Source: an uncultured Bacilli bacterium
GTDB taxonomy: Bacteria; Bacillota_I; Bacilli_A; RF39; UBA660
Reading direction: 5' to 3'
DNA length: 49,395 bases
Assembly (NCBI GenBank): GCA_944358855.1
Contig: CALVSC010000002.1
Span: forward strand, 1 to 49,395
Notes under the pieces: generated by a model
The model's input: the letters and a program-made list of their open reading frames with translations, nothing else
What the model was told of the DNA's origin: nothing
Databases searched by the model: none
Translations under genes and position numbers: made by a program
Shown here: positions 1 through 49,395 of the stretch, piece by piece
How positions within the stretch are numbered: position 1 is the stretch's first letter
Layout of the letters: each line of letters begins with the position of its first letter

Positions 1-3
1 CAT
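1..3 (-). CDS. rpmA: Start codon only of a gene that runs off the left edge. By position it is most likely ribosomal protein L27.
   Basis: ATG (revcomp of 1-3) lies 4 nt after GGAGGAG (revcomp of 8-14), directly downstream of rplU-prp. This matches the conserved rplU-prp-rpmA order in Bacillota. No protein sequence is visible. Confidence 0.4.
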
Positions 4-14
4 AATTCTCCTCC

Positions 15-317
15 TTACTTTACTTCAATATTTGCTGGATAATTTTTTTCCAACTCTTTTAAAAGACTAACCATATTTCCGACTAGTATCTGGGTAGTAC
101 TGTCATCATTTTTAACATTTACTGTCATTCCCTTTTTACTAATCATATAACTTAGACTCCCTTTATCAAGTGCTAAAATACCATTTACTGTTGTTGTTAC
201 AATGCTACTAGCAGCTGCACATACAATATCTTTTCCATAGTCATCATATAATGCGTGTCCAAGAATTGTTATCTTTTTGTATTTAGCGTGAACTTTATCA
301 ACTTTTACTTGAATCAT
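15..317 (-). CDS. prp: Ribosomal-processing cysteine protease Prp (YsxB family)
   Basis: 100 aa, located between rplU and the presumed rpmA. It has the His/Cys dyad context GHALYDDYGKDIVCAAASS typical of Prp. Confidence 0.85.
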   Translation of the reverse strand: MIQVKVDKVHAKYKKITILGHALYDDYGKDIVCAAASSIVTTTVNGILALDKGSLSYMISKKGMTVNVKNDDSTTQILVGNMVSLLKELEKNYPANIEVK

Positions 318-319
318 AA

Positions 320-622
320 TTAACCATTAATTTTAGTAATTTGAATTTTTGTATAAGGTTGTCTATGTCCTTGTTTCTTACGGTTAGATCTGTTTTTACA
401 TTTATACTTGTAGACAGTTATTTTCTTTTGTTTACCGTTTTTAATAACTTTTCCTTCTACAGTAACATTTGTAAGATAAGGACTTCCGATTTTACTATCA
501 AGCATTAATACTTGATCGAATTTAACAATATCACCAGCGTTTGCATTTAATTTTTCTACAAAAATTTCAGAACCTTCTGTTACGTAATATTGTTTTCCTC
601 CAACTTTAATTACAGCGTTCAT
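320..622 (-). CDS. rplU: 50S ribosomal protein L21
   Basis: MNAVIKVGGKQYYVTEGSEIFVEKL... is a canonical L21 N-terminus. The product is 100 aa and a GGAGG Shine-Dalgarno sequence (SD) lies upstream. Confidence 0.95.
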   Translation of the reverse strand: MNAVIKVGGKQYYVTEGSEIFVEKLNANAGDIVKFDQVLMLDSKIGSPYLTNVTVEGKVIKNGKQKKITVYKYKCKNRSNRKKQGHRQPYTKIQITKING

Positions 623-717
623 TCATATACCTCCTTTTTTATAACTTAAGACTCGCTCTTAAGGTACCAAATTTGGTTTTTACCTTTTCAATGCGGTTTG
701 AGCATGAGGCGTCAAAC
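623..717 (-). promoter_or_regulatory. Structured 5' leader of the rplU operon (L21-leader-like ribosomal autoregulatory RNA)
   Basis: About 95 nt of untranslated leader lies between a near-consensus promoter and the rplU SD. It contains hairpins (CTTAAG-N7-CTTAAG and the CCAAATTTGG palindrome). The position matches the L21 leader known in low-GC Gram-positives. The covariance model was not run. Confidence 0.5.
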
Positions 718-723
718 AGTTAG

Positions 724-752
724 AGTATATCATATTGAGGAAGCAATGTCAA
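724..752 (-). promoter_or_regulatory. SigA-type promoter of the rplU-prp-rpmA operon
   Basis: On the minus strand: TTGACA (747-752), a 17-nt spacer, then TATACT (724-729). Confidence 0.65.
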
Positions 753-768
753 ATGTTTCCATAGGGGT

Positions 769-2595
769 TTAGTTTTTCTTATACGTTTTTTCTATCGCGG
801 TTATTTTTTCTCTTTCTGATTTGGTAAATAGTCTATTCCTGCATAATAGTTTTGATAGTGGTTCGTCTTCTCTTGTCCTTGCTCTTCTTACTTTTTCTCT
901 TGAAAAATAAACTCCATTTATAATATAAGTTCTTGGTGTTAAAACAATTTTATCTTCTTTTATTTTTATTTCGTCTAGTGGTTTTAAATCAATATAGCTT
1001 GGTATCGTATCATCTGGTACGTAAAAACTATCTGTATGAAGAATTGATTCTAGTTCTAGTGATGTAATTGGAATATTTAACTCTTCTAATATGCGCAATC
1101 TCATCCATACTTTTTTATCGTAGTTTAGAAGAGATAAATTATTTTTTAAAGTATCTTCCCAACCTAGTTCTAGTATGGTGTCTAGTCTTTCTGATAAGTT
1201 ATTTTGTGATAAAAAGGCATAGTTAGTGGTTGTAGATAATGATGTAAGATAGTCATAATCTTTTAGAGTCTCTAAGTTTTTAGATAATATTTCGGAGTCT
1301 AATAATAAAACTTTATCTCTTGTCCTATATAAAGTACTTTGCCCTGTTATGGAGTCAATTATTTCTTTATTCTTTTTTATTCTTTCTGGATAGTTGTTAG
1401 CAGTATCCAACATTTCCATATTCTCTTGGACTAGTTCTTTGGTTAGTGTTTTATTTTCTACTAATTGATAAATAGCAGCAACGGTTTCTTTGGTGGTAGT
1501 AGATAGTACTATTTCAAGTTGTTCTTTTTCTGTTATACCAAGTTGTGTTAAAGTTTCTAAAATGTTTTTTAAGTCATCACAACTATATCGATTCATTAAA
1601 AATGTAGTATCTAGAGTTCCTATATTATATTTTCTTTGAAGTTGTTGATAACTTAGAATAGAATTACTTTTTAGTTCTTGATATCTTTTATCTAGGCTGT
1701 CATAGTATTTTTTATTGTGGTTGTAAATATAGGTAAGTATTTCTACTCTTAAACCTTCGTCCTTTATATCTCTTATTAATGTGCGATAGTCTGTTATTTC
1801 TTCTGGTAAGTGTTCTAGTTGAGATAAAAGATTATCTATATTTTTTATTTCTCTTCTTCTCTCTTTATCCTTTTCTTTTCTTTCTTTTTTTCTTTTGGAA
1901 AGAGATTTTGGTATAACGGATGTCAACCAGGTAATATCTTTCGTTGAAAAAGCATTTTCTAGTTGTAATCGTAATATATCATCTTTATAAATTGGAAGAG
2001 TTAGACTTTTTTTAGTAGGAAGTAAGGAACATTTTCTTTTATACTCTGTAATTTCTTTAATAGCAGAAATAATACATAGAGCATTATGCCAATTTTTAGG
2101 ATCTTTTTCATACTCACTTAAAAAAGCAATTAATTCATCACTATCTGCTAAAAGCATAGCAGTAAAGTCCATTTTATAACGTTCCTCTACATCCGTAGGA
2201 TTATTATTTACTGATTGTAATATTTCATATATAGGTCCCGTTCTTTCTTCTGGTTTTTTATCTAGAAATTTTTGTAGTTCTGGTATTTTAGTACTCTTTC
2301 CTATGTCGTATAAGATAGGAAGAAATGTTTGAAAATCTTTTGAAGTTAGAAAAATTAGGGTTGAAGAAATGGGCTTTATAATACTTTTTAATTCTTTTAC
2401 TGTGTAGTTATCATTTAATGACAGTACATAGGCACATAAAAATTTCAAGATATCTATTTGGTCATAGGTAAATAAATCATTAAAGTCCGTAGTTTTTACA
2501 AATTCTTCTAGTAAAGTAATCTCTTCAGATGGTGTATTTATTTCTTCCTTTAGAGTGGCTTTTCTAGTCATTAGATCTTCTTTTAGTTTTTGCAT
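769..2595 (-). CDS. Hypothetical 608-aa helical-repeat protein, second gene of an overlapping pair
   Basis: Long ORF with a GGGAGG SD 8 nt upstream of its ATG. It overlaps the upstream ORF by 32 nt. It is all-alpha and K/E-rich with repeated LG(I/W)-type helical units. I recognise no family. Confidence 0.6.
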   Translation of the reverse strand: MQKLKEDLMTRKATLKEEINTPSEEITLLEEFVKTTDFNDLFTYDQIDILKFLCAYVLSLNDNYTVKELKSIIKPISSTLIFLTSKDFQTFLPILYDIGKSTKIPELQKFLDKKPEERTGPIYEILQSVNNNPTDVEERYKMDFTAMLLADSDELIAFLSEYEKDPKNWHNALCIISAIKEITEYKRKCSLLPTKKSLTLPIYKDDILRLQLENAFSTKDITWLTSVIPKSLSKRKKERKEKDKERRREIKNIDNLLSQLEHLPEEITDYRTLIRDIKDEGLRVEILTYIYNHNKKYYDSLDKRYQELKSNSILSYQQLQRKYNIGTLDTTFLMNRYSCDDLKNILETLTQLGITEKEQLEIVLSTTTKETVAAIYQLVENKTLTKELVQENMEMLDTANNYPERIKKNKEIIDSITGQSTLYRTRDKVLLLDSEILSKNLETLKDYDYLTSLSTTTNYAFLSQNNLSERLDTILELGWEDTLKNNLSLLNYDKKVWMRLRILEELNIPITSLELESILHTDSFYVPDDTIPSYIDLKPLDEIKIKEDKIVLTPRTYIINGVYFSREKVRRARTREDEPLSKLLCRNRLFTKSEREKITAIEKTYKKN

Positions 2596-3496
2596 GAACT
2601 TCGCCTCCCTTCGCTTGTTTTCTATTTAATACTTGCCACAAACTTTCTTCTTGTTGTACTCTTTTTTCTTCGAAGGAAGGTGTCGCCATTGCTTCTTGGA
2701 TTGTTGGATAGTTCATTTGATAGTTTCTTACTAGGGCAGCTGTCCTTTCACGATAGGCACTATTTTGTTTGGTTTTTTTGACTAATATCCCTATTATGGC
2801 ATAAGTATCAGGTCCTAACCTATCGAATAATACTCTCGTTTTATTATTTAAATCTCTTACTTCACTAATACTTCCTGTATAGAAGTGTCTTACGTTTTTA
2901 AAAGTGTTATTCTTTATGGACTCTAATAAACTGGCAATACTTGGATAAAAATCTATTGGAATATCTTTTAAATGGTCTAAGGGAACAATTTTTCCAGTCT
3001 TTGTTGGTACTAAGATTAGTTTGTTTTGAGGGGCTTCTGTTATTAATTCTGGTGTTTTTAAATAAGTGTCTATTAGACTTAGTATTTTTCTATTAAGTTC
3101 TATTTGTTGTTTTATGTACTCTAGTTCTTCTGGGGCAAAGTCATTTACTTCTTCTGTTAAACTATGAATGGCTCTTATTTTTTTCATTGTTTCTAGTTTT
3201 AGACGAAGGATTAAGTTTATAAAGTTTGGTGTTATGGGTGAAGGTAGAAGATGGATAAAGTCCTCTTCACTTTCTGTTTCTAACGTTTCTAGATTTCTTA
3301 AATAATAATCCACTTGATCTTCAAAGACACTACTCTCTTGTTCTTCTTCTATTTCTATTGTTTCTATGTGATAGTTTGAGGGACGTGATATTACTTGTTC
3401 TAACTCTAGTAATTCTAAAGATCGAATCATGTCTTTTTTCTTTTGGGTCTTTTTACGTAAAGTATCAAGTTGTTGTAATAGGACTTTTTCTTCCAT
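2564..3496 (-). CDS. Hypothetical 310-aa protein with an N-terminal coiled coil and a C-terminal HigB/Gp49 (RelE-superfamily)-like region
   Basis: The C-terminal segment ISEVRDLNNKTRVLFDRLGPDTYAIIGILVKKTKQNSAYRERTAALVRNY resembles the ElR..yRilf...ivll..f.KKtqk core of Gp49/HigB toxins. This is a by-eye similarity only. Confidence 0.5.
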   Translation of the reverse strand: MEEKVLLQQLDTLRKKTQKKKDMIRSLELLELEQVISRPSNYHIETIEIEEEQESSVFEDQVDYYLRNLETLETESEEDFIHLLPSPITPNFINLILRLKLETMKKIRAIHSLTEEVNDFAPEELEYIKQQIELNRKILSLIDTYLKTPELITEAPQNKLILVPTKTGKIVPLDHLKDIPIDFYPSIASLLESIKNNTFKNVRHFYTGSISEVRDLNNKTRVLFDRLGPDTYAIIGILVKKTKQNSAYRERTAALVRNYQMNYPTIQEAMATPSFEEKRVQQEESLWQVLNRKQAKGGEVHAKTKRRSND

Positions 3497-3590
3497 ATGT
3501 CGTCACCTACCTGGTTTTCTTATCGTAACACTATTTTTATTGTTTTTCAAATTTAGTTTCTTATGTTACACTAATAAAAAGGAGATTGTT

Positions 3591-4289
3591 ATGAAGTATA
3601 GAAGAGTTTTACTTAAGTTTAGTGGTGAAGCGTTAGCTGGTAATCAAGAGTCTGGTATTTCCTTTCAAGAAGTGTTAGGGTTTGCTAGAGAGATTAAAGA
3701 ATGTTTGGATTTGGGAGTTCAAATAGCGATTGTTGTTGGTGGTGGCAACTTCTGGAGAGGAAAAGCGAATCCTTATATGGATAGAGCAACTAGTGATTAT
3801 ATTGGAATGCTAGCAACTACGATGAATGCGTTAGCTCTAGGAGATGCTTTTAAACAAGTAGGTTGTGATGTTAGAGTTCAAACAGGAATTGAAATGCGTC
3901 AGGTAGCAGAATTTTATATTAAAGATAGAGCAATACGCCATTTGGAAAAAGGACGGGTTACTATCTTTGGTTGTGGTACTGGTAGTCCATTTTTCTCAAC
4001 GGATACAGCAGCTGCTTTAAGAGCAGCAGAAATAAAAGCAGAAGCTCTTATTAAAGCAACGAATGTAAATGGTATTTATGATAAAGATCCAAAGATGGAA
4101 AAAGATGCAAAGTTTCTTCCTAGTGTTTCTTATTTAGATGTTATTAATCAAAAATTAAAAGTAATGGATACTACGGCAATTAGTTTATGTATGGAAGAAG
4201 AAATACCTATTATTGTTTTTAATATTCATGAAAGAGGCAATTTAAAGAAATTATTACAAGGTGATGATATTGGTTCTATTATAAAATAA
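3591..4289 (+). CDS. pyrH: UMP kinase
   Basis: MKYRRVLLKFSGEAL...VVGGGNFWRG...TGSPFFSTDTAAALRA are canonical PyrH motifs. The ATG at 3591 is preceded by an AAGGAG SD. The ORF-track start at 3429 is an upstream artefact. Confidence 0.95.
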   Translation: MKYRRVLLKFSGEALAGNQESGISFQEVLGFAREIKECLDLGVQIAIVVGGGNFWRGKANPYMDRATSDYIGMLATTMNALALGDAFKQVGCDVRVQTGIEMRQVAEFYIKDRAIRHLEKGRVTIFGCGTGSPFFSTDTAAALRAAEIKAEALIKATNVNGIYDKDPKMEKDAKFLPSVSYLDVINQKLKVMDTTAISLCMEEEIPIIVFNIHERGNLKKLLQGDDIGSIIK

Positions 4290-4317
4290 AAAAGAGCTTG
4301 ATTATTCAGGCTCTTTT
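4290..4317. terminator. Bidirectional intrinsic terminator between convergent pyrH and addA
   Basis: AAAAGAGC, a 12-nt loop, then GCTCTTTT, flanked by A/T runs on both strands. Confidence 0.55.
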
Positions 4318-7300
4318 ACTGTGCGATAAATTCCATCCATAATAGAATATAAATAACAAGTTACTTTTTTCTTTGTTTTATTTTCTATAAATTCTCTATA
4401 ACCATTTAGTTGTTTATCATAAGCATCATCATCAATATTTTTAAATTTATAGTCTACAATTACAATTTCTGTTTCTTCTTCTATTAACAAGTCAATAATA
4501 CCATCTTTTTGATCTTTCGTATTGTAGAATTCATATTCTGAATAAAATTTAGCGTTTTTATGTTCTTGTATTAGTGGTGTTTTTAAGAATTGTTTTATTT
4601 TATCTGGTAATGTTTCTAAATTAGGGTTTTTAAAGTCTAGTTGTTCTAATACTTCATGTAAAGCAGTACCTAGTTTCATTTTTTCTTGTTCTTCTTTGGT
4701 AATTATGGAAAGTTTATCTTTGGAATATCTCGTATGTTCCACTTCTTTTTTCTCTATGTTTACTTCTTCTACTTCTAGAGTGTCTTTGGAAAGTGTTAAT
4801 TCACTTTTTTGTTCTCTTTTTCTTGTTAATAGATAATCTTTAGTAGGAGAAGTTGTTATCTTTGTTTCATATGGTAAAAGAGAAGAATAAACGCTTTTTA
4901 TTATCGATAAGAATGAGTTATATTTTTTTCTTTTATGGATACTTACCATAGTCTCACTACTAGGTTCTTCTTCTATTTCTTCTGTTACCATAATCATCTT
5001 TTCTCTAGCTCTTGTTAAAGCGACATAAAACAATCGAATTCTTTCTCCTATTTCTTCTATTTTACTACGTTCTTTTACTAATTTCTTTATTACAGTATCT
5101 TTATAATAACCATTAATTACTGGCAGAATTATACCATATTCATTATCAAAGATTATTTTTTCTTTTAACTCTAACATATTAAATCTAGATGAAAAACCTG
5201 CAAAATAACAAATAGGAAACTCTAGTCCTTTGGATTTATGAATCGTCATTATTTTCACACTATTACTGGTTGCAACATTGACATTGAATTTTAAATCAGC
5301 ACCACTTTCAAATATTTGATCTAAGTGATTAATAATATCTTCTAGCGTATAACCATTCTGTTCTAGACTTTCTACTAAGTTGTGGATATACTCTAAGCGT
5401 ATTACTTTTGAAGTTATTCCAGATTTAGTTATTAGTTTTTCTTCATATCCTACTTCTTTTATTAATTTATCAAAAAATTCAGTTGGAGATGTCTCTTCTA
5501 GATAAGTAGATAGTTCTAAACACTTTTGATATAGGGATGTTTGTTCTATTTTATTATTTACATATGCTTCATATAATATATTGTCTGGTATTTGAAACAA
5601 GAAACTTCTACCTACAGATAAAAAACTATATTTTAGGCTTTCTTTATCATCTTGTTTTTTTATTCTAATTATTAAATTTAATAAATTTTTTATGACTAAA
5701 ATATCATCATCTTTACTAAGAGATTCTTCTTTTAATATCGATAATGGTATTCCTAAATATTCAAATATCTTTTTATAAAGTTCAAAGTTTTTACTTTTAT
5801 CTAGTAATATTACTGCATCTTTATATTCCATTGGTCTTAGTGTTTTTTTACCTTTATCAAATACTAGGTAATTACTTTCTATTTTTTCTTTTATATCTTG
5901 ACCAATGATAAAAGCTTCTTGTTCGTCTTTGGTAATATTTTTTTCTTTATCTAGTTGATAAGTTAAGAGGTCTAGATGATTATTATTTTTGGTTTTGGCA
6001 TCAGTTTCGTATATTTCTAGTCCAAAGGCCATTTCATGTGAGGCTTTATAGTCTGCACCTCCAATATCATCATCCATGATTTGGCGAAATATCATATTAA
6101 TATCTTCTAGTACTTCTCTTCTAGAACGGAAGTTTTTTAATAAATCTATTTTTATTCCTTGGTCTGTATCACGATAGGAATCATATTTTTCTTTAAATAA
6201 ATATGGATTGGCATTTCTAAAACGGTAGATGGATTGTTTAATATCTCCTACCATATATACATTGTTTTTCGCAATCAGTGATATAAATTTTTCTTGCGTA
6301 TCTGATGTATCTTGATATTCGTCTACCATAATCTCTTGAAAACTATCTCTTAATTCTTCTCTTACTTCTTTGTTTTCTTCTACTATTTTAATAGCTAGTC
6401 GGGAGATGTCTGTAAAGTTATATACTTCTTCTTGTTCTTTATAGTTTGACAAACGTTTATCTAGTTCTTTTAGAATACTAATTAGCTCTTCTTGATTAGA
6501 AACCGTACTTTGTAGTTCTTCTTCTATTTGTTCTAAAGAATCATATGTTGCGAGCTCTTTCAACTCTTTTATTACGTTAGCTAGCTCTTCTTTTTTCTCT
6601 TTGGCCTCTTCTTCTGTTTTGTTAGGAATTCTAGGTAGGCTTGGCAAATGAAGAAGTTCTTCTTTTCTTTTATTATACTCTGTTTCTTTCAATAACGGGT
6701 CTAAGACATCTTCTACTTTCTTCATGTAATCTCCATCAAAGTAGGAAGACATCTCAACTAAGGCTTCTTTTATTTCTTCTATTTTTTCTTCTACTAGTGT
6801 TAAATAATCGTTTATTACTTTGGTAAACGTTTTCGTATAGTTGTCTAGATAGGTGTCTAAAAACTCTTCTTTGTTGTATTTTAATTCTATTTTTTGATAG
6901 ATAGAAAGTAATCCTTTTTTTAGGTCTTTATCATCTTTATAACAAAAATCATGAATTAGTTTTGTAAATCGTTTATCTTGTAATAAGTATTTTTCATCTA
7001 ATATTTCATCTAATAGTTGCTGTTTCTTAATATTTATTACTACATCGTCCGTTATTTCTATTTTGTTTGTACAGTTAATTACCGTATGATACTTTTTAAC
7101 AATAGATAAAGCGAAAGAATCAAATGTTGTAATATATGCGCTATCAATTTTATCACTTTCTTTTTCTAGTCCAGGAGTTTCGTTAATAGCCGAACGAATT
7201 CGGTCTTTCATTTCCGCCGCTGCCGCATTGGTAAAGGTTAAAACTAATAATTCATTAATATGAATACCTGTTTTTAGTTTTCTAATTACTCTTTCTGTTA

Positions 7301-7394
7301 GTACTGCTGTCTTTCCTGAGCCCGCTCCGGCAGAGACAATAATATTATTTCCTTCTTCGTTAATTGCTTGTAGTTGTTCTTTTGTCCAGGCCAT
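4302..7394 (-). CDS. addA: ATP-dependent helicase/nuclease subunit A (UvrD-like helicase plus C-terminal PD-(D/E)xK nuclease)
   Basis: Walker A motif AGAGSGKT and UvrD/Rep motifs (TFTNAAAAEM, VDEYQDTS). The C-terminal IVDYKF nuclease motif is present. It is followed by addB in the usual operon. Confidence 0.9.
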   Translation of the reverse strand: MAWTKEQLQAINEEGNNIIVSAGAGSGKTAVLTERVIRKLKTGIHINELLVLTFTNAAAAEMKDRIRSAINETPGLEKESDKIDSAYITTFDSFALSIVKKYHTVINCTNKIEITDDVVINIKKQQLLDEILDEKYLLQDKRFTKLIHDFCYKDDKDLKKGLLSIYQKIELKYNKEEFLDTYLDNYTKTFTKVINDYLTLVEEKIEEIKEALVEMSSYFDGDYMKKVEDVLDPLLKETEYNKRKEELLHLPSLPRIPNKTEEEAKEKKEELANVIKELKELATYDSLEQIEEELQSTVSNQEELISILKELDKRLSNYKEQEEVYNFTDISRLAIKIVEENKEVREELRDSFQEIMVDEYQDTSDTQEKFISLIAKNNVYMVGDIKQSIYRFRNANPYLFKEKYDSYRDTDQGIKIDLLKNFRSRREVLEDINMIFRQIMDDDIGGADYKASHEMAFGLEIYETDAKTKNNNHLDLLTYQLDKEKNITKDEQEAFIIGQDIKEKIESNYLVFDKGKKTLRPMEYKDAVILLDKSKNFELYKKIFEYLGIPLSILKEESLSKDDDILVIKNLLNLIIRIKKQDDKESLKYSFLSVGRSFLFQIPDNILYEAYVNNKIEQTSLYQKCLELSTYLEETSPTEFFDKLIKEVGYEEKLITKSGITSKVIRLEYIHNLVESLEQNGYTLEDIINHLDQIFESGADLKFNVNVATSNSVKIMTIHKSKGLEFPICYFAGFSSRFNMLELKEKIIFDNEYGIILPVINGYYKDTVIKKLVKERSKIEEIGERIRLFYVALTRAREKMIMVTEEIEEEPSSETMVSIHKRKKYNSFLSIIKSVYSSLLPYETKITTSPTKDYLLTRKREQKSELTLSKDTLEVEEVNIEKKEVEHTRYSKDKLSIITKEEQEKMKLGTALHEVLEQLDFKNPNLETLPDKIKQFLKTPLIQEHKNAKFYSEYEFYNTKDQKDGIIDLLIEEETEIVIVDYKFKNIDDDAYDKQLNGYREFIENKTKKKVTCYLYSIMDGIYRTVKEPE

Positions 7395-7397
7395 ACA

Positions 7398-9710
7398 CTA
7401 AACCTCCTCTTCTAAGAATGATAAGTCTTTTACCTTTTCTAAATAAACACTATCTTGTTCTGCGTGATAACAAATATCTTTGTAGCTACAATATTCACAT
7501 GAAATGTTTTTACCATCATATATTTTTGGATTAATTGTAAAGTCTCCTTCTAAGATATGATTTGTAGCGTTGTCAATTTCTTTTTTTGTATAACGTAATA
7601 TTTGATAGACATCCTCATCACTTAAGACGTTGGCAAATCGATAGAAGCCTTTATCGGTATATTTCATATTTTTTATGACAGAACTGTCTTCATAATCAGG
7701 GCAAAATCTAGATAATATTTCTAAATTATCTGTCGTATACCCCTGTAGTTTCATTTTGTCTTTTTTAATTTCTTCTAGTGGCTTATTTTCAAAAGATGGA
7801 TAATTAAATAATATATTTTGATAATAGATTCCAGTAAAAATAGGATTAGAAAAGACTTTGGAATAATTAATTAAAAATAAATAAATTGGTAATTGCATCG
7901 ATAAACCATATTTCATTTTATTTATCTTAGTATCTACTGTTCCACTTTTATAATCTACGATGGCAAAATAAGTATCTTCTATTTTCTTATAATATAAGAT
8001 TTTATCTATTGTTCCGGTGAATATTACTTCAATATCATGTCTAATTGGTATTTCTATTCTTTCTTCGTGTAGTTCATCGTTATATCCTAATAATAAATCT
8101 AGAGTTTTTTCTTGTTCTAGAAGTTCTAGTAATTCTTGTTTTAGTCTTACTAATAATACTTTTTCTTTTAAAGATAATTCTCTTTTTTCTAAATAGGTGT
8201 TATAACTTTCTTCAAAGTTAAAGTCTTTATATTTATATAACTGTAATATTTTATGATATAGAGAACCAATAAAAGCAGAAAATGTATCTTCATATGAGCT
8301 TACTTTTAAAACGTAGTTTAAGTAGTATTTAAATTTACATTCATTATAAGCATTTATACTCGTATAAGATAGTTTTAATGGATATGGTAGGTGTTCTAAG
8401 TATAGGTTTTTATCTATTCCATTAAACTGATTATTATAGCTTTTATATGGTATTTGATAATGAGTATATAACTCTTTTAACATAGGAGATATTTCTTGGT
8501 AACGTTCGTAGTTATCAAGTTTTGCTGCTAGACGTAGTTTATTGTATTCATTACTGTAGTGGTATAAATCTTTTTTAGGGCTTATTACTTCCATATTATA
8601 TTCTTCTATGATACTAGATGGGTACAGGCTTTGAAATGGGGTTTCTAATTTATAAGATAAATATAAGTTTTTTATTGATGCTAGAATATTCATAATCGCT
8701 AGTTTTTCTTGTTTATTTTTCTCTTCTGTTGTTAGTAATAAAACTTCTTCTTTATCCTTATCTGATATAAACTCCGTATCTTTTTCTATTCTTGGTAATA
8801 CATCTTGATTGATTCCTAATACAAAGACATATTCATCGTCTGTATATTCTTCATTTTTTAATTCTTTTATCGCAACTGCATTTTCGTATTTAGGAGAAGA
8901 TAGTTTCTTCTCTTTTAATTTAGAAAGTAACAATTCTTGGTATTCTTTACTATCCTCTTTTACTTCTACTAAAGAGTTTAGTACTGATAATAGTGCTTTT
9001 GTTATTTTATTTGGTTTTTCTAAGTTTATTTCCTTCGTTTCTAAATAGTTTTTTACGATATCTGTTGCGATAATAGAATATTTTTTAGGTATATTAACAG
9101 GAATATGATAGTAAGAAAATATTCTATCTATCGTGTAGTAATAATCACTAGATACATTGGTTAATACTATGTTATTAATATCTACTTTGTTTTTTAGTAA
9201 TTTTATAATTTCTAATGCTATACCATTTACTTCTTCTTCCATTGTTTGATATTTTGTTATTTTAAAGTTTGGTATTGTACTTGGTTTTATATCTTCTGCC
9301 CCTAAAGCTATTTTTTCATATAGATCTAGGGTTTTATAATTTAATATTTGTTTTTTATATTTATTCAAGTAGTTTTTAAAAGAAGTATGATAAGTTAGCA
9401 GGTTATTTTCTTTTAATTCTTTTTTTAGGCTTTGTAAGAAGAGTAGTTTTTTGTTTTTATATTCTTTATCTTCTTCTATTACATATAAATAGTTTAAATA
9501 TACTTTACAAACATCTACTTTATAGTGGTATTTTTTCATAAGATATAATATAGCTTTTTCATCATAAGAAAAATAGTAGTTAGCTAAATATTCTTCTTTC
9601 GTCATAAATTTTATATCATATAGGGTATTTGTTTGTTCTAGTTGTTTTAAGTATTTTATTTTTTCTTCGTTAGGGCAAATAATTAATGTATTATTTTCTA
9701 TTTTTAGCAT
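7398..9710 (-). CDS. addB: Helicase/nuclease subunit B (AddB/RexB type) with a C-terminal Fe-S nuclease domain
   Basis: Lies upstream of addA. The C-terminus has a Cys (ECKFKY) plus CEYCSYKDIC cluster ligands and an IVDYKSG nuclease motif. The start was chosen at ATG 9710 (SD GGTGA); the ORF-track start at 9719 is GTG. Confidence 0.8.
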   Translation of the reverse strand: MLKIENNTLIICPNEEKIKYLKQLEQTNTLYDIKFMTKEEYLANYYFSYDEKAILYLMKKYHYKVDVCKVYLNYLYVIEEDKEYKNKKLLFLQSLKKELKENNLLTYHTSFKNYLNKYKKQILNYKTLDLYEKIALGAEDIKPSTIPNFKITKYQTMEEEVNGIALEIIKLLKNKVDINNIVLTNVSSDYYYTIDRIFSYYHIPVNIPKKYSIIATDIVKNYLETKEINLEKPNKITKALLSVLNSLVEVKEDSKEYQELLLSKLKEKKLSSPKYENAVAIKELKNEEYTDDEYVFVLGINQDVLPRIEKDTEFISDKDKEEVLLLTTEEKNKQEKLAIMNILASIKNLYLSYKLETPFQSLYPSSIIEEYNMEVISPKKDLYHYSNEYNKLRLAAKLDNYERYQEISPMLKELYTHYQIPYKSYNNQFNGIDKNLYLEHLPYPLKLSYTSINAYNECKFKYYLNYVLKVSSYEDTFSAFIGSLYHKILQLYKYKDFNFEESYNTYLEKRELSLKEKVLLVRLKQELLELLEQEKTLDLLLGYNDELHEERIEIPIRHDIEVIFTGTIDKILYYKKIEDTYFAIVDYKSGTVDTKINKMKYGLSMQLPIYLFLINYSKVFSNPIFTGIYYQNILFNYPSFENKPLEEIKKDKMKLQGYTTDNLEILSRFCPDYEDSSVIKNMKYTDKGFYRFANVLSDEDVYQILRYTKKEIDNATNHILEGDFTINPKIYDGKNISCEYCSYKDICYHAEQDSVYLEKVKDLSFLEEEV

Positions 9711-10917
9711 GTTGTTCACCTACTCTTTTATTTAGAATATATTCTAGGGTAATCATAGCTAGAAGAGCTTCTAGTATTTGTAATGGATATGCATATCTTG
9801 GCATTACTTCTATTAGAAGATACGCTCCAAAATAAAATAGTAATATACTATATATTAAAATTTGTTCTTTTTTATATGTTTTCTTTATGATTGTTATGAT
9901 ACTTAATAGAGCAAATAATAAGAAGAAATAGATAAAAAGAGAATTAATACTGTTTAGAGGAAGTAGTTCTTCTTCTGTTTTGTCAGGAAATGTCCAGGTT
10001 AGATCAGAGTTTAACCATAGTATTTTTATTTTTTTAATAAATAAAACAGGGTAGTTTGTCCAATCTTCTTTTATTCTTTGTTCTAACTCTTGTTCTGCTT
10101 TTTTGGGATAAAATGCATATTTTTCAGCGTCTTCACTACTGTATTTTCCTCTTGTTTCTGTGTTTAGTCCTGTTATAAATTTCCAAGCAGGATTTTTATT
10201 TTCTAGACCATTGGGACTAATATTCGTCTTTTGTAATGTATAGGAAGCAAGGGTGTTTGTTATAAAATATATCATGATGATTAAGATCGTTCCTATTACT
10301 TTTTTCTTCTTTTTAGAAGATGTTATAATTCGATATAACATATAGAGAGTAATTCCAGCCAGTATTACAATTCCTTCACTTCTTAACATATTACTAAACG
10401 CTAGTAATATACCAATTATTATAAATGGTAATATGTGTTCTTTTTTATTTTTTATTAAAATATAAAGACTGATTAGAATCAGTAACATTGGTAAGAATTG
10501 ATTTGTTAGTACTGTATTTAAAAATAATGGGAATAAGAATATAGAATAAATGAAAGATATTATAAGGGATACTTTTTTATTAGTTAGATACTCTCCTATT
10601 TTATATAATAGACCAATGGTTGCGGTGGTGATTAAAGCGTTTACTATTTTTAAAAACGTAATATTATCTATAATACTTAAAAGAAGAGCTTGATAGATAA
10701 CATGTCCCATTTGATAGGCCCAGGTTAGAAAGTATGGCATTGTTTGGTATTCTGTCGTACCTTTTAATAGTTCAAATGATGCTTCTAACATTGTTTTAAA
10801 ATCAGATGTTGGTGGAGTATTTATCGTTAATACGACAATTAGTCGTAATACAAAGCTAAATACTAATAAAAAAAGAAACCATTTGTTGTTTTTTATCCAG
10901 TTTTTTATTTTTTCCAT
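9691..10917 (-). CDS. Polytopic membrane protein, GT39/GT83 (PMT/ArnT-like) glycosyltransferase family
   Basis: About 12 predicted TM helices. The N-terminus LRLIVVLTINTPPTSDF is typical of dolichyl/undecaprenyl-phosphate-sugar-dependent glycosyltransferases. By-eye assignment. Confidence 0.5.
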   Translation of the reverse strand: MEKIKNWIKNNKWFLFLLVFSFVLRLIVVLTINTPPTSDFKTMLEASFELLKGTTEYQTMPYFLTWAYQMGHVIYQALLLSIIDNITFLKIVNALITTATIGLLYKIGEYLTNKKVSLIISFIYSIFLFPLFLNTVLTNQFLPMLLILISLYILIKNKKEHILPFIIIGILLAFSNMLRSEGIVILAGITLYMLYRIITSSKKKKKVIGTILIIMIYFITNTLASYTLQKTNISPNGLENKNPAWKFITGLNTETRGKYSSEDAEKYAFYPKKAEQELEQRIKEDWTNYPVLFIKKIKILWLNSDLTWTFPDKTEEELLPLNSINSLFIYFFLLFALLSIITIIKKTYKKEQILIYSILLFYFGAYLLIEVMPRYAYPLQILEALLAMITLEYILNKRVGEQHAKNRK

Positions 10918-10947
10918 ATTCTTCACCATTCCTATTATAACAAGAAT

Positions 10948-10983
10948 TTAAAAAAGAAAAAAGAAGCTTATTCAGCTTCTTTT
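10948..10983 (-). terminator. Intrinsic terminator after rpmF
   Basis: Minus strand: AAGAAGC, a 7-nt loop, GCTTCTT, then a T-run. It overlaps the rpmF stop codon. Confidence 0.55.
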
Positions 10984-11177
10984 ACATTAATAACCGTTTT
11001 TCCTTTATAGCTTCCACATTTTGGACAAATTCTATGAGCTTTAATCATTTCTCCACAACTTGGACATTTTACCATTCCTGGTACTTCCATAGCGTTATGA
11101 CTTCTTCTCATTCTTTTTCTTGTCTTTGAAACTTTGTGAAAAGGAACAGCAAACAATTGAATATTTAATTTCATCAT
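10968..11177 (-). CDS. rpmF: 50S ribosomal protein L32 with an unusual 9-residue N-terminal extension
   Basis: [18 protein letters not shown]...CPSCGE...CPKCG is the canonical zinc-ribbon L32. The ATGATG start is backed by a GAGGAG SD. The extension is MMKLNIQLF. Confidence 0.9.
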
Positions 11178-11181
11178 ATTA

Positions 11182-11667
11182 TCACTCCTCTTTCATTTTA
11201 TCTAATAACTCACTAAATGGATTATTACTCTGGGTGATTTCATCTTCACTCACCAATTTCCATCCGTCTCCCTTAAATTTAGAAAAGTCTTTCACTTTCG
11301 TAAACTGTAGAGGGACCTCTAGTACAATATTTTCCCATAAAAATTGAAATATATCAAGTGTATTTTCATTTTTTTTACAATTTTCTTCTATTATGTCATC
11401 ATATTCTATGGAAAATGGGTATTCTACAGGCTCAAGAGAAATGGAATCTTCTAGAACCATTTTACCTTCTATTTTACATTTTATACTGTCTTGTTCTTGT
11501 TCTAAATCATCTTCACTTGGAGATAAATAAATATATCCTTCTACTTTTACATCATCTAATTTTTTTACATCTGACATCTTAAAGTATTCTTCTGGTATAG
11601 AATAAGTATTTGTAATATCTATCTTATCTACTATATAACTGTGAAGAGTTGTTAAATCTATGTTCAT
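11182..11667 (-). CDS. yceD: YceD/DUF177 family protein (large-subunit rRNA accumulation protein)
   Basis: 161 aa and acidic, immediately upstream of rpmF as in most bacteria. It has the C-terminal EVPLQ and NPFSEL motifs. Confidence 0.8.
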
Positions 11668-11675
11668 TTTACCAC

Positions 11676-12269
11676 CTAACCTAAATTAGTTTCTTTTTCA
11701 TTTAACATGGCAACTTCATTGTTGTCTTCTACTATTTGTATTTTTCCATGATAATGTCTTACGGCTCCTGCCTGAAGAGGAATATCTTGTTTTGTCCATA
11801 GTCTAATGTTGAATGATTCTTCTCCTAAGGCTTTAATGGTTTGTTTTGATAGAACTCCATCTTCTAATTCACTTAATGTATAAATGCTCGTTTTCTTTGG
11901 CCCTTTAATAGCTACTCTAATAATATCTTTTGGCATTTGGTATTCATTACATTCATCTTCAAACACTTCTTCTAAATCATCTGATAATTTTATTGTAAAG
12001 TTTACAGGAATTGTCATGTTGTTTTTCACTGTAAATGTGTAAGATTGGGATGCTAGTCCTACAGCATCTGTTACCGGAGTTACTCTCGTTAATGATACTT
12101 TATCTCCTGTTTCCTCGTGGAAAGTAATATCTAGAGACTCTGAACTATAGTCAATATTTCTTTCATTTTGGAATTTATAATATATATGATGAGTTGCGAA
12201 AATAGCAACGACAAAAATCAACGTAATAATTATTATGCTTTTCATTCTTTGTTTTTTATAGTTTTTCAT
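11676..12269 (-). CDS. Hypothetical N-terminally membrane-anchored extracytoplasmic protein
   Basis: A positively charged N-terminus and a single TM (IIIITLIFVVAIFA) are followed by a beta-rich domain. No family recognised. Confidence 0.55.
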   Translation of the reverse strand: MKNYKKQRMKSIIIITLIFVVAIFATHHIYYKFQNERNIDYSSESLDITFHEETGDKVSLTRVTPVTDAVGLASQSYTFTVKNNMTIPVNFTIKLSDDLEEVFEDECNEYQMPKDIIRVAIKGPKKTSIYTLSELEDGVLSKQTIKALGEESFNIRLWTKQDIPLQAGAVRHYHGKIQIVEDNNEVAMLNEKETNLG

Positions 12270-12360
12270 ACTACACCTCTGTTATTATGATAATATTTAT
12301 CAGAGCTTTCGTCAATATTTTCATCTATTCTTTTAAAGAAAGAAGAAAAGAAGTGTATTA

Positions 12361-13662
12361 TTACACCTCTTTACTTTTTATAGCTTTTCCTAGACGATGC
12401 CATAATTTATCATTAGAATAGTTTAATATTCCTACTTTATATACTTTTAATCCATATTTTGCAAGAATGATGATTGTGATAATCAACACAATTATGGAAA
12501 TAAAAACATCAAGCATTGTCGTCTCTCCAATAATATATAGAGATGGTGCTACTAGACAAGAAAGAAATGGTACATAGGATAATATTCTTATAAATATTGA
12601 GCCTTCAAACATACCAGCCATGATTGCTAGATAGTAGCCAGCAAGTAGAACTAACATAATTGGCGTTTGTAATTGGTTAAAGTCTTCCATATTTGTCGTC
12701 ATAGCAGCAAGTATACCAGCCACTAAAGAATAAGCTAAGAATGATAATATCATCATTACTAAAATAGCTGGTAGTAGTGTTAATAATTTATCAGTAAATC
12801 CAGATGTTGCAGCGGCATTTAACAATGTGTCTATACTTGGATCAATTATTAATTTTCCTTTGGTACTAATCAAGATTCCTATTACGGAATATATGACTAA
12901 TAACAATCCTTGAAGTAATATAAATACGTTACTAGCAACAACTTTGGATAGTAGATGAACTTTAGGACTTACATTAGATATAATGATTTCCATACTTTTC
13001 GTTGTCTTTTCCTCACATATTTCTCCACCTATCATTTGTACTAAGAAAATAATTAGCATGAAGAATGGCAAAATAACAGTTGGAAATAAAGTAGTCATTA
13101 CCATTTCCATATTTTCATCTACTGACTTTTCTTCGCTTAAGACAATTCTTTCTATTTCCATTGGAGAAGAAATCTTTTGTAATAATTCTGGAGAAGTATT
13201 GGTTTTTACTAACGCAACACTCGTTTTAGTAGCATTTAATCCCTGCATTAAATATTGATAAGTTGTATTATTTATTTTCTCCTTACTTATTAGTTTTGTT
13301 TGTACATAATTATCTTGACTATTTTCAAAGATAATCGCAACTTCATTATCTTTTAAATTTTTCTTTAATTCTTTTTCTTCTTTTTTGCTTTCTTTTATGA
13401 CTATTTTTTCTTCTTCTTGCTTCATCATGGTATCCATAGATGATTTAAAAATAGGATAAGAGATTTCTGTTTGATCAATTACATAAACTTTTGTAGATTC
13501 GTTAAAGTCTCCTCCAAAGAAAGATATAATAGAATTAATATTAATTAGTGCAATAATTACTAGTAATAACATAATATTGACACCTATGAACCATTTCGAT
13601 TTTATTTTTTTCCCTAAACTTTGTTTTACTAAATACCAAAATTTCTTACTCACGAACCTCAC
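12361..13662 (-). CDS. ABC-2 type exporter permease (NatB-like)
   Basis: An N-terminal TM, a large extracytoplasmic loop and then 5 C-terminal TMs. It overlaps the upstream ATPase gene by 17 nt. Confidence 0.75.
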   Translation of the reverse strand: MRFVSKKFWYLVKQSLGKKIKSKWFIGVNIMLLLVIIALININSIISFFGGDFNESTKVYVIDQTEISYPIFKSSMDTMMKQEEEKIVIKESKKEEKELKKNLKDNEVAIIFENSQDNYVQTKLISKEKINNTTYQYLMQGLNATKTSVALVKTNTSPELLQKISSPMEIERIVLSEEKSVDENMEMVMTTLFPTVILPFFMLIIFLVQMIGGEICEEKTTKSMEIIISNVSPKVHLLSKVVASNVFILLQGLLLVIYSVIGILISTKGKLIIDPSIDTLLNAAATSGFTDKLLTLLPAILVMMILSFLAYSLVAGILAAMTTNMEDFNQLQTPIMLVLLAGYYLAIMAGMFEGSIFIRILSYVPFLSCLVAPSLYIIGETTMLDVFISIIVLIITIIILAKYGLKVYKVGILNYSNDKLWHRLGKAIKSKEV

Positions 13663-14542
13663 CTACTTTCGCGATAAATATTTCATTTAATGTTGGCTCT
13701 TCTACATCGTATTTTGTTATATTACACGTTTTTACTTTATTAAATATCTTTGGAGCAATCGTTTCGTCTTCTATCTTTACTATGTATTCCTCTTTTTGTT
13801 TTTCTACTGATAGTACACCTTTTATTTTTTTGATTTCTTCTAGTGGTAATTTTTCTCCACGTAACGCAACGTTTTTCTTTTTATATTCTTTTTTTACATC
13901 TTTTACATAACCATCTACAATAGCTTTTCCTTTTACTAAAATAATTAATTTTTCACAAAAGTTTTCGATGTGTTCCATTTGATGAGATGAAAAGATAATG
14001 GAACACCCTTCTTTTTGTAGTTGATATATTGCTTTTTTCATTAGTTCTACATTGATAGGGTCTAGTCCTGTAAATGGTTCATCTAATATTAATAGTTTAG
14101 GATGATGAATGACTGCAGAAATAAATTGTATTTTTTGTTGATTACCTTTTGATAATTCTTTTATTTTTCTATTTTCATAATCTTCTATTTCAAAATCATG
14201 TAACCATTTCTTTAATTCTTTTTCAATTTTTTCTTCTTTCATTCCTTTTAATATTCCATAAAATAAGATTTGTTCTTTTACTGTCATTTTAGTAAGTAAA
14301 CTTCTTTCTTCTGTTACATAACCAATTTTATCTGTTAGAGAATAATCAATGTGTTTGCCATCTAACAATACCTCTCCTTCCGTTTGTTCCAAAAGGCCTA
14401 GGATGATACGAAAAGTAGTTGTTTTTCCAGCACCATTTTCTCCTAAAAGGCCAAATATTTCTCCATCTTTTACTTCAAAAGATAAGTTGTCTACCGCTTT
14501 GTAGTCACCATAATATTTGGTAATATTTTTTACTTGTAGCAT
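13646..14542 (-). CDS. ABC transporter ATP-binding protein (NatA-like)
   Basis: Walker A GENGAGKTT, signature LSKGNQQK, Walker B LLILDEP. Start at ATG 14542 after a GGGAGGAG SD. Confidence 0.9.
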   Translation of the reverse strand: MLQVKNITKYYGDYKAVDNLSFEVKDGEIFGLLGENGAGKTTTFRIILGLLEQTEGEVLLDGKHIDYSLTDKIGYVTEERSLLTKMTVKEQILFYGILKGMKEEKIEKELKKWLHDFEIEDYENRKIKELSKGNQQKIQFISAVIHHPKLLILDEPFTGLDPINVELMKKAIYQLQKEGCSIIFSSHQMEHIENFCEKLIILVKGKAIVDGYVKDVKKEYKKKNVALRGEKLPLEEIKKIKGVLSVEKQKEEYIVKIEDETIAPKIFNKVKTCNITKYDVEEPTLNEIFIAKVGEVRE

Positions 14543-14590
14543 ATTTACTCCTCCCATTATTATTTTAGCAAATAACTTTTTTGTTTCATA

Positions 14591-14620
14591 GAAAAAAGAA
14601 GAAAATTTTTATTTTCTTCT
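14591..14620 (-). terminator. Intrinsic terminator
   Basis: 10-bp stem AGAAGAAAAT/ATTTTCTTCT with a 4-nt loop and a T-run on the minus strand. It overlaps the stop codon of the 14609 gene. Confidence 0.6.
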
Positions 14621-15751
14621 TACTAATACTTTTACATCTGTTGGCGCTAATATTCCTGGTGTACCACCATAAGCTGGTATTTCTTCTAGTTCTACATCAT
14701 AGTTTTCTGTTAGTTTAGCATAAGACGCAATACATCTTTCCACACCTTCTTGGTTTAGTGCCATCATATAATCTCTACCAAAGTTGGTAATTGGAACATG
14801 ATAATTTGGATCTTGTTGTCTAGCTATCATCCAATCTGCGCTCATGTTTTGACAATAATATGAGATTTCTCCGCCTGGTGCTAAGAGTGGTGCAATCTGA
14901 TCATCTACAGCACTTACGAAGTCTTTACTAGGTATATAAAATGGTATATTGGATAAAAAGATGGCATTAAAATCTTCTTCTCCATATAATCTATTTTTTA
15001 TTCTTCTAATGTCTGATGTTTGAAAAGATACTTTTGCTTTTCTTAGACGTTCTTTTAAAGTGTTAAAGTTTTCTTCTGTCATTAGATATCCATAAGTATC
15101 CTCTTTTGCTTCTGGTGATTCAAAAATACGTAAGGCATTTCCTCCACGAAATTCAGGATATTCATCTAAAGCATTGATGGCATAATCTATTAATCCTACT
15201 GGATAATGCATTCCTAAATACCCTGTTAATATTTTATAACTTGGAGATTGTAAAAATTCCATTACTTTATCTTGTTCTCTTTTTCTTTCTTGAATTAAAC
15301 GGTCCCAGAACGGATAGGCAATCTCTCTTTCAAATCCTGATACTGCTTTTCTTAATAAACCATCTGACATAAATAACAAATCGTCTCTACGGAAATTACG
15401 GAAACAAGAACAGTATTCATCGTAGGATAAATTTAATACTGCCCAGTATTTTAAACAAGTCATATAGTATTGATGTTGATTAATATCAAAGTTTACTACT
15501 TCGTCTGCTCCTCGGAAGATACTTTCCAAACAATAATCTCCACTACTAGCAACCGTTAATACCTTACTTCCTTCCCCAACAGAACTTTGAACTGCCTCTT
15601 TTACATTTTCACTCGTATTTAAATAAATGTGAGGATTTCTGGTGAAATAATCTTCATCCATGCATTTTTTTGTACGTGCATTTTTTAAACAATAATCAAT
15701 ATCTCTTTTAGCATCTTTTTTATTTAATGATGTGGTTTTGATACTACTCAT
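14609..15751 (-). CDS. DUF3419 / BtaA-like putative SAM-dependent (3-amino-3-carboxypropyl) transferase family protein
   Basis: VLTVASSGDYCLESIFRGADEVVNFDINQHQYYMTCLKYWA and the later AIFLSNIP resemble the DUF3419/COG5379 signature. Start at ATG 15751; an alternative upstream ATG is at 15805. Confidence 0.6.
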   Translation of the reverse strand: MSSIKTTSLNKKDAKRDIDYCLKNARTKKCMDEDYFTRNPHIYLNTSENVKEAVQSSVGEGSKVLTVASSGDYCLESIFRGADEVVNFDINQHQYYMTCLKYWAVLNLSYDEYCSCFRNFRRDDLLFMSDGLLRKAVSGFEREIAYPFWDRLIQERKREQDKVMEFLQSPSYKILTGYLGMHYPVGLIDYAINALDEYPEFRGGNALRIFESPEAKEDTYGYLMTEENFNTLKERLRKAKVSFQTSDIRRIKNRLYGEEDFNAIFLSNIPFYIPSKDFVSAVDDQIAPLLAPGGEISYYCQNMSADWMIARQQDPNYHVPITNFGRDYMMALNQEGVERCIASYAKLTENYDVELEEIPAYGGTPGILAPTDVKVLVRRK

Positions 15752-15805
15752 AAACCTTGCCCCTTTCTTGGGACATATTTTATCATCAATTTTGTTTTTT
15801 TGCAA

Positions 15806-15832
15806 TAAAAAAACTCCTTGCGGAGCTTTTTT
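15806..15832 (-). terminator. Probable intrinsic terminator after the aminopeptidase gene
   Basis: Minus strand: AAAGCTCC-GCAA-GGAGTTT followed by T7. Confidence 0.45.
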
Positions 15833-17217
15833 TAAGCGTTTTGTAAGAAGGCAATATAACCACGATACGCTTCATAAATATCTGATTTTGAAGTTACTTC
15901 CCATGGAGCATGCATACTTAATACTCCTACTCCACAGTCTATTACTTCTACATTATAGTTTGCTAAGATATATGCGATGGTTCCACCCCCACCAATATCT
16001 ACTTTTCCTAGTTCTGATATTTGGAAAGAAACGTTAGCATCATCCATAATTTTTCTAAGTTCGGCAATATATTCAGCGTTGGCATCATTACTTCCACTTT
16101 TACCACGTGAACCTGTAAATTTGCAGAAGACAACTCCATATCCAAATTGTGATGAGTTGTTTTTATCCATTACTGATTTATATAATGGGTCATAAGCAGA
16201 ATTTACATCACTAGATAGCATCTTAGAATGACTAAGTACTCTTCTTACTGCAAGTGGTGAATCGTCTCCCATTAAAGCACAGATTTCAGCAATGGCATTA
16301 TCAAAGAAATGAGACTCCATTCCTGTTGCTCCTACACTGCCTATTTCTTCTTTATCTACTAGAATACAACTTAGTGTTTTTTCTGTTTCTTCTACTTCTA
16401 AGAATGCTTCTAAAGAAGTATATGCACAAACTCTATCGTCTTGTCCATAAGACATTATCATACTTTTATCTAATCCAAAGTCTCTTGCTCTTCCGGCAGG
16501 TACTGCCTCTATTTCAGCAGATAGAAAGTCGCTTTCTTCAATATCATATTTTTCCTTTAATATTCTTAGAATGTTTTTCTTTACTGTTTCTTTTTCTTCA
16601 TCAGAATCTTTTTCAGGACAACTTCCAATTAAAATATCTAAATCTTCTCCTTCAATTAATTTAGATCCTTCTTTTTTCATTTGGTCACTTGCTAGATGAG
16701 GAAGAAGGTCTGTAATACCTACAACAGGGTCAGTTGGATCTTCTCCTATTTTTATTTCAACTTTTGTTCCATCTTTTTTTACTACTACACCATGTAGAGC
16801 AAGTGGTAGTGTTACCCATTGATATTTTTTAATACCACCATAGTAGTGAGTATCAAAATAAGTAAATCCATCACTTTCATAAAGAGGATTGGCTTTTAAA
16901 TCTATTCTTGGAGAATCAATGTGAGCTCCTAGAATATTCATACCATCTGTAATAGGTTTTGTTCCAATATTGAATAAAGCAACTGCTTTTCCTTTATTAT
17001 TAACATATATTTTAGCGCCACTTTGTATTTTAGTTCCCTCTTTGATATACTCTTCTAAATCTTTATAACCTCTTTCTTTGGCACGTCTAATAATTTCTGT
17101 TGCAGCTTCTCTTTCTGTTTTGGCTGTCGATAAGAAATCTTTATAGTCCTCACATAAATTATTTAATCTTTCTATGTCTTCATCATTATATTTTTTCCAT
17201 GCATTTATTCTTTCCAT
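15832..17217 (-). CDS. M18-family aminopeptidase (aminopeptidase 1 type)
   Basis: About 461 aa with the HIDSPR, YGQDDRVC and VDKEEIGS metal-ligand motifs characteristic of M18/M42-clan aminopeptidases. Confidence 0.85.
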   Translation of the reverse strand: MERINAWKKYNDEDIERLNNLCEDYKDFLSTAKTEREAATEIIRRAKERGYKDLEEYIKEGTKIQSGAKIYVNNKGKAVALFNIGTKPITDGMNILGAHIDSPRIDLKANPLYESDGFTYFDTHYYGGIKKYQWVTLPLALHGVVVKKDGTKVEIKIGEDPTDPVVGITDLLPHLASDQMKKEGSKLIEGEDLDILIGSCPEKDSDEEKETVKKNILRILKEKYDIEESDFLSAEIEAVPAGRARDFGLDKSMIMSYGQDDRVCAYTSLEAFLEVEETEKTLSCILVDKEEIGSVGATGMESHFFDNAIAEICALMGDDSPLAVRRVLSHSKMLSSDVNSAYDPLYKSVMDKNNSSQFGYGVVFCKFTGSRGKSGSNDANAEYIAELRKIMDDANVSFQISELGKVDIGGGGTIAYILANYNVEVIDCGVGVLSMHAPWEVTSKSDIYEAYRGYIAFLQNA

Positions 17218-17294
17218 CATATCACCTTCCCTTACTTATTAGTATATCAAATTATTTGTGTTTCTTTCACAAAAAAACAGAAAAAATCTATTTT

Positions 17295-17885
17295 CTATTT
17301 TTCGTTTATCATATTCATAATAATCTTTTTTGTTTCTTCTATTAAAGTGCTTTCTTGTAATAAGTCGTGATGATGATAGATTAATTCATGTGATAAGTTA
17401 TCAATTAAAGATAACATTATATGAATTTTTTCTAATGGTTTTTTTAATATAATATTGTTTTTTTCTAAGTAGTCTTTTATTTCTTTTGTTAGTTTTATTT
17501 CTTTTTCTTGATATAGTTTTCCTAGTTCTTTATCTTGATGAATCATCGATATTAATTCTTCATGTTGTATTTTATATTTTTTATGATTTTTGATACTACT
17601 ATTTATAAAATTACTTATTATTTCTTCTTTATTTAGTACTTTATCTTTTTTTATTTTAGGAAACATAATCTCTGTTAAATATTCGTTCATTCCTGATATT
17701 AAGATATCTTTTTTATTTGTAAAGTATTGATAAATACTTCCTGTTGATACTCCGGCGTATTTGGCAATATCGATACAATTAGTATGATGATATCCTTTTT
17801 TACAGATTAATTCAAAACCTTTGTCTAGTATTTTTTGCTTCGTTTCAATGGATGTTTTTTTACTTGGTTCTCTTACTTCACTCAT
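17295..17885 (-). CDS. TetR/AcrR family transcriptional regulator
   Basis: N-terminal HTH: GYHHTNCIDIAKYAGVSTGSIYQYFTNKKDI. Confidence 0.85.
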   Translation of the reverse strand: MSEVREPSKKTSIETKQKILDKGFELICKKGYHHTNCIDIAKYAGVSTGSIYQYFTNKKDILISGMNEYLTEIMFPKIKKDKVLNKEEIISNFINSSIKNHKKYKIQHEELISMIHQDKELGKLYQEKEIKLTKEIKDYLEKNNIILKKPLEKIHIMLSLIDNLSHELIYHHHDLLQESTLIEETKKIIMNMINEK

Positions 17886-17892
17886 CTTACAC

Positions 17893-18813
17893 CTACTTTA
17901 AGAATCCTTCGATAATTACTTCTTCTGCTTCTTTTTCTGATAGACCTAAAGACATCAATTTATTTAATTGGTCTCCAGCTATTTTTCCTATTGCTGCTTC
18001 ATGAATTAAATTAGCATCAATATTTTTCGCAAATATTTCTGGTATGGCTTTTACTTGACCATTTTCTTTAATAATAGCGTCACATTCTACGTGGGCATAA
18101 CATTTGGTATTTCCTACTACATTAGATACAAATTCTTGATATGAGTTCTCTGTTGCGACAGAACGAGATGTTACATGGGTAGAGGCGTTTTCTCCTTTTA
18201 ACTCAACCATAAAGCTTGTTTTGGCTACTTGGTCTTTTGATGTTAATATTTTTTCGGTTACGACTAAGGTAGCATTCTCTTCTAATTCGGCTTTTGTCGT
18301 ACGGATGGTATCGTCTACTCCTTTTATTTGGGTTGTATCCATTACCATGTAAGAAGAAGCTTTCATGTGTATTTCTGTTACAGGGTTTAGAATTCTTTTA
18401 CCACTTCCTACTCCTAGACCACAGTGTCGTTCAATGTATTTTACTTTGGCTCCTTCTTCTAAAAAGAATCTATGAATTCCATCGTGTCTAGCATCCCAGT
18501 GTCCATTATTAGTAATACCACATCCAGCTACAATAATAACATTGGCATTTTTCCCAATATAGAAATCATTATAGACAACATCTGTTAGACCACTTTCTGT
18601 TATAATTACTGGAATATTTACAGTACCAAATAAGGTATCTTCTTTCACATAAACATCTATCCCACTCTTATCTTCTTTCGTTACAATATTTATATTGGGA
18701 TTTACTTTTCTGTCTTCTAGTTTTCCGTTTTTTCTAATATTATAACTATCTGCTTTTTTGACATCTTCATTTCCTACTACTTCTTTTAGCAGAGCTTCTT
18801 CTTCTTTATTCAC
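17893..18813 (-). CDS. SufB/SufD-family Fe-S cluster assembly scaffold-like protein
   Basis: 306 aa with a beta-helix-like repeat region and the C-terminal HEAAIGKI...LMSLGLSEKEAEEVIIEGF motif typical of SufB/D. It overlaps the sufC-like gene by 8 nt. Confidence 0.75.
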   Translation of the reverse strand: MNKEEEALLKEVVGNEDVKKADSYNIRKNGKLEDRKVNPNINIVTKEDKSGIDVYVKEDTLFGTVNIPVIITESGLTDVVYNDFYIGKNANVIIVAGCGITNNGHWDARHDGIHRFFLEEGAKVKYIERHCGLGVGSGKRILNPVTEIHMKASSYMVMDTTQIKGVDDTIRTTKAELEENATLVVTEKILTSKDQVAKTSFMVELKGENASTHVTSRSVATENSYQEFVSNVVGNTKCYAHVECDAIIKENGQVKAIPEIFAKNIDANLIHEAAIGKIAGDQLNKLMSLGLSEKEAEEVIIEGFLK

Positions 18814-19522
18814 AAGGATTACCTCCTTTACAGCATTTTTTAGGATTTACTATTTGATCAAATAGTCTAGCTTTTTCACCATGGTCTTCGATTTCACCTT
18901 GATTTATTAATATAATTTCATCGGCAATATTTAATATTCTTTCTTGATGGGAAATTACTAATGTAGTTCCATTAGAGTGCATACTAATATCTTTAAATAC
19001 TTCTGTTAAATTTTGAAAACTCCATAAATCAATTCCGGCCTCTGGCTCGTCGAATATCGCAAGATATGGTTTTCTAGCCATTACTGTTGCGATTTCAATT
19101 CTTTTTAATTCTCCACCAGATAAAGATTTGTTAACTTCTCTATCTACATATTCCATAGCACATAATCCCACTTTAGATAAAATATCACAAGCTTCTTGTT
19201 TTTTTAATTCTTTTTTAGAAGTAGCAAGTTTTAATAAGTCATAGACTGTAATACCTTTAAATTGAACTGGTTGTTGGAAAGCAAAACCAATTCCTAATTT
19301 TGCTCGCTCATCTATTCCTTTTTCTGTGATGTCTTCTCCATTTAAATATATTTTACCGGAATCTGGTTTTTCTAATCCCATGATGATTTTCGCTAGTGTT
19401 GATTTACCACTACCATTTGGACCGGTAATTACATAGAATTTATCATTTTCTAATGTTAAATTTATATGATTTAATATTTTTTTATTGTTTCTTGCAAAAC
19501 ATATTTCTTTTAGTTCTAACAT
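18806..19522 (-). CDS. sufC: SufC-like ABC ATPase
   Basis: Walker A GPNGSGKST, signature LSGGELKR, Walker B AIFDEPEAGID. It is paired with the SufB/D-like gene. Confidence 0.8.
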   Translation of the reverse strand: MLELKEICFARNNKKILNHINLTLENDKFYVITGPNGSGKSTLAKIIMGLEKPDSGKIYLNGEDITEKGIDERAKLGIGFAFQQPVQFKGITVYDLLKLATSKKELKKQEACDILSKVGLCAMEYVDREVNKSLSGGELKRIEIATVMARKPYLAIFDEPEAGIDLWSFQNLTEVFKDISMHSNGTTLVISHQERILNIADEIILINQGEIEDHGEKARLFDQIVNPKKCCKGGNPCE

Positions 19523-19534
19523 ATTTTCTCCTTT

Positions 19535-20317
19535 CTAGCCTAAAGCTACATCTAATATCATCATTAATACAAAGCCTAAGGTAACTCCTATAACTGATAA
19601 ATTAGAGTGATCTTTTCCCTGGGCATCAGGAATTAACTCTTCTACTACTACATATATCATAGTTCCTGCCGCAAAGGCTAAGAAATATGGTAAGATAGGA
19701 GTCATTAGGGCTGCTAAAAAAATCATTAGTAAAGCACCAATGGGTTCTACTATTCCTGATGCTGCTCCTATTAAAAAAGCTTTGTTTTTTGATTTTCCGG
19801 CAGTTTTTAATGGTGTTGAAACGATTGCTCCTTCTGGAAAGTTTTGAATAGCAAGACCAAAGCTTAAGGCAAAGGCTCCTGCTATCGTCATTGATGTGTT
19901 ATCTGACATTACTCCAGCAAAGACAACACCGGCTGCCATACCCTCTGGTAAATTGTGAAGTGTTATAGCTAAGACTAATTTGGTTATTTTGCTTAAACCT
20001 GTCTTAGGCCCTTCCTCTTTTTTGGCATCTATATGTAGATGAGGAACAACAACATCTAATAATAACAAGAATCCAACACCTAAAATAAAGCCAATAGCTG
20101 CTGGTAGCCATGCGATGATATTTTGTTCTTCACTCATTTCCATAGAAGGTATTAATAATGACCATATAGAAGCTGCTATCATTATACCAGATGCAAATCC
20201 TAATAAGAACTTTTTAAGTCTATCATTCATTTTATCTTTCAATAAATAGACACATCCAGCTCCTAATACGGTACCTAAAAATGGTATCATTATACCAATT
20301 AAAATTATTAAATTCAT
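19535..20317 (-). CDS. ZIP-family divalent metal (zinc) transporter
   Basis: The HNLPEGMA and QNFPEG motifs plus 8 TMs. Start at ATG 20317 after GAAAGGAG. Confidence 0.85.
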   Translation of the reverse strand: MNLIILIGIMIPFLGTVLGAGCVYLLKDKMNDRLKKFLLGFASGIMIAASIWSLLIPSMEMSEEQNIIAWLPAAIGFILGVGFLLLLDVVVPHLHIDAKKEEGPKTGLSKITKLVLAITLHNLPEGMAAGVVFAGVMSDNTSMTIAGAFALSFGLAIQNFPEGAIVSTPLKTAGKSKNKAFLIGAASGIVEPIGALLMIFLAALMTPILPYFLAFAAGTMIYVVVEELIPDAQGKDHSNLSVIGVTLGFVLMMILDVALG

Positions 20318-20350
20318 TTTACTCCTTTCATTTCTTTTGTTGAAATATTT

Positions 20351-20402
20351 AATGTGAAACATATTTCACATTGATTATAAACTAGTTTCCTACTTTTTGC
20401 AA
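20351..20402 (-). promoter_or_regulatory. Promoter of the ZIP-sufC-sufBD-tetR operon with an overlapping palindromic operator
   Basis: Minus strand: TTGCAA (20397-20402), a 17-nt spacer, TATAAT (20374-20379). Two nt later comes a perfect 9-bp inverted repeat, AATGTGAAA-N4-TTTCACATT (20351-20372), which covers the expected transcription start. Confidence 0.55.
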
Positions 20403-20427
20403 TAAAAAAAAAGAAGGTTACCCTTCT
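20403..20427 (-). terminator. Intrinsic terminator after the GT2 gene
   Basis: AGAAGG-TTAC-CCTTCT followed by T9 on the minus strand. Confidence 0.5.
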
Positions 20428-21427
20428 AATTAAAGTTTACTAAACTATGTGCAAATCTAAAGCCCATCTTCATTATCCATCTACCTAGTTTTCCTGGTAT
20501 AGAGACCCAGGATGCAATGGATTTAAATTTTAGTTGTTTATACAAATTAGGATTCTTATCTTTTACAGTTGCCCATAACTTTTTATATTCTTTTTCTGCT
20601 TCGTCTGTATAAGATAATCTTGTAAATATTACTCCTATTGCCATAAGTAGAGAGCATTCTCTTTTCATCATTTTTCTTAGCTTTTTATTTTCTATTTTAC
20701 TTAAATCATAAGCTGTACAAACTCTTTCTGTTACCAGTCTTTGATGTGATGCTCGCTTTATCATTTGCGTCTCTTGAACAGATTGATCTGGCCTTCCAAT
20801 AAAGTATCTATATAAATCTAGATTTAAATAATAAATGGTCTTGGTATTAGGAAGTGGTAAATAGATAAATAAATTGTCTTCATAGAATACATGTTTTGGT
20901 AAGTCAATATTACTTTTATCTAGTACACTTTTTTTATACATCATAGAGTGAAGAGATGGGTATTGAGTTAATTTAAATCTATGAATATCGTTCCAAGTAA
21001 GAACTTTTCCTTCTTCATATACATTGGCAAAAGAGATTGTTTGGTCTTTTCTGCCATCTGTATAAGTATATACATAGTTACATACTACTAAGTCTGTATC
21101 AATATGTTTAATTTCTTTTAATAGTTTTTTATATGCTTCTTCATCTAGCCAGTCATCACTATCCACTACTTTGAAGTATTTTCCAGTTGCATGTTTTAAA
21201 CCAGTATTGATTCCTTCTCCATGTCCCCCATTTTCTTGATGAATTGCTTTTACTATTTTTGGATATTTTTTTTGATATCTGTCAGCAATCTTTCCCGTAT
21301 TATCTTTTGAACCATCATCAATAATAATGATTTCTACATCCTCTTTTCCTATTAATAGAGAATCAATACATTTTTCCATGTAACTTTCCGAATTATAACA
21401 TGGAACTACAAATGATATATATTTCAT
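20426..21427 (-). CDS. Family 2 glycosyltransferase
   Basis: SFVVPCYNSESYMEKCIDSL...IIIDDGSKDNT...VDSDDW are canonical GT-A/GT2 motifs. Confidence 0.85.
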   Translation of the reverse strand: MKYISFVVPCYNSESYMEKCIDSLLIGKEDVEIIIIDDGSKDNTGKIADRYQKKYPKIVKAIHQENGGHGEGINTGLKHATGKYFKVVDSDDWLDEEAYKKLLKEIKHIDTDLVVCNYVYTYTDGRKDQTISFANVYEEGKVLTWNDIHRFKLTQYPSLHSMMYKKSVLDKSNIDLPKHVFYEDNLFIYLPLPNTKTIYYLNLDLYRYFIGRPDQSVQETQMIKRASHQRLVTERVCTAYDLSKIENKKLRKMMKRECSLLMAIGVIFTRLSYTDEAEKEYKKLWATVKDKNPNLYKQLKFKSIASWVSIPGKLGRWIMKMGFRFAHSLVNFN

Positions 21428-21543
21428 AATTTACACCTCATACTATTTCATTTATTATAACACGCAAAATTAGTCTTTTCTAGTCTTGACAAATAACAGA
21501 ATTTGTATCTTTTTATAAAAAAAGGATTATCTGGTGTTGATAA

Positions 21544-22533
21544 TCATTCTTTTATTAATCCTAAATATGTAATTATTTCTGAGTTTTCTGCAATAATTTC
21601 GGCGTTTTGACTTATTTTTTTATTACTCTTCATCATACGTGATGTTAATTCATTTCCTGTTTGAATAGCACAATATATAGCGTATTGATTTTGTTTAATT
21701 TGTTCAAGAGATACTAAAATATCATCTAGTTTAGCAATAATTGTATTTTGTCTTATTTCGTTTTCAAAAATATTATAGGCACCTGTATAACCTTCTAGAG
21801 AATCACATCTTCCGGTTTCTAAATAGTCAAGGAATGAAATTACTGCTACAAAATTATTATGATATTTTTTATGAATATAGTTTAGGTTATATAGTTTCGT
21901 TAATAGTTTTTCTGTTTCTTTTAATTCATATTCTGTATCTTCTTTTTTTATTGTTATATCAGTTATTTTTTCATCTACTTTAGCGTTTTGTTTTTTTACT
22001 TTCTCTAAGTCTTCTTTTTTCTCTATTTCTTGCTGGCGTTTGGTCTTTCGTAGTTTATGAGCTTTTCTAATTGTATTTAATGTGGTTATTAATATAACGG
22101 AAGCAATATATACAATAAATATTAATATGATGGCTTCTATATTTTCATACCCTTCTGTGTTTTCAATTATATCGCGAAATAAAATATATACGATGAAAGG
22201 ACTAATAAATAGAGCACTAACTAAAAAAGTTATAATACCTGTTTTTACAATATCTTTGGCAGAATAATCAAAGTCAAATTTTTGGGGTTTTATCTTGGTA
22301 TATGGTAAATTTTCTAATTCTTTTTCGCTGTTAATCAAATAATTATCTAAGGCATATTTTCTTATTTCTAGTGTTTTTACTTTGTTTAAGTAATCAATTA
22401 ATTTATTGATAGATAGAGAGTTTTTTTCTTCTTTTTTCTTTTTGATAGATGTTTTTTCTTTTACTTTGTGACCACACGAACTACAGAACTTTTCTCCTTC
22501 TTCTATTTTACTTCCACAGTTGCTGCAGAACAT
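21544..22533 (-). CDS. Zinc-ribbon membrane protein, function unknown
   Basis: N-terminal CSNCG...CSSCG zinc ribbon, two central TMs and a coiled-coil/helical C-terminal domain. Confidence 0.55.
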   Translation of the reverse strand: MFCSNCGSKIEEGEKFCSSCGHKVKEKTSIKKKKEEKNSLSINKLIDYLNKVKTLEIRKYALDNYLINSEKELENLPYTKIKPQKFDFDYSAKDIVKTGIITFLVSALFISPFIVYILFRDIIENTEGYENIEAIILIFIVYIASVILITTLNTIRKAHKLRKTKRQQEIEKKEDLEKVKKQNAKVDEKITDITIKKEDTEYELKETEKLLTKLYNLNYIHKKYHNNFVAVISFLDYLETGRCDSLEGYTGAYNIFENEIRQNTIIAKLDDILVSLEQIKQNQYAIYCAIQTGNELTSRMMKSNKKISQNAEIIAENSEIITYLGLIKE

Positions 22534-22596
22534 AATATCACTCCTTTATTTTAGCTTCTTTGTTATTTAAAGTATATAAAGTGTTTCTTATGGTTG

Positions 22597-23700
22597 TCAA
22601 GATTTTTCTCTTTTGTAGGATGATTTACTGATATTTAATATAATTCCAATACTTATCATACTTATTAAAAGAGATGATCCTCCATAGGACAAGAAAGGAA
22701 GAGTTACTCCTGTTACTGGTATCATACCAATTACTACCATTAAATTCATAATGGCTTGAAATATTATTTGAAAAGTCATACCAATACATAAATATTTGGC
22801 AAAAGAGTCCTGAACATTTAACGCTATTTTTATTCCTCTATATAAAATAGTAGCAAAAAGGCCTACTACAATAAATGCTCCTACTACTCCAAATTCTTCG
22901 GCAATAATAGAAAAAATAAAATCAGTCTGAGGTTCAGGTAAGTAAAAGTGTTTTTGAATAGAGTTTAAAAAACCAGTACCAAGCAGTCCCCCTGGACCGA
23001 TTGCATAAAGACTTTGAATGATTTGAAAACCAGTACCTAGGGCATCACTCCAAGGATCTAGAAATGAAGTTATTCTATCCATTCTGTAAGGGGCAATTAT
23101 AATTAAGATTGTAATTCCTAAAACACCTAGTAAACCCAGTCCTAAAAAGAATTTTATATTTACACCTGATATAAATAATAAAGCAATAATTGATACTACT
23201 AATATTAATCCTGTTCCAAGGTCTGGTTGAAGCATAATTAAAAAGAAAAGAAAGAAAAGGATTGTTAATATTGGAAAAACACCTTCTTTATAACTTTTTA
23301 TAAACTTGTTACTTCTCGATAAGTACTTACTAGTAAAAATTATCATTGCTAATTTAGCATATTCACTTGGCTGTATTCCTAAAGGGCCTATTCCAAACCA
23401 TGATCTAGAACCATTTCTTATACTTCCTATTCCAGGTATTAATACTAATATTAAGAGAATAATACAGATTAGTAATAATTTTGTTGCATGTTTATAGTAT
23501 ATTTTATAGTCTATTTTAGAGATTATTGTCATCATAATAAAACCTATTATGAAGAATGTGGCTTGATATTTTAAGTAGTGAAAGCTATCATTAAATTTAT
23601 ATTCTGACCAAATACTGGATGCTGAATATATCATAATAATTCCAAATATTCCTAATATTATTGTAGATATTAATAAGGGATAGTCTATTTTATTTTTCAT
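22597..23700 (-). CDS. ftsW: SEDS-family peptidoglycan glycosyltransferase (FtsW/SpoVE/RodA)
   Basis: 10-TM protein with the PSE(Y/F)AK, QPDLGT and LPFLSYGGSS motifs. It sits in a dcw-type context. Confidence 0.9.
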   Translation of the reverse strand: MKNKIDYPLLISTIILGIFGIIMIYSASSIWSEYKFNDSFHYLKYQATFFIIGFIMMTIISKIDYKIYYKHATKLLLICIILLILVLIPGIGSIRNGSRSWFGIGPLGIQPSEYAKLAMIIFTSKYLSRSNKFIKSYKEGVFPILTILFFLFFLIMLQPDLGTGLILVVSIIALLFISGVNIKFFLGLGLLGVLGITILIIIAPYRMDRITSFLDPWSDALGTGFQIIQSLYAIGPGGLLGTGFLNSIQKHFYLPEPQTDFIFSIIAEEFGVVGAFIVVGLFATILYRGIKIALNVQDSFAKYLCIGMTFQIIFQAIMNLMVVIGMIPVTGVTLPFLSYGGSSLLISMISIGIILNISKSSYKREKS

Positions 23701-23730
23701 CGTATCACCTAATTTATTATATTTTTGACA

Positions 23731-23757
23731 TAAAAAAAAGATGTCTGAAACATCTTT
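23731..23757 (-). terminator. Intrinsic terminator (copy 1 of a near-identical pair)
   Basis: AAAGATGT-CTGAA-ACATCTTT followed by T8 on the minus strand. Confidence 0.65.
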
Positions 23758-23788
23758 ATAACGATATTATAAATTCTACTATACTATT

Positions 23789-24742
23789 TTATTTAGTTAA
23801 TCTAAAACTTTCTGGTATATATGTATAATTTACAACATCTGATGGTCCTTCAAGGGCAATATAATGTGTTTTTCCATCTTCCGCTTCAAACCAATAGGTA
23901 ACTAAATAGACAGCATCAGCTGGATAATACATATATACTTGGTAGGCAGTATATTCTTTATTTTTTCCTATTGTTACAGTTGCACCTGTTACATCGGTTA
24001 CAGAACTATCATTTTGCATATTATACATAAAATTAGAAGCATAATCCTTAGCTGTATATTGATTATCATCCATATAGTCTAGTGTAATAATATACGTAGT
24101 ACCATAAGAATATTGTAGTGTATCACTTCCACTAACATCATAAAATTTGCCCCAGTTTTTAGGAACGTCTACATATCCATAATTGCTATCTCCTACAGAT
24201 TTATTTGTCGTAGTGTTATCGGTATTTGTTGTACTCTCACTTTTTACTTTTTTACCATCTATAGTACAACTTCCAGAAGTATTTGTAGAAAACCAAGTAT
24301 TAAATTCTGTTATATAAGCATCCATTCCAATTTTTTTCGCATATTCTTTTTGTTCATCCATATCATAACTTAACCCTCTAGCAGTATAACCAGTAATACC
24401 ATTTTCATTATACATTATGGTAATATTACCTTCATCTGATTTACAAACAAGTTTATCAGAAGTTTTAGATACTACTGAAAATATTATTACAAATATAATT
24501 ACAATTCCAACTACTATACCACCAATTACCATTAAGATAATAGCAACTGGATTTTTCTTCTTGGGAACAGTATTATTCATTGTTCCATTATTATTACCTA
24601 CTCCATTATTGATAGGTTGTTGTATGTTGCTTTGTTGATAAAACTGATTATTTTGGGGATTAACATTTGATACTGGCTCACCACATGACTTACAAAATCT
24701 ATCAGTCTCAAGTAAATTAGCCCCACATTTTTTACATTGCAT
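23789..24742 (-). CDS. Zinc-ribbon membrane-anchored protein with an extracytoplasmic domain, function unknown
   Basis: N-terminal CKKCG...CKSCG ribbon, an N/Q-rich linker, one TM and a beta-rich ectodomain. Confidence 0.55.
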   Translation of the reverse strand: MQCKKCGANLLETDRFCKSCGEPVSNVNPQNNQFYQQSNIQQPINNGVGNNNGTMNNTVPKKKNPVAIILMVIGGIVVGIVIIFVIIFSVVSKTSDKLVCKSDEGNITIMYNENGITGYTARGLSYDMDEQKEYAKKIGMDAYITEFNTWFSTNTSGSCTIDGKKVKSESTTNTDNTTTNKSVGDSNYGYVDVPKNWGKFYDVSGSDTLQYSYGTTYIITLDYMDDNQYTAKDYASNFMYNMQNDSSVTDVTGATVTIGKNKEYTAYQVYMYYPADAVYLVTYWFEAEDGKTHYIALEGPSDVVNYTYIPESFRLTK

Positions 24743-24837
24743 AAGACTCCTCCTACTATTCTATAAAAATATTGTATCATATTTTTTTAGGAAATATATT
24801 GCTTTTATTATAATTGTGTAAAGGGAATAAAAAGCAA

Positions 24838-24864
24838 ATAAAAAAAGATGTCTTAAACATCTTT
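24838..24864 (-). terminator. Intrinsic terminator after mraY (copy 2 of a near-identical pair)
   Basis: AAAGATGT-CTTAA-ACATCTTT followed by T7. It overlaps the mraY stop codon. Confidence 0.65.
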
Positions 24865-25843
24865 ATAACCATACTCCAAATATAATTCCAGCCATAGCTA
24901 ATAGTAGACCTACGACCCAGAATAGTTTTACGATATCGTTTTCATCCCATCCTAGTTTTTCAAAATGGTGATGAAGTGGTGTCATTAAAAATAGTTTTTT
25001 ATGAAATATTTGAACCCAGAATGTTTGTAAAATAACACTAAGTGTTTCTATTACAAAGACACCTGCTACTACTAAAAGAGTTAATTCTCTATGTGTCAGT
25101 ATAGCAATAGCTCCCATGACAGCACCTAAGGCAAGAGAACCGGTGTCTCCCATGATAACTTTTGCTGGATGAGTATTATATATTAAGTAACCAAGTAAGC
25201 TTCCTACTAAGATTAAACTAAAGATCCCTATGTCTTCAAAACCTACCATTAAAGAGATTAAACTGAAGGCAATAAAGGCAATAGCAGATAATCCTCCTGC
25301 TAGGCCGTCTAATCCGTCTGTTAAGTTTACAGCGTTCGATGCTCCTACTAATACAAATAAGATAAATAGTCCATATAGCCAACCCATTTCTAAGTCAATA
25401 TGAAGTGTTCCTACTACCCAGGCTGTTTGTCCTCCATTACGCATATAAATATAGAAAAAGCCAATAGCAATTAGAACTTGCATAATTAACTTTTGATAAG
25501 TTGTTAACCCTTCATTTTTTCCTCTTCTTATCGATAAAAAGTCATCTAGGAAACCAATACAGGCATATCCAATAAACACTAATAGGACTATTCCAAGATT
25601 GGCTGTATATGGAATTTTTTCCATTAATACGAGTCCAATTGTAGCAATTAAAGTAGGAATAATAAATATAAGCCCTCCTATTGTTGGAGTTCCTTCTTTT
25701 TTACGATGTGCTTCTCCAACAAAGGCACTAATTCTTTGTCCTAAATGTAGTTTCTTTAATATTGGTATTAATATTAAACCTAAAACTGCGGAACCTAAAA
25801 AACCAATCATTATCGCAAAGATAGCTTTGGTTAATAATAACAT
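24863..25843 (-). CDS. mraY: Phospho-N-acetylmuramoyl-pentapeptide transferase
   Basis: Canonical MraY motifs: KKEGTPTIGG, GFLDDF, NAVNLTDGLDGLA, MGDTGSLALG, HHHFE. Start at ATG 25843 (SD GGAGTG). Confidence 0.95.
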   Translation of the reverse strand: MLLLTKAIFAIMIGFLGSAVLGLILIPILKKLHLGQRISAFVGEAHRKKEGTPTIGGLIFIIPTLIATIGLVLMEKIPYTANLGIVLLVFIGYACIGFLDDFLSIRRGKNEGLTTYQKLIMQVLIAIGFFYIYMRNGGQTAWVVGTLHIDLEMGWLYGLFILFVLVGASNAVNLTDGLDGLAGGLSAIAFIAFSLISLMVGFEDIGIFSLILVGSLLGYLIYNTHPAKVIMGDTGSLALGAVMGAIAILTHRELTLLVVAGVFVIETLSVILQTFWVQIFHKKLFLMTPLHHHFEKLGWDENDIVKLFWVVGLLLAMAGIIFGVWL

Positions 25844-25923
25844 TTCGTTCACTCCGTTTCTCTTGCAATATTATATCATAGTTTAAAAATTATTATGCAC
25901 TTTTTACTATTTTAGACATAATT

Positions 25924-27447
25924 TTACATTTCTTCTTCTCTTGTATATACTTTTACTTTTTCATTGTTTTTCACTAATAATTCTTCTTGTTCTTTTCGTC
26001 TTCTTTTTAATTCTTCTTCTTTTTCCTGTAATTCACTCAACAGTTTTTCTAGATTAGCATATAACTCTTGATATTCTTTAGACCCTTTTATTTCATCACT
26101 AAATTTCTTATCTAAATCTCTCATCATTTCTTCTAGTTTCTTGGCAGATTTACTTACTAGATTTAAAGCATTGTCTATTTGATCTATTCCACTTTCTATT
26201 TGACTACTATAGTCTGTTATAGAAACTGTTTTATATTTTTTCTTTTTTAGTTTAGGGTTTAAGAGATTTTTCATCAATAGTATATAAGCTGCCGTGGCAG
26301 TAGCAACTGCTTTTGCACTACGATTACCTGGTATTAACATTGGTATTGATAGTAAGGCAAGTAGTTTTTTACTTTGTTTATTTAAAAATTCTACTTGATA
26401 AGTAACTTGTTCTGTTACTGTTATAGAATTATTTATCTTTTCTTCCAGGTCTTTTTCTAAGTAGTCCCCTTCATATTGCAGCATTAGTAACTCATTATTA
26501 AAGTTTTCAAAATTATAGTATTCTTCTTGTAGTAGTTGAAATTCTTCTTCGTTCAGTTCTAGTTCTTCTTTTTCTTCTTTTACTTTACCACTTAGTTTTT
26601 GAGTCTTTAGTTTAGCTTCTTCAATAGCACTTGATAGCATTATATATAGTTTTGAATCATTTATTTCCTCTACCTCTTCTTTTCCTTTGAATCTTTCTAT
26701 ATAACTATCTATTAGTGCTGTTATTTCTTGTTCTATATCTTCGTTATCTAGTTGCGTTTTTAGTTTTTGTTTTAGAATTTCTAGATGTTTAATAATTTCT
26801 GTTAATTGACTTAATATTTCTTCTGCTTCTTTTTTGTCTTTTATATTTTGTTCTTTCTTTTCTAAAATCGTGTATTCATATACAATATTTTTTAGTTCTT
26901 GTTTTATTTCTTTTAAGTTATTTTCATATCTTTCTACTATTTTTTGATCTTCTAATTTTTTTATTTTATCTTCATTTATCGTTGGTATAGATATTTGGTT
27001 TTCATTTTCTTCTTTTACTTCAATATGAACAGGTTGAGTAATGGTTACTTCTTTTTGATTCATTTCTTTGTTTTCTATTACATCCGTTTTTTTTCTTTCT
27101 GGGTCTTCTTTTAGAGGGTTTATTATTTCGTCTAGTTCTAGTTTACCAGCTTCATGTAATTCTTCTTTTTGTAAAGCTTTTGCTTCATCTCTTTCTGTTT
27201 CGTACTCTTTTGGTTGACTTATTAGTGTTTCAAATGTATTTCCAATAATGGAAATTGGTACTGCTATAAAAAAGTTTTTTATTGTTTGTTGTTTTACTTC
27301 TTTTTCTAGTTTACGAAGTTTTGCTTGCCTTTTTTTTCTTAAATTTTCTTGTAGTTTTCGTTTTTGCTTTTTTGTAATTCTTATTGTTCGAAGTCGGTCA
27401 TTATGACCTCCTTTTGTACCTATTGTCTCGTTCATATTGTTCACCAT
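25924..27447 (-). CDS. Hypothetical coiled-coil membrane protein (2 TMs) between the PBP gene and mraY
   Basis: A basic N-terminus and a TM, then about 280 aa of K/E-rich coiled coil, a second TM and a further coiled-coil tail. The start may instead be ATG 27435. Confidence 0.55.
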   Translation of the reverse strand: MVNNMNETIGTKGGHNDRLRTIRITKKQKRKLQENLRKKRQAKLRKLEKEVKQQTIKNFFIAVPISIIGNTFETLISQPKEYETERDEAKALQKEELHEAGKLELDEIINPLKEDPERKKTDVIENKEMNQKEVTITQPVHIEVKEENENQISIPTINEDKIKKLEDQKIVERYENNLKEIKQELKNIVYEYTILEKKEQNIKDKKEAEEILSQLTEIIKHLEILKQKLKTQLDNEDIEQEITALIDSYIERFKGKEEVEEINDSKLYIMLSSAIEEAKLKTQKLSGKVKEEKEELELNEEEFQLLQEEYYNFENFNNELLMLQYEGDYLEKDLEEKINNSITVTEQVTYQVEFLNKQSKKLLALLSIPMLIPGNRSAKAVATATAAYILLMKNLLNPKLKKKKYKTVSITDYSSQIESGIDQIDNALNLVSKSAKKLEEMMRDLDKKFSDEIKGSKEYQELYANLEKLLSELQEKEEELKRRRKEQEELLVKNNEKVKVYTREEEM

Positions 27448-27515
27448 TTTTAGTTTATCACACTTTAGTTTTCTTTTATATATTATTTTTTTATTTCTGA
27501 AATTATATTGTCAAG

Positions 27516-28190
27516 CTATTCTAGTAATAATCGTATAGTTCCACCTTCTTCTAAGCGTTCCCCACTTGGTGGTGACTGAGATATTACTTTATTTCCAGTT
27601 CCTGTATATTCAATCGTAAAGTCTTTTAATTTTTTCTTTGCTTCTTCTACTGTTTTTCCTACTACGTTTGGTATTTTATGGGTAGGTATATCACTCCATT
27701 CTAAGTCTTTTTCCAGACCATTATCCTGTTTTTCTATTTTTAGGGCATCAATAATATCTAAGAGGATACGTCTTGCGATAGGAGTTGTCGTATAACTTGA
27801 AAGAAGAGCTGTATTTTTAGGATTATCGATTGCTAAATAGAGTACTGCTTTCGGATCATTAGAGGGTACGATGGCCATAAATGACATGATATAGTTTCCA
27901 ACCATATACGTACCATCTTTTACTTTTTGTGCAGTTCCCGTTTTGCCTCCTATACGATATCCCTCGATATAAGCACTTTTTCCTCCTCCTTTTGCGACAA
28001 CACTTTCTAAAGCTTTTTTCATTATTTCAGATGTTTTTTTACTAATTACTTTTCCTACTTTTTCCTTCCTATATTGTTTTATAATAGTACCCGTTTCTTT
28101 TTCCGAAATGTTAGATACTATAAATGGAGTATATAATGTCCCTCCATTAACAACTGCTGAAACTGCCCTTACTTGTTGTAATGTCCTCTT
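27516..28190 (-). pseudogene. 3' segment of a split class B penicillin-binding protein gene (transpeptidase C-terminal part with KTGT, plus one PASTA domain)
   Basis: The stop-to-stop frame reads ...QQVRAVSAVVNGGTLYTPFIV...GGKTGTAQ...PASTA. There is no credible start or SD of its own. It continues exactly where the 38920..40176 segment breaks off. Confidence 0.9.
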
Positions 28191-29814
28191 CTAAATGATA
28201 CTCTTTTCCTAAATTATTACTGGAGGCTGTTACTGTCGTTCCAGTTTTAAAAATAATATTTAATCTTACTTCTTTTTCCTTTTTTTCACTTTTATTAACG
28301 ATTATTTTTTCTACCAAAGAATTAACTATGTTATTTAAGCAAGCTTTATCATCAATAGAATGTTTTAAACCTTCTTCTATATTCTTTATTTCTTTTTTAA
28401 TAAAATATTTATCATACTTAGTCATTTTTAAGTAATTAATTTGTGTTAAATATTTATTTAATTCTATATTTAATTCATCTATTTGTCTTTTATAATCAAT
28501 GTTTTCTAAATAACCATCTAATACGAGTTCTAATAACTTGTTCTTTTTCGTTTTTATAACAATACATTTTTCATCTAATTTTTTTATTTCTTCGATACTG
28601 GTTTTCGATAACAAATAATTTTTACATTCGTTAATTAAACCTTTAAATATTTTTTTGTTATTAGAATAAATTGTAGATATGATGTTTTTAAATAATTTAT
28701 CTAATTCTTGTTCTACCACTCTACTATTTGTACAGCCTTTCAAACTTTCTTTGCGATATATTTGACATTCCCAGACAGGATTGTTTTTTCTTTTACCAGC
28801 ACTATTTCTATGATAAGTAACGTTATGTATACCACAATATATTTTTCCAGAATAAGTATATCGATTATGAAATATTGTTTTATCTTCAATTTTATTTAGA
28901 TAGCTTTTTCTTCTTCTTTGTAACTTGATATTGGCTTTTTCCCATAACTTTTCTGATACTATGGGTGGAACTTTATCATAATCTTTATATAGAGTCCAGT
29001 TTTCTTTCGTTAGTTTCTTTTTTCTTTTTGTTTTATAATCTATAACTTCTGTCTTATGACCACAATAGTATCCCTTATATTTGGGGTTTTCTATTATTCC
29101 TGAAATAATTGTTGTATCTAATCTTTTTCCGGTTTTTGTTTTATAATTTAAGTCATATAAATATTTAGATATTTTAGATAACCCATCATTTGTATTAGCG
29201 TATCGATCGAAAATTATTTTAATCATTTTCGCTTGATTTTTATCAATTATCAGTTTGCCCTTATCTTTTATATAACCATAAATATTAGATGAACCTAAAA
29301 CAACGCCATTATTAATACTTCTTTTCATACCAAAGGATACTCTTTCTGATAGTTTTCTTACTTCATCTTGAGCAATCGAAGACATTATGGTAAGTCGAAG
29401 CTCTGAGTCAGGTAAAATAGTATTTATATTATCATTTAAAAAATATACTCCTACTCCATTTTGTAGTAATTTTTCTGTATATTTGATACTATCTAGTGTA
29501 CTTCTTGAAAATCTTGATATTTCTTTTGTTAATATTAAATCAAATTTATGGTTTTTAGCATCTTCCATCATTTTTAAAAACTCTTCTCTTTTTTTTACTG
29601 TTGTTCCACTGATTCCTTCATCAATATAAGCCCCTTCGAAATGCCAGTGAGGTATTTTGCTTATGTAATCATTAAAAAAAGAAATTTGATGTGATAAGGA
29701 ATGTAATTGTTCTTCTTTCTCGGTTGATACACGAGCGTAAAAACATACTCTTAAATCTAATTCTTGAAGAGACTTTCCTTGTATAATGTGTTTCCTAACT
29801 GTATATAAATCCAT
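28147..29814 (-). CDS. Large serine recombinase (integrase/excisionase of the intervening element)
   Basis: Resolvase catalytic domain (YARVSTEKEEQ, SRFSRS), recombinase domain, Cys-rich zinc ribbon (CGIHNVTYH...WECQ...C) and coiled coil. The last 11 codons run through the att core into host DNA. Confidence 0.9.
   Translation of the reverse strand: MDLYTVRKHIIQGKSLQELDLRVCFYARVSTEKEEQLHSLSHQISFFNDYISKIPHWHFEGAYIDEGISGTTVKKREEFLKMMEDAKNHKFDLILTKEISRFSRSTLDSIKYTEKLLQNGVGVYFLNDNINTILPDSELRLTIMSSIAQDEVRKLSERVSFGMKRSINNGVVLGSSNIYGYIKDKGKLIIDKNQAKMIKIIFDRYANTNDGLSKISKYLYDLNYKTKTGKRLDTTIISGIIENPKYKGYYCGHKTEVIDYKTKRKKKLTKENWTLYKDYDKVPPIVSEKLWEKANIKLQRRRKSYLNKIEDKTIFHNRYTYSGKIYCGIHNVTYHRNSAGKRKNNPVWECQIYRKESLKGCTNSRVVEQELDKLFKNIISTIYSNNKKIFKGLINECKNYLLSKTSIEEIKKLDEKCIVIKTKKNKLLELVLDGYLENIDYKRQIDELNIELNKYLTQINYLKMTKYDKYFIKKEIKNIEEGLKHSIDDKACLNNIVNSLVEKIIVNKSEKKEKEVRLNIIFKTGTTVTASSNNLGKEYHLEEDITTSKGSFSSC
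28171..28180. repeat. att core copy (attL/attR), ACTTGTTGTA
   Basis: Identical 10-mer at 38927-38936 in the same orientation. Confidence 0.85.
28192..28205. repeat. Element-end inverted arm, TAAATGATACTCTT (P' arm of the putative attP)
   Basis: Its reverse complement AAGAGTATCATTTA matches 38906-38919 (AAGGGTATCATTTA) at 13 of 14 positions. Confidence 0.75.
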
Positions 29815-29830
29815 CCTCTATTCTCCTTAC

Positions 29831-29953
29831 TTAAATTATTTTATTCATAACAAAGTTATACATATCTTTCGTTATTATATTATTTTGTTTTAAATATGTA
29901 AGCAAGGTCATTTTTATTTCTTTTTCTATCGATTTATTCATCATATTTTTCAA
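29831..29953 (-). CDS. Small 40-aa ORF immediately upstream of the recombinase gene (possible accessory or directionality factor)
   Basis: TTG start 6 nt after AAAGGAG. The product is (M)KNMMNKSIEKEIKMTLLTYLKQNNIITKDMYNFVMNKII. It lies 16 nt from the recombinase start. No family recognised. Confidence 0.3.
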   Translation of the reverse strand: MKNMMNKSIEKEIKMTLLTYLKQNNIITKDMYNFVMNKII

Positions 29954-30010
29954 ATATCTACTCCTTTCTAATCTCATAAAAATTATATGAAGATATGGAA
30001 AATTTATGGC

Positions 30011-30035
30011 AAAAAAAAACAACAAAATGTTGTTT
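30011..30035 (-). terminator. Intrinsic terminator after ackA
   Basis: AAACAAC-AAAAT-GTTGTTT followed by T9 on the minus strand. Confidence 0.6.
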
Positions 30036-31287
30036 AACTTATTTTTTTTAATTGTGGTGCAGTTTGATTTTGCTTTAATTGTTCACTTATTTCATAAGTA
30101 TCTTTTAAAATCATATACTCTTCGTTTGTTGGCATTACCATAACTCTTATTTTGGAGTCGCTAGTTGATATTTCACCACTATTTTGTTCTTTAAAGCCGG
30201 CAATGGTATCATTTGCTTCTTCATCTAAAGAAATAGACATGACATCTTTTATTTCATTGATGATACCTGCTCTTAAAGACATCGCGTTTTCTCCAATACC
30301 AGCAGTAAATACTATAGCATCTACCTTACCATGTAATTGGAAATAATATTGAGCGATGTATTTAACAATAGAGTCTTTTAACATATCAATTGCAAGTTGG
30401 GCTTTTTCATCTCCCTCATTTGCAAGTTGTTCTACATCTCTAAAATCGTTTTTATTCGCAATACCTAATAATCCACTTTGCTTATTTAAAGCAGAAGTTA
30501 CCTCTTCTACGCTCATATTTCTTTCTTTACAAATATATTCAATAATTGAACTGTCAATGTTACCACTTCTAGTCCCCATAATTAGTCCATCTAATGGAGT
30601 TAATCCCATGGTTGTGTTGTAACATAATCCATCTTTAATGCAAGAAACACTTGCACCTGAACCGATATGACAAATAATTAAATTAACATCATCTTTACCT
30701 AAATACTTTTGCATTTGTTCTGTAATATATTTATGACTTGTTCCATGAAAGCCATATTTTCTAACACCGTTTTCTTCATACCAACTATATGGTACAGCAT
30801 ACATATAATTTTCTTTTGGCATTGTTTGATGAAATGCTGTATCAAAAACAGCAACTTGTGGAACTCCTGGTAATAAAGCTTGCAAACTTTCAATACCAGC
30901 AATTTCACCGGGATGATGCAATGGTCCAAGCTTTGTTAATGACTTAATATTTTCCAATACTTCATCATCGATTAAAACAGAAGTTGAATATATTTCACCA
31001 CCATGTAAAACACGATGACCAACACCTTTAATGTCTGTTATATCGCCTATAAAGTTATTTTCAAGCAATTCATCTAGCATTGTTGCAACTGCTTGAGAAT
31101 GATTAGATATTGCTTTTCTTTTTTCTTGTTTTTCTTCGCCAAACTTTAAAGTATAGAAACTATCATCTTTACCTATTTTTTCCACATAACCATTTACAAT
31201 TACTTTTGCTTCTGGCATTTCATATAATGTGAATTTTAAAGATGAACTTCCTGCATTAACAATTAAAAATTTTTCAGCCTCAGCCAT
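30034..31287 (-). CDS. ackA: Acetate kinase
   Basis: Full-length canonical AckA: VNAGSSSLKF, GHRVLHGG, FDTAFHQTMP, YGFHGTSH, GTRSGNID, TAGIGEN. ATG at 31287 after GGAGGTG. It has its own TTGTCT-17-TAAAAT promoter. Confidence 0.93.
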   Translation of the reverse strand: MAEAEKFLIVNAGSSSLKFTLYEMPEAKVIVNGYVEKIGKDDSFYTLKFGEEKQEKRKAISNHSQAVATMLDELLENNFIGDITDIKGVGHRVLHGGEIYSTSVLIDDEVLENIKSLTKLGPLHHPGEIAGIESLQALLPGVPQVAVFDTAFHQTMPKENYMYAVPYSWYEENGVRKYGFHGTSHKYITEQMQKYLGKDDVNLIICHIGSGASVSCIKDGLCYNTTMGLTPLDGLIMGTRSGNIDSSIIEYICKERNMSVEEVTSALNKQSGLLGIANKNDFRDVEQLANEGDEKAQLAIDMLKDSIVKYIAQYYFQLHGKVDAIVFTAGIGENAMSLRAGIINEIKDVMSISLDEEANDTIAGFKEQNSGEISTSDSKIRVMVMPTNEEYMILKDTYEISEQLKQNQTAPQLKKIS

Positions 31288-31387
31288 AGTTTTCACCTCC
31301 TATAAAAACCTTTTATATTTTACCATTTTTTGAGCAAAAAGACAAATATTACTCACTTTGAACATTGATTTTAACTAGAAAAGCAAC

Positions 31388-33646
31388 CTAATTTTTGGTT
31401 GCTTTTAATAAAGTTTTGGGTCTTGTTTTTGGTTGTTGATGAGTGGTTTGCGGAAGGTCTTCTGCTTGTTCTTCCCATCTTTTATATTCTTCTGTTAATG
31501 CTCTTCTCATTTCTAAATAAGTAGTAGAATTTAATATATTATTATCGTATAAGTCTCTTAGTTGCCCTAAAGTTGAAGTTTTTTCTTCTTGAAGTGTTTT
31601 TCTATCTTTCATTATTACTCTTGGTATTTTTTGATCAGGATGATCAAATCTAAAGCCTGCTGTTGGAGTTATATTTACATTTAATAGTTCTTGGGCTCTT
31701 CTTAGTGTTTCTTTATGTCTTTGTTCCTCGTCTATTTCTTTGCTTATTCCATTGTAAGGTCTTAGTGTCATTCTTTCGTAAGGTTCTGTTATAGATGGTT
31801 TTCTCTCTATTACAGATTTCATTTCATTATATAGCCCTTTACCATTGGTATCTAATAATACAACAGGAGTTGATTCATAGGCCATTGGAAATTCATCTCC
31901 ACAAAAAGTAGAGACTTTAATTTGTCCTTGATCAAAAGAAATAATAAACCTAGTATCTCTTTTCATTAGTTCTAGATACATATCATCCTTTTCTTCTTCT
32001 GAAAGTGATACAAATTGACTTTTAGCATAGTCAAATAAAACTTGATTTTCTAATAATAATCCGGATAGAATTTCCTCCTCGGTAGTGTCTATTGTTTCTA
32101 AATATGCTCTTATAAGGTTTTCTTTTTGATCTTTTGATAAAGTAGTACGTAAATGGTCTTTCATTGGTGTTATTATTTTATGTTCTAGAGTTTTTACTGT
32201 ATTCATACTATAGATTGTTCCTGATAGTTCTCTATTTTGTGGTTCAGCAAATATTATTGCTTTTTTAGGATCAGAGTGTGTAAGTCCTAAATATTTATAA
32301 CTTGGAACATGTTCTCTCGTTCCTAGCTTTATACATGGTGTTAGTATCTCTATATGGTCTTTATATGTTGCGATGTATACAGCCTTACTATTTTCAACAG
32401 GTAATATAAATCTTTCTAATTTAATTAACCCATCTCTATCCTTCACCTTCGCAACTGCATGTATATCTCCTTGTATACATGATACAAAAATACTTTCTAA
32501 CTCTGCTTGCTGTTGTTGGAGTTTGTTTTTGTATGAAGAAAATTTTAAACTATTCATATCTAACTCTATTTTCTCTCCAGCTACCTCTACTATGTACTTT
32601 CCTGTCGAAGGATACTCTGTTACTGTTTTTTCTACATTTGATTTATCATATATCTTTCCATTTCTGTCTATAAAAAATTTATGACCACATAACTCAAATT
32701 CGTAGATTTCATTATCTTTTACTTCTTTTTCTAATTCTAAAGCATCTCTAAATTCTTTTAGTTTTTCTTTTAATTTTTCTATTATATCTTTATTATATAT
32801 ACCTAGTTTTCTAATATAGGATTCGTCTAACTCATTGAAAAACTTATCCATATACTCATCATCTGGTGCTGGTCGTTCTAATAATAATTCTACTATATTT
32901 TTATATTCCCAAAATAATAATTTTCCTATCGTGCTTGTTTTATCAGTTATTAAATCTCGCTGTGCAGCAATATAGTCTTTATCTTTTATTGCCTCAGCAA
33001 ATGGATAAGGGCTATTCCGGGGATTTTCGTGATATCTTTCGGCATCCTTCATAAATTTTTTCCAGAGGCTTGATGGAGAATTACTAAAATCTATTCCTCC
33101 TTTTAAAAACTTACTATAACTTTCTTTATCACCTTTTAATAATCTAGCAAATCTTGCCATACTAGTTTGAGGCTTATAAACTGCACTATTATCTTCTTGC
33201 ATGATTGCTTCTGTTAACATCTGCGTTAGTGCCTCATTCATAAACGCTGTTTTTAGGGCTTCTTTATCTGTTTGCAGATCATAAAAAGCACCTGCCACTA
33301 CCAGAAAATGAATAAATTCATGACATAGTACACCATCTAATGTTTCGGGATCATCTAAAATGCTTTCATTAATGTAAATTCTTCTTTGTAGCATACTAAA
33401 TAAACCGTTGGCTTTCCGTTGGCTTAACTCTTTACTTACAACAATTTTATATTTTCCTGTTCCTTCTTTTAGCAAAAGATCCTGAAGAAACTTTCTATAA
33501 TTTCTTTCCTTGGTATATCCTCTATCATTAAAAAACTTTTGGATTTTTCTCATTACCCTACGAAATGAATCTATTAGTCTTGGATCTATCTCTATCTTAT
33601 CCAGATTACCTTTCGATAATAAATCAACAAAACTTCTATCTTCCAT
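31388..33646 (-). CDS. 752-aa protein with an N-terminal zincin (HExxH) metallopeptidase-like domain, as in polyvalent proteins of mobile elements
   Basis: CHEFIHFLV followed about 30 residues later by MNEALTQMLTE (HExxH plus a downstream Glu). The remaining roughly 600 aa are unrecognised. Confidence 0.55.
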   Translation of the reverse strand: MEDRSFVDLLSKGNLDKIEIDPRLIDSFRRVMRKIQKFFNDRGYTKERNYRKFLQDLLLKEGTGKYKIVVSKELSQRKANGLFSMLQRRIYINESILDDPETLDGVLCHEFIHFLVVAGAFYDLQTDKEALKTAFMNEALTQMLTEAIMQEDNSAVYKPQTSMARFARLLKGDKESYSKFLKGGIDFSNSPSSLWKKFMKDAERYHENPRNSPYPFAEAIKDKDYIAAQRDLITDKTSTIGKLLFWEYKNIVELLLERPAPDDEYMDKFFNELDESYIRKLGIYNKDIIEKLKEKLKEFRDALELEKEVKDNEIYEFELCGHKFFIDRNGKIYDKSNVEKTVTEYPSTGKYIVEVAGEKIELDMNSLKFSSYKNKLQQQQAELESIFVSCIQGDIHAVAKVKDRDGLIKLERFILPVENSKAVYIATYKDHIEILTPCIKLGTREHVPSYKYLGLTHSDPKKAIIFAEPQNRELSGTIYSMNTVKTLEHKIITPMKDHLRTTLSKDQKENLIRAYLETIDTTEEEILSGLLLENQVLFDYAKSQFVSLSEEEKDDMYLELMKRDTRFIISFDQGQIKVSTFCGDEFPMAYESTPVVLLDTNGKGLYNEMKSVIERKPSITEPYERMTLRPYNGISKEIDEEQRHKETLRRAQELLNVNITPTAGFRFDHPDQKIPRVIMKDRKTLQEEKTSTLGQLRDLYDNNILNSTTYLEMRRALTEEYKRWEEQAEDLPQTTHQQPKTRPKTLLKATKN

Positions 33647-33736
33647 TTTATCACTCCCTTATATTGTTTTGTTAATAAAAGATTCGCGCTTATTATACCA
33701 TAAAATGCTACATTTTTCTACTGCATATTTTTTCAT

Positions 33737-33760
33737 AAAAAAAGAGGAGATGTCTCCTCT
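33737..33760 (-). terminator. Intrinsic terminator after the CnaB-repeat gene
   Basis: AGAGGAG-ATGT-CTCCTCT followed by T7 on the minus strand. Confidence 0.6.
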
Positions 33761-34949
33761 ATTCATGATTACATTTTTTAAATTTATATGCTGTTAGACC
33801 AAGCCCTGTAAGAGAAATTATAAATAATGTGGTCATTATTATAATAGAATCACTTGTATTAGGGTTATTCACTTCTACTTTTTGTTGTTCTTGTGGCGTA
33901 TCTACTAAATCTCCAATATATTTTGCATCTACTACAAATCCTTCTTTATTATCTCCAGTAATTGTAAATTCATAGTCTTCTGTATTTTCTAATCGTAAAC
34001 TATATTGACTTGGTGTTTTTTCTTTCTTATTTTTATATAAGTTGGTAATTACTTCTTCCCAGTCGTCTTCTTTTGTTACAGTGATGGTTTGTTCTTGGGT
34101 ATCAAAGTTATATAAACCAAATTCTAATTTATCTGGTCTTTTCTTTGCTTTGTCATTTTCATCGTCCCAGTTTATTGTTACTTTAGAATCATCGATACGA
34201 TATGGTTCATGTGTTATATAAACATCGATATTTCCTTCTTCATCCACAACTATTTTATAATCATAATCAGGATTAGCATAAAGTGATTTATAAACAAATT
34301 GTACTGGTTTATCTAGAAGTGGATTTCCAAATTCGTCTTTATGATAAGCATCTTCTATATATACTTCTTTTTGACAAGTATTTGCATCTATATAAGTATC
34401 TTCTTCATCTGCACAACTTACTCTAATATATTTACCGTCATCTCCATCTAAAGCAATATCTGTATCCCTATAAAAATCTCTGGCATTTCCATCGTCCCAG
34501 TGTTCTGTATATGTGATAGTTTTAAATGGTAATATATAAAAATCTACTGTTAAAGTTCTATTTTCTCTTGTAATATAATCTTTTGTTCCTAAAGGATATG
34601 AATAATGTGGAAATCTAGCATTTTCCGTATAGTATATTTGGGCTCCATCTTCGTGATCCATATATACAATTCTCTCTATAGACCATATTGTTGTTTCATC
34701 ATCTACTCTTCTAACATCTACTTCATCTTTTTTAAATGTATAATTGTATTCTTCTTTTAAATTTACATTATCCATGAATTGTAATGTTATTTCATCTGGT
34801 CTGTAACCTAATTTGTTATCATAGTCGTGCCAAGCAATTTCAAATGTTACAGGTACAAAAGTATCGTCGATTAAAGGTGCGGCAGATACATTTGTTGTTA
34901 AACAAAAAAACGTTCCTACTAATAATAATAAAGATAATATTTTTTTCAT
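33759..34949 (-). CDS. Secreted surface protein with three CnaB-like repeats and a C-terminal sortase-type sorting signal variant (NPNTSD)
   Basis: Signal peptide MKKILSLLLLVGTFFCLTTNVSA. There are three W(H/D)D..N....RPD-type repeats. The C-terminus is NPNTSD plus a hydrophobic helix plus KFKK. Confidence 0.7.
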   Translation of the reverse strand: MKKILSLLLLVGTFFCLTTNVSAAPLIDDTFVPVTFEIAWHDYDNKLGYRPDEITLQFMDNVNLKEEYNYTFKKDEVDVRRVDDETTIWSIERIVYMDHEDGAQIYYTENARFPHYSYPLGTKDYITRENRTLTVDFYILPFKTITYTEHWDDGNARDFYRDTDIALDGDDGKYIRVSCADEEDTYIDANTCQKEVYIEDAYHKDEFGNPLLDKPVQFVYKSLYANPDYDYKIVVDEEGNIDVYITHEPYRIDDSKVTINWDDENDKAKKRPDKLEFGLYNFDTQEQTITVTKEDDWEEVITNLYKNKKEKTPSQYSLRLENTEDYEFTITGDNKEGFVVDAKYIGDLVDTPQEQQKVEVNNPNTSDSIIIMTTLFIISLTGLGLTAYKFKKCNHE

Positions 34950-35040
34950 ATTTTTCTTCCCAATATTATATATTCTCTTGTTTATAATGTATCATTATAT
35001 TAAATAAATGTAAATATTTTTTATTTTTTTATGATTCTTT

Positions 35041-35226
35041 CTACATAATTTTATACTTGTCTTTATAATCTTTATATTTTATTTTTAGAGCATCTACTGG
35101 TTTTAAGTTTTTAAATGATTTGAATTGCAGTGAGCCTATTGGTTCATTTACAAAACTACCATCATTTACAAAAATATAAATGTAACCTTCTATATCATCA
35201 TCAACACAAACATTTTCCATTGTCAT
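35041..35226 (-). CDS. Hypothetical 61-aa ORF
   Basis: ORF only, with no good SD. A 23-codon ORF with a strong SD overlaps its 5' end in another frame. Confidence 0.25.
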   Translation of the reverse strand: MTMENVCVDDDIEGYIYIFVNDGSFVNEPIGSLQFKSFKNLKPVDALKIKYKDYKDKYKIM

Positions 35227-35329
35227 TATTGGATATTTCTCTTGCTGTTCTATAACAAAATTCCATTTTACACCTTCCTATTTTTTTTATTTCATTTGCA
35301 TTTTCTAGTTCATAACTTTAATTAATCTA

Positions 35330-36181
35330 CTAAACTACAGCTGGAATTAAAATTTCATTAATTATTTTAATAGCATTTATGGTATCAACAAATTCTATAT
35401 CTTTTGCATATTCATAAGTTTTTTGATAACTATTCCATAAAGTTTTTAATCTTGAATCATCACTAATTAATCCTATATATTTATTAGCATTTTCAATATA
35501 ATCTAATGTTTCGCGTGATGCAGATGTATTAAAAATTGCTTTTCTTAAAGTATTCTTATTAATGTCATTCCATTTTAAATTAACAAACATATATAAATCA
35601 TAGTAATCTTTCATTCTAGTGTTATCAATATTTCTACTAATAATAGATTCAAACTTTTCGGCAATAATTGTTTCATAATTATAAGTCATAATATCAATAG
35701 TTTCATTATCAAATAAGGTGCTATATTTAAATTCTACTTCTTTATAAGTGATAATATCTCCAGTAGTAATATCTATCATTAAATTAGTTTTTAAGCCATC
35801 AAACGCTGCTTTTAAATTCACTTCAAAGCCTGAATATAATTCTTCTTTTCTGATATCTTTAATATTTTCTATTTCAAGTTTGACATTATCATCTAAATCG
35901 ATACGAATAATTTCATTAATAACTTTAGTAATAGTTTCTCTATCTAGTGGCAATCCTTTTATTGTAGTATCTAAATCCATTGTGCTTCTTAAATTAACAC
36001 CAAAGATAGATGACAATAAAAGTCCACCTTTAATGATAAACTTATCTTTATATTTAGATTTTGATATTCTTCTTAATAAAGCTTCAAACATAAAGTTTTG
36101 AATTATATATTTATTAGGTATGTTAGTTTTCTTTGATAAGTTAGATACTTTTGTTTTTAGACTATCTCTATTTTTGATCAT
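35330..36181 (-). CDS. abiEii: AbiEii/AbiGii-family nucleotidyltransferase toxin (type IV TA / abortive infection)
   Basis: FIIKGGLLLSS...RSTMDLDTT...IDITTGD matches the DUF1814/AbiEii signature. There is a 4-nt ATGA overlap with the upstream antitoxin gene. Confidence 0.88.
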   Translation of the reverse strand: MIKNRDSLKTKVSNLSKKTNIPNKYIIQNFMFEALLRRISKSKYKDKFIIKGGLLLSSIFGVNLRSTMDLDTTIKGLPLDRETITKVINEIIRIDLDDNVKLEIENIKDIRKEELYSGFEVNLKAAFDGLKTNLMIDITTGDIITYKEVEFKYSTLFDNETIDIMTYNYETIIAEKFESIISRNIDNTRMKDYYDLYMFVNLKWNDINKNTLRKAIFNTSASRETLDYIENANKYIGLISDDSRLKTLWNSYQKTYEYAKDIEFVDTINAIKIINEILIPAVV

Positions 36182-36765
36182 CCGAGCACCTCGAAAGTAT
36201 CTCTTACTTTATTATAAATATTCATCTTTTTAGCATATTCATATAGTTTTAAAGTGTTTTTATTTTTACTATAAAAGTATTCTCTTATAGCCTTATTAAA
36301 AATTTCAGCATCTATTTTCTTTTTGTTTTTAATAATATCACAAATAGTTTTATCTAAATCATAAACTCTAATAATATTACCAGAATCTAGTTTATAGTTA
36401 GTTACTCCTAATTCTAATAACTCTCTTTTTGTATAAAATAAATTAACTTTCTTTTCTTTTTGAAGTGAACCATTATAACCACTATTAACTGTAATATCAT
36501 ATATAATAGGAATTCTATTAGAAAAACCGTGCAAATATAAAGCAGTTGTATTTGAATAAATAGCATTTTTACTTTTGCTTTGTAAAATAACAAATTCATC
36601 TATTAGATCATTTTTCTTAATATATACTCCTCGACTTACTCTTTCTATTTTATTTTCTTTAATAAGTTTAGTTAAATAAAATCTTGGGATATTATTATAA
36701 TTAACATTTTTAGTAGTTAGATAACCATTTTTAAATAAATTTAAAATTTTATTTTCATATTCCAT
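36178..36765 (-). CDS. abiEi: AbiEi-family antitoxin / transcriptional autoregulator
   Basis: N-terminal wHTH with the ...ERVSRGVYIKKN motif typical of AbiEi_4. It is paired with AbiEii. Confidence 0.85.
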   Translation of the reverse strand: MEYENKILNLFKNGYLTTKNVNYNNIPRFYLTKLIKENKIERVSRGVYIKKNDLIDEFVILQSKSKNAIYSNTTALYLHGFSNRIPIIYDITVNSGYNGSLQKEKKVNLFYTKRELLELGVTNYKLDSGNIIRVYDLDKTICDIIKNKKKIDAEIFNKAIREYFYSKNKNTLKLYEYAKKMNIYNKVRDTFEVLG

Positions 36766-36783
36766 ATTATTACTTTCCTTTCA

Positions 36784-36819
36784 CGATTAAATTATATCAT
36801 ATTTAATCGCATTTGAAAA
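36784..36819 (-). promoter_or_regulatory. abiE promoter with an embedded inverted-repeat operator
   Basis: Minus strand: TTTTCA (36814-36819), a 17-nt spacer, then the extended -10 TGATATAAT. The 9-bp inverted repeat CGATTAAAT-N8-ATTTAATCG (36784-36809) brackets the -10. Confidence 0.5.
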
Positions 36820-36934
36820 CAATGTTATTATAATTTTTTTATATAAAAAATATCTATATCATCTAATAATAACAAATTAGCATTATAAAAATACTGACAC
36901 ATAAATTGTAATTTATCAATCAAAGTAGTTTTGC

Positions 36935-37900
36935 TTAATACAAAGTGAGTTTATCAATAAAATAACATTTCCCAGTTTCCAAAAAATGTTCCATCGCAAT
37001 AAATGATTTCCCAACTTGATTTAATGTTAATTTTAATCTATAAAAATCAACTTCTCCGGCCCCATTCTTATATGGATAGATTTTAGGTAATGTATCACTA
37101 TATTTCAAAAGTTCTTCACCTTTTTTACCAAGCATAAGTGCTAAGTCTCTATCAGTAAATTCTTGTTTACAACGACAGTCTTCCTCCATATTTTCTTCAT
37201 AGAACTCTTTGTCAATTTCTACATCTGCCCAAGGAAAAAGTTCACGGATTACATGTTCATATTTCTTAATTCCAAATCCAAACATTTCTCTTTGAAATAA
37301 TATTTTTTCTTCTCCTTCTTCTTTTACTTTAAGTATAAATGTTCCTCGCCCAGAAGACTTATTTATCCACTCTTGAACTTCTAAAATACTTTCATCGTGT
37401 TTTAAAGTTTCCAACATCCAATCTTTTGCTATTACTAATGAATTCCATCTTCTTTCATAATCACTTTGTTTATTAGCTAAATCTCGAATTTTTTCACATG
37501 AGTTTTCTAGCGTTTGATTATAAGGAATATTAATTTTCCAACCATTTTTACACTTTATTGCTGTTTGTTTATTAATTACTTCCCATATATACCTATCACT
37601 TGATGGAGAATATAGAACAATAATAACTGAAAGTGAATGATTTATCCAATAATTATAATGTTTGATATCTCCACGAAACACCACATTGTTTCCTTTTTTT
37701 TTACTAAAATACGAATCGCCTGATTTTATTTGAACCGCTATTAATTTTCCAGAAAGATAATTATTGTCTTTTGTTTCTATTATAGCATCTATACCATAAT
37801 CACCTATCGGTTGTTCTCGAAACATAAATCCTAATTCTTCAAATTTTGATGCACATTTATAAACACCTTGTCTTTCAATATTTTCAGTATTATTCATCAT
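36935..37900 (-). CDS. DUF4365-domain protein (predicted PD-(D/E)xK restriction-endonuclease-fold N-domain plus an unknown C-domain)
   Basis: GDYGIDAIIE...GKLIAVQIKSG matches the DUF4365 D..(D/E)xK core. The roughly 200-aa C-terminal region is unrecognised. Confidence 0.75.
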   Translation of the reverse strand: MMNNTENIERQGVYKCASKFEELGFMFREQPIGDYGIDAIIETKDNNYLSGKLIAVQIKSGDSYFSKKKGNNVVFRGDIKHYNYWINHSLSVIIVLYSPSSDRYIWEVINKQTAIKCKNGWKINIPYNQTLENSCEKIRDLANKQSDYERRWNSLVIAKDWMLETLKHDESILEVQEWINKSSGRGTFILKVKEEGEEKILFQREMFGFGIKKYEHVIRELFPWADVEIDKEFYEENMEEDCRCKQEFTDRDLALMLGKKGEELLKYSDTLPKIYPYKNGAGEVDFYRLKLTLNQVGKSFIAMEHFLETGKCYFIDKLTLY

Positions 37901-37963
37901 TTTCTATATTCACCATCCAATCGTATAATTCACAATTTACACTATATAATAATCTTAATAATT

Positions 37964-38581
37964 CTATCTCATATTTTCATCGACATTATAATCATATTTT
38001 GATTTTATTAGTTGTTGAGCGTATCTATCTAAAAATCCACAAAAAGTGCTAAGAAATCCGGAATTAACTATATTTTCTTCGTTAACCCTTTCATATATAT
38101 ATCTCCAATCCTTAAAAACATTAGATATATTAGAAATTTCTTTTTCAATAAATTGTTTATTTGCTTGCTCACCATATTTTTTATAAAAAAATGAAAAAAG
38201 AACTGTTTTTAAATAATCATCTGTATTTTTATACAATTTAAACAAATTATGTAATTCATAATTTTTTAAAGTATTAAAATTAAAATCAATATCTACTAAT
38301 AATAACTTTAAATAGACTTCACAGGCAAATGATTTATTTACAATAAAGGGATATATTCTTGAAATCATTTTATCTCCACGAAATGAGACTTTTGTTCCAC
38401 CCCATTCAATTACAGTATTATCCTTAATATTATTTTGTTGTGCCGGTAAAATTATCATTTCTTCTTCCAATATAGCATTTTTAAATTGCCTTGCTGTTAT
38501 GTACATTTCTACTAATTTTTTCCCTTTAGGATCAAGTTTTTTATATGGGTCATCAATTTTATCTTTGTTATCAGAGTTCAT
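37964..38581 (-). CDS. Hypothetical 205-aa all-alpha protein, possibly HEPN-like, upstream partner of the DUF4365 gene
   Basis: ATG 38581 after a GAGG SD, with a TATAAT upstream. The weak HEPN-like pattern is ELHNLFKL ... FKDWRYIYE. No family confidently recognised. Confidence 0.5.
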   Translation of the reverse strand: MNSDNKDKIDDPYKKLDPKGKKLVEMYITARQFKNAILEEEMIILPAQQNNIKDNTVIEWGGTKVSFRGDKMISRIYPFIVNKSFACEVYLKLLLVDIDFNFNTLKNYELHNLFKLYKNTDDYLKTVLFSFFYKKYGEQANKQFIEKEISNISNVFKDWRYIYERVNEENIVNSGFLSTFCGFLDRYAQQLIKSKYDYNVDENMR

Positions 38582-38905
38582 ACTATTCCTCGCTTTCAAA
38601 TTTCATTTTGTTTCTTTAAACATATTATACTATAAAAAAACTATTCTCGAATATAATGTTGTTTTTGCACGCATTTTTTGGATGAGGGCGGCAGTGAAGT
38701 ATCTGATGTTGTTGCTAAAAACTTTTGAATACATACTGCAAAACTTCCGTTTTTTGATTAGCTTTTGCAGTCAACAAACAAAAAAGATTAAATCATTATA
38801 GACTTAATCGTAATCTGAATACTAAACAATATTAATATAACACCTATATTCATACTCAACATCATATTTTTTGATATATTTATTATTTAATCCTCTTGTT
38901 ATGGT

Positions 38906-38919
38906 AAGGGTATCATTTA
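38906..38919. repeat. Element-end inverted arm, AAGGGTATCATTTA (P arm of the putative attP)
   Basis: Matches the reverse complement of 28192-28205 at 13 of 14 positions. Confidence 0.75.
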
Positions 38920-40176
38920 TTAGACAACTTGTTGTATAGGAGTTACACTTACTCCTTGACCGAAAGCAGTTGTTGCAAGTTCTACATTTCCAACTTGGTC
39001 TAGGTTAAAAATGATTCCTTGTCCCTCACCATTTAAATCAATTCCTGTTTTTGCTCCAAAACCAAATTTATCAATATATTCAAAAAGTTTATCTTTTCCG
39101 AGTAGTTGGCCCATCTTTACGAATCCTGGATTACAAGAGTTTTGTAAGACTTGTAAAAAGGTTTGTTCTCCGTGTCCCCCTGCTTTCCAACATCTTAAAA
39201 TAGAACCGTCTACATTGACACTTCCAGAATCATAAAAGTGATCTTTTTTTAAATCTACTACCCCCTCTTCTACCGCTGCGCTGGTAGTAATTATTTTAAA
39301 TGTAGATCCTGGTTCGTAAGAAGACCAAATTGGTAAGTTTCTACTGAGTATTTCGGTGTTATAGTTTTGATAATTGTTAGGGTCATAATCTGGTCTTGAT
39401 GACATTCCTAGTATTTCTCCTGTATTAGGATCCATAACGATTGCTAGTGCATTATCTGGAGAAAACATATCTACAATGTTATCTAGTTCTCTTTCTAGAG
39501 ACTTTTGGATATTGATATCAATCGTCAACGTAATATTCATTCCATCTTGAGGAGCTTCATAAATATCCGTTAAATTCAATTTATTTCCTTTTGCATCAGA
39601 AAAATACTTTATAGCCCCACTTTTTCCAGTTAAATATTTATCATATTGTAATTCTATTCCTGATAGTCCTTGATTATCTATTCCAACATAACCTAGGACA
39701 TGTGATAATAATTCTTTGTATGGATAATATCTTTTTGACTCTTTCATCAAATAGACTCCTTCTAAATTTAACTTGGCTATTTTATCTGATATTTCATATG
39801 ATAGTCTTCTACCTTCTGGATGCACTCTTTCAATCGAAGTCTCCTTATAAACGTGTTCTTTCATATCTTCATAACTAACATTTAATATATCTGCTAGTAG
39901 ACGTGTCGTTTTCTTTTTGTTTTTTATTTGATTAGGTATTAATACGAGAGAGGTCGTTGTGAGGTTATCTGCTAAAACAACACCATTTCTATCTAATATT
40001 AGTCCTCTATTTGCTTCTACTGGTAAATCTCTACTCCATAAGTTTTTGGCATATTTATTTAATTTATTATAGTCTATCATTTGAACGTAGAAAACGCGTA
40101 ATATAATTAATAATAATAGGAATAATAAAACTAAAAATATTATTTTTATTCTTTTATCTATTTTTCGTAAAAACAT
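38920..40176 (-). pseudogene. 5' segment of the split class B penicillin-binding protein gene (membrane anchor, PBP dimerisation domain, SxxK and SxN motifs)
   Basis: TM anchor IIFLVLLFLLLLIIL, active-site GSTFK and the SCN motif. It ends ...FGQGVSVTPIQQVV*, two codons past the att core. Start at ATG 40176 (SD GAGGTG). Confidence 0.9.
38927..38936. repeat. att core copy, ACTTGTTGTA
   Basis: Identical to 28171-28180. Confidence 0.85.
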
Positions 40177-40248
40177 ATTTTCACCTCTACTATTTTTTAT
40201 GTTTTTACCAATAAAAAAATGTAGACAATTCATGCCTACATTTTCTTT

Positions 40249-40749
40249 TTAATTATATCTTTTTCTAAGATAAAGTCCTACACCAGTTAATGATGTGAAA
40301 GAAATTGTAAATAATGTAATCCATAGTGGAATATTATCACTTGTTTCTGGAGACTCTACTCTTTCTTGCTCTGTTGGAGGAAGAGTTCCTTCTTGAGCTT
40401 GTAATGGCGTATAGGAATAACCTGTTACTTCAGATAATGGCGTTACCTTATATTTATAATTAGCTTCAAAGGTTAAAGATATTTCTTCATTTGGTTCTAA
40501 GCTAATCGTTGCCTGACCATCTACAAATTCTACATCATTTACTACTTTTGTAAATGTTTTATCATCCAATTCAATTAAGTAATCAAACTTAATATTTTCT
40601 TCTGTGCTAGAACTCACTTCATTTCTTATTGTTAAGGTCCTGCTAGTTTGTTCTATAGAATAACTTGGCTTTAGTAATAACACCGAAACTAATATTATCA
40701 TTATTGACATTGCAAATAACATAATTAACTTATGATTTCTTTTTTTCAT
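40249..40749 (-). CDS. Small secreted surface protein with a C-terminal SPETSD sorting-signal variant (pilin/CnaB-like fold possible)
   Basis: A signal/anchor N-terminus and a beta-rich domain. The C-terminus is SPETSD plus a hydrophobic helix plus RKRYN. Confidence 0.6.
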   Translation of the reverse strand: MKKRNHKLIMLFAMSIMIILVSVLLLKPSYSIEQTSRTLTIRNEVSSSTEENIKFDYLIELDDKTFTKVVNDVEFVDGQATISLEPNEEISLTFEANYKYKVTPLSEVTGYSYTPLQAQEGTLPPTEQERVESPETSDNIPLWITLFTISFTSLTGVGLYLRKRYN

Positions 40750-40862
40750 CTTGCCTATTCTCCTATTAATATATTCTTATATATATAAGGTTAGATTATG
40801 ATATATATTGTGTCAATATAATTAATAACGTAACTTCCTAGTTTACGTAAAAAGAAGCATAA

Positions 40863-41768
40863 TTATGCTTCTTTTCTTGTTACTTTCTCTAGTACTTGAT
40901 GAGCTGCTTTTTTAGTTTTACAAGTTACTAAAAATCTATTTTTATGGCAGAATGTAATTCCTTTTATTCCTGATACTTTTTCAAGTTCTTTTTTTTCAAG
41001 TCCGGCCCAGGATTCAGGAAATGGTTTACGATCTGTTTTATCATCTGTTGACTTCTTAATGGTTTTTATACCATAACCTCCACGATTAGAAGGATACATT
41101 ACAAATAATATATTGCTTGCTTTCTCACTTTTTATAATGGTTTCTTCAAATGGTATATATTCTTCTAGTTCAAGATATGGTAAGTTTGTTTTCTCTATTT
41201 TTTCTTCTATTATTTTTTTAGCTTTTACTTTTCCTATTACATTATATAATGTTTCTATAAATATAATTTTAGCTAAGTCAACGGCTTTTATAAATTGTTC
41301 ATTTTCTTTTTGTTTACTACCAAAACTAGGATTAAACATTTTAATAACATCACTTATTGTTTTTATTTTATAGTTTGCAGTTATTTCAGGAAAATCACCA
41401 TTGTCAATAGCATCAATTGCTTCTACTAGTTCTTTTTCCATACCTATATATACTTCATCAACATCTTGAATCTTTTCTTGTTTTAAATAGTCTTTTCCAA
41501 AATCTCTAAATAATAATCCAAATGATGCATATTTAATACCATTTTCTCTAATATCAACATCTTCTTGGTGATGATCATATTTTCCTCTTCCAATATCATA
41601 TACTAAGACATCACTTGAAATATCTTCTTTTCTTATTTCTGGTAGACGAATGACTTTTATATCTTTTTTATATAAATCAAGGAAAGCCGTTGCGAAAACT
41701 TCGTCTGCATGCATAGTTCCAGAATGAGTAATATATTTTGCTTTTTTTATGTCTGTTACTAGTTTCAT
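40863..41768 (-). CDS. MYG1/UPF0160-family metal-dependent hydrolase
   Basis: ITHSGTMHADEVFATAFL...YDIGRGKYDHHQ is the family signature. Confidence 0.85.
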   Translation of the reverse strand: MKLVTDIKKAKYITHSGTMHADEVFATAFLDLYKKDIKVIRLPEIRKEDISSDVLVYDIGRGKYDHHQEDVDIRENGIKYASFGLLFRDFGKDYLKQEKIQDVDEVYIGMEKELVEAIDAIDNGDFPEITANYKIKTISDVIKMFNPSFGSKQKENEQFIKAVDLAKIIFIETLYNVIGKVKAKKIIEEKIEKTNLPYLELEEYIPFEETIIKSEKASNILFVMYPSNRGGYGIKTIKKSTDDKTDRKPFPESWAGLEKKELEKVSGIKGITFCHKNRFLVTCKTKKAAHQVLEKVTRKEA

Positions 41769-41804
41769 AAGTACCTCTTTTCTTGCTTTATTATATCATA
41801 CCAA

Positions 41805-41832
41805 TAAAAAAAGAACAGTTTTTTCTGTTCTT
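41805..41832 (-). terminator. Intrinsic terminator after the giant repeat-protein gene
   Basis: AAGAACAG-T6-CTGTTCTT followed by T7 on the minus strand. Confidence 0.6.
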
Positions 41833-41839
41833 TTATTTT

Positions 41840-44800
41840 TTATGCTGCTCTTTGACGAGAGTTTGTATCTGTGTTTTCTCTTTCTCTTTGTGCTTCATCA
41901 AAGTCTATTACCATGTCTCTTAATTCTCTATTTCTATCATCTGCATATGCAGTTTGATTATGATGCATTTCTGAACTTACTCGTGCGGCCAAAGCAGCTG
42001 CTGATGCAGCACCAAATAATGTAGTTGCTAGGTCGCTTGGAAGATTTCCTAAAGCTTGTACTTGTTCAGCTGTAAGTCCTGCTAAAGAATCTCCTAGATT
42101 GGTAACATCAACCATACCTTGGTTCATCTGTTGAATGACATCAGGGTTTTGTACCATATATTGCATTGCTTGTGATAGACCATCAAGTTCAAATTGTGGA
42201 TGTCCTGGAATATATTGTTCTAATACAGGTAATGATTGTGATAGAAGATCATTAAATGATTGTTGCGTTGAATTTGCCAAGTCACTTAGTTGTTGCAATG
42301 CTTGAGCATGTGTCATTGTTCCAGCAGCACATTGATTTGCTATATCAGTAAGCTGCGATTGAGCTTGTTGTTGCATTTGTTCCGCAGCAGCGTGTCCGGC
42401 ATCATCAATTTGTCTATATGTATCTGAACCAATTGCCCAGCCACCATATTGTTCTGCAGAAGAGTCTAGTCCATATCTTTCATTGGTGTTAATTCTTCCG
42501 ATGATATCTTCTTGGGCTTGTGCTTTCATTCCTTCACCGAAGGTTTCGCGATATCCCGCAATTTGTTCTCCCGTTGTATGTGCTTGATCTATTGCTCCTT
42601 GATTAGTTGCATTAGCATTTGCAATTTGATCATTATGAGCATCAACTGTCTGTTGAACATTTGAATGTGTATGCCATGCATTGACAGCACTTACAGTTGC
42701 TCCAACAGTAGCAATTGTTGTTAATAGATTTCTAACAAATGGATCCGGCCTATAATCAAGCATTGTTGAAAGTGGAGTAAAGTTAAACCTGCCAGTGGAA
42801 CGTCTTCCAAAAACACTTCTTCCTTCTTCTGTATTTCTAGCATATTCTAATGCTTTTGCAACAAAGGCAGTTAAAGCTTGTTCATCATTTCCAGTCTGAA
42901 TCGCTCTTAATTCAATATCTGCAAGTATGCCAAGTTTTCGATCTAATTCAAGTGTCTCTTTACTATTTTTTGGCCTTTTTGCAAATCTGATACCTTGTAA
43001 GTTCATTTTACTATTGACTGCATTTAAGTCTTCTTCTTGCCCATGAATACCATCTGATAAGATGGCGTTTGTTCTATTTTCTAGATTACTAAATTCCGCT
43101 ATTAAACCTGTTGTACCTGCCAATGCATCTCTTTTTTGTTTAGTTAATTTTTCTTTTTCGTCGTCTGTTGTGGCATGATCAATAGCATCATCATATGATT
43201 GAGCTGTTTTATAGCGATTAAATATTGATTTATACATTGCTAACATTCTATTACGATTAGCTTCAACCCTTTCCATTCCTTTCTCACGAAGAACTTCCAT
43301 GATTGCATCGTTTACTACTTGAGACTCATTTCTTTGTAATGCTACATTACCACGATATTGTTGGAATAAAACTTCAATATCTCTATCAGATAAATTTCTA
43401 ATTCTTTCTCTTATTTGTTCTCCAACATCGCTTTGACCTTTTATACGTAGATAAATCTTACCTATACCTTTACCTATAGTACTAACAACTCCCTTTATAA
43501 TTCCCGGAACAAATCCAACAATAGCATATAACCATGATCCGTTTCTCAATTCATTTCTAAAACTATCTCTTACACGTATTCTAGACGCCTTTAATGCTTT
43601 TCCTGTTCTATCATCAAAATTAAGTGGATTACCATTTTCATCTTGTTTTATATCAGCTAATATTGTTTCCAATGATCTTACTTTTGTTGGTTGAAATTTT
43701 ACCTTTGGTTCCTTATTTTCTTCCCCTGGTGGAAGTTGTTTAGGTTCCTTATCCTCTTCTTCAGGATTAGTTGGTCCCATATTTGTTGGATCCGTATTTG
43801 CTGGATCCGTATTTGTTGGTTCCATATTGGTTGGATCTGTATTGGTTGGATCCGCGTTTGTTGGTTCCGTATTTGTTGGATCCGTATTTGTTGGATCCGT
43901 GTTTGTTGGATCCGTGTTTGTTGGATCCGTGTTTGTTGGATCCGTATTTGTTGGATCCGTATTTGTTGGATCCGTGTTTGTTGGTTCCGTATTTGTTGGA
44001 TCTGTGTTTGTTGGTTCCGTATTGGTTGGATCCGTATTGGTTGGATCTGTATTGGTTGGATCCGTGTTTGTTGGCGTGTGTCCAGCAGGAAGTCCTAACG
44101 GTTCTCTTCCAGCAGGAAGCCCTAATGGTTCTCTTCCGGCAGGAAGACCAGGACGAGTTTGCGCACCATAGTGTAATTCATAAGAATGGTCATCTGTTTG
44201 TGTGTCTGCTGTTCCTAGATTATTGCGGTTACCAGCTTCATTATAATATCCGACATCTGCCAATCTTCTACCATATTCGTTTATTAAAAAGTCATGATAT
44301 TGTTCTGGTTCTTCTAACACTCCTTGACTTCTTGGTCTTGGAATAAAAGAATTTGGATAATATACGACGTTTCCGTTTTCATCGTGTTCATAAGTTGGGT
44401 CATATCTTTCTTGCTCTCTTGCTCTTCTTACTCTTCTATACATATCATCCATTCTTTGTAAGACCAAAGCATTGTCTTCTCTATTTTCTGTTATGACTCT
44501 TTGTCTTTCCATTCCATATCTATTGGTAAAGTCTTCTAAGCTCATAGAGAATGGATTGAAGTTTTCGTCAAGAATACTTTCTTGGCTTTCACGCATTTGT
44601 AGTAAATCATCATAAGTCATTCCTGGATAATATCCAGCGTTAGCTATTCTTCTTGTGTATTCACCATTTACAAATGCTTCATATTGTTCCGGATCTTCCA
44701 AATATGCTTGCCTTCTTGGCATTGGTACAAATGTATTTTCATAGTATACAACGTTTCCGTTTTCATCGTGTTCATAGGTTGGATCATATCTTTCTTGTGA

Positions 44801-46621
44801 TCTTACTCTAGTAACTCTTGCATACATTTCATCTATTCTTTGAATAGCGTCGGCATTTTCTGGATTGTTTTCTCTAACTAATTCTGCTCTTGTGTTTCTT
44901 AATCTTTCATTAAGCTCTTCATGAGAAATTGAAAATGGATTGAAGTTTTCGTCTAGTACATTTATTGGTTGTGCTTCTGGCTCTTCCATATTAACATTAT
45001 CTTCTGTAATTATTGGAACTGTATCTCTTAATTCTTCATAAGTCATTCCTGGATAATAACCTGCATCTGCTATTCTTCTAGCATATTGACCTCTTAAAAA
45101 CTCATTGTATTGTTCTATATCCTCTAAGTAAGCTTGCCTTCTTGGCATTGGAATTAATGTGTTTGCGAAATATACAACATTTCCATTTTCATCGTGTTCA
45201 TAGGTTGGATCATATCTTTCTTGTGCTCTTACTCTTGCGACTCTTGAATATAATTCACTTAATCTTTGTAAAGTGGCGTTATCTGGATTTCCATTTCCAA
45301 TTAAACGATTTCTTTCTTCTGTTAATCTTCTGCTAAACTCATTGAAGTCTATAGAATATGGATTGAATTCTTCATCCAGTATACTTTCTTCACGTTGCGT
45401 ATTTTCTCTGCCACGTAGATAGCCAATACTTTCAATTCTTCTGCCATATTCATTTACTAAAAATGAGTTGTATTGTTCCATATCTTCTAATGGTGCTTGA
45501 TTTCTTGGACGTGGAACATAAGAATTATCATAATATACAACTTCACCATTATCATCATGTAAATATGTTGGATCGTGTTTTTCTTGTTCTCTTATTCTCG
45601 TTACTTGCATATATAAGTCATCCATTGCTTGTAATCGAGCAGTATCTTCAGGAGTCGTTGCTAGTAATTGTCTTCTTTCCTCTGCAATTCTTAAAACAAA
45701 GTCAGCATAACTTATCGTTAGTGGATTGAAATCTTCATCTAATACACTAGATTGTTGTTCTTGCGTTGTTGTTTGAGTATCATCTCCTTGGGTATTATTA
45801 TCTGTTTGCGTTGTAGATATATTTTGTGTTTGTTGATTAGTTTCTTCATTTTCATCTTGCGTTTCTTCTACATTTTCTTCTTCTGTTTCATTCTCATTAT
45901 CTTCTGTATCTTCATCCCCTGTTCCTTCTACTGGATTAGGAGGTAACGCTGTTGCTTGTCCTAATGCATCTCTTTGTTCGTCTGTTAGAGAATCACGTAG
46001 TCTTTTTACTATTTCTTCTTGATATTCTCTTTCATCTTCTGTTGAATTTTCATCTGATAACCCTCTTAATCTTTCAGTTTCTCTAATTGTGCTTGTATAA
46101 AGCCTGTTTCTTAATCTTTCTAAGTTATGTTCTTCGTTAGCAAGGGTCCTGTTTATTTCATCTTGTCTTCTAGCATATTCTGTTGCGAGTGTTGTTAATC
46201 GGTTATTATTCAACTCCTCTAAATCTTCCCTTAATGAGGCTATTCTATCTTCTGTTCTCGTTAGTTCTTCTTGAGCAAAATTATCAACTTCTCTTTGCAT
46301 TTCTAGTGGTAAAGAAGCAAATCTTCTATCGTTTTCCTCTTCTCTTGCGCTACGTTCTTCTCTCATTTTTACTAAATCATCATCATCTCTTTCACGAGTG
46401 GTTTCTAGTTGTCTTAAGGCGTTAGCATTCGAAGAGATTGCTCTTAAGTTTGCTAATTGGTTTTCTAATTCTACTCTTCTTTGTTCTAGAGAAAAACGTC
46501 TATTATTTACTGTGTCATCCATTTCATCTGCTGTTTCTAAGTTGGCTAAATCTTCGTTAATAGGTGATAATCTTGTTTCTATTTCCGACATTAATCGATT
46601 TATCAATTCTTCACTATTCAT
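41840..46621 (-). CDS. 1593-aa repeat-rich protein: N-terminal coiled coil, acidic linker, four 120-140-aa repeats, GLPAGREPL x3, (PTNTD)x21, two TM helices and an A/Q-rich C-terminal domain
   Basis: Single uninterrupted ORF. ATG at 46621 lies 8 nt after AAGGAG, which overlaps the stop of the upstream DUF1292 gene. The ORF-track start at 46630 is GTG. Confidence 0.8.
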   Translation of the reverse strand: MNSEELINRLMSEIETRLSPINEDLANLETADEMDDTVNNRRFSLEQRRVELENQLANLRAISSNANALRQLETTRERDDDDLVKMREERSAREEENDRRFASLPLEMQREVDNFAQEELTRTEDRIASLREDLEELNNNRLTTLATEYARRQDEINRTLANEEHNLERLRNRLYTSTIRETERLRGLSDENSTEDEREYQEEIVKRLRDSLTDEQRDALGQATALPPNPVEGTGDEDTEDNENETEEENVEETQDENEETNQQTQNISTTQTDNNTQGDDTQTTTQEQQSSVLDEDFNPLTISYADFVLRIAEERRQLLATTPEDTARLQAMDDLYMQVTRIREQEKHDPTYLHDDNGEVVYYDNSYVPRPRNQAPLEDMEQYNSFLVNEYGRRIESIGYLRGRENTQREESILDEEFNPYSIDFNEFSRRLTEERNRLIGNGNPDNATLQRLSELYSRVARVRAQERYDPTYEHDENGNVVYFANTLIPMPRRQAYLEDIEQYNEFLRGQYARRIADAGYYPGMTYEELRDTVPIITEDNVNMEEPEAQPINVLDENFNPFSISHEELNERLRNTRAELVRENNPENADAIQRIDEMYARVTRVRSQERYDPTYEHDENGNVVYYENTFVPMPRRQAYLEDPEQYEAFVNGEYTRRIANAGYYPGMTYDDLLQMRESQESILDENFNPFSMSLEDFTNRYGMERQRVITENREDNALVLQRMDDMYRRVRRAREQERYDPTYEHDENGNVVYYPNSFIPRPRSQGVLEEPEQYHDFLINEYGRRLADVGYYNEAGNRNNLGTADTQTDDHSYELHYGAQTRPGLPAGREPLGLPAGREPLGLPAGHTPTNTDPTNTDPTNTDPTNTEPTNTDPTNTEPTNTDPTNTDPTNTDPTNTDPTNTDPTNTDPTNTDPTNTEPTNADPTNTDPTNMEPTNTDPANTDPTNMGPTNPEEEDKEPKQLPPGEENKEPKVKFQPTKVRSLETILADIKQDENGNPLNFDDRTGKALKASRIRVRDSFRNELRNGSWLYAIVGFVPGIIKGVVSTIGKGIGKIYLRIKGQSDVGEQIRERIRNLSDRDIEVLFQQYRGNVALQRNESQVVNDAIMEVLREKGMERVEANRNRMLAMYKSIFNRYKTAQSYDDAIDHATTDDEKEKLTKQKRDALAGTTGLIAEFSNLENRTNAILSDGIHGQEEDLNAVNSKMNLQGIRFAKRPKNSKETLELDRKLGILADIELRAIQTGNDEQALTAFVAKALEYARNTEEGRSVFGRRSTGRFNFTPLSTMLDYRPDPFVRNLLTTIATVGATVSAVNAWHTHSNVQQTVDAHNDQIANANATNQGAIDQAHTTGEQIAGYRETFGEGMKAQAQEDIIGRINTNERYGLDSSAEQYGGWAIGSDTYRQIDDAGHAAAEQMQQQAQSQLTDIANQCAAGTMTHAQALQQLSDLANSTQQSFNDLLSQSLPVLEQYIPGHPQFELDGLSQAMQYMVQNPDVIQQMNQGMVDVTNLGDSLAGLTAEQVQALGNLPSDLATTLFGAASAAALAARVSSEMHHNQTAYADDRNRELRDMVIDFDEAQRERENTDTNSRQRAA
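43766..44080. repeat. 21 tandem copies of a 15-bp unit (plus-strand consensus ATTTGTTGGATCCGT), encoding (PTNTD/E)n
   Basis: Read directly from the sequence: 315 bp = 21 x 15, with point variants (T/G, C/T). Confidence 0.95.
44082..44152. repeat. 2.6 tandem copies of a 27-bp unit encoding GLPAGREPL
   Basis: CCAGCAGGAAGTCCTAACGGTTCTCTT, then CCAGCAGGAAGCCCTAATGGTTCTCTT, then a partial third copy. Confidence 0.9.
44245..45745. repeat. Four long in-frame repeats (363-423 bp) within the giant gene
   Basis: Repeat starts on the minus strand are at 45745, 45382, 44959 and 44575. Each begins (V/I)LDE(D/E/N)FNP and contains YDPTYEHDENGNVVYY. Copies 2-4 share long identical DNA stretches. Confidence 0.9.
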
Positions 46622-46633
46622 CTTTCTCACTCC

Positions 46634-46888
46634 TTACCCTGCAATTTGTTGTAATACATCCTGAACCATTTCAAGTTCTCTAGGATCTGTAATATCTTCT
46701 AATTTATTATCTTCTGTTATACTGTTTACATAAATCATTTTTCTTCCACTCTTAGTTGTACTATTATCGGTATATCCTACATATTTTTTGTTTAACTCAT
46801 CATTTTCAAAAGTAAACAGGATTTCACAGTCTATTGTTTGACCATTCTTTTCAATTGTAATATGTCCTAATTCATCAACAATTTCCAT
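46634..46888 (-). CDS. DUF1292 (UPF0473) family small acidic protein
   Basis: 84 aa. The DELGH...CEILFTFENDELNKKYVGYTD pattern is typical of DUF1292. Confidence 0.7.
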   Translation of the reverse strand: MEIVDELGHITIEKNGQTIDCEILFTFENDELNKKYVGYTDNSTTKSGRKMIYVNSITEDNKLEDITDPRELEMVQDVLQQIAG

Positions 46889-46897
46889 AATACCCTC

Positions 46898-47476
46898 CTA
46901 GTCTTCATTCTCAAATTTTACATTTACTAATTCTTTATCTGTAGGATTTTGTCTTTGTGTAATTTTCAATGTATAATTTATCTCTTCTTTTTTATCTTTA
47001 CCAAGTCTTTGTTTTGATAAAATGTTTTTACCATTTAATAATTCATAGTTTTCATTACTACTATATAATTCAACATCAACTTTAGCATCAGATGAAATAC
47101 TAATTTGATAATTCATTACTTCTTTATTTACTTCATCTTTTAAATAGTTTGTTGCTTCAATACGATATTCTTTACTTTCGTTTTTTCCCACATCACTCAT
47201 ATCGATATCTACACTAATTCCTTTATTTAACTCTTCTTTTGTTATTGGAATTGATAAATCTGCTTGATTATTTTTTGCATCATTACTTTGTGTAATCATT
47301 AAGGTTGCTAAAACAAAAACTACAACACATAGTATTAAAAATACTACCAATAATATTTTTGTTGTTAAATCTTTCTTTTCACTTTTCTTATTTTTTCTTT
47401 TTGTATTCTTTGTTTTTACAACTTCTTCCTTTTTTTCTTTTGTTTTTCTTACCGCTTTTTTCTTTGTATTTGCCAT
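46898..47476 (-). CDS. Hypothetical membrane-anchored extracytoplasmic protein
   Basis: A lysine-rich N-terminus and one TM (ILLVVFLILCVVVFVLATLMI) are followed by a beta-rich domain. Confidence 0.55.
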   Translation of the reverse strand: MANTKKKAVRKTKEKKEEVVKTKNTKRKNKKSEKKDLTTKILLVVFLILCVVVFVLATLMITQSNDAKNNQADLSIPITKEELNKGISVDIDMSDVGKNESKEYRIEATNYLKDEVNKEVMNYQISISSDAKVDVELYSSNENYELLNGKNILSKQRLGKDKKEEINYTLKITQRQNPTDKELVNVKFENED

Positions 47477-47485
47477 ATTCTTACC

Positions 47486-47932
47486 CTAATACCTTTCTCC
47501 ATCATAATTTATAAACAAATCTTTACATGATTTATTTTCTAGTTTTATTTCCTTTAATAAATCGTTGTTGCCTTTAATAAATTCATAAATATCATCATCT
47601 TTGAAACCTATTTCTTTCGCATCTTTTCTCGTAGAGCCATAATATATTGTCTTTATATTGGCCCAGATTATTGCCGATAGGCACATAGGACAAGGCTCAC
47701 AAGTTGTGTATAAAACACATCCTGTTAAGTCTTTAGTATCCAACTTTTTACAAGCCTCTCTAATTGCCATTATCTCTGCATGGGCAGTTGGATCTTTATC
47801 TCGCAGAACTCTATTATGTCCTCTAGCAACAATTTTTCCTTCTGTATTTATGATAATCGCTCCAAAGGGGCCTCCATCTTTATTTTTTACTCCTTCTAAG
47901 GCCTCTTTCACCGCCTCTTCTAACATTTCCAT
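47486..47932 (-). CDS. guaD: Guanine deaminase (CDA-fold, GuaD type)
   Basis: GGPFGAIIIN...DPTAHAEIMAIREAC...CEPCPMCLSAI...FKDDDIYEF closely parallels B. subtilis GuaD rather than TadA. Confidence 0.75.
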   Translation of the reverse strand: MEMLEEAVKEALEGVKNKDGGPFGAIIINTEGKIVARGHNRVLRDKDPTAHAEIMAIREACKKLDTKDLTGCVLYTTCEPCPMCLSAIIWANIKTIYYGSTRKDAKEIGFKDDDIYEFIKGNNDLLKEIKLENKSCKDLFINYDGERY

Positions 47933-47948
47933 TTTATCATCTCCATCA

Positions 47949-49265
47949 TCAACTTAATAATGTCATTATAACTGTTGTCATCTTTTGTGCTAATAAATCA
48001 TCTATAGAATTATCTAGACTACTAGCTAGAGTGGAAGTCGATGTATCTTCTGTTATCTTTGTATCATTTGAGGTTTTTTGTTCTAATACAACAAGTCCAT
48101 CTATTAGAGTTGTTTCGTTACTCGTAACTTTCATAGAAATTGATGTTGTACTATCGTATGATTTACCTACTTTTAAATTTGTTAATTGATGATTATAACC
48201 AATAGAATACGATGTATCTTCTATATTAATTTCAGCTAAAACATCATAATTTGTATCTGTCTGGGTAATTGTAATATTACCAATATTTTCATCATCTTCG
48301 TTCGTTATTTCAATTTCTGTTCTTTTATCATTTTTTTGCACTATAAAGTTAACTGCTTGTTCTTTTGTTTTATAAGTATATATTTCTCTATTATTTTCTT
48401 TTGTATAAGTATAAGTGTTGTCTTTATTATTAATCTCTACTTTGTTTACCTGTGAAAATACTTTGTCTACATAAATATTTACTGTTATTGTTTTTGTACC
48501 TTTTATGTCTTCTTGTGTTATTTTCATTTTTTCAAAATCAGGATTATAACCCGTTAATATTGTGTTTGCTCGATCATCATTTTTTAAATCTTTTAATATT
48601 TTATTTTCTAGTGTTAATAAATCTTTTTCCGTAAGTGTTATGGTAATTATTTTATGTGATGTGTCATAGGAAGTAGAAATTGTATTTTCGTCAATGTTAT
48701 TGGAAGTTATTTCTGCAAGTCTCGTTAATAAATATTCAATGTTTTCTTTAGAAGTTGTTGTTGATAAAGACTCAAAATAGTTATTATTGCCATTGTTTAT
48801 ATAAGTTGGAGTGATACCTTCTATATAGTAATATTCTGTTGCATTATCAATTAAGTGTTTTGCATTTAATAATGGTGTATCTTTTAATTTTGTATCGATA
48901 TGAATTAGTCGTTTTTGATTTTTCTTATCATGTATTATCGTATAATCTGTTTCCGTATTTGATAAGTTTTCTAATACTTTAGATATCGATTGGTATTCTT
49001 CATTCATCGTGGATAATCCAGTATAATAATCACTTTTTAAATCTATTCTTAATTTGCCTTCTTTTTTGTAGTTTTCTGTTAATCCAGTTTCTTGTTGTTT
49101 GTTATACATTTCAATTGCATTAGTAGAAGCTGTTTTTAAAGTGTTTTCTATTACATATTTAGGAGATGTTAAAAAAGTTAATAGACCACCTAGTACTAGA
49201 CATATAATGGCGATGAAGAATAAAAATTTGATTAAGCCTTTTCCTTTTTTTTCTTTTCTTTCCAC
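47949..49265 (-). CDS. Hypothetical membrane-anchored extracytoplasmic protein (T/N/D-rich)
   Basis: Start assigned to GTG 49265, 8 nt after AGGAG, giving (M)ERKEKKGKG plus a TM. The ORF-track TTG start at 49328 lies inside a terminator hairpin. Confidence 0.5.
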   Translation of the reverse strand: MERKEKKGKGLIKFLFFIAIICLVLGGLLTFLTSPKYVIENTLKTASTNAIEMYNKQQETGLTENYKKEGKLRIDLKSDYYTGLSTMNEEYQSISKVLENLSNTETDYTIIHDKKNQKRLIHIDTKLKDTPLLNAKHLIDNATEYYYIEGITPTYINNGNNNYFESLSTTTSKENIEYLLTRLAEITSNNIDENTISTSYDTSHKIITITLTEKDLLTLENKILKDLKNDDRANTILTGYNPDFEKMKITQEDIKGTKTITVNIYVDKVFSQVNKVEINNKDNTYTYTKENNREIYTYKTKEQAVNFIVQKNDKRTEIEITNEDDENIGNITITQTDTNYDVLAEINIEDTSYSIGYNHQLTNLKVGKSYDSTTSISMKVTSNETTLIDGLVVLEQKTSNDTKITEDTSTSTLASSLDNSIDDLLAQKMTTVIMTLLS

Positions 49266-49315
49266 AACACTCACTCCTATTATTACCATTATAACAAAAG
49301 CAAAGTATTTTGTCG

Positions 49316-49345
49316 ATAAAAAAAACAACTATTAACAGTTGTTTT
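49316..49345 (-). terminator. Intrinsic terminator for the gene lying beyond the right edge
   Basis: AAAACAACT-ATTAAC-AGTTGTTTT (9-bp stem) followed by T8 on the minus strand. Confidence 0.6.
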
Positions 49346-49395
49346 ATGGTGTTTTTATTCCTTTAAGGGTTCCGTCTGATAAACAATAAGTATAT

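What the first reader, a model, noticed from the sequence alone, without database searches (positions are those of the whole stretch)
27516..40176. Class B penicillin-binding protein gene split by a 10.76-kb serine-recombinase element (skin-like intervening element)
The ORF at 38920..40176 encodes the membrane anchor, dimerisation domain and the SxxK (STFK) and SxN (SCN) motifs of a class B PBP. It stops two codons after ...GQGVSVTPIQQV. The frame at 27516..28190 carries the missing remainder (RAVSAVVNGGTLYTPF..., KTGT, one PASTA domain). Both pieces are on the minus strand in the correct order, 10,756 bp apart, and the gap is bounded by the direct repeat ACTTGTTGTA (28171-28180 and 38927-38936). 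Joining 27516..28170, one core copy and 38937..40176 gives 1905 nt, which is 635 codons in frame. The junction then reads ...TPIQQVRAVSAVVNGG..., a normal PBP motif region. Because KTGT is separated from SxxK and SxN, neither fragment can be catalytically active. The gene heads a dcw-type cluster (PBP, mraY, ftsW/spoVE), and its roughly 634-aa single-PASTA architecture is SpoVD-like. Programmed mother-cell excision of such elements is established for sigK (skin, SpoIVCA) and spsM (SPbeta, SprA). I am not aware of a PBP or spoVD gene as a textbook target. This element is not a prophage but a cargo and defence island.
Basis: partly seen in the sequence, partly recalled or inferred. Interest (0 to 1): 0.88.

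Follow-up and report, generated by a model that had tools for sequence, protein, structure and literature searches.

The report
Sporulation gene spoVD split by recombinase element
A gene needed to build the spore wall (spoVD) in an uncultured gut bacterium is cut in two by a 10.8-kb mobile element carrying its own cut-and-paste enzyme. Related elements split the same gene at three or more places in about a third of related species, which points to a new example of genes re-joined by DNA excision during spore formation.

Summary
A class B PBP gene is split into 38920..40176 and 27516..28180 (minus strand) by a 10,756-bp element bounded by ACTTGTTGTA. The in-silico join is in frame (634 aa). It passes the NCBIfam SpoVD equivalog cutoff, best matches the solved SpoVD structure, and is colinear with 47 intact orthologues; the closest (91% identity) read ...TPIQQVRAVSAVVNGG... 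across the junction.

The host belongs to the uncultured gut order RF39, which is predicted to form spores. An sspI gene and a canonical mraZ-rsmH-ftsL-pbpB cluster lie on the same chromosome.

The element is not a prophage. It carries a large serine recombinase (LSR), a conserved small ORF, ackA, AbiE, an REase-domain protein and surface or unknown genes.

Beyond the finding, spoVD is split in 28 of 75 related species representatives, at three main sites (after SxxK, at SxN, in GQGVSVTPIQ). Each site has its own LSR clade, and some contigs carry spoVD in three pieces. More distant LSR relatives sit in sigK, spoIVA and a D-Ala-D-Ala carboxypeptidase gene. Split fragments remain under purifying selection.

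Actual excision, and any mother-cell control of it, is inferred, not shown. No joined allele or circle of this strain was found. I found no published spoVD-intervening element.

The parts
38920..40176 (-). spoVD 5' fragment (418-aa product). It holds the membrane anchor, PBP dimer domain, SxxK (STFK) and SxN (SCN). The last codon (V) and the stop come from the element.
   Evidence: the exact product is on 11 contigs
38927..38936 (.). attL core copy (ACTTGTTGTA on + strand). Predicted crossover dinucleotide is TG (+) / CA (-) at 38933-38934.
38822..38926 (-). Element left end. The first ~20 nt are an attP arm (GTCTAATAAATG...). In the recombinase frame the stretch encodes a conserved 34-aa tail (CLINDTLTITRGLNNKYIKKYDVEYEYRCYINIV) that would be fused to the recombinase only in the excised circle.
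   Evidence: 68% invariant up to the stop, 0% after it
37964..38599 (-). Cargo: 211-aa protein of unknown function (called as 205 aa).
   Evidence: no family
36935..37900 (-). Cargo: DUF4365 protein with an N-terminal REase domain like that of Argonaute-associated REase proteins. Candidate defence gene.
   Evidence: PF14280, 3.7e-33; PADLOC Aga_REase, 2e-20
35330..36765 (-). Cargo: AbiEi (36178..36765) and AbiEii (35330..36181), an abortive-infection / type IV toxin-antitoxin pair.
   Evidence: (7.7e-64 and 2.7e-90)
33759..34949 (-). Cargo: Cna_B-domain surface protein. It is absent from one variant of the element (L081).
31388..33646 (-). Cargo: 752-aa protein with only a weak SprT-like match.
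30034..31296 (-). Cargo: acetate kinase (ackA family).
   Evidence: TIGR00016, 503 bits
29831..30025 (-). Small ORF directly upstream of the recombinase. The likely start is at 29953 or 29977, giving about 40-48 aa. It belongs to a small-protein family found next to every related recombinase and has weak SHOCT_2 similarity. Candidate recombination directionality factor. A CATATAAT box lies upstream.
28147..29814 (-). Large serine recombinase (555 aa): Resolvase + Recombinase + Zn ribbon domains, catalytic Ser30 in the YARVST motif. Its last 8 codons and stop lie in spoVD DNA.
   Evidence: phrog_95 integrase, 5.5e-106
28171..28180 (.). attR core copy. Predicted crossover at 28177-28178.
27516..28170 (-). 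spoVD 3' fragment: ...RAVSAVVNGG, KTGT, PASTA.
40177..40248 (-). spoVD upstream region: terminator hairpin, then aaaaaCATAaaaaatag, then the RBS AGAGGTG. A CATA-type -10-like box is conserved in 67 of 69 orthologous upstream regions.

Best explanation
This is a non-phage integrative element of about 10.8 kb that has inserted by large-serine-recombinase (LSR) site-specific recombination into the coding sequence of spoVD. SpoVD is the sporulation-specific class B PBP that builds the spore cortex.

In vegetative cells spoVD is not needed, because a separate pbpB sits in the dcw cluster, so the split is tolerated and the element is inherited vertically.

During sporulation, the element's small-ORF/recombinase module is most likely switched on in the terminally differentiating mother cell. 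The LSR, with the small protein acting as directionality factor, would recombine attL x attR at a central CA dinucleotide. That releases a circle and restores an intact 634-aa spoVD in time for cortex synthesis. The forespore chromosome would keep the element.

Shown:
- the split and the precise in-frame join;
- the intact LSR and the att architecture;
- recurrence of site-specific insertions in many species;
- purifying selection on split alleles;
- kinship with recombinases that sit in sigK and spoIVA.

Inferred:
- that excision happens;
- its timing and cell specificity;
- the RDF role of the small ORF.
For: 1. The gene is SpoVD. TIGR02214 scores 724.6 against a cutoff of 688. The best PDB match is SpoVD 7RCZ at 399 bits; the next is 244. 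A canonical mraZ-rsmH-ftsL-pbpB (719 aa) lies 12.7 kb upstream. The paralogous PBP near spoVD in relatives scores only 352 bits on TIGR02214.

2. The join is exact. It is in frame, colinear with 47 intact orthologues, and the 91%-identical intact alleles read TPIQQVRAVSAVVNGG.

3. The recombinase looks functional. The domains are complete and the catalytic motif is invariant. Reconstructed attP is CATTTAWTAGAC-N7-CA-N7-GTCTAATAAATG, an imperfect inverted repeat around a central dinucleotide. The site-B attP has 22-nt arms matching 19/22.

4. Site specificity is strict. All 15 loci whose recombinase is >=64% identical and that have downstream DNA continue straight into spoVD codon ~412. This holds in hosts whose SpoVD C-fragment is only 49-80% identical.

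5. Recurrence is high. 28 of 75 species representatives are split, at three main sites, each with its own recombinase clade. One 90% protein cluster mixes intact alleles with alleles split at sites B, B' and C.

6. Purifying selection persists. dN/dS between split-split pairs has a median of 0.122, against 0.149 for intact-intact pairs. No stop codon occurs in any fragment.

7. Relatives of the recombinase (38-47% identity) sit directly upstream of 3' fragments of sigK, spoIVA and a D-Ala-D-Ala carboxypeptidase gene. SigK and SpoIVA are mother-cell proteins in the studied spore formers.

8. The host is a probable spore former. An SspI equivalog lies 5.4 kb beyond the window, and RF39 is predicted to sporulate (PMC10868615; taxonomy from PMC8035907).

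9. spoVD upstream regions carry a CATA-type box in 67/69 sequences against 9% of background genes, and are depleted of TATAAT. The small-ORF/recombinase module has similar boxes in 6/19 sequences (p=0.0065), whereas several cargo genes have TGnTATAAT-type boxes.

10. The precedents work this way: SpoIVCA in skin, and CD1231 with the RDF CD1234 under sigmaE/SpoIIID control in C. difficile (PMC5025042).
Against: - There is no direct evidence of excision. The attP pattern was absent from metagenome contigs, viral contigs and all fetched loci. The first of these patterns was narrower than intended.
- The exact joined SpoVD and the predicted circle-form recombinase are not among 15 billion public proteins, while the integrated forms are.
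- The organism is uncultured and its sporulation is only predicted.
- The CATA box near the small ORF is missing in the largest subclade (L053-like), and the sequences counted are not independent.
- Promoter assignment to sigmaE or sigmaK cannot be made in 29%-GC DNA; the sigma-70 scan found 92 sites against 87.5 expected.
- In C. difficile, SpoVD also acts before compartmentation, in asymmetric division (PMC10693644). If that applied here, it would not fit mother-cell-only restoration.
- Recombinases are more similar to each other than their hosts are. That implies horizontal spread by an unknown route, since the element has no transfer genes.
Confidence: 0.6

Rival explanations
1. The element is a reversible but not developmentally programmed insertion. 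It is an ordinary integrative island that uses a spoVD motif as attB because the gene is dispensable for growth. It excises stochastically or on some other cue, and so acts at most as a population-level on/off switch for sporulation (active-lysogeny-like). It must re-integrate to persist.
For: - Cargo genes appear to have vegetative-type promoters, and there is a defence cargo typical of islands.
- The yabG element of C. botulinum is excised at all time points and heterogeneously (PMC10747680).
- Elements are shared between distant hosts, so they do move and integrate.
- The rec ORF spanning attP would give a full-length isoform only in the circle, which would make sense for an element that re-integrates.
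Against: - The identified targets of this recombinase family are sigK, spoIVA, spoVD and a dac gene. No identified target was a forespore or housekeeping gene among the targets I could name, though many downstream fragments stayed unidentified.
- No circle or empty site of this strain is seen in 12 or more samples.
- Purifying selection on split alleles is as strong as on intact ones.
Confidence: 0.22
2. The insertion is a dead-end inactivation. The lineage has lost or is losing sporulation, spoVD is under relaxed selection, and it serves as a safe landing pad. The element is never excised productively.
For: - RF39 genomes are reduced and were scored as having reduced or absent spoVD and several other sporulation genes (PMC10868615).
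- No excision products were found.
Against: - dN/dS of split fragments is 0.04-0.12 with no stops or frameshifts in 29 split loci.
- An intact sspI equivalog is present nearby.
- Recombinase ORFs and att arms are intact and conserved across many species.
- The spoVD promoter box is conserved in split loci too.
- The reported 'absence' of spoVD in RF39 may partly be an annotation artefact of split genes.
Confidence: 0.12
3. The split is an assembly or binning artefact (a chimeric contig).
For: The data are metagenomic. One MAG (BRZ_GN__bin17) holds both an intact and a split copy on different contigs. Some contigs break inside or near elements.
Against: Both junctions are reproduced exactly in independent assemblies from 12 or more samples and two assembly sources. 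The same junction type occurs in dozens of species.
Confidence: 0.01

Closest known systems
skin elements in sigK (B. subtilis SpoIVCA; C. difficile CD1231 + RDF CD1234)
   Same: [quoted passage not shown] Both interrupt the coding sequence of a sporulation gene. Precise excision restores the ORF. Cargo is variable. Recombinases 38-42% identical to the window's sit in sigK in metagenome contigs. The edge position of spoIVCA is reported in bioRxiv 10.1101/2022.02.25.481979.
   Different: The target is spoVD, an enzyme rather than a regulator. Several independent sites exist in one gene, and up to three pieces occur on one contig. The element is not prophage-like. The rec ORF crosses the att site. 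Excision has not been demonstrated here.
gin element in gerE of B. cereus ATCC 10987 (non-prophage gene-intervening element)
   Same: Both are small non-viral elements made of a recombination unit plus few genes. The minimal spoVD elements are 3-6 kb (L058, L076, L091). gin is described in PMC5595907.
   Different: The target gene and the host lineage differ. The window's copy is larger and carries defence and metabolic cargo.
SPbeta in spsM (SprA + SprB), vfbin in spoVFB, vrin in spoVR, yin in yabG
   Same: All are an LSR plus a small RDF that reconstitute a mother-cell sporulation gene (PMC4191935, PMC5499854, PMC10747680).
   Different: Those are prophages or prophage remnants, with one site per gene, in cultured Bacillus or Clostridium. 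Here the host is an uncultured RF39 gut bacterium with a genome of about 1.5 Mb.
Interruption elements of heterocyst-forming cyanobacteria (nifD, fdxN, hupL, etc.)
   Same: In both, genes needed only in a terminally differentiated cell are interrupted by recombinase elements. There are several element variants at different positions of the same gene. Recombinases cluster by variant, and cargo is highly variable (PMC4874684). XisF is among the NCBIfam matches of the recombinase.
   Different: The phylum and the developmental programme differ. In cyanobacteria about half of the recombinases are of the tyrosine type.
Integration-dependent gene truncation in temperate mycobacteriophages (attP inside a gene; recalled from my own knowledge, not checked here)
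   Same: attP lies inside an element gene, so the integrated and free forms encode products with different C-termini.
   Different: There the gene is the repressor and the integrase is of the tyrosine type. Here it is the LSR gene itself, and the functional consequence is unknown.

Membership tests
Sporulation-gene intervening elements (skin / SPbeta / vfbin / vrin / gin / yin type) | The element interrupts the coding sequence of a sporulation gene. | tested here: met
   The split gene is a SpoVD equivalog, its best PDB hit is SpoVD, and it lies downstream of pbpB.
Sporulation-gene intervening elements (skin / SPbeta / vfbin / vrin / gin / yin type) | The element encodes its own site-specific recombinase at the element edge. 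| tested here: met
   An LSR lies at 28147..29814, abutting and crossing attR. The layout is the same in all related loci.
Sporulation-gene intervening elements (skin / SPbeta / vfbin / vrin / gin / yin type) | Precise excision would restore an intact functional ORF. | tested here: met
   The in-silico join is in frame and colinear with intact orthologues, with an identical junction peptide in the 91% relatives.
Sporulation-gene intervening elements (skin / SPbeta / vfbin / vrin / gin / yin type) | Excision actually occurs (attB and circular attP are detectable). | tested here: not met
   attP was not found in metagenome contigs, viral contigs or fetched loci. The joined protein and the circle-form recombinase are not in the protein collection. 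The test has low power: assemblies show the majority genome, and reads could not be searched.
Sporulation-gene intervening elements (skin / SPbeta / vfbin / vrin / gin / yin type) | Excision is restricted to sporulation and to the mother cell. | not testable with these tools
   Only indirect hints exist: CATA-type boxes upstream of spoVD (67/69) and of some small-ORF/rec modules (6/19).
Sporulation-gene intervening elements (skin / SPbeta / vfbin / vrin / gin / yin type) | A recombination directionality factor is encoded in the element. | tested here: inconclusive
   A conserved small ORF lies directly upstream of every related recombinase. It has only weak SHOCT_2 similarity, and no interaction test was possible.
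Sporulation-gene intervening elements (skin / SPbeta / vfbin / vrin / gin / yin type) | The host is an endospore former. | tested here: inconclusive
   An SspI equivalog is on the same chromosome, a spoVE-like SEDS gene is present, and RF39 is predicted to sporulate (PMC10868615). There is no culture and no full gene inventory.
Large serine recombinases | N-terminal resolvase catalytic domain with catalytic Ser, plus Recombinase domain and zinc ribbon. | tested here: met
   PF00239, PF07508 and PF13408 all match. S30 in YARVST is invariant in 7 homologues.
Large serine recombinases | Short att sites with imperfect inverted-repeat arms around a central crossover dinucleotide. | tested here: met
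   The site C attP and site B attP were reconstructed from attL and attR.
SpoVD (TIGR02214) | Class B PBP with SxxK, SxN and KTG motifs and one PASTA domain, scoring above the equivalog cutoff. | tested here: met
Prophage | Phage structural, packaging or lysis genes are present. | tested here: not met
   PHROGs matched only the integrase. Pfam found none. The best phage LSR is 39% identical.
AbiE abortive-infection system (cargo) | An adjacent AbiEi antitoxin/regulator and AbiEii nucleotidyltransferase pair. | tested here: met
   PADLOC gives 7.7e-64 and 2.7e-90. The two ORFs overlap at 36178-36181.

The most novel reading that the evidence does not exclude
In the RF39 gut lineage, spoVD is a hot spot that one radiating family of large serine recombinases has colonised at three or more positions: just after SxxK, at the Asn codon of SxN, and in GQGVSVTPIQ. 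In some genomes the gene must therefore be re-assembled from three pieces by independent excisions. Sister clades of the same family split sigK, spoIVA and a D-Ala-D-Ala carboxypeptidase gene. Together these would form a multi-element programme of developmental genome rearrangement in endospore formers, comparable to that of heterocysts. In addition, the recombinase gene spans attP, so the integrated and excised states encode different isoforms. That could be a built-in state sensor or directionality device.
Probability: 0.4. Interest if true: 0.88.

Novelty: new member of a known kind. Interest (0 to 1): 0.8.

Why it matters
- It adds an enzyme of spore cortex synthesis (SpoVD), and by extension SpoIVA and a carboxypeptidase, to the short list of sporulation genes known to be interrupted by excisable elements: sigK, spsM, spoVFB, spoVR, gerE and yabG.
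- It shows the phenomenon is common (about 37% of species representatives) in an abundant, uncultured, genome-reduced human and animal gut lineage.
- It provides a natural set of related serine integrases with distinct, well-defined 40-50-bp targets inside one gene, each with a candidate cognate small partner protein. This is useful for work on integrase specificity and directionality.
- It warns that gene-presence surveys can score split genes as absent. One such survey reported spoVD as reduced or absent in RF39, which may underestimate sporulation capacity.
- It gives concrete junction sequences with which excision, and hence sporulation, of uncultured RF39 bacteria could be detected in stool reads.

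Tried and rejected
- **attP searches.** I searched for the attP junction in metagenome contigs, viral contigs and fetched loci and found none. The pattern turned out to fit only the window-like and L053-like arms.
- **Exact-sequence look-ups.** The joined SpoVD and the circle-form recombinase were absent from the protein collection. The 437-aa version of the N-fragment is not on record; the 418-aa version is.
- **Phage origin.** The recombinase has no close relative in IMG/VR (best 43%) or in GenBank phages (best 39%). The best phage record (L178) is an unrelated GC-rich contig, and L086 is a dac-targeting element.
- **"Targets the most conserved DNA".** I tested whether the att sites are the most conserved DNA of the gene. 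They are not, within this clade. Mean identity in 30-nt windows is 0.745 (A), 0.84 (B) and 0.83 (C), against a gene mean of 0.79. I dropped that claim; the sites coincide with catalytic-motif codons only.
- **Sigma-70 and terminator scan.** It is uninformative in 29%-GC DNA.
- **Small-ORF family.** Only sub-threshold SHOCT_2 hits were found.
- **Response regulator.** The response regulator next to obg is not Spo0A.
- **Coding signal of the recombinase tail.** It is moderate only: variable columns by codon position are 4/10/13.

Full report
**1. The observation**

The ORF map and translations confirm the finding.
- The 5' piece is 38920..40233(-). Orthologues start at the ATG at 40176. It carries the membrane anchor, PBP dimer domain, STFK and SCN, and ends ...GQGVSVTPIQQV-V-stop.
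- The frame 27516..28190(-) carries ...QQVRAVSAVVNGGTLYTPF..., KTGT and one PASTA domain.
- ACTTGTTGTA occurs at 28171-28180 and 38927-38936.
- Joining the two pieces through one copy gives 1905 nt, that is 634 aa, in frame.
- Pfam finds PBP_dimer, Transpeptidase (2.5e-81, one uninterrupted match across the junction) and PASTA on the joined protein.

The split is not an assembly artefact.
- The exact 555-aa recombinase next to the 3' fragment is on 7 contigs.
- The exact 418-aa 5' product next to the element's left-end genes is on 11 contigs.
- Together these come from 12 or more samples.
- The attR sequence is identical in five of the contigs.

**2. What the gene is**

- The joined protein passes the NCBIfam equivalog model for SpoVD: TIGR02214, 724.6 bits against a cutoff of 688.
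- Its best match among solved structures is 'Stage V sporulation protein D' (7RCZ), at 399 bits against 244 for the next PBP.
- On the same chromosome, 12.7 kb upstream of the split gene, lies mraZ-rsmH-ftsL followed by a 719-aa class B PBP with PASTA. That is the canonical division pbpB position.
- Downstream of the split gene come a 507-aa protein with no family match, mraY, a zinc-ribbon protein and an FtsW/SpoVE-type SEDS gene.
- In relatives, the PBP paralogue near spoVD scores only 352 bits on TIGR02214.

The split gene is therefore the second class B PBP, in the SpoVD position.

**3. The host**

- The closest genomes are uncultured gut 'Bacilli' MAGs, including Candidatus Faecimonas. 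This is GTDB genus CAG-877, order RF39, family CAG-611 (PMC8035907).
- RF39 is predicted from gene content to have peptidoglycan and to form spores with an atypical gene set (PMC10868615).
- 5.4 kb beyond the window's left end, the same chromosome encodes an SspI equivalog: TIGR03092, 60.3 bits against a cutoff of 58.35.
- Upstream of spoVD, 67 of 69 distinct orthologous regions carry a CATA box 15-45 nt before the start codon, against 9% of 873 background genes (p=3e-58). They are depleted of TATAAT (6% against 26%).
- From established knowledge of B. subtilis, CATA-initiated -10 boxes characterise sigmaE/sigmaK promoters. This fits a mother-cell gene, but it is not proof.

**4. The element**

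Between the repeats lie, in gene order on the minus strand:
- a 211-aa unknown protein;
- a DUF4365 protein whose N-terminus matches the REase domain of Argonaute-associated proteins;
- AbiEi and AbiEii;
- a 61-aa ORF;
- a Cna_B protein;
- a 752-aa protein;
- acetate kinase;
- a small ORF;
- a 555-aa large serine recombinase.

PHROGs matches only the integrase. No close recombinase exists in phage collections. 'Cargo and defence island, not prophage' is therefore supported.

Copies differ between samples: with or without Cna_B, and with or without an IS between DUF4365 and AbiEi.

**5. The att sites**

- Twenty related site-C junctions show that the left end always begins GTCTAATAAATGATAC.
- In many attL copies the host side reads ...ATCCACCTTGT rather than the attB sequence ...ATTCAACAAGT.
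- In many attR copies the element side mimics ...ACTCCTATACA.
- The only bases common to attL and attR in all elements are CA, the first two bases of the Gln415 codon.
- Reconstructed attP is CATTTAWTAGAC-N7-CA-N7-GTCTAATAAATG, an imperfect inverted repeat.

The window's 10-bp repeat is therefore extended attP/attB identity around a predicted CA crossover (+ strand TG at 28177-78 and 38933-34).

**6. Beyond the finding: spoVD is a hot spot**

A scan of one genome per species with the joined protein returned 47 intact orthologues (54-85% identity) and 28 split ones, so 28 of 75 are split. The junctions fall at three main positions:

| Site | Position | Loci |
|---|---|---|
| A | just after STFK (aa ~296) | L069, L076, L079, L080 |
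| B | the Asn codon of SCN (aa 349) | L055-L059, L061, L063-L068, L070, L074, L075 |
| C | aa 415 | window, L050-L054, L060, L062, L076 |

- Site B is used by at least three element families.
- Minor junctions occur at ~343 (P0132), ~353 (L071) and ~411 (L072).
- For one site-B family, attP is GTGTTGCTGTGTCGACACCAAG-CAAT-CTTGGTGTCAATACAGCAACAC, with arms matching 19/22.
- Some contigs carry two elements, so spoVD is in three pieces: L080 (A+B), L076 (A+C) and L097 (A+C).
- Within one 90%-identity protein cluster, intact 634-aa alleles coexist with site-C, site-B and site-B' truncations.
- The att sites are not the most conserved DNA of the gene within this clade.

**7. The recombinases**

- They form one family (38-45% identity between sites) with site-specific clades: C 64%, B 54%, A 50-63%.
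- A metagenome scan with their alignment gave 80 more loci.
- Every recombinase >=64% identical to the window's that has downstream DNA (15 loci) runs straight into spoVD codon ~412. The host fragments are only 49-80% identical.
- More distant members sit directly upstream of 3' fragments of other genes:
  - spoIVA, residues 399-492 of TIGR02836, E=2.6e-47;
  - sigK, residues ~60-226;
  - D-Ala-D-Ala carboxypeptidase genes, one site at the SxxK-like TKIMTA motif.
- Many other downstream fragments remained unidentified.

**8. Evidence that split genes stay functional**

- Over the first 285 codons, no locus has a stop codon.
- dN/dS is 0.122 (median, split-split), 0.137 (intact-split) and 0.149 (intact-intact).
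- The closest split-split pairs give 0.04-0.08 at dS 0.3-0.5.

**9. The recombination module**

- A 40-80-aa ORF lies immediately upstream of every recombinase of the family, including the sigK- and dac-targeting ones.
- It shares a motif (...L.LN..LY....I....Y......L..K) and has only sub-threshold SHOCT_2 similarity.
- It is the best RDF candidate by conserved adjacency. This is inference.
- The module typically follows a terminator hairpin and a short spacer carrying a (C)ATAAAAT-like box.
- CATA boxes are enriched (6/19 against 9%, p=0.0065), but they are absent in the L053-like subclade.
- Several cargo genes instead have TGnTATAAT-type boxes.

**10. The recombinase ORF spans the att site**

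- In site-C elements the recombinase ORF crosses the att site.
- Integrated, it ends in 8-12 host-encoded residues.
- In the circle it would continue into the element's left end and gain a conserved 31-34-aa tail, CLINDTLTITRG.N.KY.KKYDVE....
- Conservation is 68% up to the shared stop codon and 0% after it.
- The codon-position signal is moderate, 4/10/13.

**11. What is missing**

- No attP or attB of this strain was found.
- Reads could not be searched.
- Cell-type specificity is untestable here.
- In C. difficile, SpoVD also works in asymmetric division (PMC10693644). This genome, unlike C. difficile, has a canonical pbpB.

**12. Literature**

- Known targets are sigK, spsM, spoVFB, spoVR, gerE and yabG (PMC4191935, PMC5595907, PMC10747680, PMC5025042).
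- No paper in the library reports a natural spoVD- or spoIVA-intervening element.
- The only spoVD-plus-integrase hit concerns secondary ICEBs1 sites.
- Subscription journals are not covered.

**13. Verdict**

This is a new member of the skin-type family of intervening elements, with unusual breadth: several sites, several pieces, high prevalence, and sister elements in other sporulation genes.

Noticed in passing
L102, L103, L108, L111, L118, L122, L123, L151 (just downstream of the recombinase gene in each): Recombinases 44-49% identical to the window's sit directly upstream of a 3' fragment of spoIVA (residues 399-492 of TIGR02836, E=2.6e-47), at a ...SIHMIRADIE... junction. I found no published spoIVA-intervening element.
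   Followed up: partly
L109, L116, L125, L154 (junction at ...TKIMTA...); L165 and L086:4120-4425 (a second site): Related recombinases sit in a D-Ala-D-Ala carboxypeptidase (dac) gene. One site is at the SxxK-like motif. In L086 the dac fragment is followed by a second serine recombinase, so that gene may also be multiply split. Whether it is the sporulation-specific dacB or dacF is unknown.
   Followed up: partly
L136, L141, L142, L143, L153 (possibly also L134, L135, L146, L147, L149): More distant members of the same recombinase family (38-42% identity) lie next to sigK 3' fragments (skin-like). They carry a related small ORF upstream (MESAQRELVSVLL...).
   Followed up: partly
window 38822-38926 and 28147-28180; L050, L053, L054, L060, L062, L076, L091, L169: The recombinase ORF spans attP. 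The integrated form has a short host-encoded tail. The circular form would gain a conserved 31-34-aa tail, and conservation stops exactly at the shared stop codon. This may be a state-dependent isoform.
   Followed up: partly
Literature (PMC10868615) against L050-L080: A gene-content survey scored RF39 as having reduced or absent spoVD. With about 37% of species representatives carrying split spoVD, part of that 'absence' may be an annotation artefact of fragmented genes.
   Followed up: no
L179:13636-15961 (5 kb beyond the window's left end): After rplU-prp-rpmA and obg there is a 270-aa protein with a weak Hpt match and a C-terminal receiver domain, next to sspI. It occupies the neighbourhood where spo0B lies in Bacillus. 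It is not Spo0A by NCBIfam.
   Followed up: partly
L169:13350-14327 and L176:5334-6311 (between DUF4365 and AbiEi of the element): Some copies of the element carry an IS-like insert (rve + HTH_38 genes). In sample ERZ24773552 the assembly breaks at this point into two large contigs.
   Followed up: no
window 41840-46630: The 1596-aa repetitive protein upstream of spoVD varies greatly in called length between samples: 1540 aa, 1089 + 426 aa, and 610-651 aa in cut contigs. It looks like a hypervariable or hard-to-assemble surface protein.
   Followed up: no
window 25924-27447: A 507-aa protein sits between spoVD and mraY, where murE lies in B. subtilis. It has no Pfam or NCBIfam match at all.
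   Followed up: partly
window 30034-31296: The element carries a full-length acetate kinase as cargo. Whether the host has another ackA is unknown. If not, a core fermentation gene rides on an excisable element.
   Followed up: no
L056, L059, L063, L066 (contig ends 57-70 nt after the site-B junction): Several SPAdes contigs stop about one k-mer length past the junction. This is the pattern expected when the element's end is shared with another context in the same sample, either another host or a circle. It could not be resolved without reads.
   Followed up: no
L001 and L054 (both from MAG BRZ_GN__bin17): One bin holds an intact spoVD (85% identity to the query) and a site-C split copy (78%) on different contigs. 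The bin probably mixes two related species.
   Followed up: no

What the first reader, a model, noticed from the sequence alone, without database searches (positions are those of the whole stretch)
28147..28190. The recombinase ORF reads through the att core, so integration swaps its C-terminal tail
The last 11 codons of the serine recombinase (ITTSKGSFSSC*) span the att core and host (PBP) DNA. The integrated form therefore ends ...HLEEDITTS-KGSFSSC. Translating the predicted circular junction by hand gives ...HLEEDITTS-CLINDTLTITRGLNNKYIKKYDVEYEYRCYINIV*. That tail is 27 residues longer and is encoded by the otherwise non-coding right end (about 38824-38926). The physical state of the element therefore changes the recombinase protein. 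This is analogous in principle to integration-dependent immunity in mycobacteriophages such as BPs and Brujita, where attP lies inside the repressor gene. The tail swap could bias directionality or stability. It would also explain why about 100 bp of the right end has no other annotated function.
Basis: seen in the sequence. Interest (0 to 1): 0.62.

Follow-up and report, generated by a model that had tools for sequence, protein, structure and literature searches.

The report
Recombinase gene split by its own attachment site
A 10.7-kb mobile island sits inside a cell-wall enzyme gene, and its recombination site lies within the end of its own recombinase gene, so the free and inserted forms encode enzymes with different tails; the free-form tail is conserved like real protein, which has one described precedent among serine integrases.

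Summary
The 555-aa large serine recombinase (LSR, 28147-29814, minus strand) reads through the junction with the host penicillin-binding-protein (PBP) gene. Its last 7 residues (KGSFSSC) are PBP DNA read in another frame.

The arrangement is family-wide in uncultured gut Bacilli. Of 120 database homologues, 117 end in arbitrary host-derived stretches of 5-24 aa and 3 carry the element-encoded tail.

The tail behaves as coding sequence:
- Variation peaks at third codon positions (permutation p=0.0016).
- pN/pS is 0.50 in frame, against 1.8-2.9 out of frame.
- Conservation stops at the tail's stop codon.
- The tail is intact in 13/15 elements of 5 kb or more, but in only 1/14 smaller ones.

Family comparison puts the crossover at a CA dinucleotide centred in a 40-bp palindromic attP. 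The 10-bp "core" is partly coincidental identity.

What the tail does is untested. AlphaFold gave no confident structure, and no excised circles were detected.

A direct precedent exists. In Bacillus phage Goe14, attP lies in the serine integrase gene's C-terminal coding region, and integration truncates the gene.

I rate this a new member of a known kind, of moderate interest.

The parts
28147..29814 (-). Large serine recombinase ORF as it stands in the integrated element (555 aa). Catalytic Ser30 lies in the YARVST motif.
   Evidence: Pfam hits: Resolvase 2.6e-29, Recombinase 2.6e-17, Zn_ribbon_recom 2.5e-5.
28147..28170 (-). Host-encoded end of the integrated-form recombinase: KGSFSSC plus stop. 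This is PBP DNA read in a different frame from the PBP.
   Evidence: Homologues carry equivalent but unrelated ends of 5-24 aa.
28171..28180 (.). Left copy of the 10-bp identity ACTTGTTGTA (attL-type junction). It codes part of ITTS.
38927..38936 (.). Right copy of the 10-bp identity (attR-type junction).
28177..28178 (-). Inferred crossover dinucleotide (CA on the minus strand). The right-hand counterpart is 38933-38934.
   Evidence: It is the centre of symmetry of the family attP (12-nt arm, 7 nt, CA, 7 nt, 12-nt arm). Relatives share only TACA between attP and attB. Inferred, not shown biochemically.
28186..28197 (-). attP arm inside the recombinase coding sequence: CATTTAGAAGAG, family consensus CATTTATTAGAC. 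It encodes HLEE (HLLD in relatives).
   Evidence: Inverted repeat I25; family junctions.
38914..38925 (-). Second attP arm, GTCTAATAAATG, a perfect inverse of the consensus first arm. It covers the end of the Cys codon and the Leu-Ile-Asn codons of the tail's CLIN, and contains the TAA that ends the truncated PBP N-part.
38822..38926 (-). Tail-coding segment: 34 codons (CLINDTLTITRGLNNKYIKKYDVEYEYRCYINIV) plus a TAG stop. It is in frame with the recombinase only when the element ends are joined, either as a circle or behind another element in a tandem array.
   Evidence: Codon periodicity p=0.0016 and pN/pS 0.50. Conservation ends at the stop.
38920..40233 (-). N-terminal part of the interrupted class B PBP gene, with the SxxK motif (STFK). 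It ends ...TPIQQVV*.
27516..28176 (-). C-terminal part of the PBP gene, with the KTG motif and a PASTA domain.
29831..29944 (-). Small ORF immediately upstream of the recombinase (MMNKSIEKEIKMTLLTYLKQNNIITKDMYNFVMNKII). It resembles the ORFs at the same position in L011 and L019. Candidate directionality factor or regulator, untested.
   Evidence: No Pfam, PHROGs or PADLOC hit.
30034..38599 (-). Cargo, all on the same strand as the recombinase: acetate kinase, a 752-aa SprT-like protein, a Cna_B protein, AbiEii/AbiEi, a DUF4365 nuclease-like protein and a 211-aa unknown protein.

Best explanation
This is a 10.7-kb non-phage integrative island (about 28179-38934). A large serine recombinase (LSR) inserted it into a class B PBP gene of an uncultured, reduced-genome gut member of the Bacilli. 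The island's attP is a 40-bp site with two 12-nt inverted arms around a central CA. It lies entirely inside the 3' end of the recombinase gene.

Shown:
- The gene exists in two versions. With the element ends joined it encodes a ~580-aa enzyme (582 aa here). Its last ~30 residues come from the far end of the element (consensus CLINDTxTITRGxxSKYTKKYDVEYEYxCxIxI).
- After integration, that tail is replaced by a few arbitrary residues of frame-shifted PBP sequence (555 aa here).
- The element-encoded tail evolves under purifying selection in the recombinase frame.

Inferred:
- The long form is the native enzyme. It is the only form a newly arrived element can make, so it must carry out integration.
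- The short chimeric form is all that a single integrated copy can make, so it must carry out any excision, probably with a partner protein.
- The tail therefore most likely serves the free or integrating stage, for example through protein stability, attP binding or synapsis. It is dispensable once the element is integrated. That would explain why it decays in small elements that appear long resident, while their recombinase ORFs stay intact.
- Whether the swap also sets directionality is open.
For: Structure of the locus.

Family-wide read-through:
- Nearly all of 80 genome loci have the LSR directly abutting the PBP C-part.
- 117/120 database homologues have host-derived ends of 5-24 aa, and 3/120 have element-derived tails.

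Tail is coding:
- 14 unique full-length tails all stop at codon 37-38.
- Column entropy for codon positions 1/2/3 is 0.32/0.46/0.74, permutation p=0.0016.
- pN/pS is 0.50 in frame, against 2.9 and 1.8 in the other frames.
- pN of the tail (0.19) is lower than that of the adjacent recombinase body (0.29-0.35).
- Pairwise identity is 0.70-0.86 across the tail and falls to 0.3-0.45 right after its stop codon.
- Further tails in public proteins show the same motif.

Tail integrity tracks element size: 13/15 intact in elements of 5 kb or more, against 1/14 in smaller ones (Fisher p=2e-5).

The insertion is not fixed: intact 634-aa PBPs occur in relatives.

Precedent for a serine integrase truncated by its own integration: phage Goe14.
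Against: - No excised circle or empty site was seen for this element. Only assembled contigs were available, and they showed no junction variants.
- A search for the attP junction pattern in JGI metagenome contigs found nothing.
- The long-tail ORFs I could place are in tandem arrays (L061, L063, L088).
- About half of the junctions have a truncated or frameshifted tail, so the tail is not universally maintained.
- pN/pS of 0.5 indicates only moderate constraint.
- AlphaFold2 gave a poor model (mean pLDDT 54) with the tail below 50, so there is no structural support for a docking role.
- No functional assay exists.
Confidence: 0.7

Rival explanations
1. The tail is dispensable read-through. 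The ORF happens to stay open past the crossover, and the ~100 bp are conserved for a DNA-level reason, such as an extended attP, an accessory protein-binding site, or a promoter or terminator for the cargo operon.
For: - The first ~25 nt of the tail are an attP arm, conserved as DNA.
- The tail is decayed in about half of the junctions while the recombinases remain intact.
- Host-derived ends in the integrated state are arbitrary.
- AlphaFold finds no structure.
Against: - Variation is concentrated at third codon positions (p=0.0016).
- pN/pS is below 1 only in the recombinase frame.
- Conservation extends ~80 nt beyond a normal 40-50-bp LSR att site and ends exactly at the stop codon.
- No promoter or terminator signal above background was found.
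Confidence: 0.15
2. The tail swap is itself the directionality switch, as speculated for Goe14. The long form only integrates. The truncated or chimeric form can excise without a separate directionality factor.
For: - The state-dependent isoforms are real.
- No recognisable directionality factor is annotated in the element.
- Authors proposed this idea for Goe14, which lacks a sprB equivalent.
Against: - A small ORF at the same position directly upstream of the recombinase in the window, L011 and L019 could be a directionality factor.
- Characterised large serine integrases need such a factor. For example, GirC needs GirX.
- Elements with decayed tails would lose the switch yet persist.
- In tandem arrays the upstream copy makes the long form while integrated.
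Confidence: 0.12
3. This is a skin- or gin-like developmental intervening element in a spoVD-type sporulation PBP. Excision occurs only in a terminal mother cell, so the circular form is a dead end and the tail is an evolutionary relic.
For: - A serine recombinase element interrupts a PBP with a PASTA domain lying near an FtsW/SpoVE-family gene.
- Small non-phage intervening elements are known (gin).
Against: - The hosts are reduced-genome (1.3-1.5 Mb) gut lineages filed under Mycoplasmatota or Bacilli incertae sedis. My own background knowledge is that these lineages are not known to sporulate.
- No sporulation gene was recognised in the ORFs of the window that I scanned.
- A dead-end circle would not maintain purifying selection on the tail.
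Confidence: 0.05

Closest known systems
Bacillus phage vB_BsuS-Goe14 (SPbeta-like) integrase (bioRxiv 10.1101/2021.11.22.469490)
   Same: - It is a large serine integrase whose attP lies in its own C-terminal coding region.
- Integration into a host gene (spoVK) changes the protein's C-terminus.
- The authors already speculated that the long form integrates and the truncated form excises.
   Different: - Goe14 is a ~130-kb-class temperate phage and loses 131 aa. Here a 10.7-kb non-phage island swaps ~30 aa for 5-24 host-encoded residues.
- No detectable close sequence relation: the best phage hits to this recombinase are 39% identity or less, and the tail has no significant phage match.
- Here there is comparative evidence for selection on the lost part across many elements.
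SSV1-type 'suicidal' archaeal tyrosine integrases (PMC8371274)
   Same: The recombination site lies inside the integrase gene, so integration splits the gene.
   Different: - They are tyrosine recombinases of archaeal viruses and plasmids.
- The gene is split into two large non-functional parts. Here only the last ~6% is exchanged and the integrated ORF stays intact.
Integration-dependent immunity of mycobacteriophages BPs/Brujita and M. abscessus prophages (Broussard et al. 2013, as described in PMC8092301)
   Same: attP lies inside a coding sequence, so viral and prophage gene products differ at the C-terminus. Integration acts as a protein-level switch.
   Different: - The split gene is the repressor, not the recombinase.
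- The integrase is a tyrosine type.
- The removed part is an ssrA-like degradation tag. No such tag is evident here: the tails end in I, V or F, not AA.
gin element of Bacillus cereus (GirC/GirX) and other serine-recombinase intervening elements such as skin and SPbeta (PMC5595907)
   Same: A small, non-phage element carrying a large serine recombinase is inserted precisely within a host coding sequence. It has short identity at the junctions and a small directionality factor.
   Different: - Those elements interrupt sporulation genes and excise during sporulation.
- The passages I read of the gin paper do not describe the recombinase ORF spanning attP.
- Here the hosts are reduced-genome gut lineages with no evidence of sporulation.

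Membership tests
Large serine recombinase (serine integrase) | N-terminal resolvase-type catalytic domain with a serine nucleophile | tested here: met
   PF00239 at 2.6e-29 over residues 25-171. YARVST motif with Ser30. The N-terminal domain matches solved serine recombinases (3g13 at 1e-40, TP901-1 integrase).
Large serine recombinase (serine integrase) | Recombinase domain plus zinc-ribbon domain with an inserted coiled coil | tested here: met
   PF07508 at 2.6e-17. PF13408 scores 25.0 bits, just under its 25.3 cut-off. Long helices at 368-500 in the AF2 model of homologue P0003 (low confidence).
Large serine recombinase (serine integrase) | Short (~40-50 bp) att sites with imperfect inverted arms around a central dinucleotide, and a precise insertion | tested here: met
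   12-nt arms, 7 nt, CA, 7 nt, 12-nt arms. An empty attB in relative L090 fits exactly.
Large serine recombinase (serine integrase) | Excision requires a separate recombination directionality factor | not testable with these tools
   There is only a candidate small ORF upstream of the recombinase, with no family hit.
Self-truncating serine integrase (Goe14 type) | [quoted passage not shown] | tested here: met
Self-truncating serine integrase (Goe14 type) | Sequence homology to the Goe14 integrase or its C-terminal extension | tested here: not met
   tblastn against 50,697 phage records: best identity 39% for the whole protein, and only E-value 3 matches for the tail region. The Goe14 record itself was not inspected.
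Integration-dependent immunity (BPs/Brujita) | attP inside the repressor gene, with a tyrosine integrase | tested here: not met
   attP is inside the recombinase gene, and the enzyme is a serine recombinase.
Integration-dependent immunity (BPs/Brujita) | [quoted passage not shown] | tested here: inconclusive
   Tails end ...INIV...INI...IEI or ...TYF, not in an -AA tag. A different degron cannot be excluded.
Sporulation-gene intervening elements (skin, SPbeta, gin) | The interrupted gene is a mother-cell sporulation gene in a spore former | tested here: inconclusive
   The PBP has a PASTA domain and lies near MraY and an FtsW/SpoVE-family gene. The hosts are 1.3-1.5 Mb gut MAGs filed under Mycoplasmatota or Bacilli incertae sedis. 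Whole genomes were not examined.
Sporulation-gene intervening elements (skin, SPbeta, gin) | Developmentally timed excision reconstitutes the gene | not testable with these tools
   No read-level data were available. Contigs show only the integrated form.

The most novel reading that the evidence does not exclude
Integration acts as a built-in protein switch in a whole family of serine-recombinase islands. The free element makes an integrase with a selected ~30-residue C-terminal peptide that tunes integration, stability or directionality. Insertion replaces that peptide with host-encoded junk, converting the enzyme into a different functional state without any regulator.
Probability: 0.3. Interest if true: 0.7.

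Novelty: new member of a known kind. Interest (0 to 1): 0.5.

Why it matters
- If the tail changes activity, stability or directionality, it would be a regulator-free way for a mobile element to sense its own physical state. It would be a serine-recombinase counterpart of integration-dependent immunity and of the idea raised for phage Goe14.
- There is also a practical point. Serine integrases mined from integrated copies for genome engineering would, in families like this one, be chimeras ending in host-encoded residues. The enzyme that actually performs integration can only be recovered by reading across the reconstructed attP.
- The family offers a natural experiment, with dozens of elements whose tails are intact or decayed.
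- The same locus raises a separate question. A PBP gene lying next to MraY and FtsW genes is interrupted in many species of reduced-genome gut bacteria.

Tried and rejected
- Excision evidence from reads. A 0.9-kb stretch over the left junction returned only Logan contigs, with no attP or attB variant. This is uninformative, because contigs drop rare forms.
- Exact attP pattern (both arms plus the central CA) in JGI metagenome contigs: 0 hits. That collection probably lacks these gut lineages.
- Free forms in phages. There were only 3 viral-contig relatives, at 29-43% identity, and no phage record with the tail. These are therefore not phage integrases.
- AlphaFold2 of the 581-aa long form with a 53-sequence alignment: mean pLDDT 54, tail below 50. 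No conclusion can be drawn about tail structure.
- PDB sequence search: only the catalytic domain matches.
- Promoter and terminator scans at both junctions: nothing above shuffled background.
- I first read tail-bearing ORFs fused to other host N-termini as insertions into other target genes. One case I inspected, P0135 (L086/L087), is a remnant with no recombinase in the ~10 kb I fetched downstream of it. L088, looked up for P0123, is a decayed tandem array. I dropped that claim.
- I first took P0003 and P0031 as possible circle-derived sequences. P0031's exact junction sits inside a tandem array in a complete MAG chromosome (L061).

Full report
**1. The observation**

The window carries an ORF at 28147-29814 on the minus strand. 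It translates to a 555-aa protein ending ...NNLGKEYHLEEDITTSKGSFSSC*. Pfam finds Resolvase, Recombinase and, just below its cut-off, Zn_ribbon_recom domains, so it is a large serine recombinase (LSR).

On the same strand, a class B penicillin-binding protein (PBP) gene is split in two. The N part (38920-40233) ends ...GQGVSVTPIQQVV*. The C part continues ...RAVSAVVNGGTLY... to a PASTA domain and ends at 27516.

The two junctions share ACTTGTTGTA, at 28171-28180 and 38927-38936. In the recombinase frame the shared bases encode part of ITTS. The following KGSFSSC plus stop (28147-28170) is PBP DNA read in another frame.

Joining the element's ends continues the frame into 38926-38825. This gives CLINDTLTITRGLNNKYIKKYDVEYEYRCYINIV and then a TAG.

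A relative with an intact 634-aa PBP (91% identity) has the expected uninterrupted attB.

**2. What the site really is**

A scan of species-representative genomes found 155 loci encoding relatives, of which 80 were fetched. Almost all are gut metagenome-assembled genomes labelled uncultured Bacilli, Mollicutes or Tenericutes. The complete chromosomes among them measure 1.3-1.5 Mb. The named genera are filed under Mycoplasmatota or Bacilli incertae sedis.

In nearly every locus the recombinase abuts the same position of the PBP C-part. Comparing the two junction types across loci shows that the functional site is not the 10-bp repeat. The family attP is:

CATTTATTAGAC - 7 nt - CA - 7 nt - GTCTAATAAATG

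This has two perfectly inverted 12-nt arms around a central dinucleotide. Most relatives share only TACA between attP and attB.

In the window, the 7 nt to the right of CA happen to match the PBP for six bases (ACAAGT), which creates the longer repeat. The arms lie at 28186-28197 and 38914-38925, and the repeat finder picked them up independently (I25). The crossover at CA (28177-28178 and 38933-38934) is inferred from symmetry, not shown.

The whole attP therefore lies within the coding sequence of the joined-form recombinase. One arm encodes HL(L/E)(D/E). The other encodes most of CLIN.

**3. Is the tail real coding sequence?**

- Database homologues. Of the 120 best, 117 end in host-derived stretches of 5, 9, 15 or up to 24 residues. 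These stretches differ with host codon usage. Three carry element-derived tails: P0003 (581 aa), P0031 (579 aa) and a truncated one, P0077.
- Junctions examined. I located about 38 tail-side junctions in the fetched loci.
- Full-length tails. 14 unique sequences have a full-length tail of 36-37 codons from the crossover, all stopping at the same place. The consensus is T-x-x-CLINDTxTITRGxxSKYTKKYDVEYEYxCxIxI.
- Codon periodicity. Beyond the arm (codons 10-36), column entropy is 0.32, 0.46 and 0.74 for codon positions 1, 2 and 3. A column permutation gives p=0.0016.
- Substitution ratios. Pooled pN/pS is 0.50 in the recombinase frame, against 2.9 and 1.8 in the other two frames. For 11 elements with both parts available, tail pN (0.19) is lower than that of the adjacent recombinase body (0.29-0.35).
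- Conservation boundary. In a MAFFT alignment of 17 right ends, mean pairwise identity is 0.70-0.86 across the tail. It drops to 0.3-0.45 right after the stop codon.
- More tails. A profile search with C-terminus plus tail recovered further tails with the same motif from public assemblies.

These results point to purifying selection on a translated tail. A DNA-only signal does not fit them.

**4. The tail is not always kept**

Roughly half of the junctions have a truncated, frameshifted or replaced tail. The damage sits at different positions, so these are independent events.

Integrity goes with element size. The tail is intact in 13 of 15 elements of 5 kb or more, against 1 of 14 below 5 kb (Fisher p=2e-5). 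The recombinase ORFs of the small elements are nevertheless intact.

The host-derived ends of integrated copies are arbitrary. So the enzyme made from an integrated copy does not need the tail. Whatever the tail does, it does in the unintegrated state.

**5. Where long forms are seen**

The long-tail ORFs in databases are not necessarily from circles. P0031's junction is the internal junction of a tandem array in a complete MAG chromosome (L061). L063, L037, L071 and L088 are also arrays or decayed arrays. In an array, the upstream recombinase reads into the next element's tail, so the long form can be made from integrated DNA as well.

I found no direct evidence of excision for the window's element. 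Only assembled contigs were served, and they showed the integrated form alone. An attP pattern search of JGI contigs found nothing.

The family is not from phages. The best phage or viral-contig relatives are at 29-43% identity, and the tail has no phage match. The cargo is an island-like mix:
- acetate kinase;
- an SprT-like 752-aa protein;
- a Cna_B protein;
- the AbiEi/AbiEii pair;
- a DUF4365 nuclease-like protein.

**6. Mechanism**

Shown: two state-dependent versions of the recombinase gene exist, and the element-encoded tail is under selection.

Inferred:
- A newly arrived element can only make the long form, so the long form is the integrating enzyme.
- A single integrated copy can only make the chimeric short form, so the short form performs any excision. 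It probably works with a partner. A small ORF sits directly upstream of the recombinase in the window, and similar ORFs occupy the same position in L011 and L019.
- The most economical reading is that the tail improves the integrating or free-state enzyme, through stability, attP binding or synapsis. It is lost without penalty in elements that have stopped moving.
- A true directionality switch, as speculated for Goe14, is possible but less likely.

AlphaFold2 gave a poor model, with the tail below pLDDT 50. This is compatible with a flexible peptide, but the alignment was too shallow for the result to count as evidence.

**7. Comparison with known systems**

- Goe14. The direct precedent is the SPbeta-like phage Goe14. 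[quoted passage not shown]
- SSV1-type integrases. Archaeal SSV1-type tyrosine integrases split their own gene on integration.
- Integration-dependent immunity. This places attP in the repressor gene of phages with tyrosine integrases. It is an analogy, not a family membership.
- gin, skin and SPbeta. These share the architecture of a serine recombinase element inside a host gene, with a small directionality factor. They belong to sporulation biology, for which there is no evidence here.

**8. Verdict**

The concept is not new, but this is a new and large family showing it, and it adds comparative evidence that the swapped-out tail is selected. I rate the interest as moderate (0.5) and the novelty as a new member of a known kind.

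Noticed in passing
window 27516-28176 and 38920-40233; loci L003-L082; L090: The same class B PBP gene, which in the window lies beside MraY and FtsW genes, is interrupted at the same codon in dozens of species-level gut MAGs. Relatives carry an intact 634-aa version at 84-91% identity. The split separates the SxxK motif from the KTG motif, so the interrupted gene should be inactive. Two loci show a second, distant PBP paralogue nearby.
   Followed up: partly
L061 5127, L063 279 and 6790, L037 11639, L071 4561 and 6793, L088 7183-16704: There are tandem arrays of two related elements in the PBP site, with an internal attP-type junction. The upstream recombinase then reads into the next element's tail. 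Some upstream copies have decayed to a C-terminal recombinase fragment. How such arrays form is unclear, since it would seem to need attP x attL- or attR-type recombination.
   Followed up: partly
window 29831-29944 (-); L019 2159-2539; L011 1747-2085: A small ORF sits directly upstream of the recombinase in the window, L011 and L019, with a shared motif (...LL.YL.....I/DDGMYNF..NKL...). It has no hit in Pfam, PHROGs or PADLOC. It is a candidate directionality factor or regulator.
   Followed up: partly
window 38600-38821 (-); L002 5840-6010; L011 460-540: The poorly conserved spacer between the tail's stop codon and the first cargo gene holds several TTGCA/TGCAAAA-type short repeats in different elements. 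It looks like an operator or promoter region.
   Followed up: no
window 30034-31296 (-): A full-length acetate kinase gene (Pfam 4e-146) is carried as cargo inside the mobile element. This is an unusual housekeeping-type passenger.
   Followed up: no
window 35330-36765 and 36935-37900 (-): Defence-type cargo is present. There is an AbiEi/AbiEii pair (PADLOC 8e-64 and 3e-90) and a DUF4365 protein resembling the nuclease domain of an Argonaute-associated defence protein (2e-20). Other elements of the family carry AbiE or AAA_14/DUF4143 modules instead.
   Followed up: partly
window 25924-27447 (-): A 507-aa ORF with no Pfam hit lies between the PBP and MraY, where a Mur ligase would be usual; its coding DNA looks low in complexity.
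   Followed up: no
L083 2451-4425: On a viral contig, a recombinase 43% identical to this one overlaps the start of an ORF that resembles a D-Ala-D-Ala carboxypeptidase fragment. Distant relatives may target other cell-wall genes and also read across their junction.
   Followed up: no
L086 2116-2424; L087 1962-2270: The tail sequence is fused in frame to the N-terminal part of a metallophosphoesterase gene, with no recombinase in the ~10 kb fetched downstream. This is apparently a remnant of a rearranged array rather than a new integration target.
   Followed up: partly
L072 11611-11640: One relative has an in-frame stop (…EYHF*DYYT) just before the crossover. This is one of the few integrated recombinases that look inactivated.
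   Followed up: no

What the first reader, a model, noticed from the sequence alone, without database searches (positions are those of the whole stretch)
36935..38581. Candidate undescribed two-gene defence module: a 205-aa helical (HEPN-like?) protein plus a DUF4365 nuclease-fold protein
Two co-oriented genes lie 63 nt apart at the distal end of the element, immediately next to the AbiE abortive-infection pair. The downstream gene has an N-terminal DUF4365 / PD-(D/E)xK core (DYGIDAIIE...VQIKSG) fused to an unrecognised domain of about 200 aa. The upstream gene is an all-alpha protein with a weak HEPN-like pattern (ELHNLFKL ... WRYIYE). The region is even more AT-rich than its surroundings. 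Neither gene matches a named defence system that I can recognise. The guilt-by-association context is strong: a mobile-element cargo end, an adjacent Abi system and a nuclease fold.
Basis: inference. Interest (0 to 1): 0.72.

Follow-up and report, generated by a model that had tools for sequence, protein, structure and literature searches.

The report
Two unlinked defence-type genes, not a pair
The two neighbouring genes are real (a HEPN-type helical protein and a DUF4365 nuclease with an unknown second domain), but they are found together only on this one small mobile element, so they look like two separate candidate anti-phage genes stacked beside AbiE rather than a new two-gene system.

Summary
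Two co-oriented minus-strand genes lie 63 nt apart next to AbiEi/AbiEii: geneA (37964-38581, 205 aa) and geneB (36935-37900, 321 aa). They sit at the recombinase-distal end of a precisely bounded 10,756-bp serine-recombinase element that splits a SpoVD-like PBP gene.

None of 24 non-identical geneA contexts carries geneB. None of 88 geneB contexts carries geneA or any related HEPN. The pair occurs only in copies of this same element with a 100%-identical geneA.

- **geneB:** it belongs to a widespread, fixed-architecture family of about 320 aa with no conserved partner. Its N-terminal domain is a DREN-type (SPARDA effector) PD-(D/E)xK nuclease with the catalytic D38/Q57/K59 intact. Its C-terminal domain, in every listed complete hit, is fused only to DUF4365 and has no structural match.
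- **geneA:** it is a divergent HEPN of the classical HEPN-T type. R160 is kept, the canonical downstream H is absent, and an upstream H111 is invariant. Its relatives sit beside varied restriction nucleases or inside type I R-M operons.

Best reading: two independent candidate single-gene defence genes in a mini defence island. Neither has been tested experimentally, and interest is moderate to low.

The parts
37964..38581 (-). geneA: 205-aa divergent HEPN-domain protein with an N-terminal helix plus a small beta-sheet extension. Conserved E88, K92, H111, R160 and Y161.
   Evidence: ORF and RBS. 78 homologue clusters. Alignments A1 and A5 give the invariant residues. The family profile finds 2535 representatives, and 27 of 67 sampled hit Pfam HEPN PF05168. 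AF2 model pLDDT 87, with Foldseek top hits 4nqf, 2hsb and 1o3u, all HEPN, at weak E-values.
37901..37963 (-). 63-nt spacer between geneA and geneB. It has no terminator-like hairpin.
   Evidence: fold z-score 0.35.
36935..37900 (-). geneB: 321-aa protein. Residues 1-~130 form a DUF4365/DREN-type PD-(D/E)xK nuclease (D34, D38, E42, Q57, K59). Residues ~133-321 form a family-specific alpha/beta domain with motifs EWINKSSGRG, LFPWA and GEVxFYRL.
   Evidence: Pfam DUF4365 E=3.7e-33. The PADLOC Aga_REase model matches the N-terminus only. PDB profile hit to DREN-APAZ 9jsb at E=1.2e-12 over residues 5-111. Foldseek hit to SPARDA chains at E=3e-10. C-terminal alignment A3; in the listed hits the domain occurs only with DUF4365; no PDB or BFVD match.
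36178..36765 (-). AbiEi antitoxin/regulator. It is a neighbouring, separate system.
   Evidence: PADLOC AbiEi E=7.7e-64. In sister contigs L100 and L104 an IS30-like insertion separates it from geneB.
35330..36181 (-). AbiEii nucleotidyltransferase toxin. It is a neighbouring, separate system.
   Evidence: Pfam AbiEii E=1.4e-36; PADLOC E=2.7e-90.
38927..38936 (.). Element junction next to geneA: the 10-bp direct repeat ACTTGTTGTA (plus-strand reading), located inside the 5' fragment of the split PBP gene.
   Evidence: In L106, sequence identity to the window starts exactly at this core, in a different host gene.
28171..28180 (.). Element junction at the recombinase end: the second copy of the 10-bp repeat.
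   Evidence: Deleting the 10,756 bp between the repeats restores a 653-aa PBP reading ...VTPIQQV|RAVSAVVNGG...
28147..29814 (-). Large serine recombinase (555 aa) of the element that carries the two genes.
   Evidence: Pfam Resolvase E=2.6e-29 and Recombinase E=2.6e-17.

Best explanation
The locus is not a dedicated two-gene system. It holds two evolutionarily independent, normally solitary genes of defence-island type. They have been brought together, with an AbiE pair, in the cargo end of a 10.76-kb serine-recombinase mobile element.

geneB is a one-protein nuclease. Its N-terminal DREN-type PD-(D/E)xK domain keeps the residues whose mutation abolishes SPARDA nuclease activity. Shown: the fold, the homology and the intact catalytic residues. 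Inferred: the family-specific C-terminal domain keeps the nuclease off until a cue arrives, such as a phage component, foreign or modified DNA, or induced oligomerisation as in SPARDA filaments. The nuclease then degrades DNA, giving restriction or abortive infection.

geneA is a small HEPN protein of the classical HEPN-T/AbiV-like kind. It lacks the canonical Rx4-6H histidine but keeps R160 and an invariant upstream H111, the 'alternative active site' pattern. Shown: HEPN superfamily membership by transitive homology and weak fold matches, and recurrent placement beside restriction nucleases. Inferred: it is an RNase or RNA-binding abortive-infection effector that acts on its own or as a homodimer.
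For: - No co-occurrence outside copies of this element. Of 19 geneA loci from GTDB species genomes, 15 have at least 1 kb of downstream sequence, and none encodes geneB. Of 80 geneB loci (from 184 found), none encodes geneA or any HEPN of the broader family.
- Ten further metagenomic contexts of the closest homologues also lack the partner, as do a phage record and two plasmids.
- The pair is present only in seven contigs whose geneA product is 100% identical.
- geneB neighbours are heterogeneous: 84 Pfam families among 137 flanking proteins, none in more than 3. This suggests an autonomous gene.
- In the 120 hits listed, the C-terminal domain occurs only fused to DUF4365, in proteins of about 320 aa; the three exceptions are truncated or short entries.
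- geneB D38/Q57/K59 align with NbaDREN D41/Q60/K62. The triple mutation of those residues abolishes SPARDA nuclease activity (bioRxiv 10.1101/2023.06.08.544223). DxGxD..QxK mutants also lose toxicity in EAT16 (PMC11297309).
- A single-gene DUF4365 anti-phage protein exists: Divona (bioRxiv 10.1101/2024.07.02.601686).
- geneA is HEPN. The alternative-H pattern is described for HEPN-T and AbiV in PMC3710099.
- geneA relatives lie next to Shedu SduA, GmrSD-HNH and Mrr_cat, or inside type I R-M operons.
- In sister contigs an IS sits between geneB and AbiEi, which shows modular, separable cargo.
Against: - There are no experimental data for either family.
- The genes are 63 nt apart and co-oriented, with no terminator between them, so they may be co-transcribed here. 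A lineage-specific functional coupling cannot be excluded.
- geneA itself does not reach any HEPN model directly, and the Foldseek E-values are weak (0.13).
- Some family members of both genes sit among housekeeping genes, so a defence role is not universal by context.
- The role of the geneB C-terminal domain as a sensor is pure inference.
- Metagenomic contigs are short, and some contexts were cut close to the gene.
Confidence: 0.55

Rival explanations
1. geneA is a promiscuous 'add-on' HEPN. It partners with whichever DNA-targeting nuclease lies beside it: DUF4365 here, and Shedu SduA, GmrSD-HNH, Mrr or type I R-M elsewhere. It would act as a back-up RNase triggered when that nuclease is inhibited or overwhelmed, following the PrrC/EcoprrI logic. 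On this reading the window pair is functional, but the partnership is with a class of neighbour, not with geneB's family.
For: In 5 of 6 independent contexts of the close clade (at least 60% identity), a DNA nuclease gene lies within two genes on the same strand:
- the window itself (geneB);
- L107, Mrr_cat;
- L109, SduA;
- L112-114, a different SduA;
- L122, GmrSD_N/HNH, 18 nt upstream.

Distant relatives are embedded between hsdM and hsdS (L016, L018). PMC3710099 notes clustering of HEPN-T with R-M operons and the PrrC precedent.
Against: More distant relatives (38-45% identity) flank housekeeping or plain mobile-element genes with no nuclease: QueH-GNAT, radical SAM, ABC transporter, Mob/integrase. 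Defence islands are dense in nucleases, so adjacency may be passive. The sample is small, with no statistics against a background, and there is no experimental support.
Confidence: 0.15
2. The pair is a genuine, recently assembled two-gene system specific to this element lineage. For example, geneA could regulate or neutralise the geneB nuclease in a toxin-antitoxin-like manner, or both effectors could respond to one trigger.
For: The genes are co-oriented with a 63-nt spacing and no terminator. The two genes move together: the same element end, beginning with the pair, is found at a second insertion site (L106).
Against: Co-occurrence is zero at any divergence beyond identity. Both families persist alone in many lineages, so neither needs the other. 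The shared mobility is explained by both being on the same element.
Confidence: 0.1
3. The genes serve the mobile element itself rather than phage defence. Possible roles are post-segregational stabilisation or addiction, or a DNA-processing role for the Hjc/TnsA-like DUF4365 nuclease in element recombination.
For: - DUF4365 has Hjc-like topology and a TnsA-like active site (bioRxiv 10.1101/2023.06.08.544223).
- Foldseek also finds the homing endonuclease I-Ssp6803I and phage Holliday-junction resolvases.
- Many homologues are on ICEs, plasmids or prophages.
- The adjacent AbiE is itself a toxin-antitoxin pair.
Against: The geneB family has no conserved recombinase or transposase partner. It also occurs among chromosomal metabolic genes. 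The element already has a serine recombinase, which needs no accessory nuclease (established knowledge). The geneA family's R-M association points to defence.
Confidence: 0.12

Closest known systems
DREN-APAZ effector of SPARDA (short pAgo systems; PDB 9jsb, 9jsz, 9qcc, 9vx6)
   Same: The geneB N-terminal domain is a sequence and structure homologue of the DREN nuclease. The profile hit is E=1.2e-12 and the Foldseek hit is E=3e-10, with rmsd about 3.2 A over about 145 residues. The catalytic D/Q/K residues are conserved.
   Different: No APAZ domain: the PADLOC and PDB matches stop at about residue 115, and the C-terminal profile finds nothing in the PDB. No Argonaute gene is nearby. The protein is 321 aa against about 440-470 aa. 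Guide-directed activation is therefore impossible, so the trigger must differ.
Divona (single-gene DUF4365 anti-phage protein from the Vibrio cholerae chromosomal integron)
   Same: It is a one-gene arrangement of an N-terminal DUF4365 nuclease plus a second domain, carried on mobile DNA, and shown experimentally to protect against phage.
   Different: Divona's second domain is reported as crr6 (PF08847). geneB gives no crr6 hit even at E<=1. I could not compare the sequences directly.
Classical HEPN / HEPN-T family (Pfam PF05168; AF0298 2hsb, TM0613 1o3u) and AbiV
   Same: geneA shares the helical HEPN core. It has the E-x3-K helix, an invariant H N-terminal to the conserved R, and an 'RY' motif without the canonical downstream H. 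That is the alternative-active-site pattern described for HEPN-T and AbiV, and R-M clustering is also noted. Its size is similar to AbiV (about 200 aa, from my own knowledge).
   Different: geneA does not reach PF05168 directly, and no AbiV model hit appears in Pfam or PADLOC. It has an extra N-terminal helix plus a beta-sheet of about 70 aa. There is no MNT partner gene.
AbiE (AbiEi/AbiEii type IV toxin-antitoxin abortive-infection system)
   Same: It is the immediate neighbour on the same strand, in the same element cargo region.
   Different: It is a complete, self-sufficient known pair. geneA and geneB share no homology with it and are separated from it by an IS in sister contigs.
Gene-intervening elements of spore formers (skin in sigK, SPbeta in spsM, gin in gerE)
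   Same: The carrier element is a serine-recombinase element that splits a coding gene. Precise deletion between short direct repeats restores that gene (PMC5595907 and PMC4191935 listed).
   Different: The interrupted gene is a SpoVD-like PBP. The one three-term, two-of-three search I ran did not find spoVD reported as a target. The same element end is also found in an unrelated HTH gene, so it behaves as an ordinary mobile element. Sporulation-linked excision was not tested.

Membership tests
Conserved two-gene defence system (the finding's claim) | The two genes co-occur as neighbours across diverged genomes | tested here: not met
   0 of 24 non-identical geneA contexts and 0 of 88 geneB contexts have the partner. 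The pair occurs only in contigs whose geneA product is 100% identical.
Pfam DUF4365 (PF14280) / DREN nuclease | Domain match above the gathering score | tested here: met
   geneB scores 115 bits against a cut-off of 24.3, E=3.7e-33, over residues 9-136.
Pfam DUF4365 (PF14280) / DREN nuclease | Catalytic motif DxGxD...QxK intact | tested here: met
   D34, G36, D38, E42, Q57 and K59 are invariant in alignment A2. They align to NbaDREN D41/Q60/K62.
SPARDA (short pAgo + DREN-APAZ) | APAZ domain C-terminal to the nuclease | tested here: not met
   The PADLOC Aga_REase-PNTD1-PNTD2 model matched only positions 9-116 of 429. The PDB profile hit covers residues 5-111 only. The C-terminal profile A3 gives no PDB hit at E<=10.
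SPARDA (short pAgo + DREN-APAZ) | Adjacent short Argonaute (MID-PIWI) gene | tested here: not met
   The neighbours are geneA (HEPN), AbiEi and a PBP fragment. The Pfam census of 137 flanking proteins (25 of 84 families displayed) lists no Argonaute family; one neighbour matched the pPIWI-associating nuclease family pP_pnuc_1.
HEPN superfamily | Significant match to a HEPN family model | tested here: inconclusive
   geneA itself gives no hit at E<=1. Its family profile retrieves about 150-170-aa relatives at E<=1e-14, of which 27 of 67 hit PF05168. One relative, L016, scores 23.8 bits against a cut-off of 22. Membership is therefore by transitive homology.
HEPN superfamily | Four-helix up-down HEPN fold | tested here: inconclusive
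   The AF2 model has pLDDT 87. Foldseek ranks HEPN structures first (4nqf at prob 0.99 and TM 0.60, then 2hsb, 1o3u, 1ufb, 7ae8), but the best E-value is only 0.13.
HEPN superfamily | Canonical Rx4-6H RNase motif | tested here: not met
   R160 is invariant, but no H follows within 4-6 residues (WRYIYERVN). Instead the invariant H111 lies upstream. This matches the 'alternative H' variant of HEPN-T/AbiV (PMC3710099).
HEPN-MNT toxin-antitoxin | Adjacent minimal nucleotidyltransferase gene | tested here: not met
   The flanking genes are the PBP fragment and geneB. There is no MNT next to geneA; the nearest nucleotidyltransferase, AbiEii, is three genes away and paired with AbiEi.
AbiV | Match to AbiV family models | tested here: not met
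   geneA has no AbiV hit in Pfam or PADLOC at E<=1. The resemblance is limited to size and active-site pattern.
Divona | DUF4365 fused to a crr6 (PF08847) domain | tested here: not met
   DUF4365 is present, but there is no PF08847 hit at E<=1.
AbiE | AbiEi plus AbiEii pair | tested here: met
   This is met for the neighbouring genes 36178-36765 and 35330-36181. geneA and geneB are not part of it.
Any family: anti-phage function | Protection against phage or plasmid, or regulated toxicity | not testable with these tools
   This requires cloning and phage challenge.

The most novel reading that the evidence does not exclude
Small geneA-type HEPN proteins are interchangeable 'guard' modules. They dock genetically next to unrelated DNA-restriction nucleases: DUF4365 here, and Shedu SduA, GmrSD-HNH, Mrr or type I R-M elsewhere. 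They would fire as back-up RNases when the neighbouring nuclease is blocked by phage anti-restriction. In parallel, the about 320-aa geneB family would be an untested, widespread single-protein immune nuclease. Its private C-terminal domain, with its conserved EWINKSSGRG loop, would be a new sensor that switches on a DREN-type collateral nuclease without any Argonaute.
Probability: 0.12. Interest if true: 0.6.

Novelty: new variant of a known kind. Interest (0 to 1): 0.33.

Why it matters
The proposed new two-gene system is not one, and that saves cloning it as a unit.

geneB is the more useful lead. It represents a large family: 184 matches in the GTDB species-genome collection and at least 774 protein clusters. 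The family is known only as 'DUF4365 domain-containing protein'. It couples the SPARDA-type collateral nuclease to a different, structurally unmatched domain and appears to work without a partner. If it defends, it would show that the DREN effector has been recruited outside Argonaute systems with a new trigger.

geneA adds a well-populated branch to the HEPN-T class, whose catalytic competence is still unsettled. Its repeated placement next to restriction nucleases gives a testable guard hypothesis.

The carrier element, a small serine-recombinase element splitting a SpoVD-like PBP gene and loaded with three defence-type modules, is a tidy example of a portable mini defence island.

Tried and rejected
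- **Direct family assignment of geneA:** Pfam, PADLOC, NCBIfam and a PDB profile search all gave nothing. Only the exhaustive profile search followed by a Pfam scan of the remote hits linked it to HEPN.
- **APAZ or other known fold for the geneB C-terminal domain:** there was no sequence hit in the PDB and no convincing Foldseek hit in PDB or BFVD beyond the nuclease domain. Some SPARDA chains aligned over about 400 columns, but at rmsd of about 23-33 A, which I do not accept as evidence.
- **A conserved partner for geneB:** neighbour clustering found only a clade-restricted 132-aa downstream gene in 8 loci of a 36-37%-identity subclade. It is absent here and has no PDB match.
- **A conserved partner for geneA:** none was found. 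Shedu adjacency was seen in two independent contexts only.
- **Is L107's DUF4145 neighbour related to the geneA family?** hhalign gave no relationship.
- **L109's 291-aa and L121's 343-aa neighbours:** no PDB match.
- **Marked AT-richness as a sign of separate origin:** rejected, since the region is at the 15th percentile only.
- **Plasmid and phage collections for geneA:** no match.
- **Promoter or terminator between the genes:** nothing above chance.
- **Literature on spoVD as a target of intervening elements:** nothing was found in the one search run.
Full report
**1. The observation**

The region holds two minus-strand ORFs. geneA is 37964..38581, 205 aa from an ATG preceded by GAGGA; a TTG at 38599 would give 211 aa. 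geneB is 36935..37900, 321 aa. They are separated by 63 nt.

Both are real genes. geneA has 78 homologue clusters and geneB at least 534 in the 5.8-billion-protein collection, most of those listed aligning over nearly the full length.

geneB matches Pfam DUF4365 (PF14280) at E=3.7e-33 over residues 9-136, with nothing for the remaining ~185 aa. geneA has no significant hit in Pfam, PADLOC or NCBIfam. AbiEi (36178..36765) and AbiEii (35330..36181) lie directly downstream.

The claimed extra AT-richness is marginal. The region is 26.4% GC against 29.1% for the window, which is the 15th percentile. geneB is average at 28.5%, and the AbiE pair is lower at 21.9%.

No terminator-like hairpin and no above-chance promoter separates the two genes. 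Co-transcription is possible but not shown.

**2. The setting**

Most of the window is chromosomal. It encodes AddA/AddB-like helicase-nuclease, glycosyltransferases, an ABC transporter, an M18 peptidase, MYG1, dCMP deaminase and MraY.

The PBP ORF at 38920..40233 stops in the middle of its transpeptidase domain. The missing part, with the KTG motif and a PASTA domain, is ORF 27516..28022 and the in-frame sequence upstream of it.

A 10-bp direct repeat, ACTTGTTGTA, lies at 28171-28180 and 38927-38936. Removing the 10,756 bp between the copies restores an uninterrupted 653-aa PBP (...VTPIQQV|RAVSAVVNGG...). A 555-aa large serine recombinase (28147..29814) sits at one end of the insertion, and geneA is the first gene at the other end.

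The same element end occurs in contig L106, inserted into an unrelated HTH gene beside a tRNA. Identity to the window begins exactly at the CAACAAGT core.

**3. Is it a two-gene module?**

This was tested in both directions.

- **From geneA:** its family alignment (A1) retrieved 19 loci from 185,579 species genomes. Fifteen have at least 1 kb of downstream sequence. None encodes a geneB relative by tblastn or hmmsearch.
- **From geneB:** its alignment (A2) retrieved 184 loci, of which 80 were kept, from Bacillota, Actinomycetota (many Streptomyces), Acidobacteriota, Bacteroidota, Binatia and others. None encodes geneA or any HEPN of the broader geneA superfamily.

The closest non-identical geneA homologues are already elsewhere:

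| Homologue | Identity to geneA | Context |
|---|---|---|
| P0124, P0128 | 73-74% | downstream of a Shedu SduA gene and a 159-aa HEPN paralogue |
| P0126 | 67% | after Mrr_cat and DUF4145, in an island with Hachiman |
| P0130 | 67% | on a MobL element |
| P0133 | 62% | after another SduA |
| P0139 | 61% | 18 nt after a GmrSD_N/HNH gene |

The closest geneB homologues are likewise elsewhere:

| Homologue | Identity to geneB | Context |
|---|---|---|
| P0002 | 82% | ICE-like region with ArdA/RadC |
| P0003 | 74% | near a relaxase gene |
| P0004 | 72% | next to a type III-like methylase/ResIII pair |
| P0010 | 72% | among DpaA, SpoVS and RecA |
| P0015 | 69% | a moron inside a prophage structural module |

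The pair is found only in seven contigs that encode a 100%-identical geneA, that is, copies of the same element. In two of those contigs an IS30-like insertion separates geneB from AbiEi, which shows that the cargo consists of separable units.

**4. geneB**

The AF2 model (pLDDT 86) has an N-terminal alpha/beta nuclease domain, three linker helices, and a second alpha/beta domain.

Foldseek's significant PDB hits are all DREN-APAZ chains of SPARDA (E down to 3e-10; rmsd ~3.2 A over ~145 columns), followed by the homing endonuclease I-Ssp6803I. A family profile also hits DREN-APAZ by sequence at E=1.2e-12, over residues 5-111.

In that alignment geneB D38, Q57 and K59 correspond to NbaDREN D41, Q60 and K62. 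The triple mutation of those residues abolishes SPARDA nuclease activity. The same DxGxD..QxK residues are needed for toxicity of the eCIS toxin EAT16. They are invariant in the geneB family.

The C-terminal domain has the motifs EWINKSSGRG, LFPWA and GEVxFYRLxLxLN. It is not APAZ by any test I could run. It has no PDB or BFVD structural match. In the 120 hits listed it occurs only fused to DUF4365, in proteins of ~310-350 aa; three entries are truncated or short.

Flanking genes are extremely heterogeneous: 84 Pfam families among 137 neighbours, none in more than three. They mix methylases, AbiH, STAND NTPases, HamB, transposases and Xre/M78 regulators with housekeeping genes. Only one ~37%-identity subclade has a conserved 132-aa downstream gene.

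geneB therefore looks like an autonomous one-protein nuclease. A single-gene DUF4365 defence protein, Divona, has been validated in Vibrio cholerae, but with a different second domain.

**5. geneA**

The AF2 model (pLDDT 87) is helical with a small beta-sheet insert near the N-terminus. Foldseek ranks HEPN structures first (4nqf, 2hsb, 1o3u, 1ufb, 7ae8), though with weak E-values of 0.13 or worse.

An exhaustive profile search found 2535 representatives. Most are 150-170 aa and match profile positions ~60-190. Of 67 sampled, 27 hit Pfam HEPN PF05168. One archaeal relative, embedded between hsdM and hsdS, passes the Pfam threshold.

Across this set K92, H111, R160 and Y161 are invariant, and E88 nearly so. 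There is no histidine 4-6 residues after R160.

Anantharaman et al. (PMC3710099) describe exactly this variant for the HEPN-T family (2hsb) and AbiV. The motif H is lost and a conserved H sits N-terminal to it, which may form an alternative active site. They also note clustering of this family with R-M operons.

Direct membership, however, rests on transitive homology, and catalytic competence is unproven.

**6. Mechanism and alternatives**

The best-supported reading (about 0.55) is that two independent candidate immunity genes are stacked with AbiE on a small mobile element.

- **geneB (inferred):** a nuclease held inactive by its private C-terminal domain and released by an infection cue or by oligomerisation, as DREN is in SPARDA filaments.
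- **geneA (inferred):** a HEPN-T/AbiV-like RNase or RNA binder acting in abortive infection.

Three rivals remain.

- **(a) geneA as a generic add-on** to whichever restriction nuclease is adjacent. Five of six close-clade contexts have one within two genes, but distant relatives do not, and no background statistics were possible.
- **(b) A lineage-specific true pair.**
- **(c) Element-maintenance functions.**

**7. Verdict**

The domain calls and the setting are right; the two-gene system is not. Nothing here is categorically new.

geneB is a new variant of a known effector class, a DREN nuclease with an uncharacterised regulatory domain and no Argonaute. geneA is a divergent member of a known HEPN class. 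Interest is modest, about 0.33. The most useful follow-up is to test geneB alone.

Noticed in passing
window 28171-38936 (repeats at 28171-28180 and 38927-38936); PBP fragments 38920-40233 and ~27516-28170, minus strand: A SpoVD-like PBP gene beside mraY is split by a 10,756-bp element carrying a large serine recombinase. Deleting the DNA between the 10-bp direct repeats ACTTGTTGTA restores an intact 653-aa PBP with a PASTA domain. This resembles skin/gin-type gene-intervening elements. The one literature search I ran did not find spoVD reported as a target.
   Followed up: partly
L106:1-700 compared with window 38600-39300: The same element end (geneA side) is inserted in a different gene, a 72-aa HTH_31 regulator next to a tRNA. 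Sequence identity to the window starts exactly at the CAACAAGT core. The element is therefore actively mobile and has at least two target sites.
   Followed up: partly
L100:11755-12732 and L104:5334-6311 (equivalent to window ~36766-36934): In sister contigs an IS30-like insertion (rve plus HTH_38 ORFs) sits in the geneB-AbiEi spacer. It is absent from the window.
   Followed up: no
window 30034-31296 (minus strand): An acetate-kinase-like gene (420 aa; PF00871 in L100) lies inside the mobile element, between the recombinase and a 752-aa protein of unknown function. This is unusual cargo for such an element.
   Followed up: no
window 41840-46630 (minus strand): A 1596-aa protein with four long internal repeats (ILDE(D/N)FNP...YDPTYEHDENGNVVYY...) and a run of PTNTD/PTNTE pentapeptide repeats. 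The equivalent gene is called at 1089 aa in contig L100, so its length may vary between strains.
   Followed up: no
window 33759-34949 and 40249-40749 (minus strand): Two predicted surface proteins, one inside and one outside the element, end in similar anchor-like C-termini (NPNTSD... and SPETSD..., followed by a hydrophobic stretch and basic residues).
   Followed up: no
L112:3207-5549, L113:843-3186, L109:3898-6609: Close geneA homologues lie two genes downstream of Shedu SduA genes in two unrelated versions. In L112-114 the gene in between is itself a 159-aa HEPN paralogue of the geneA superfamily (E=2e-19), giving a tandem HEPN pair after SduA.
   Followed up: partly
L016:4706-9542 (Methanocorpusculum) and L018:5336-10028: Distant geneA relatives of 157-166 aa are embedded in type I R-M operons between hsdM and hsdS, together with a Schlafen AlbA_2/HATPase_c_4 protein (L016) or a Fic protein (L018).
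   Followed up: partly
L082:6978-7376 and the equivalent positions in L084, L087, L090, L091, L092, L094, L098: A 36-37%-identity subclade of the geneB family (Streptococcus, Clostridia) has a conserved 132-aa gene immediately downstream (overlapping by up to 7 nt to 22 nt in seven loci, 98 nt in L092). It has no PDB match and is absent from the window. This may be a true two-gene variant of the family.
   Followed up: partly
L120:4022-6755 (Paraburkholderia terrae plasmid pPT365): A full-length geneB homologue (34% identity) lies between two AAA/ATP-binding protein genes and an annotated LA2681-family HEPN protein of 505 aa. This is another nuclease-HEPN adjacency, but with an unrelated HEPN family.
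   Followed up: no
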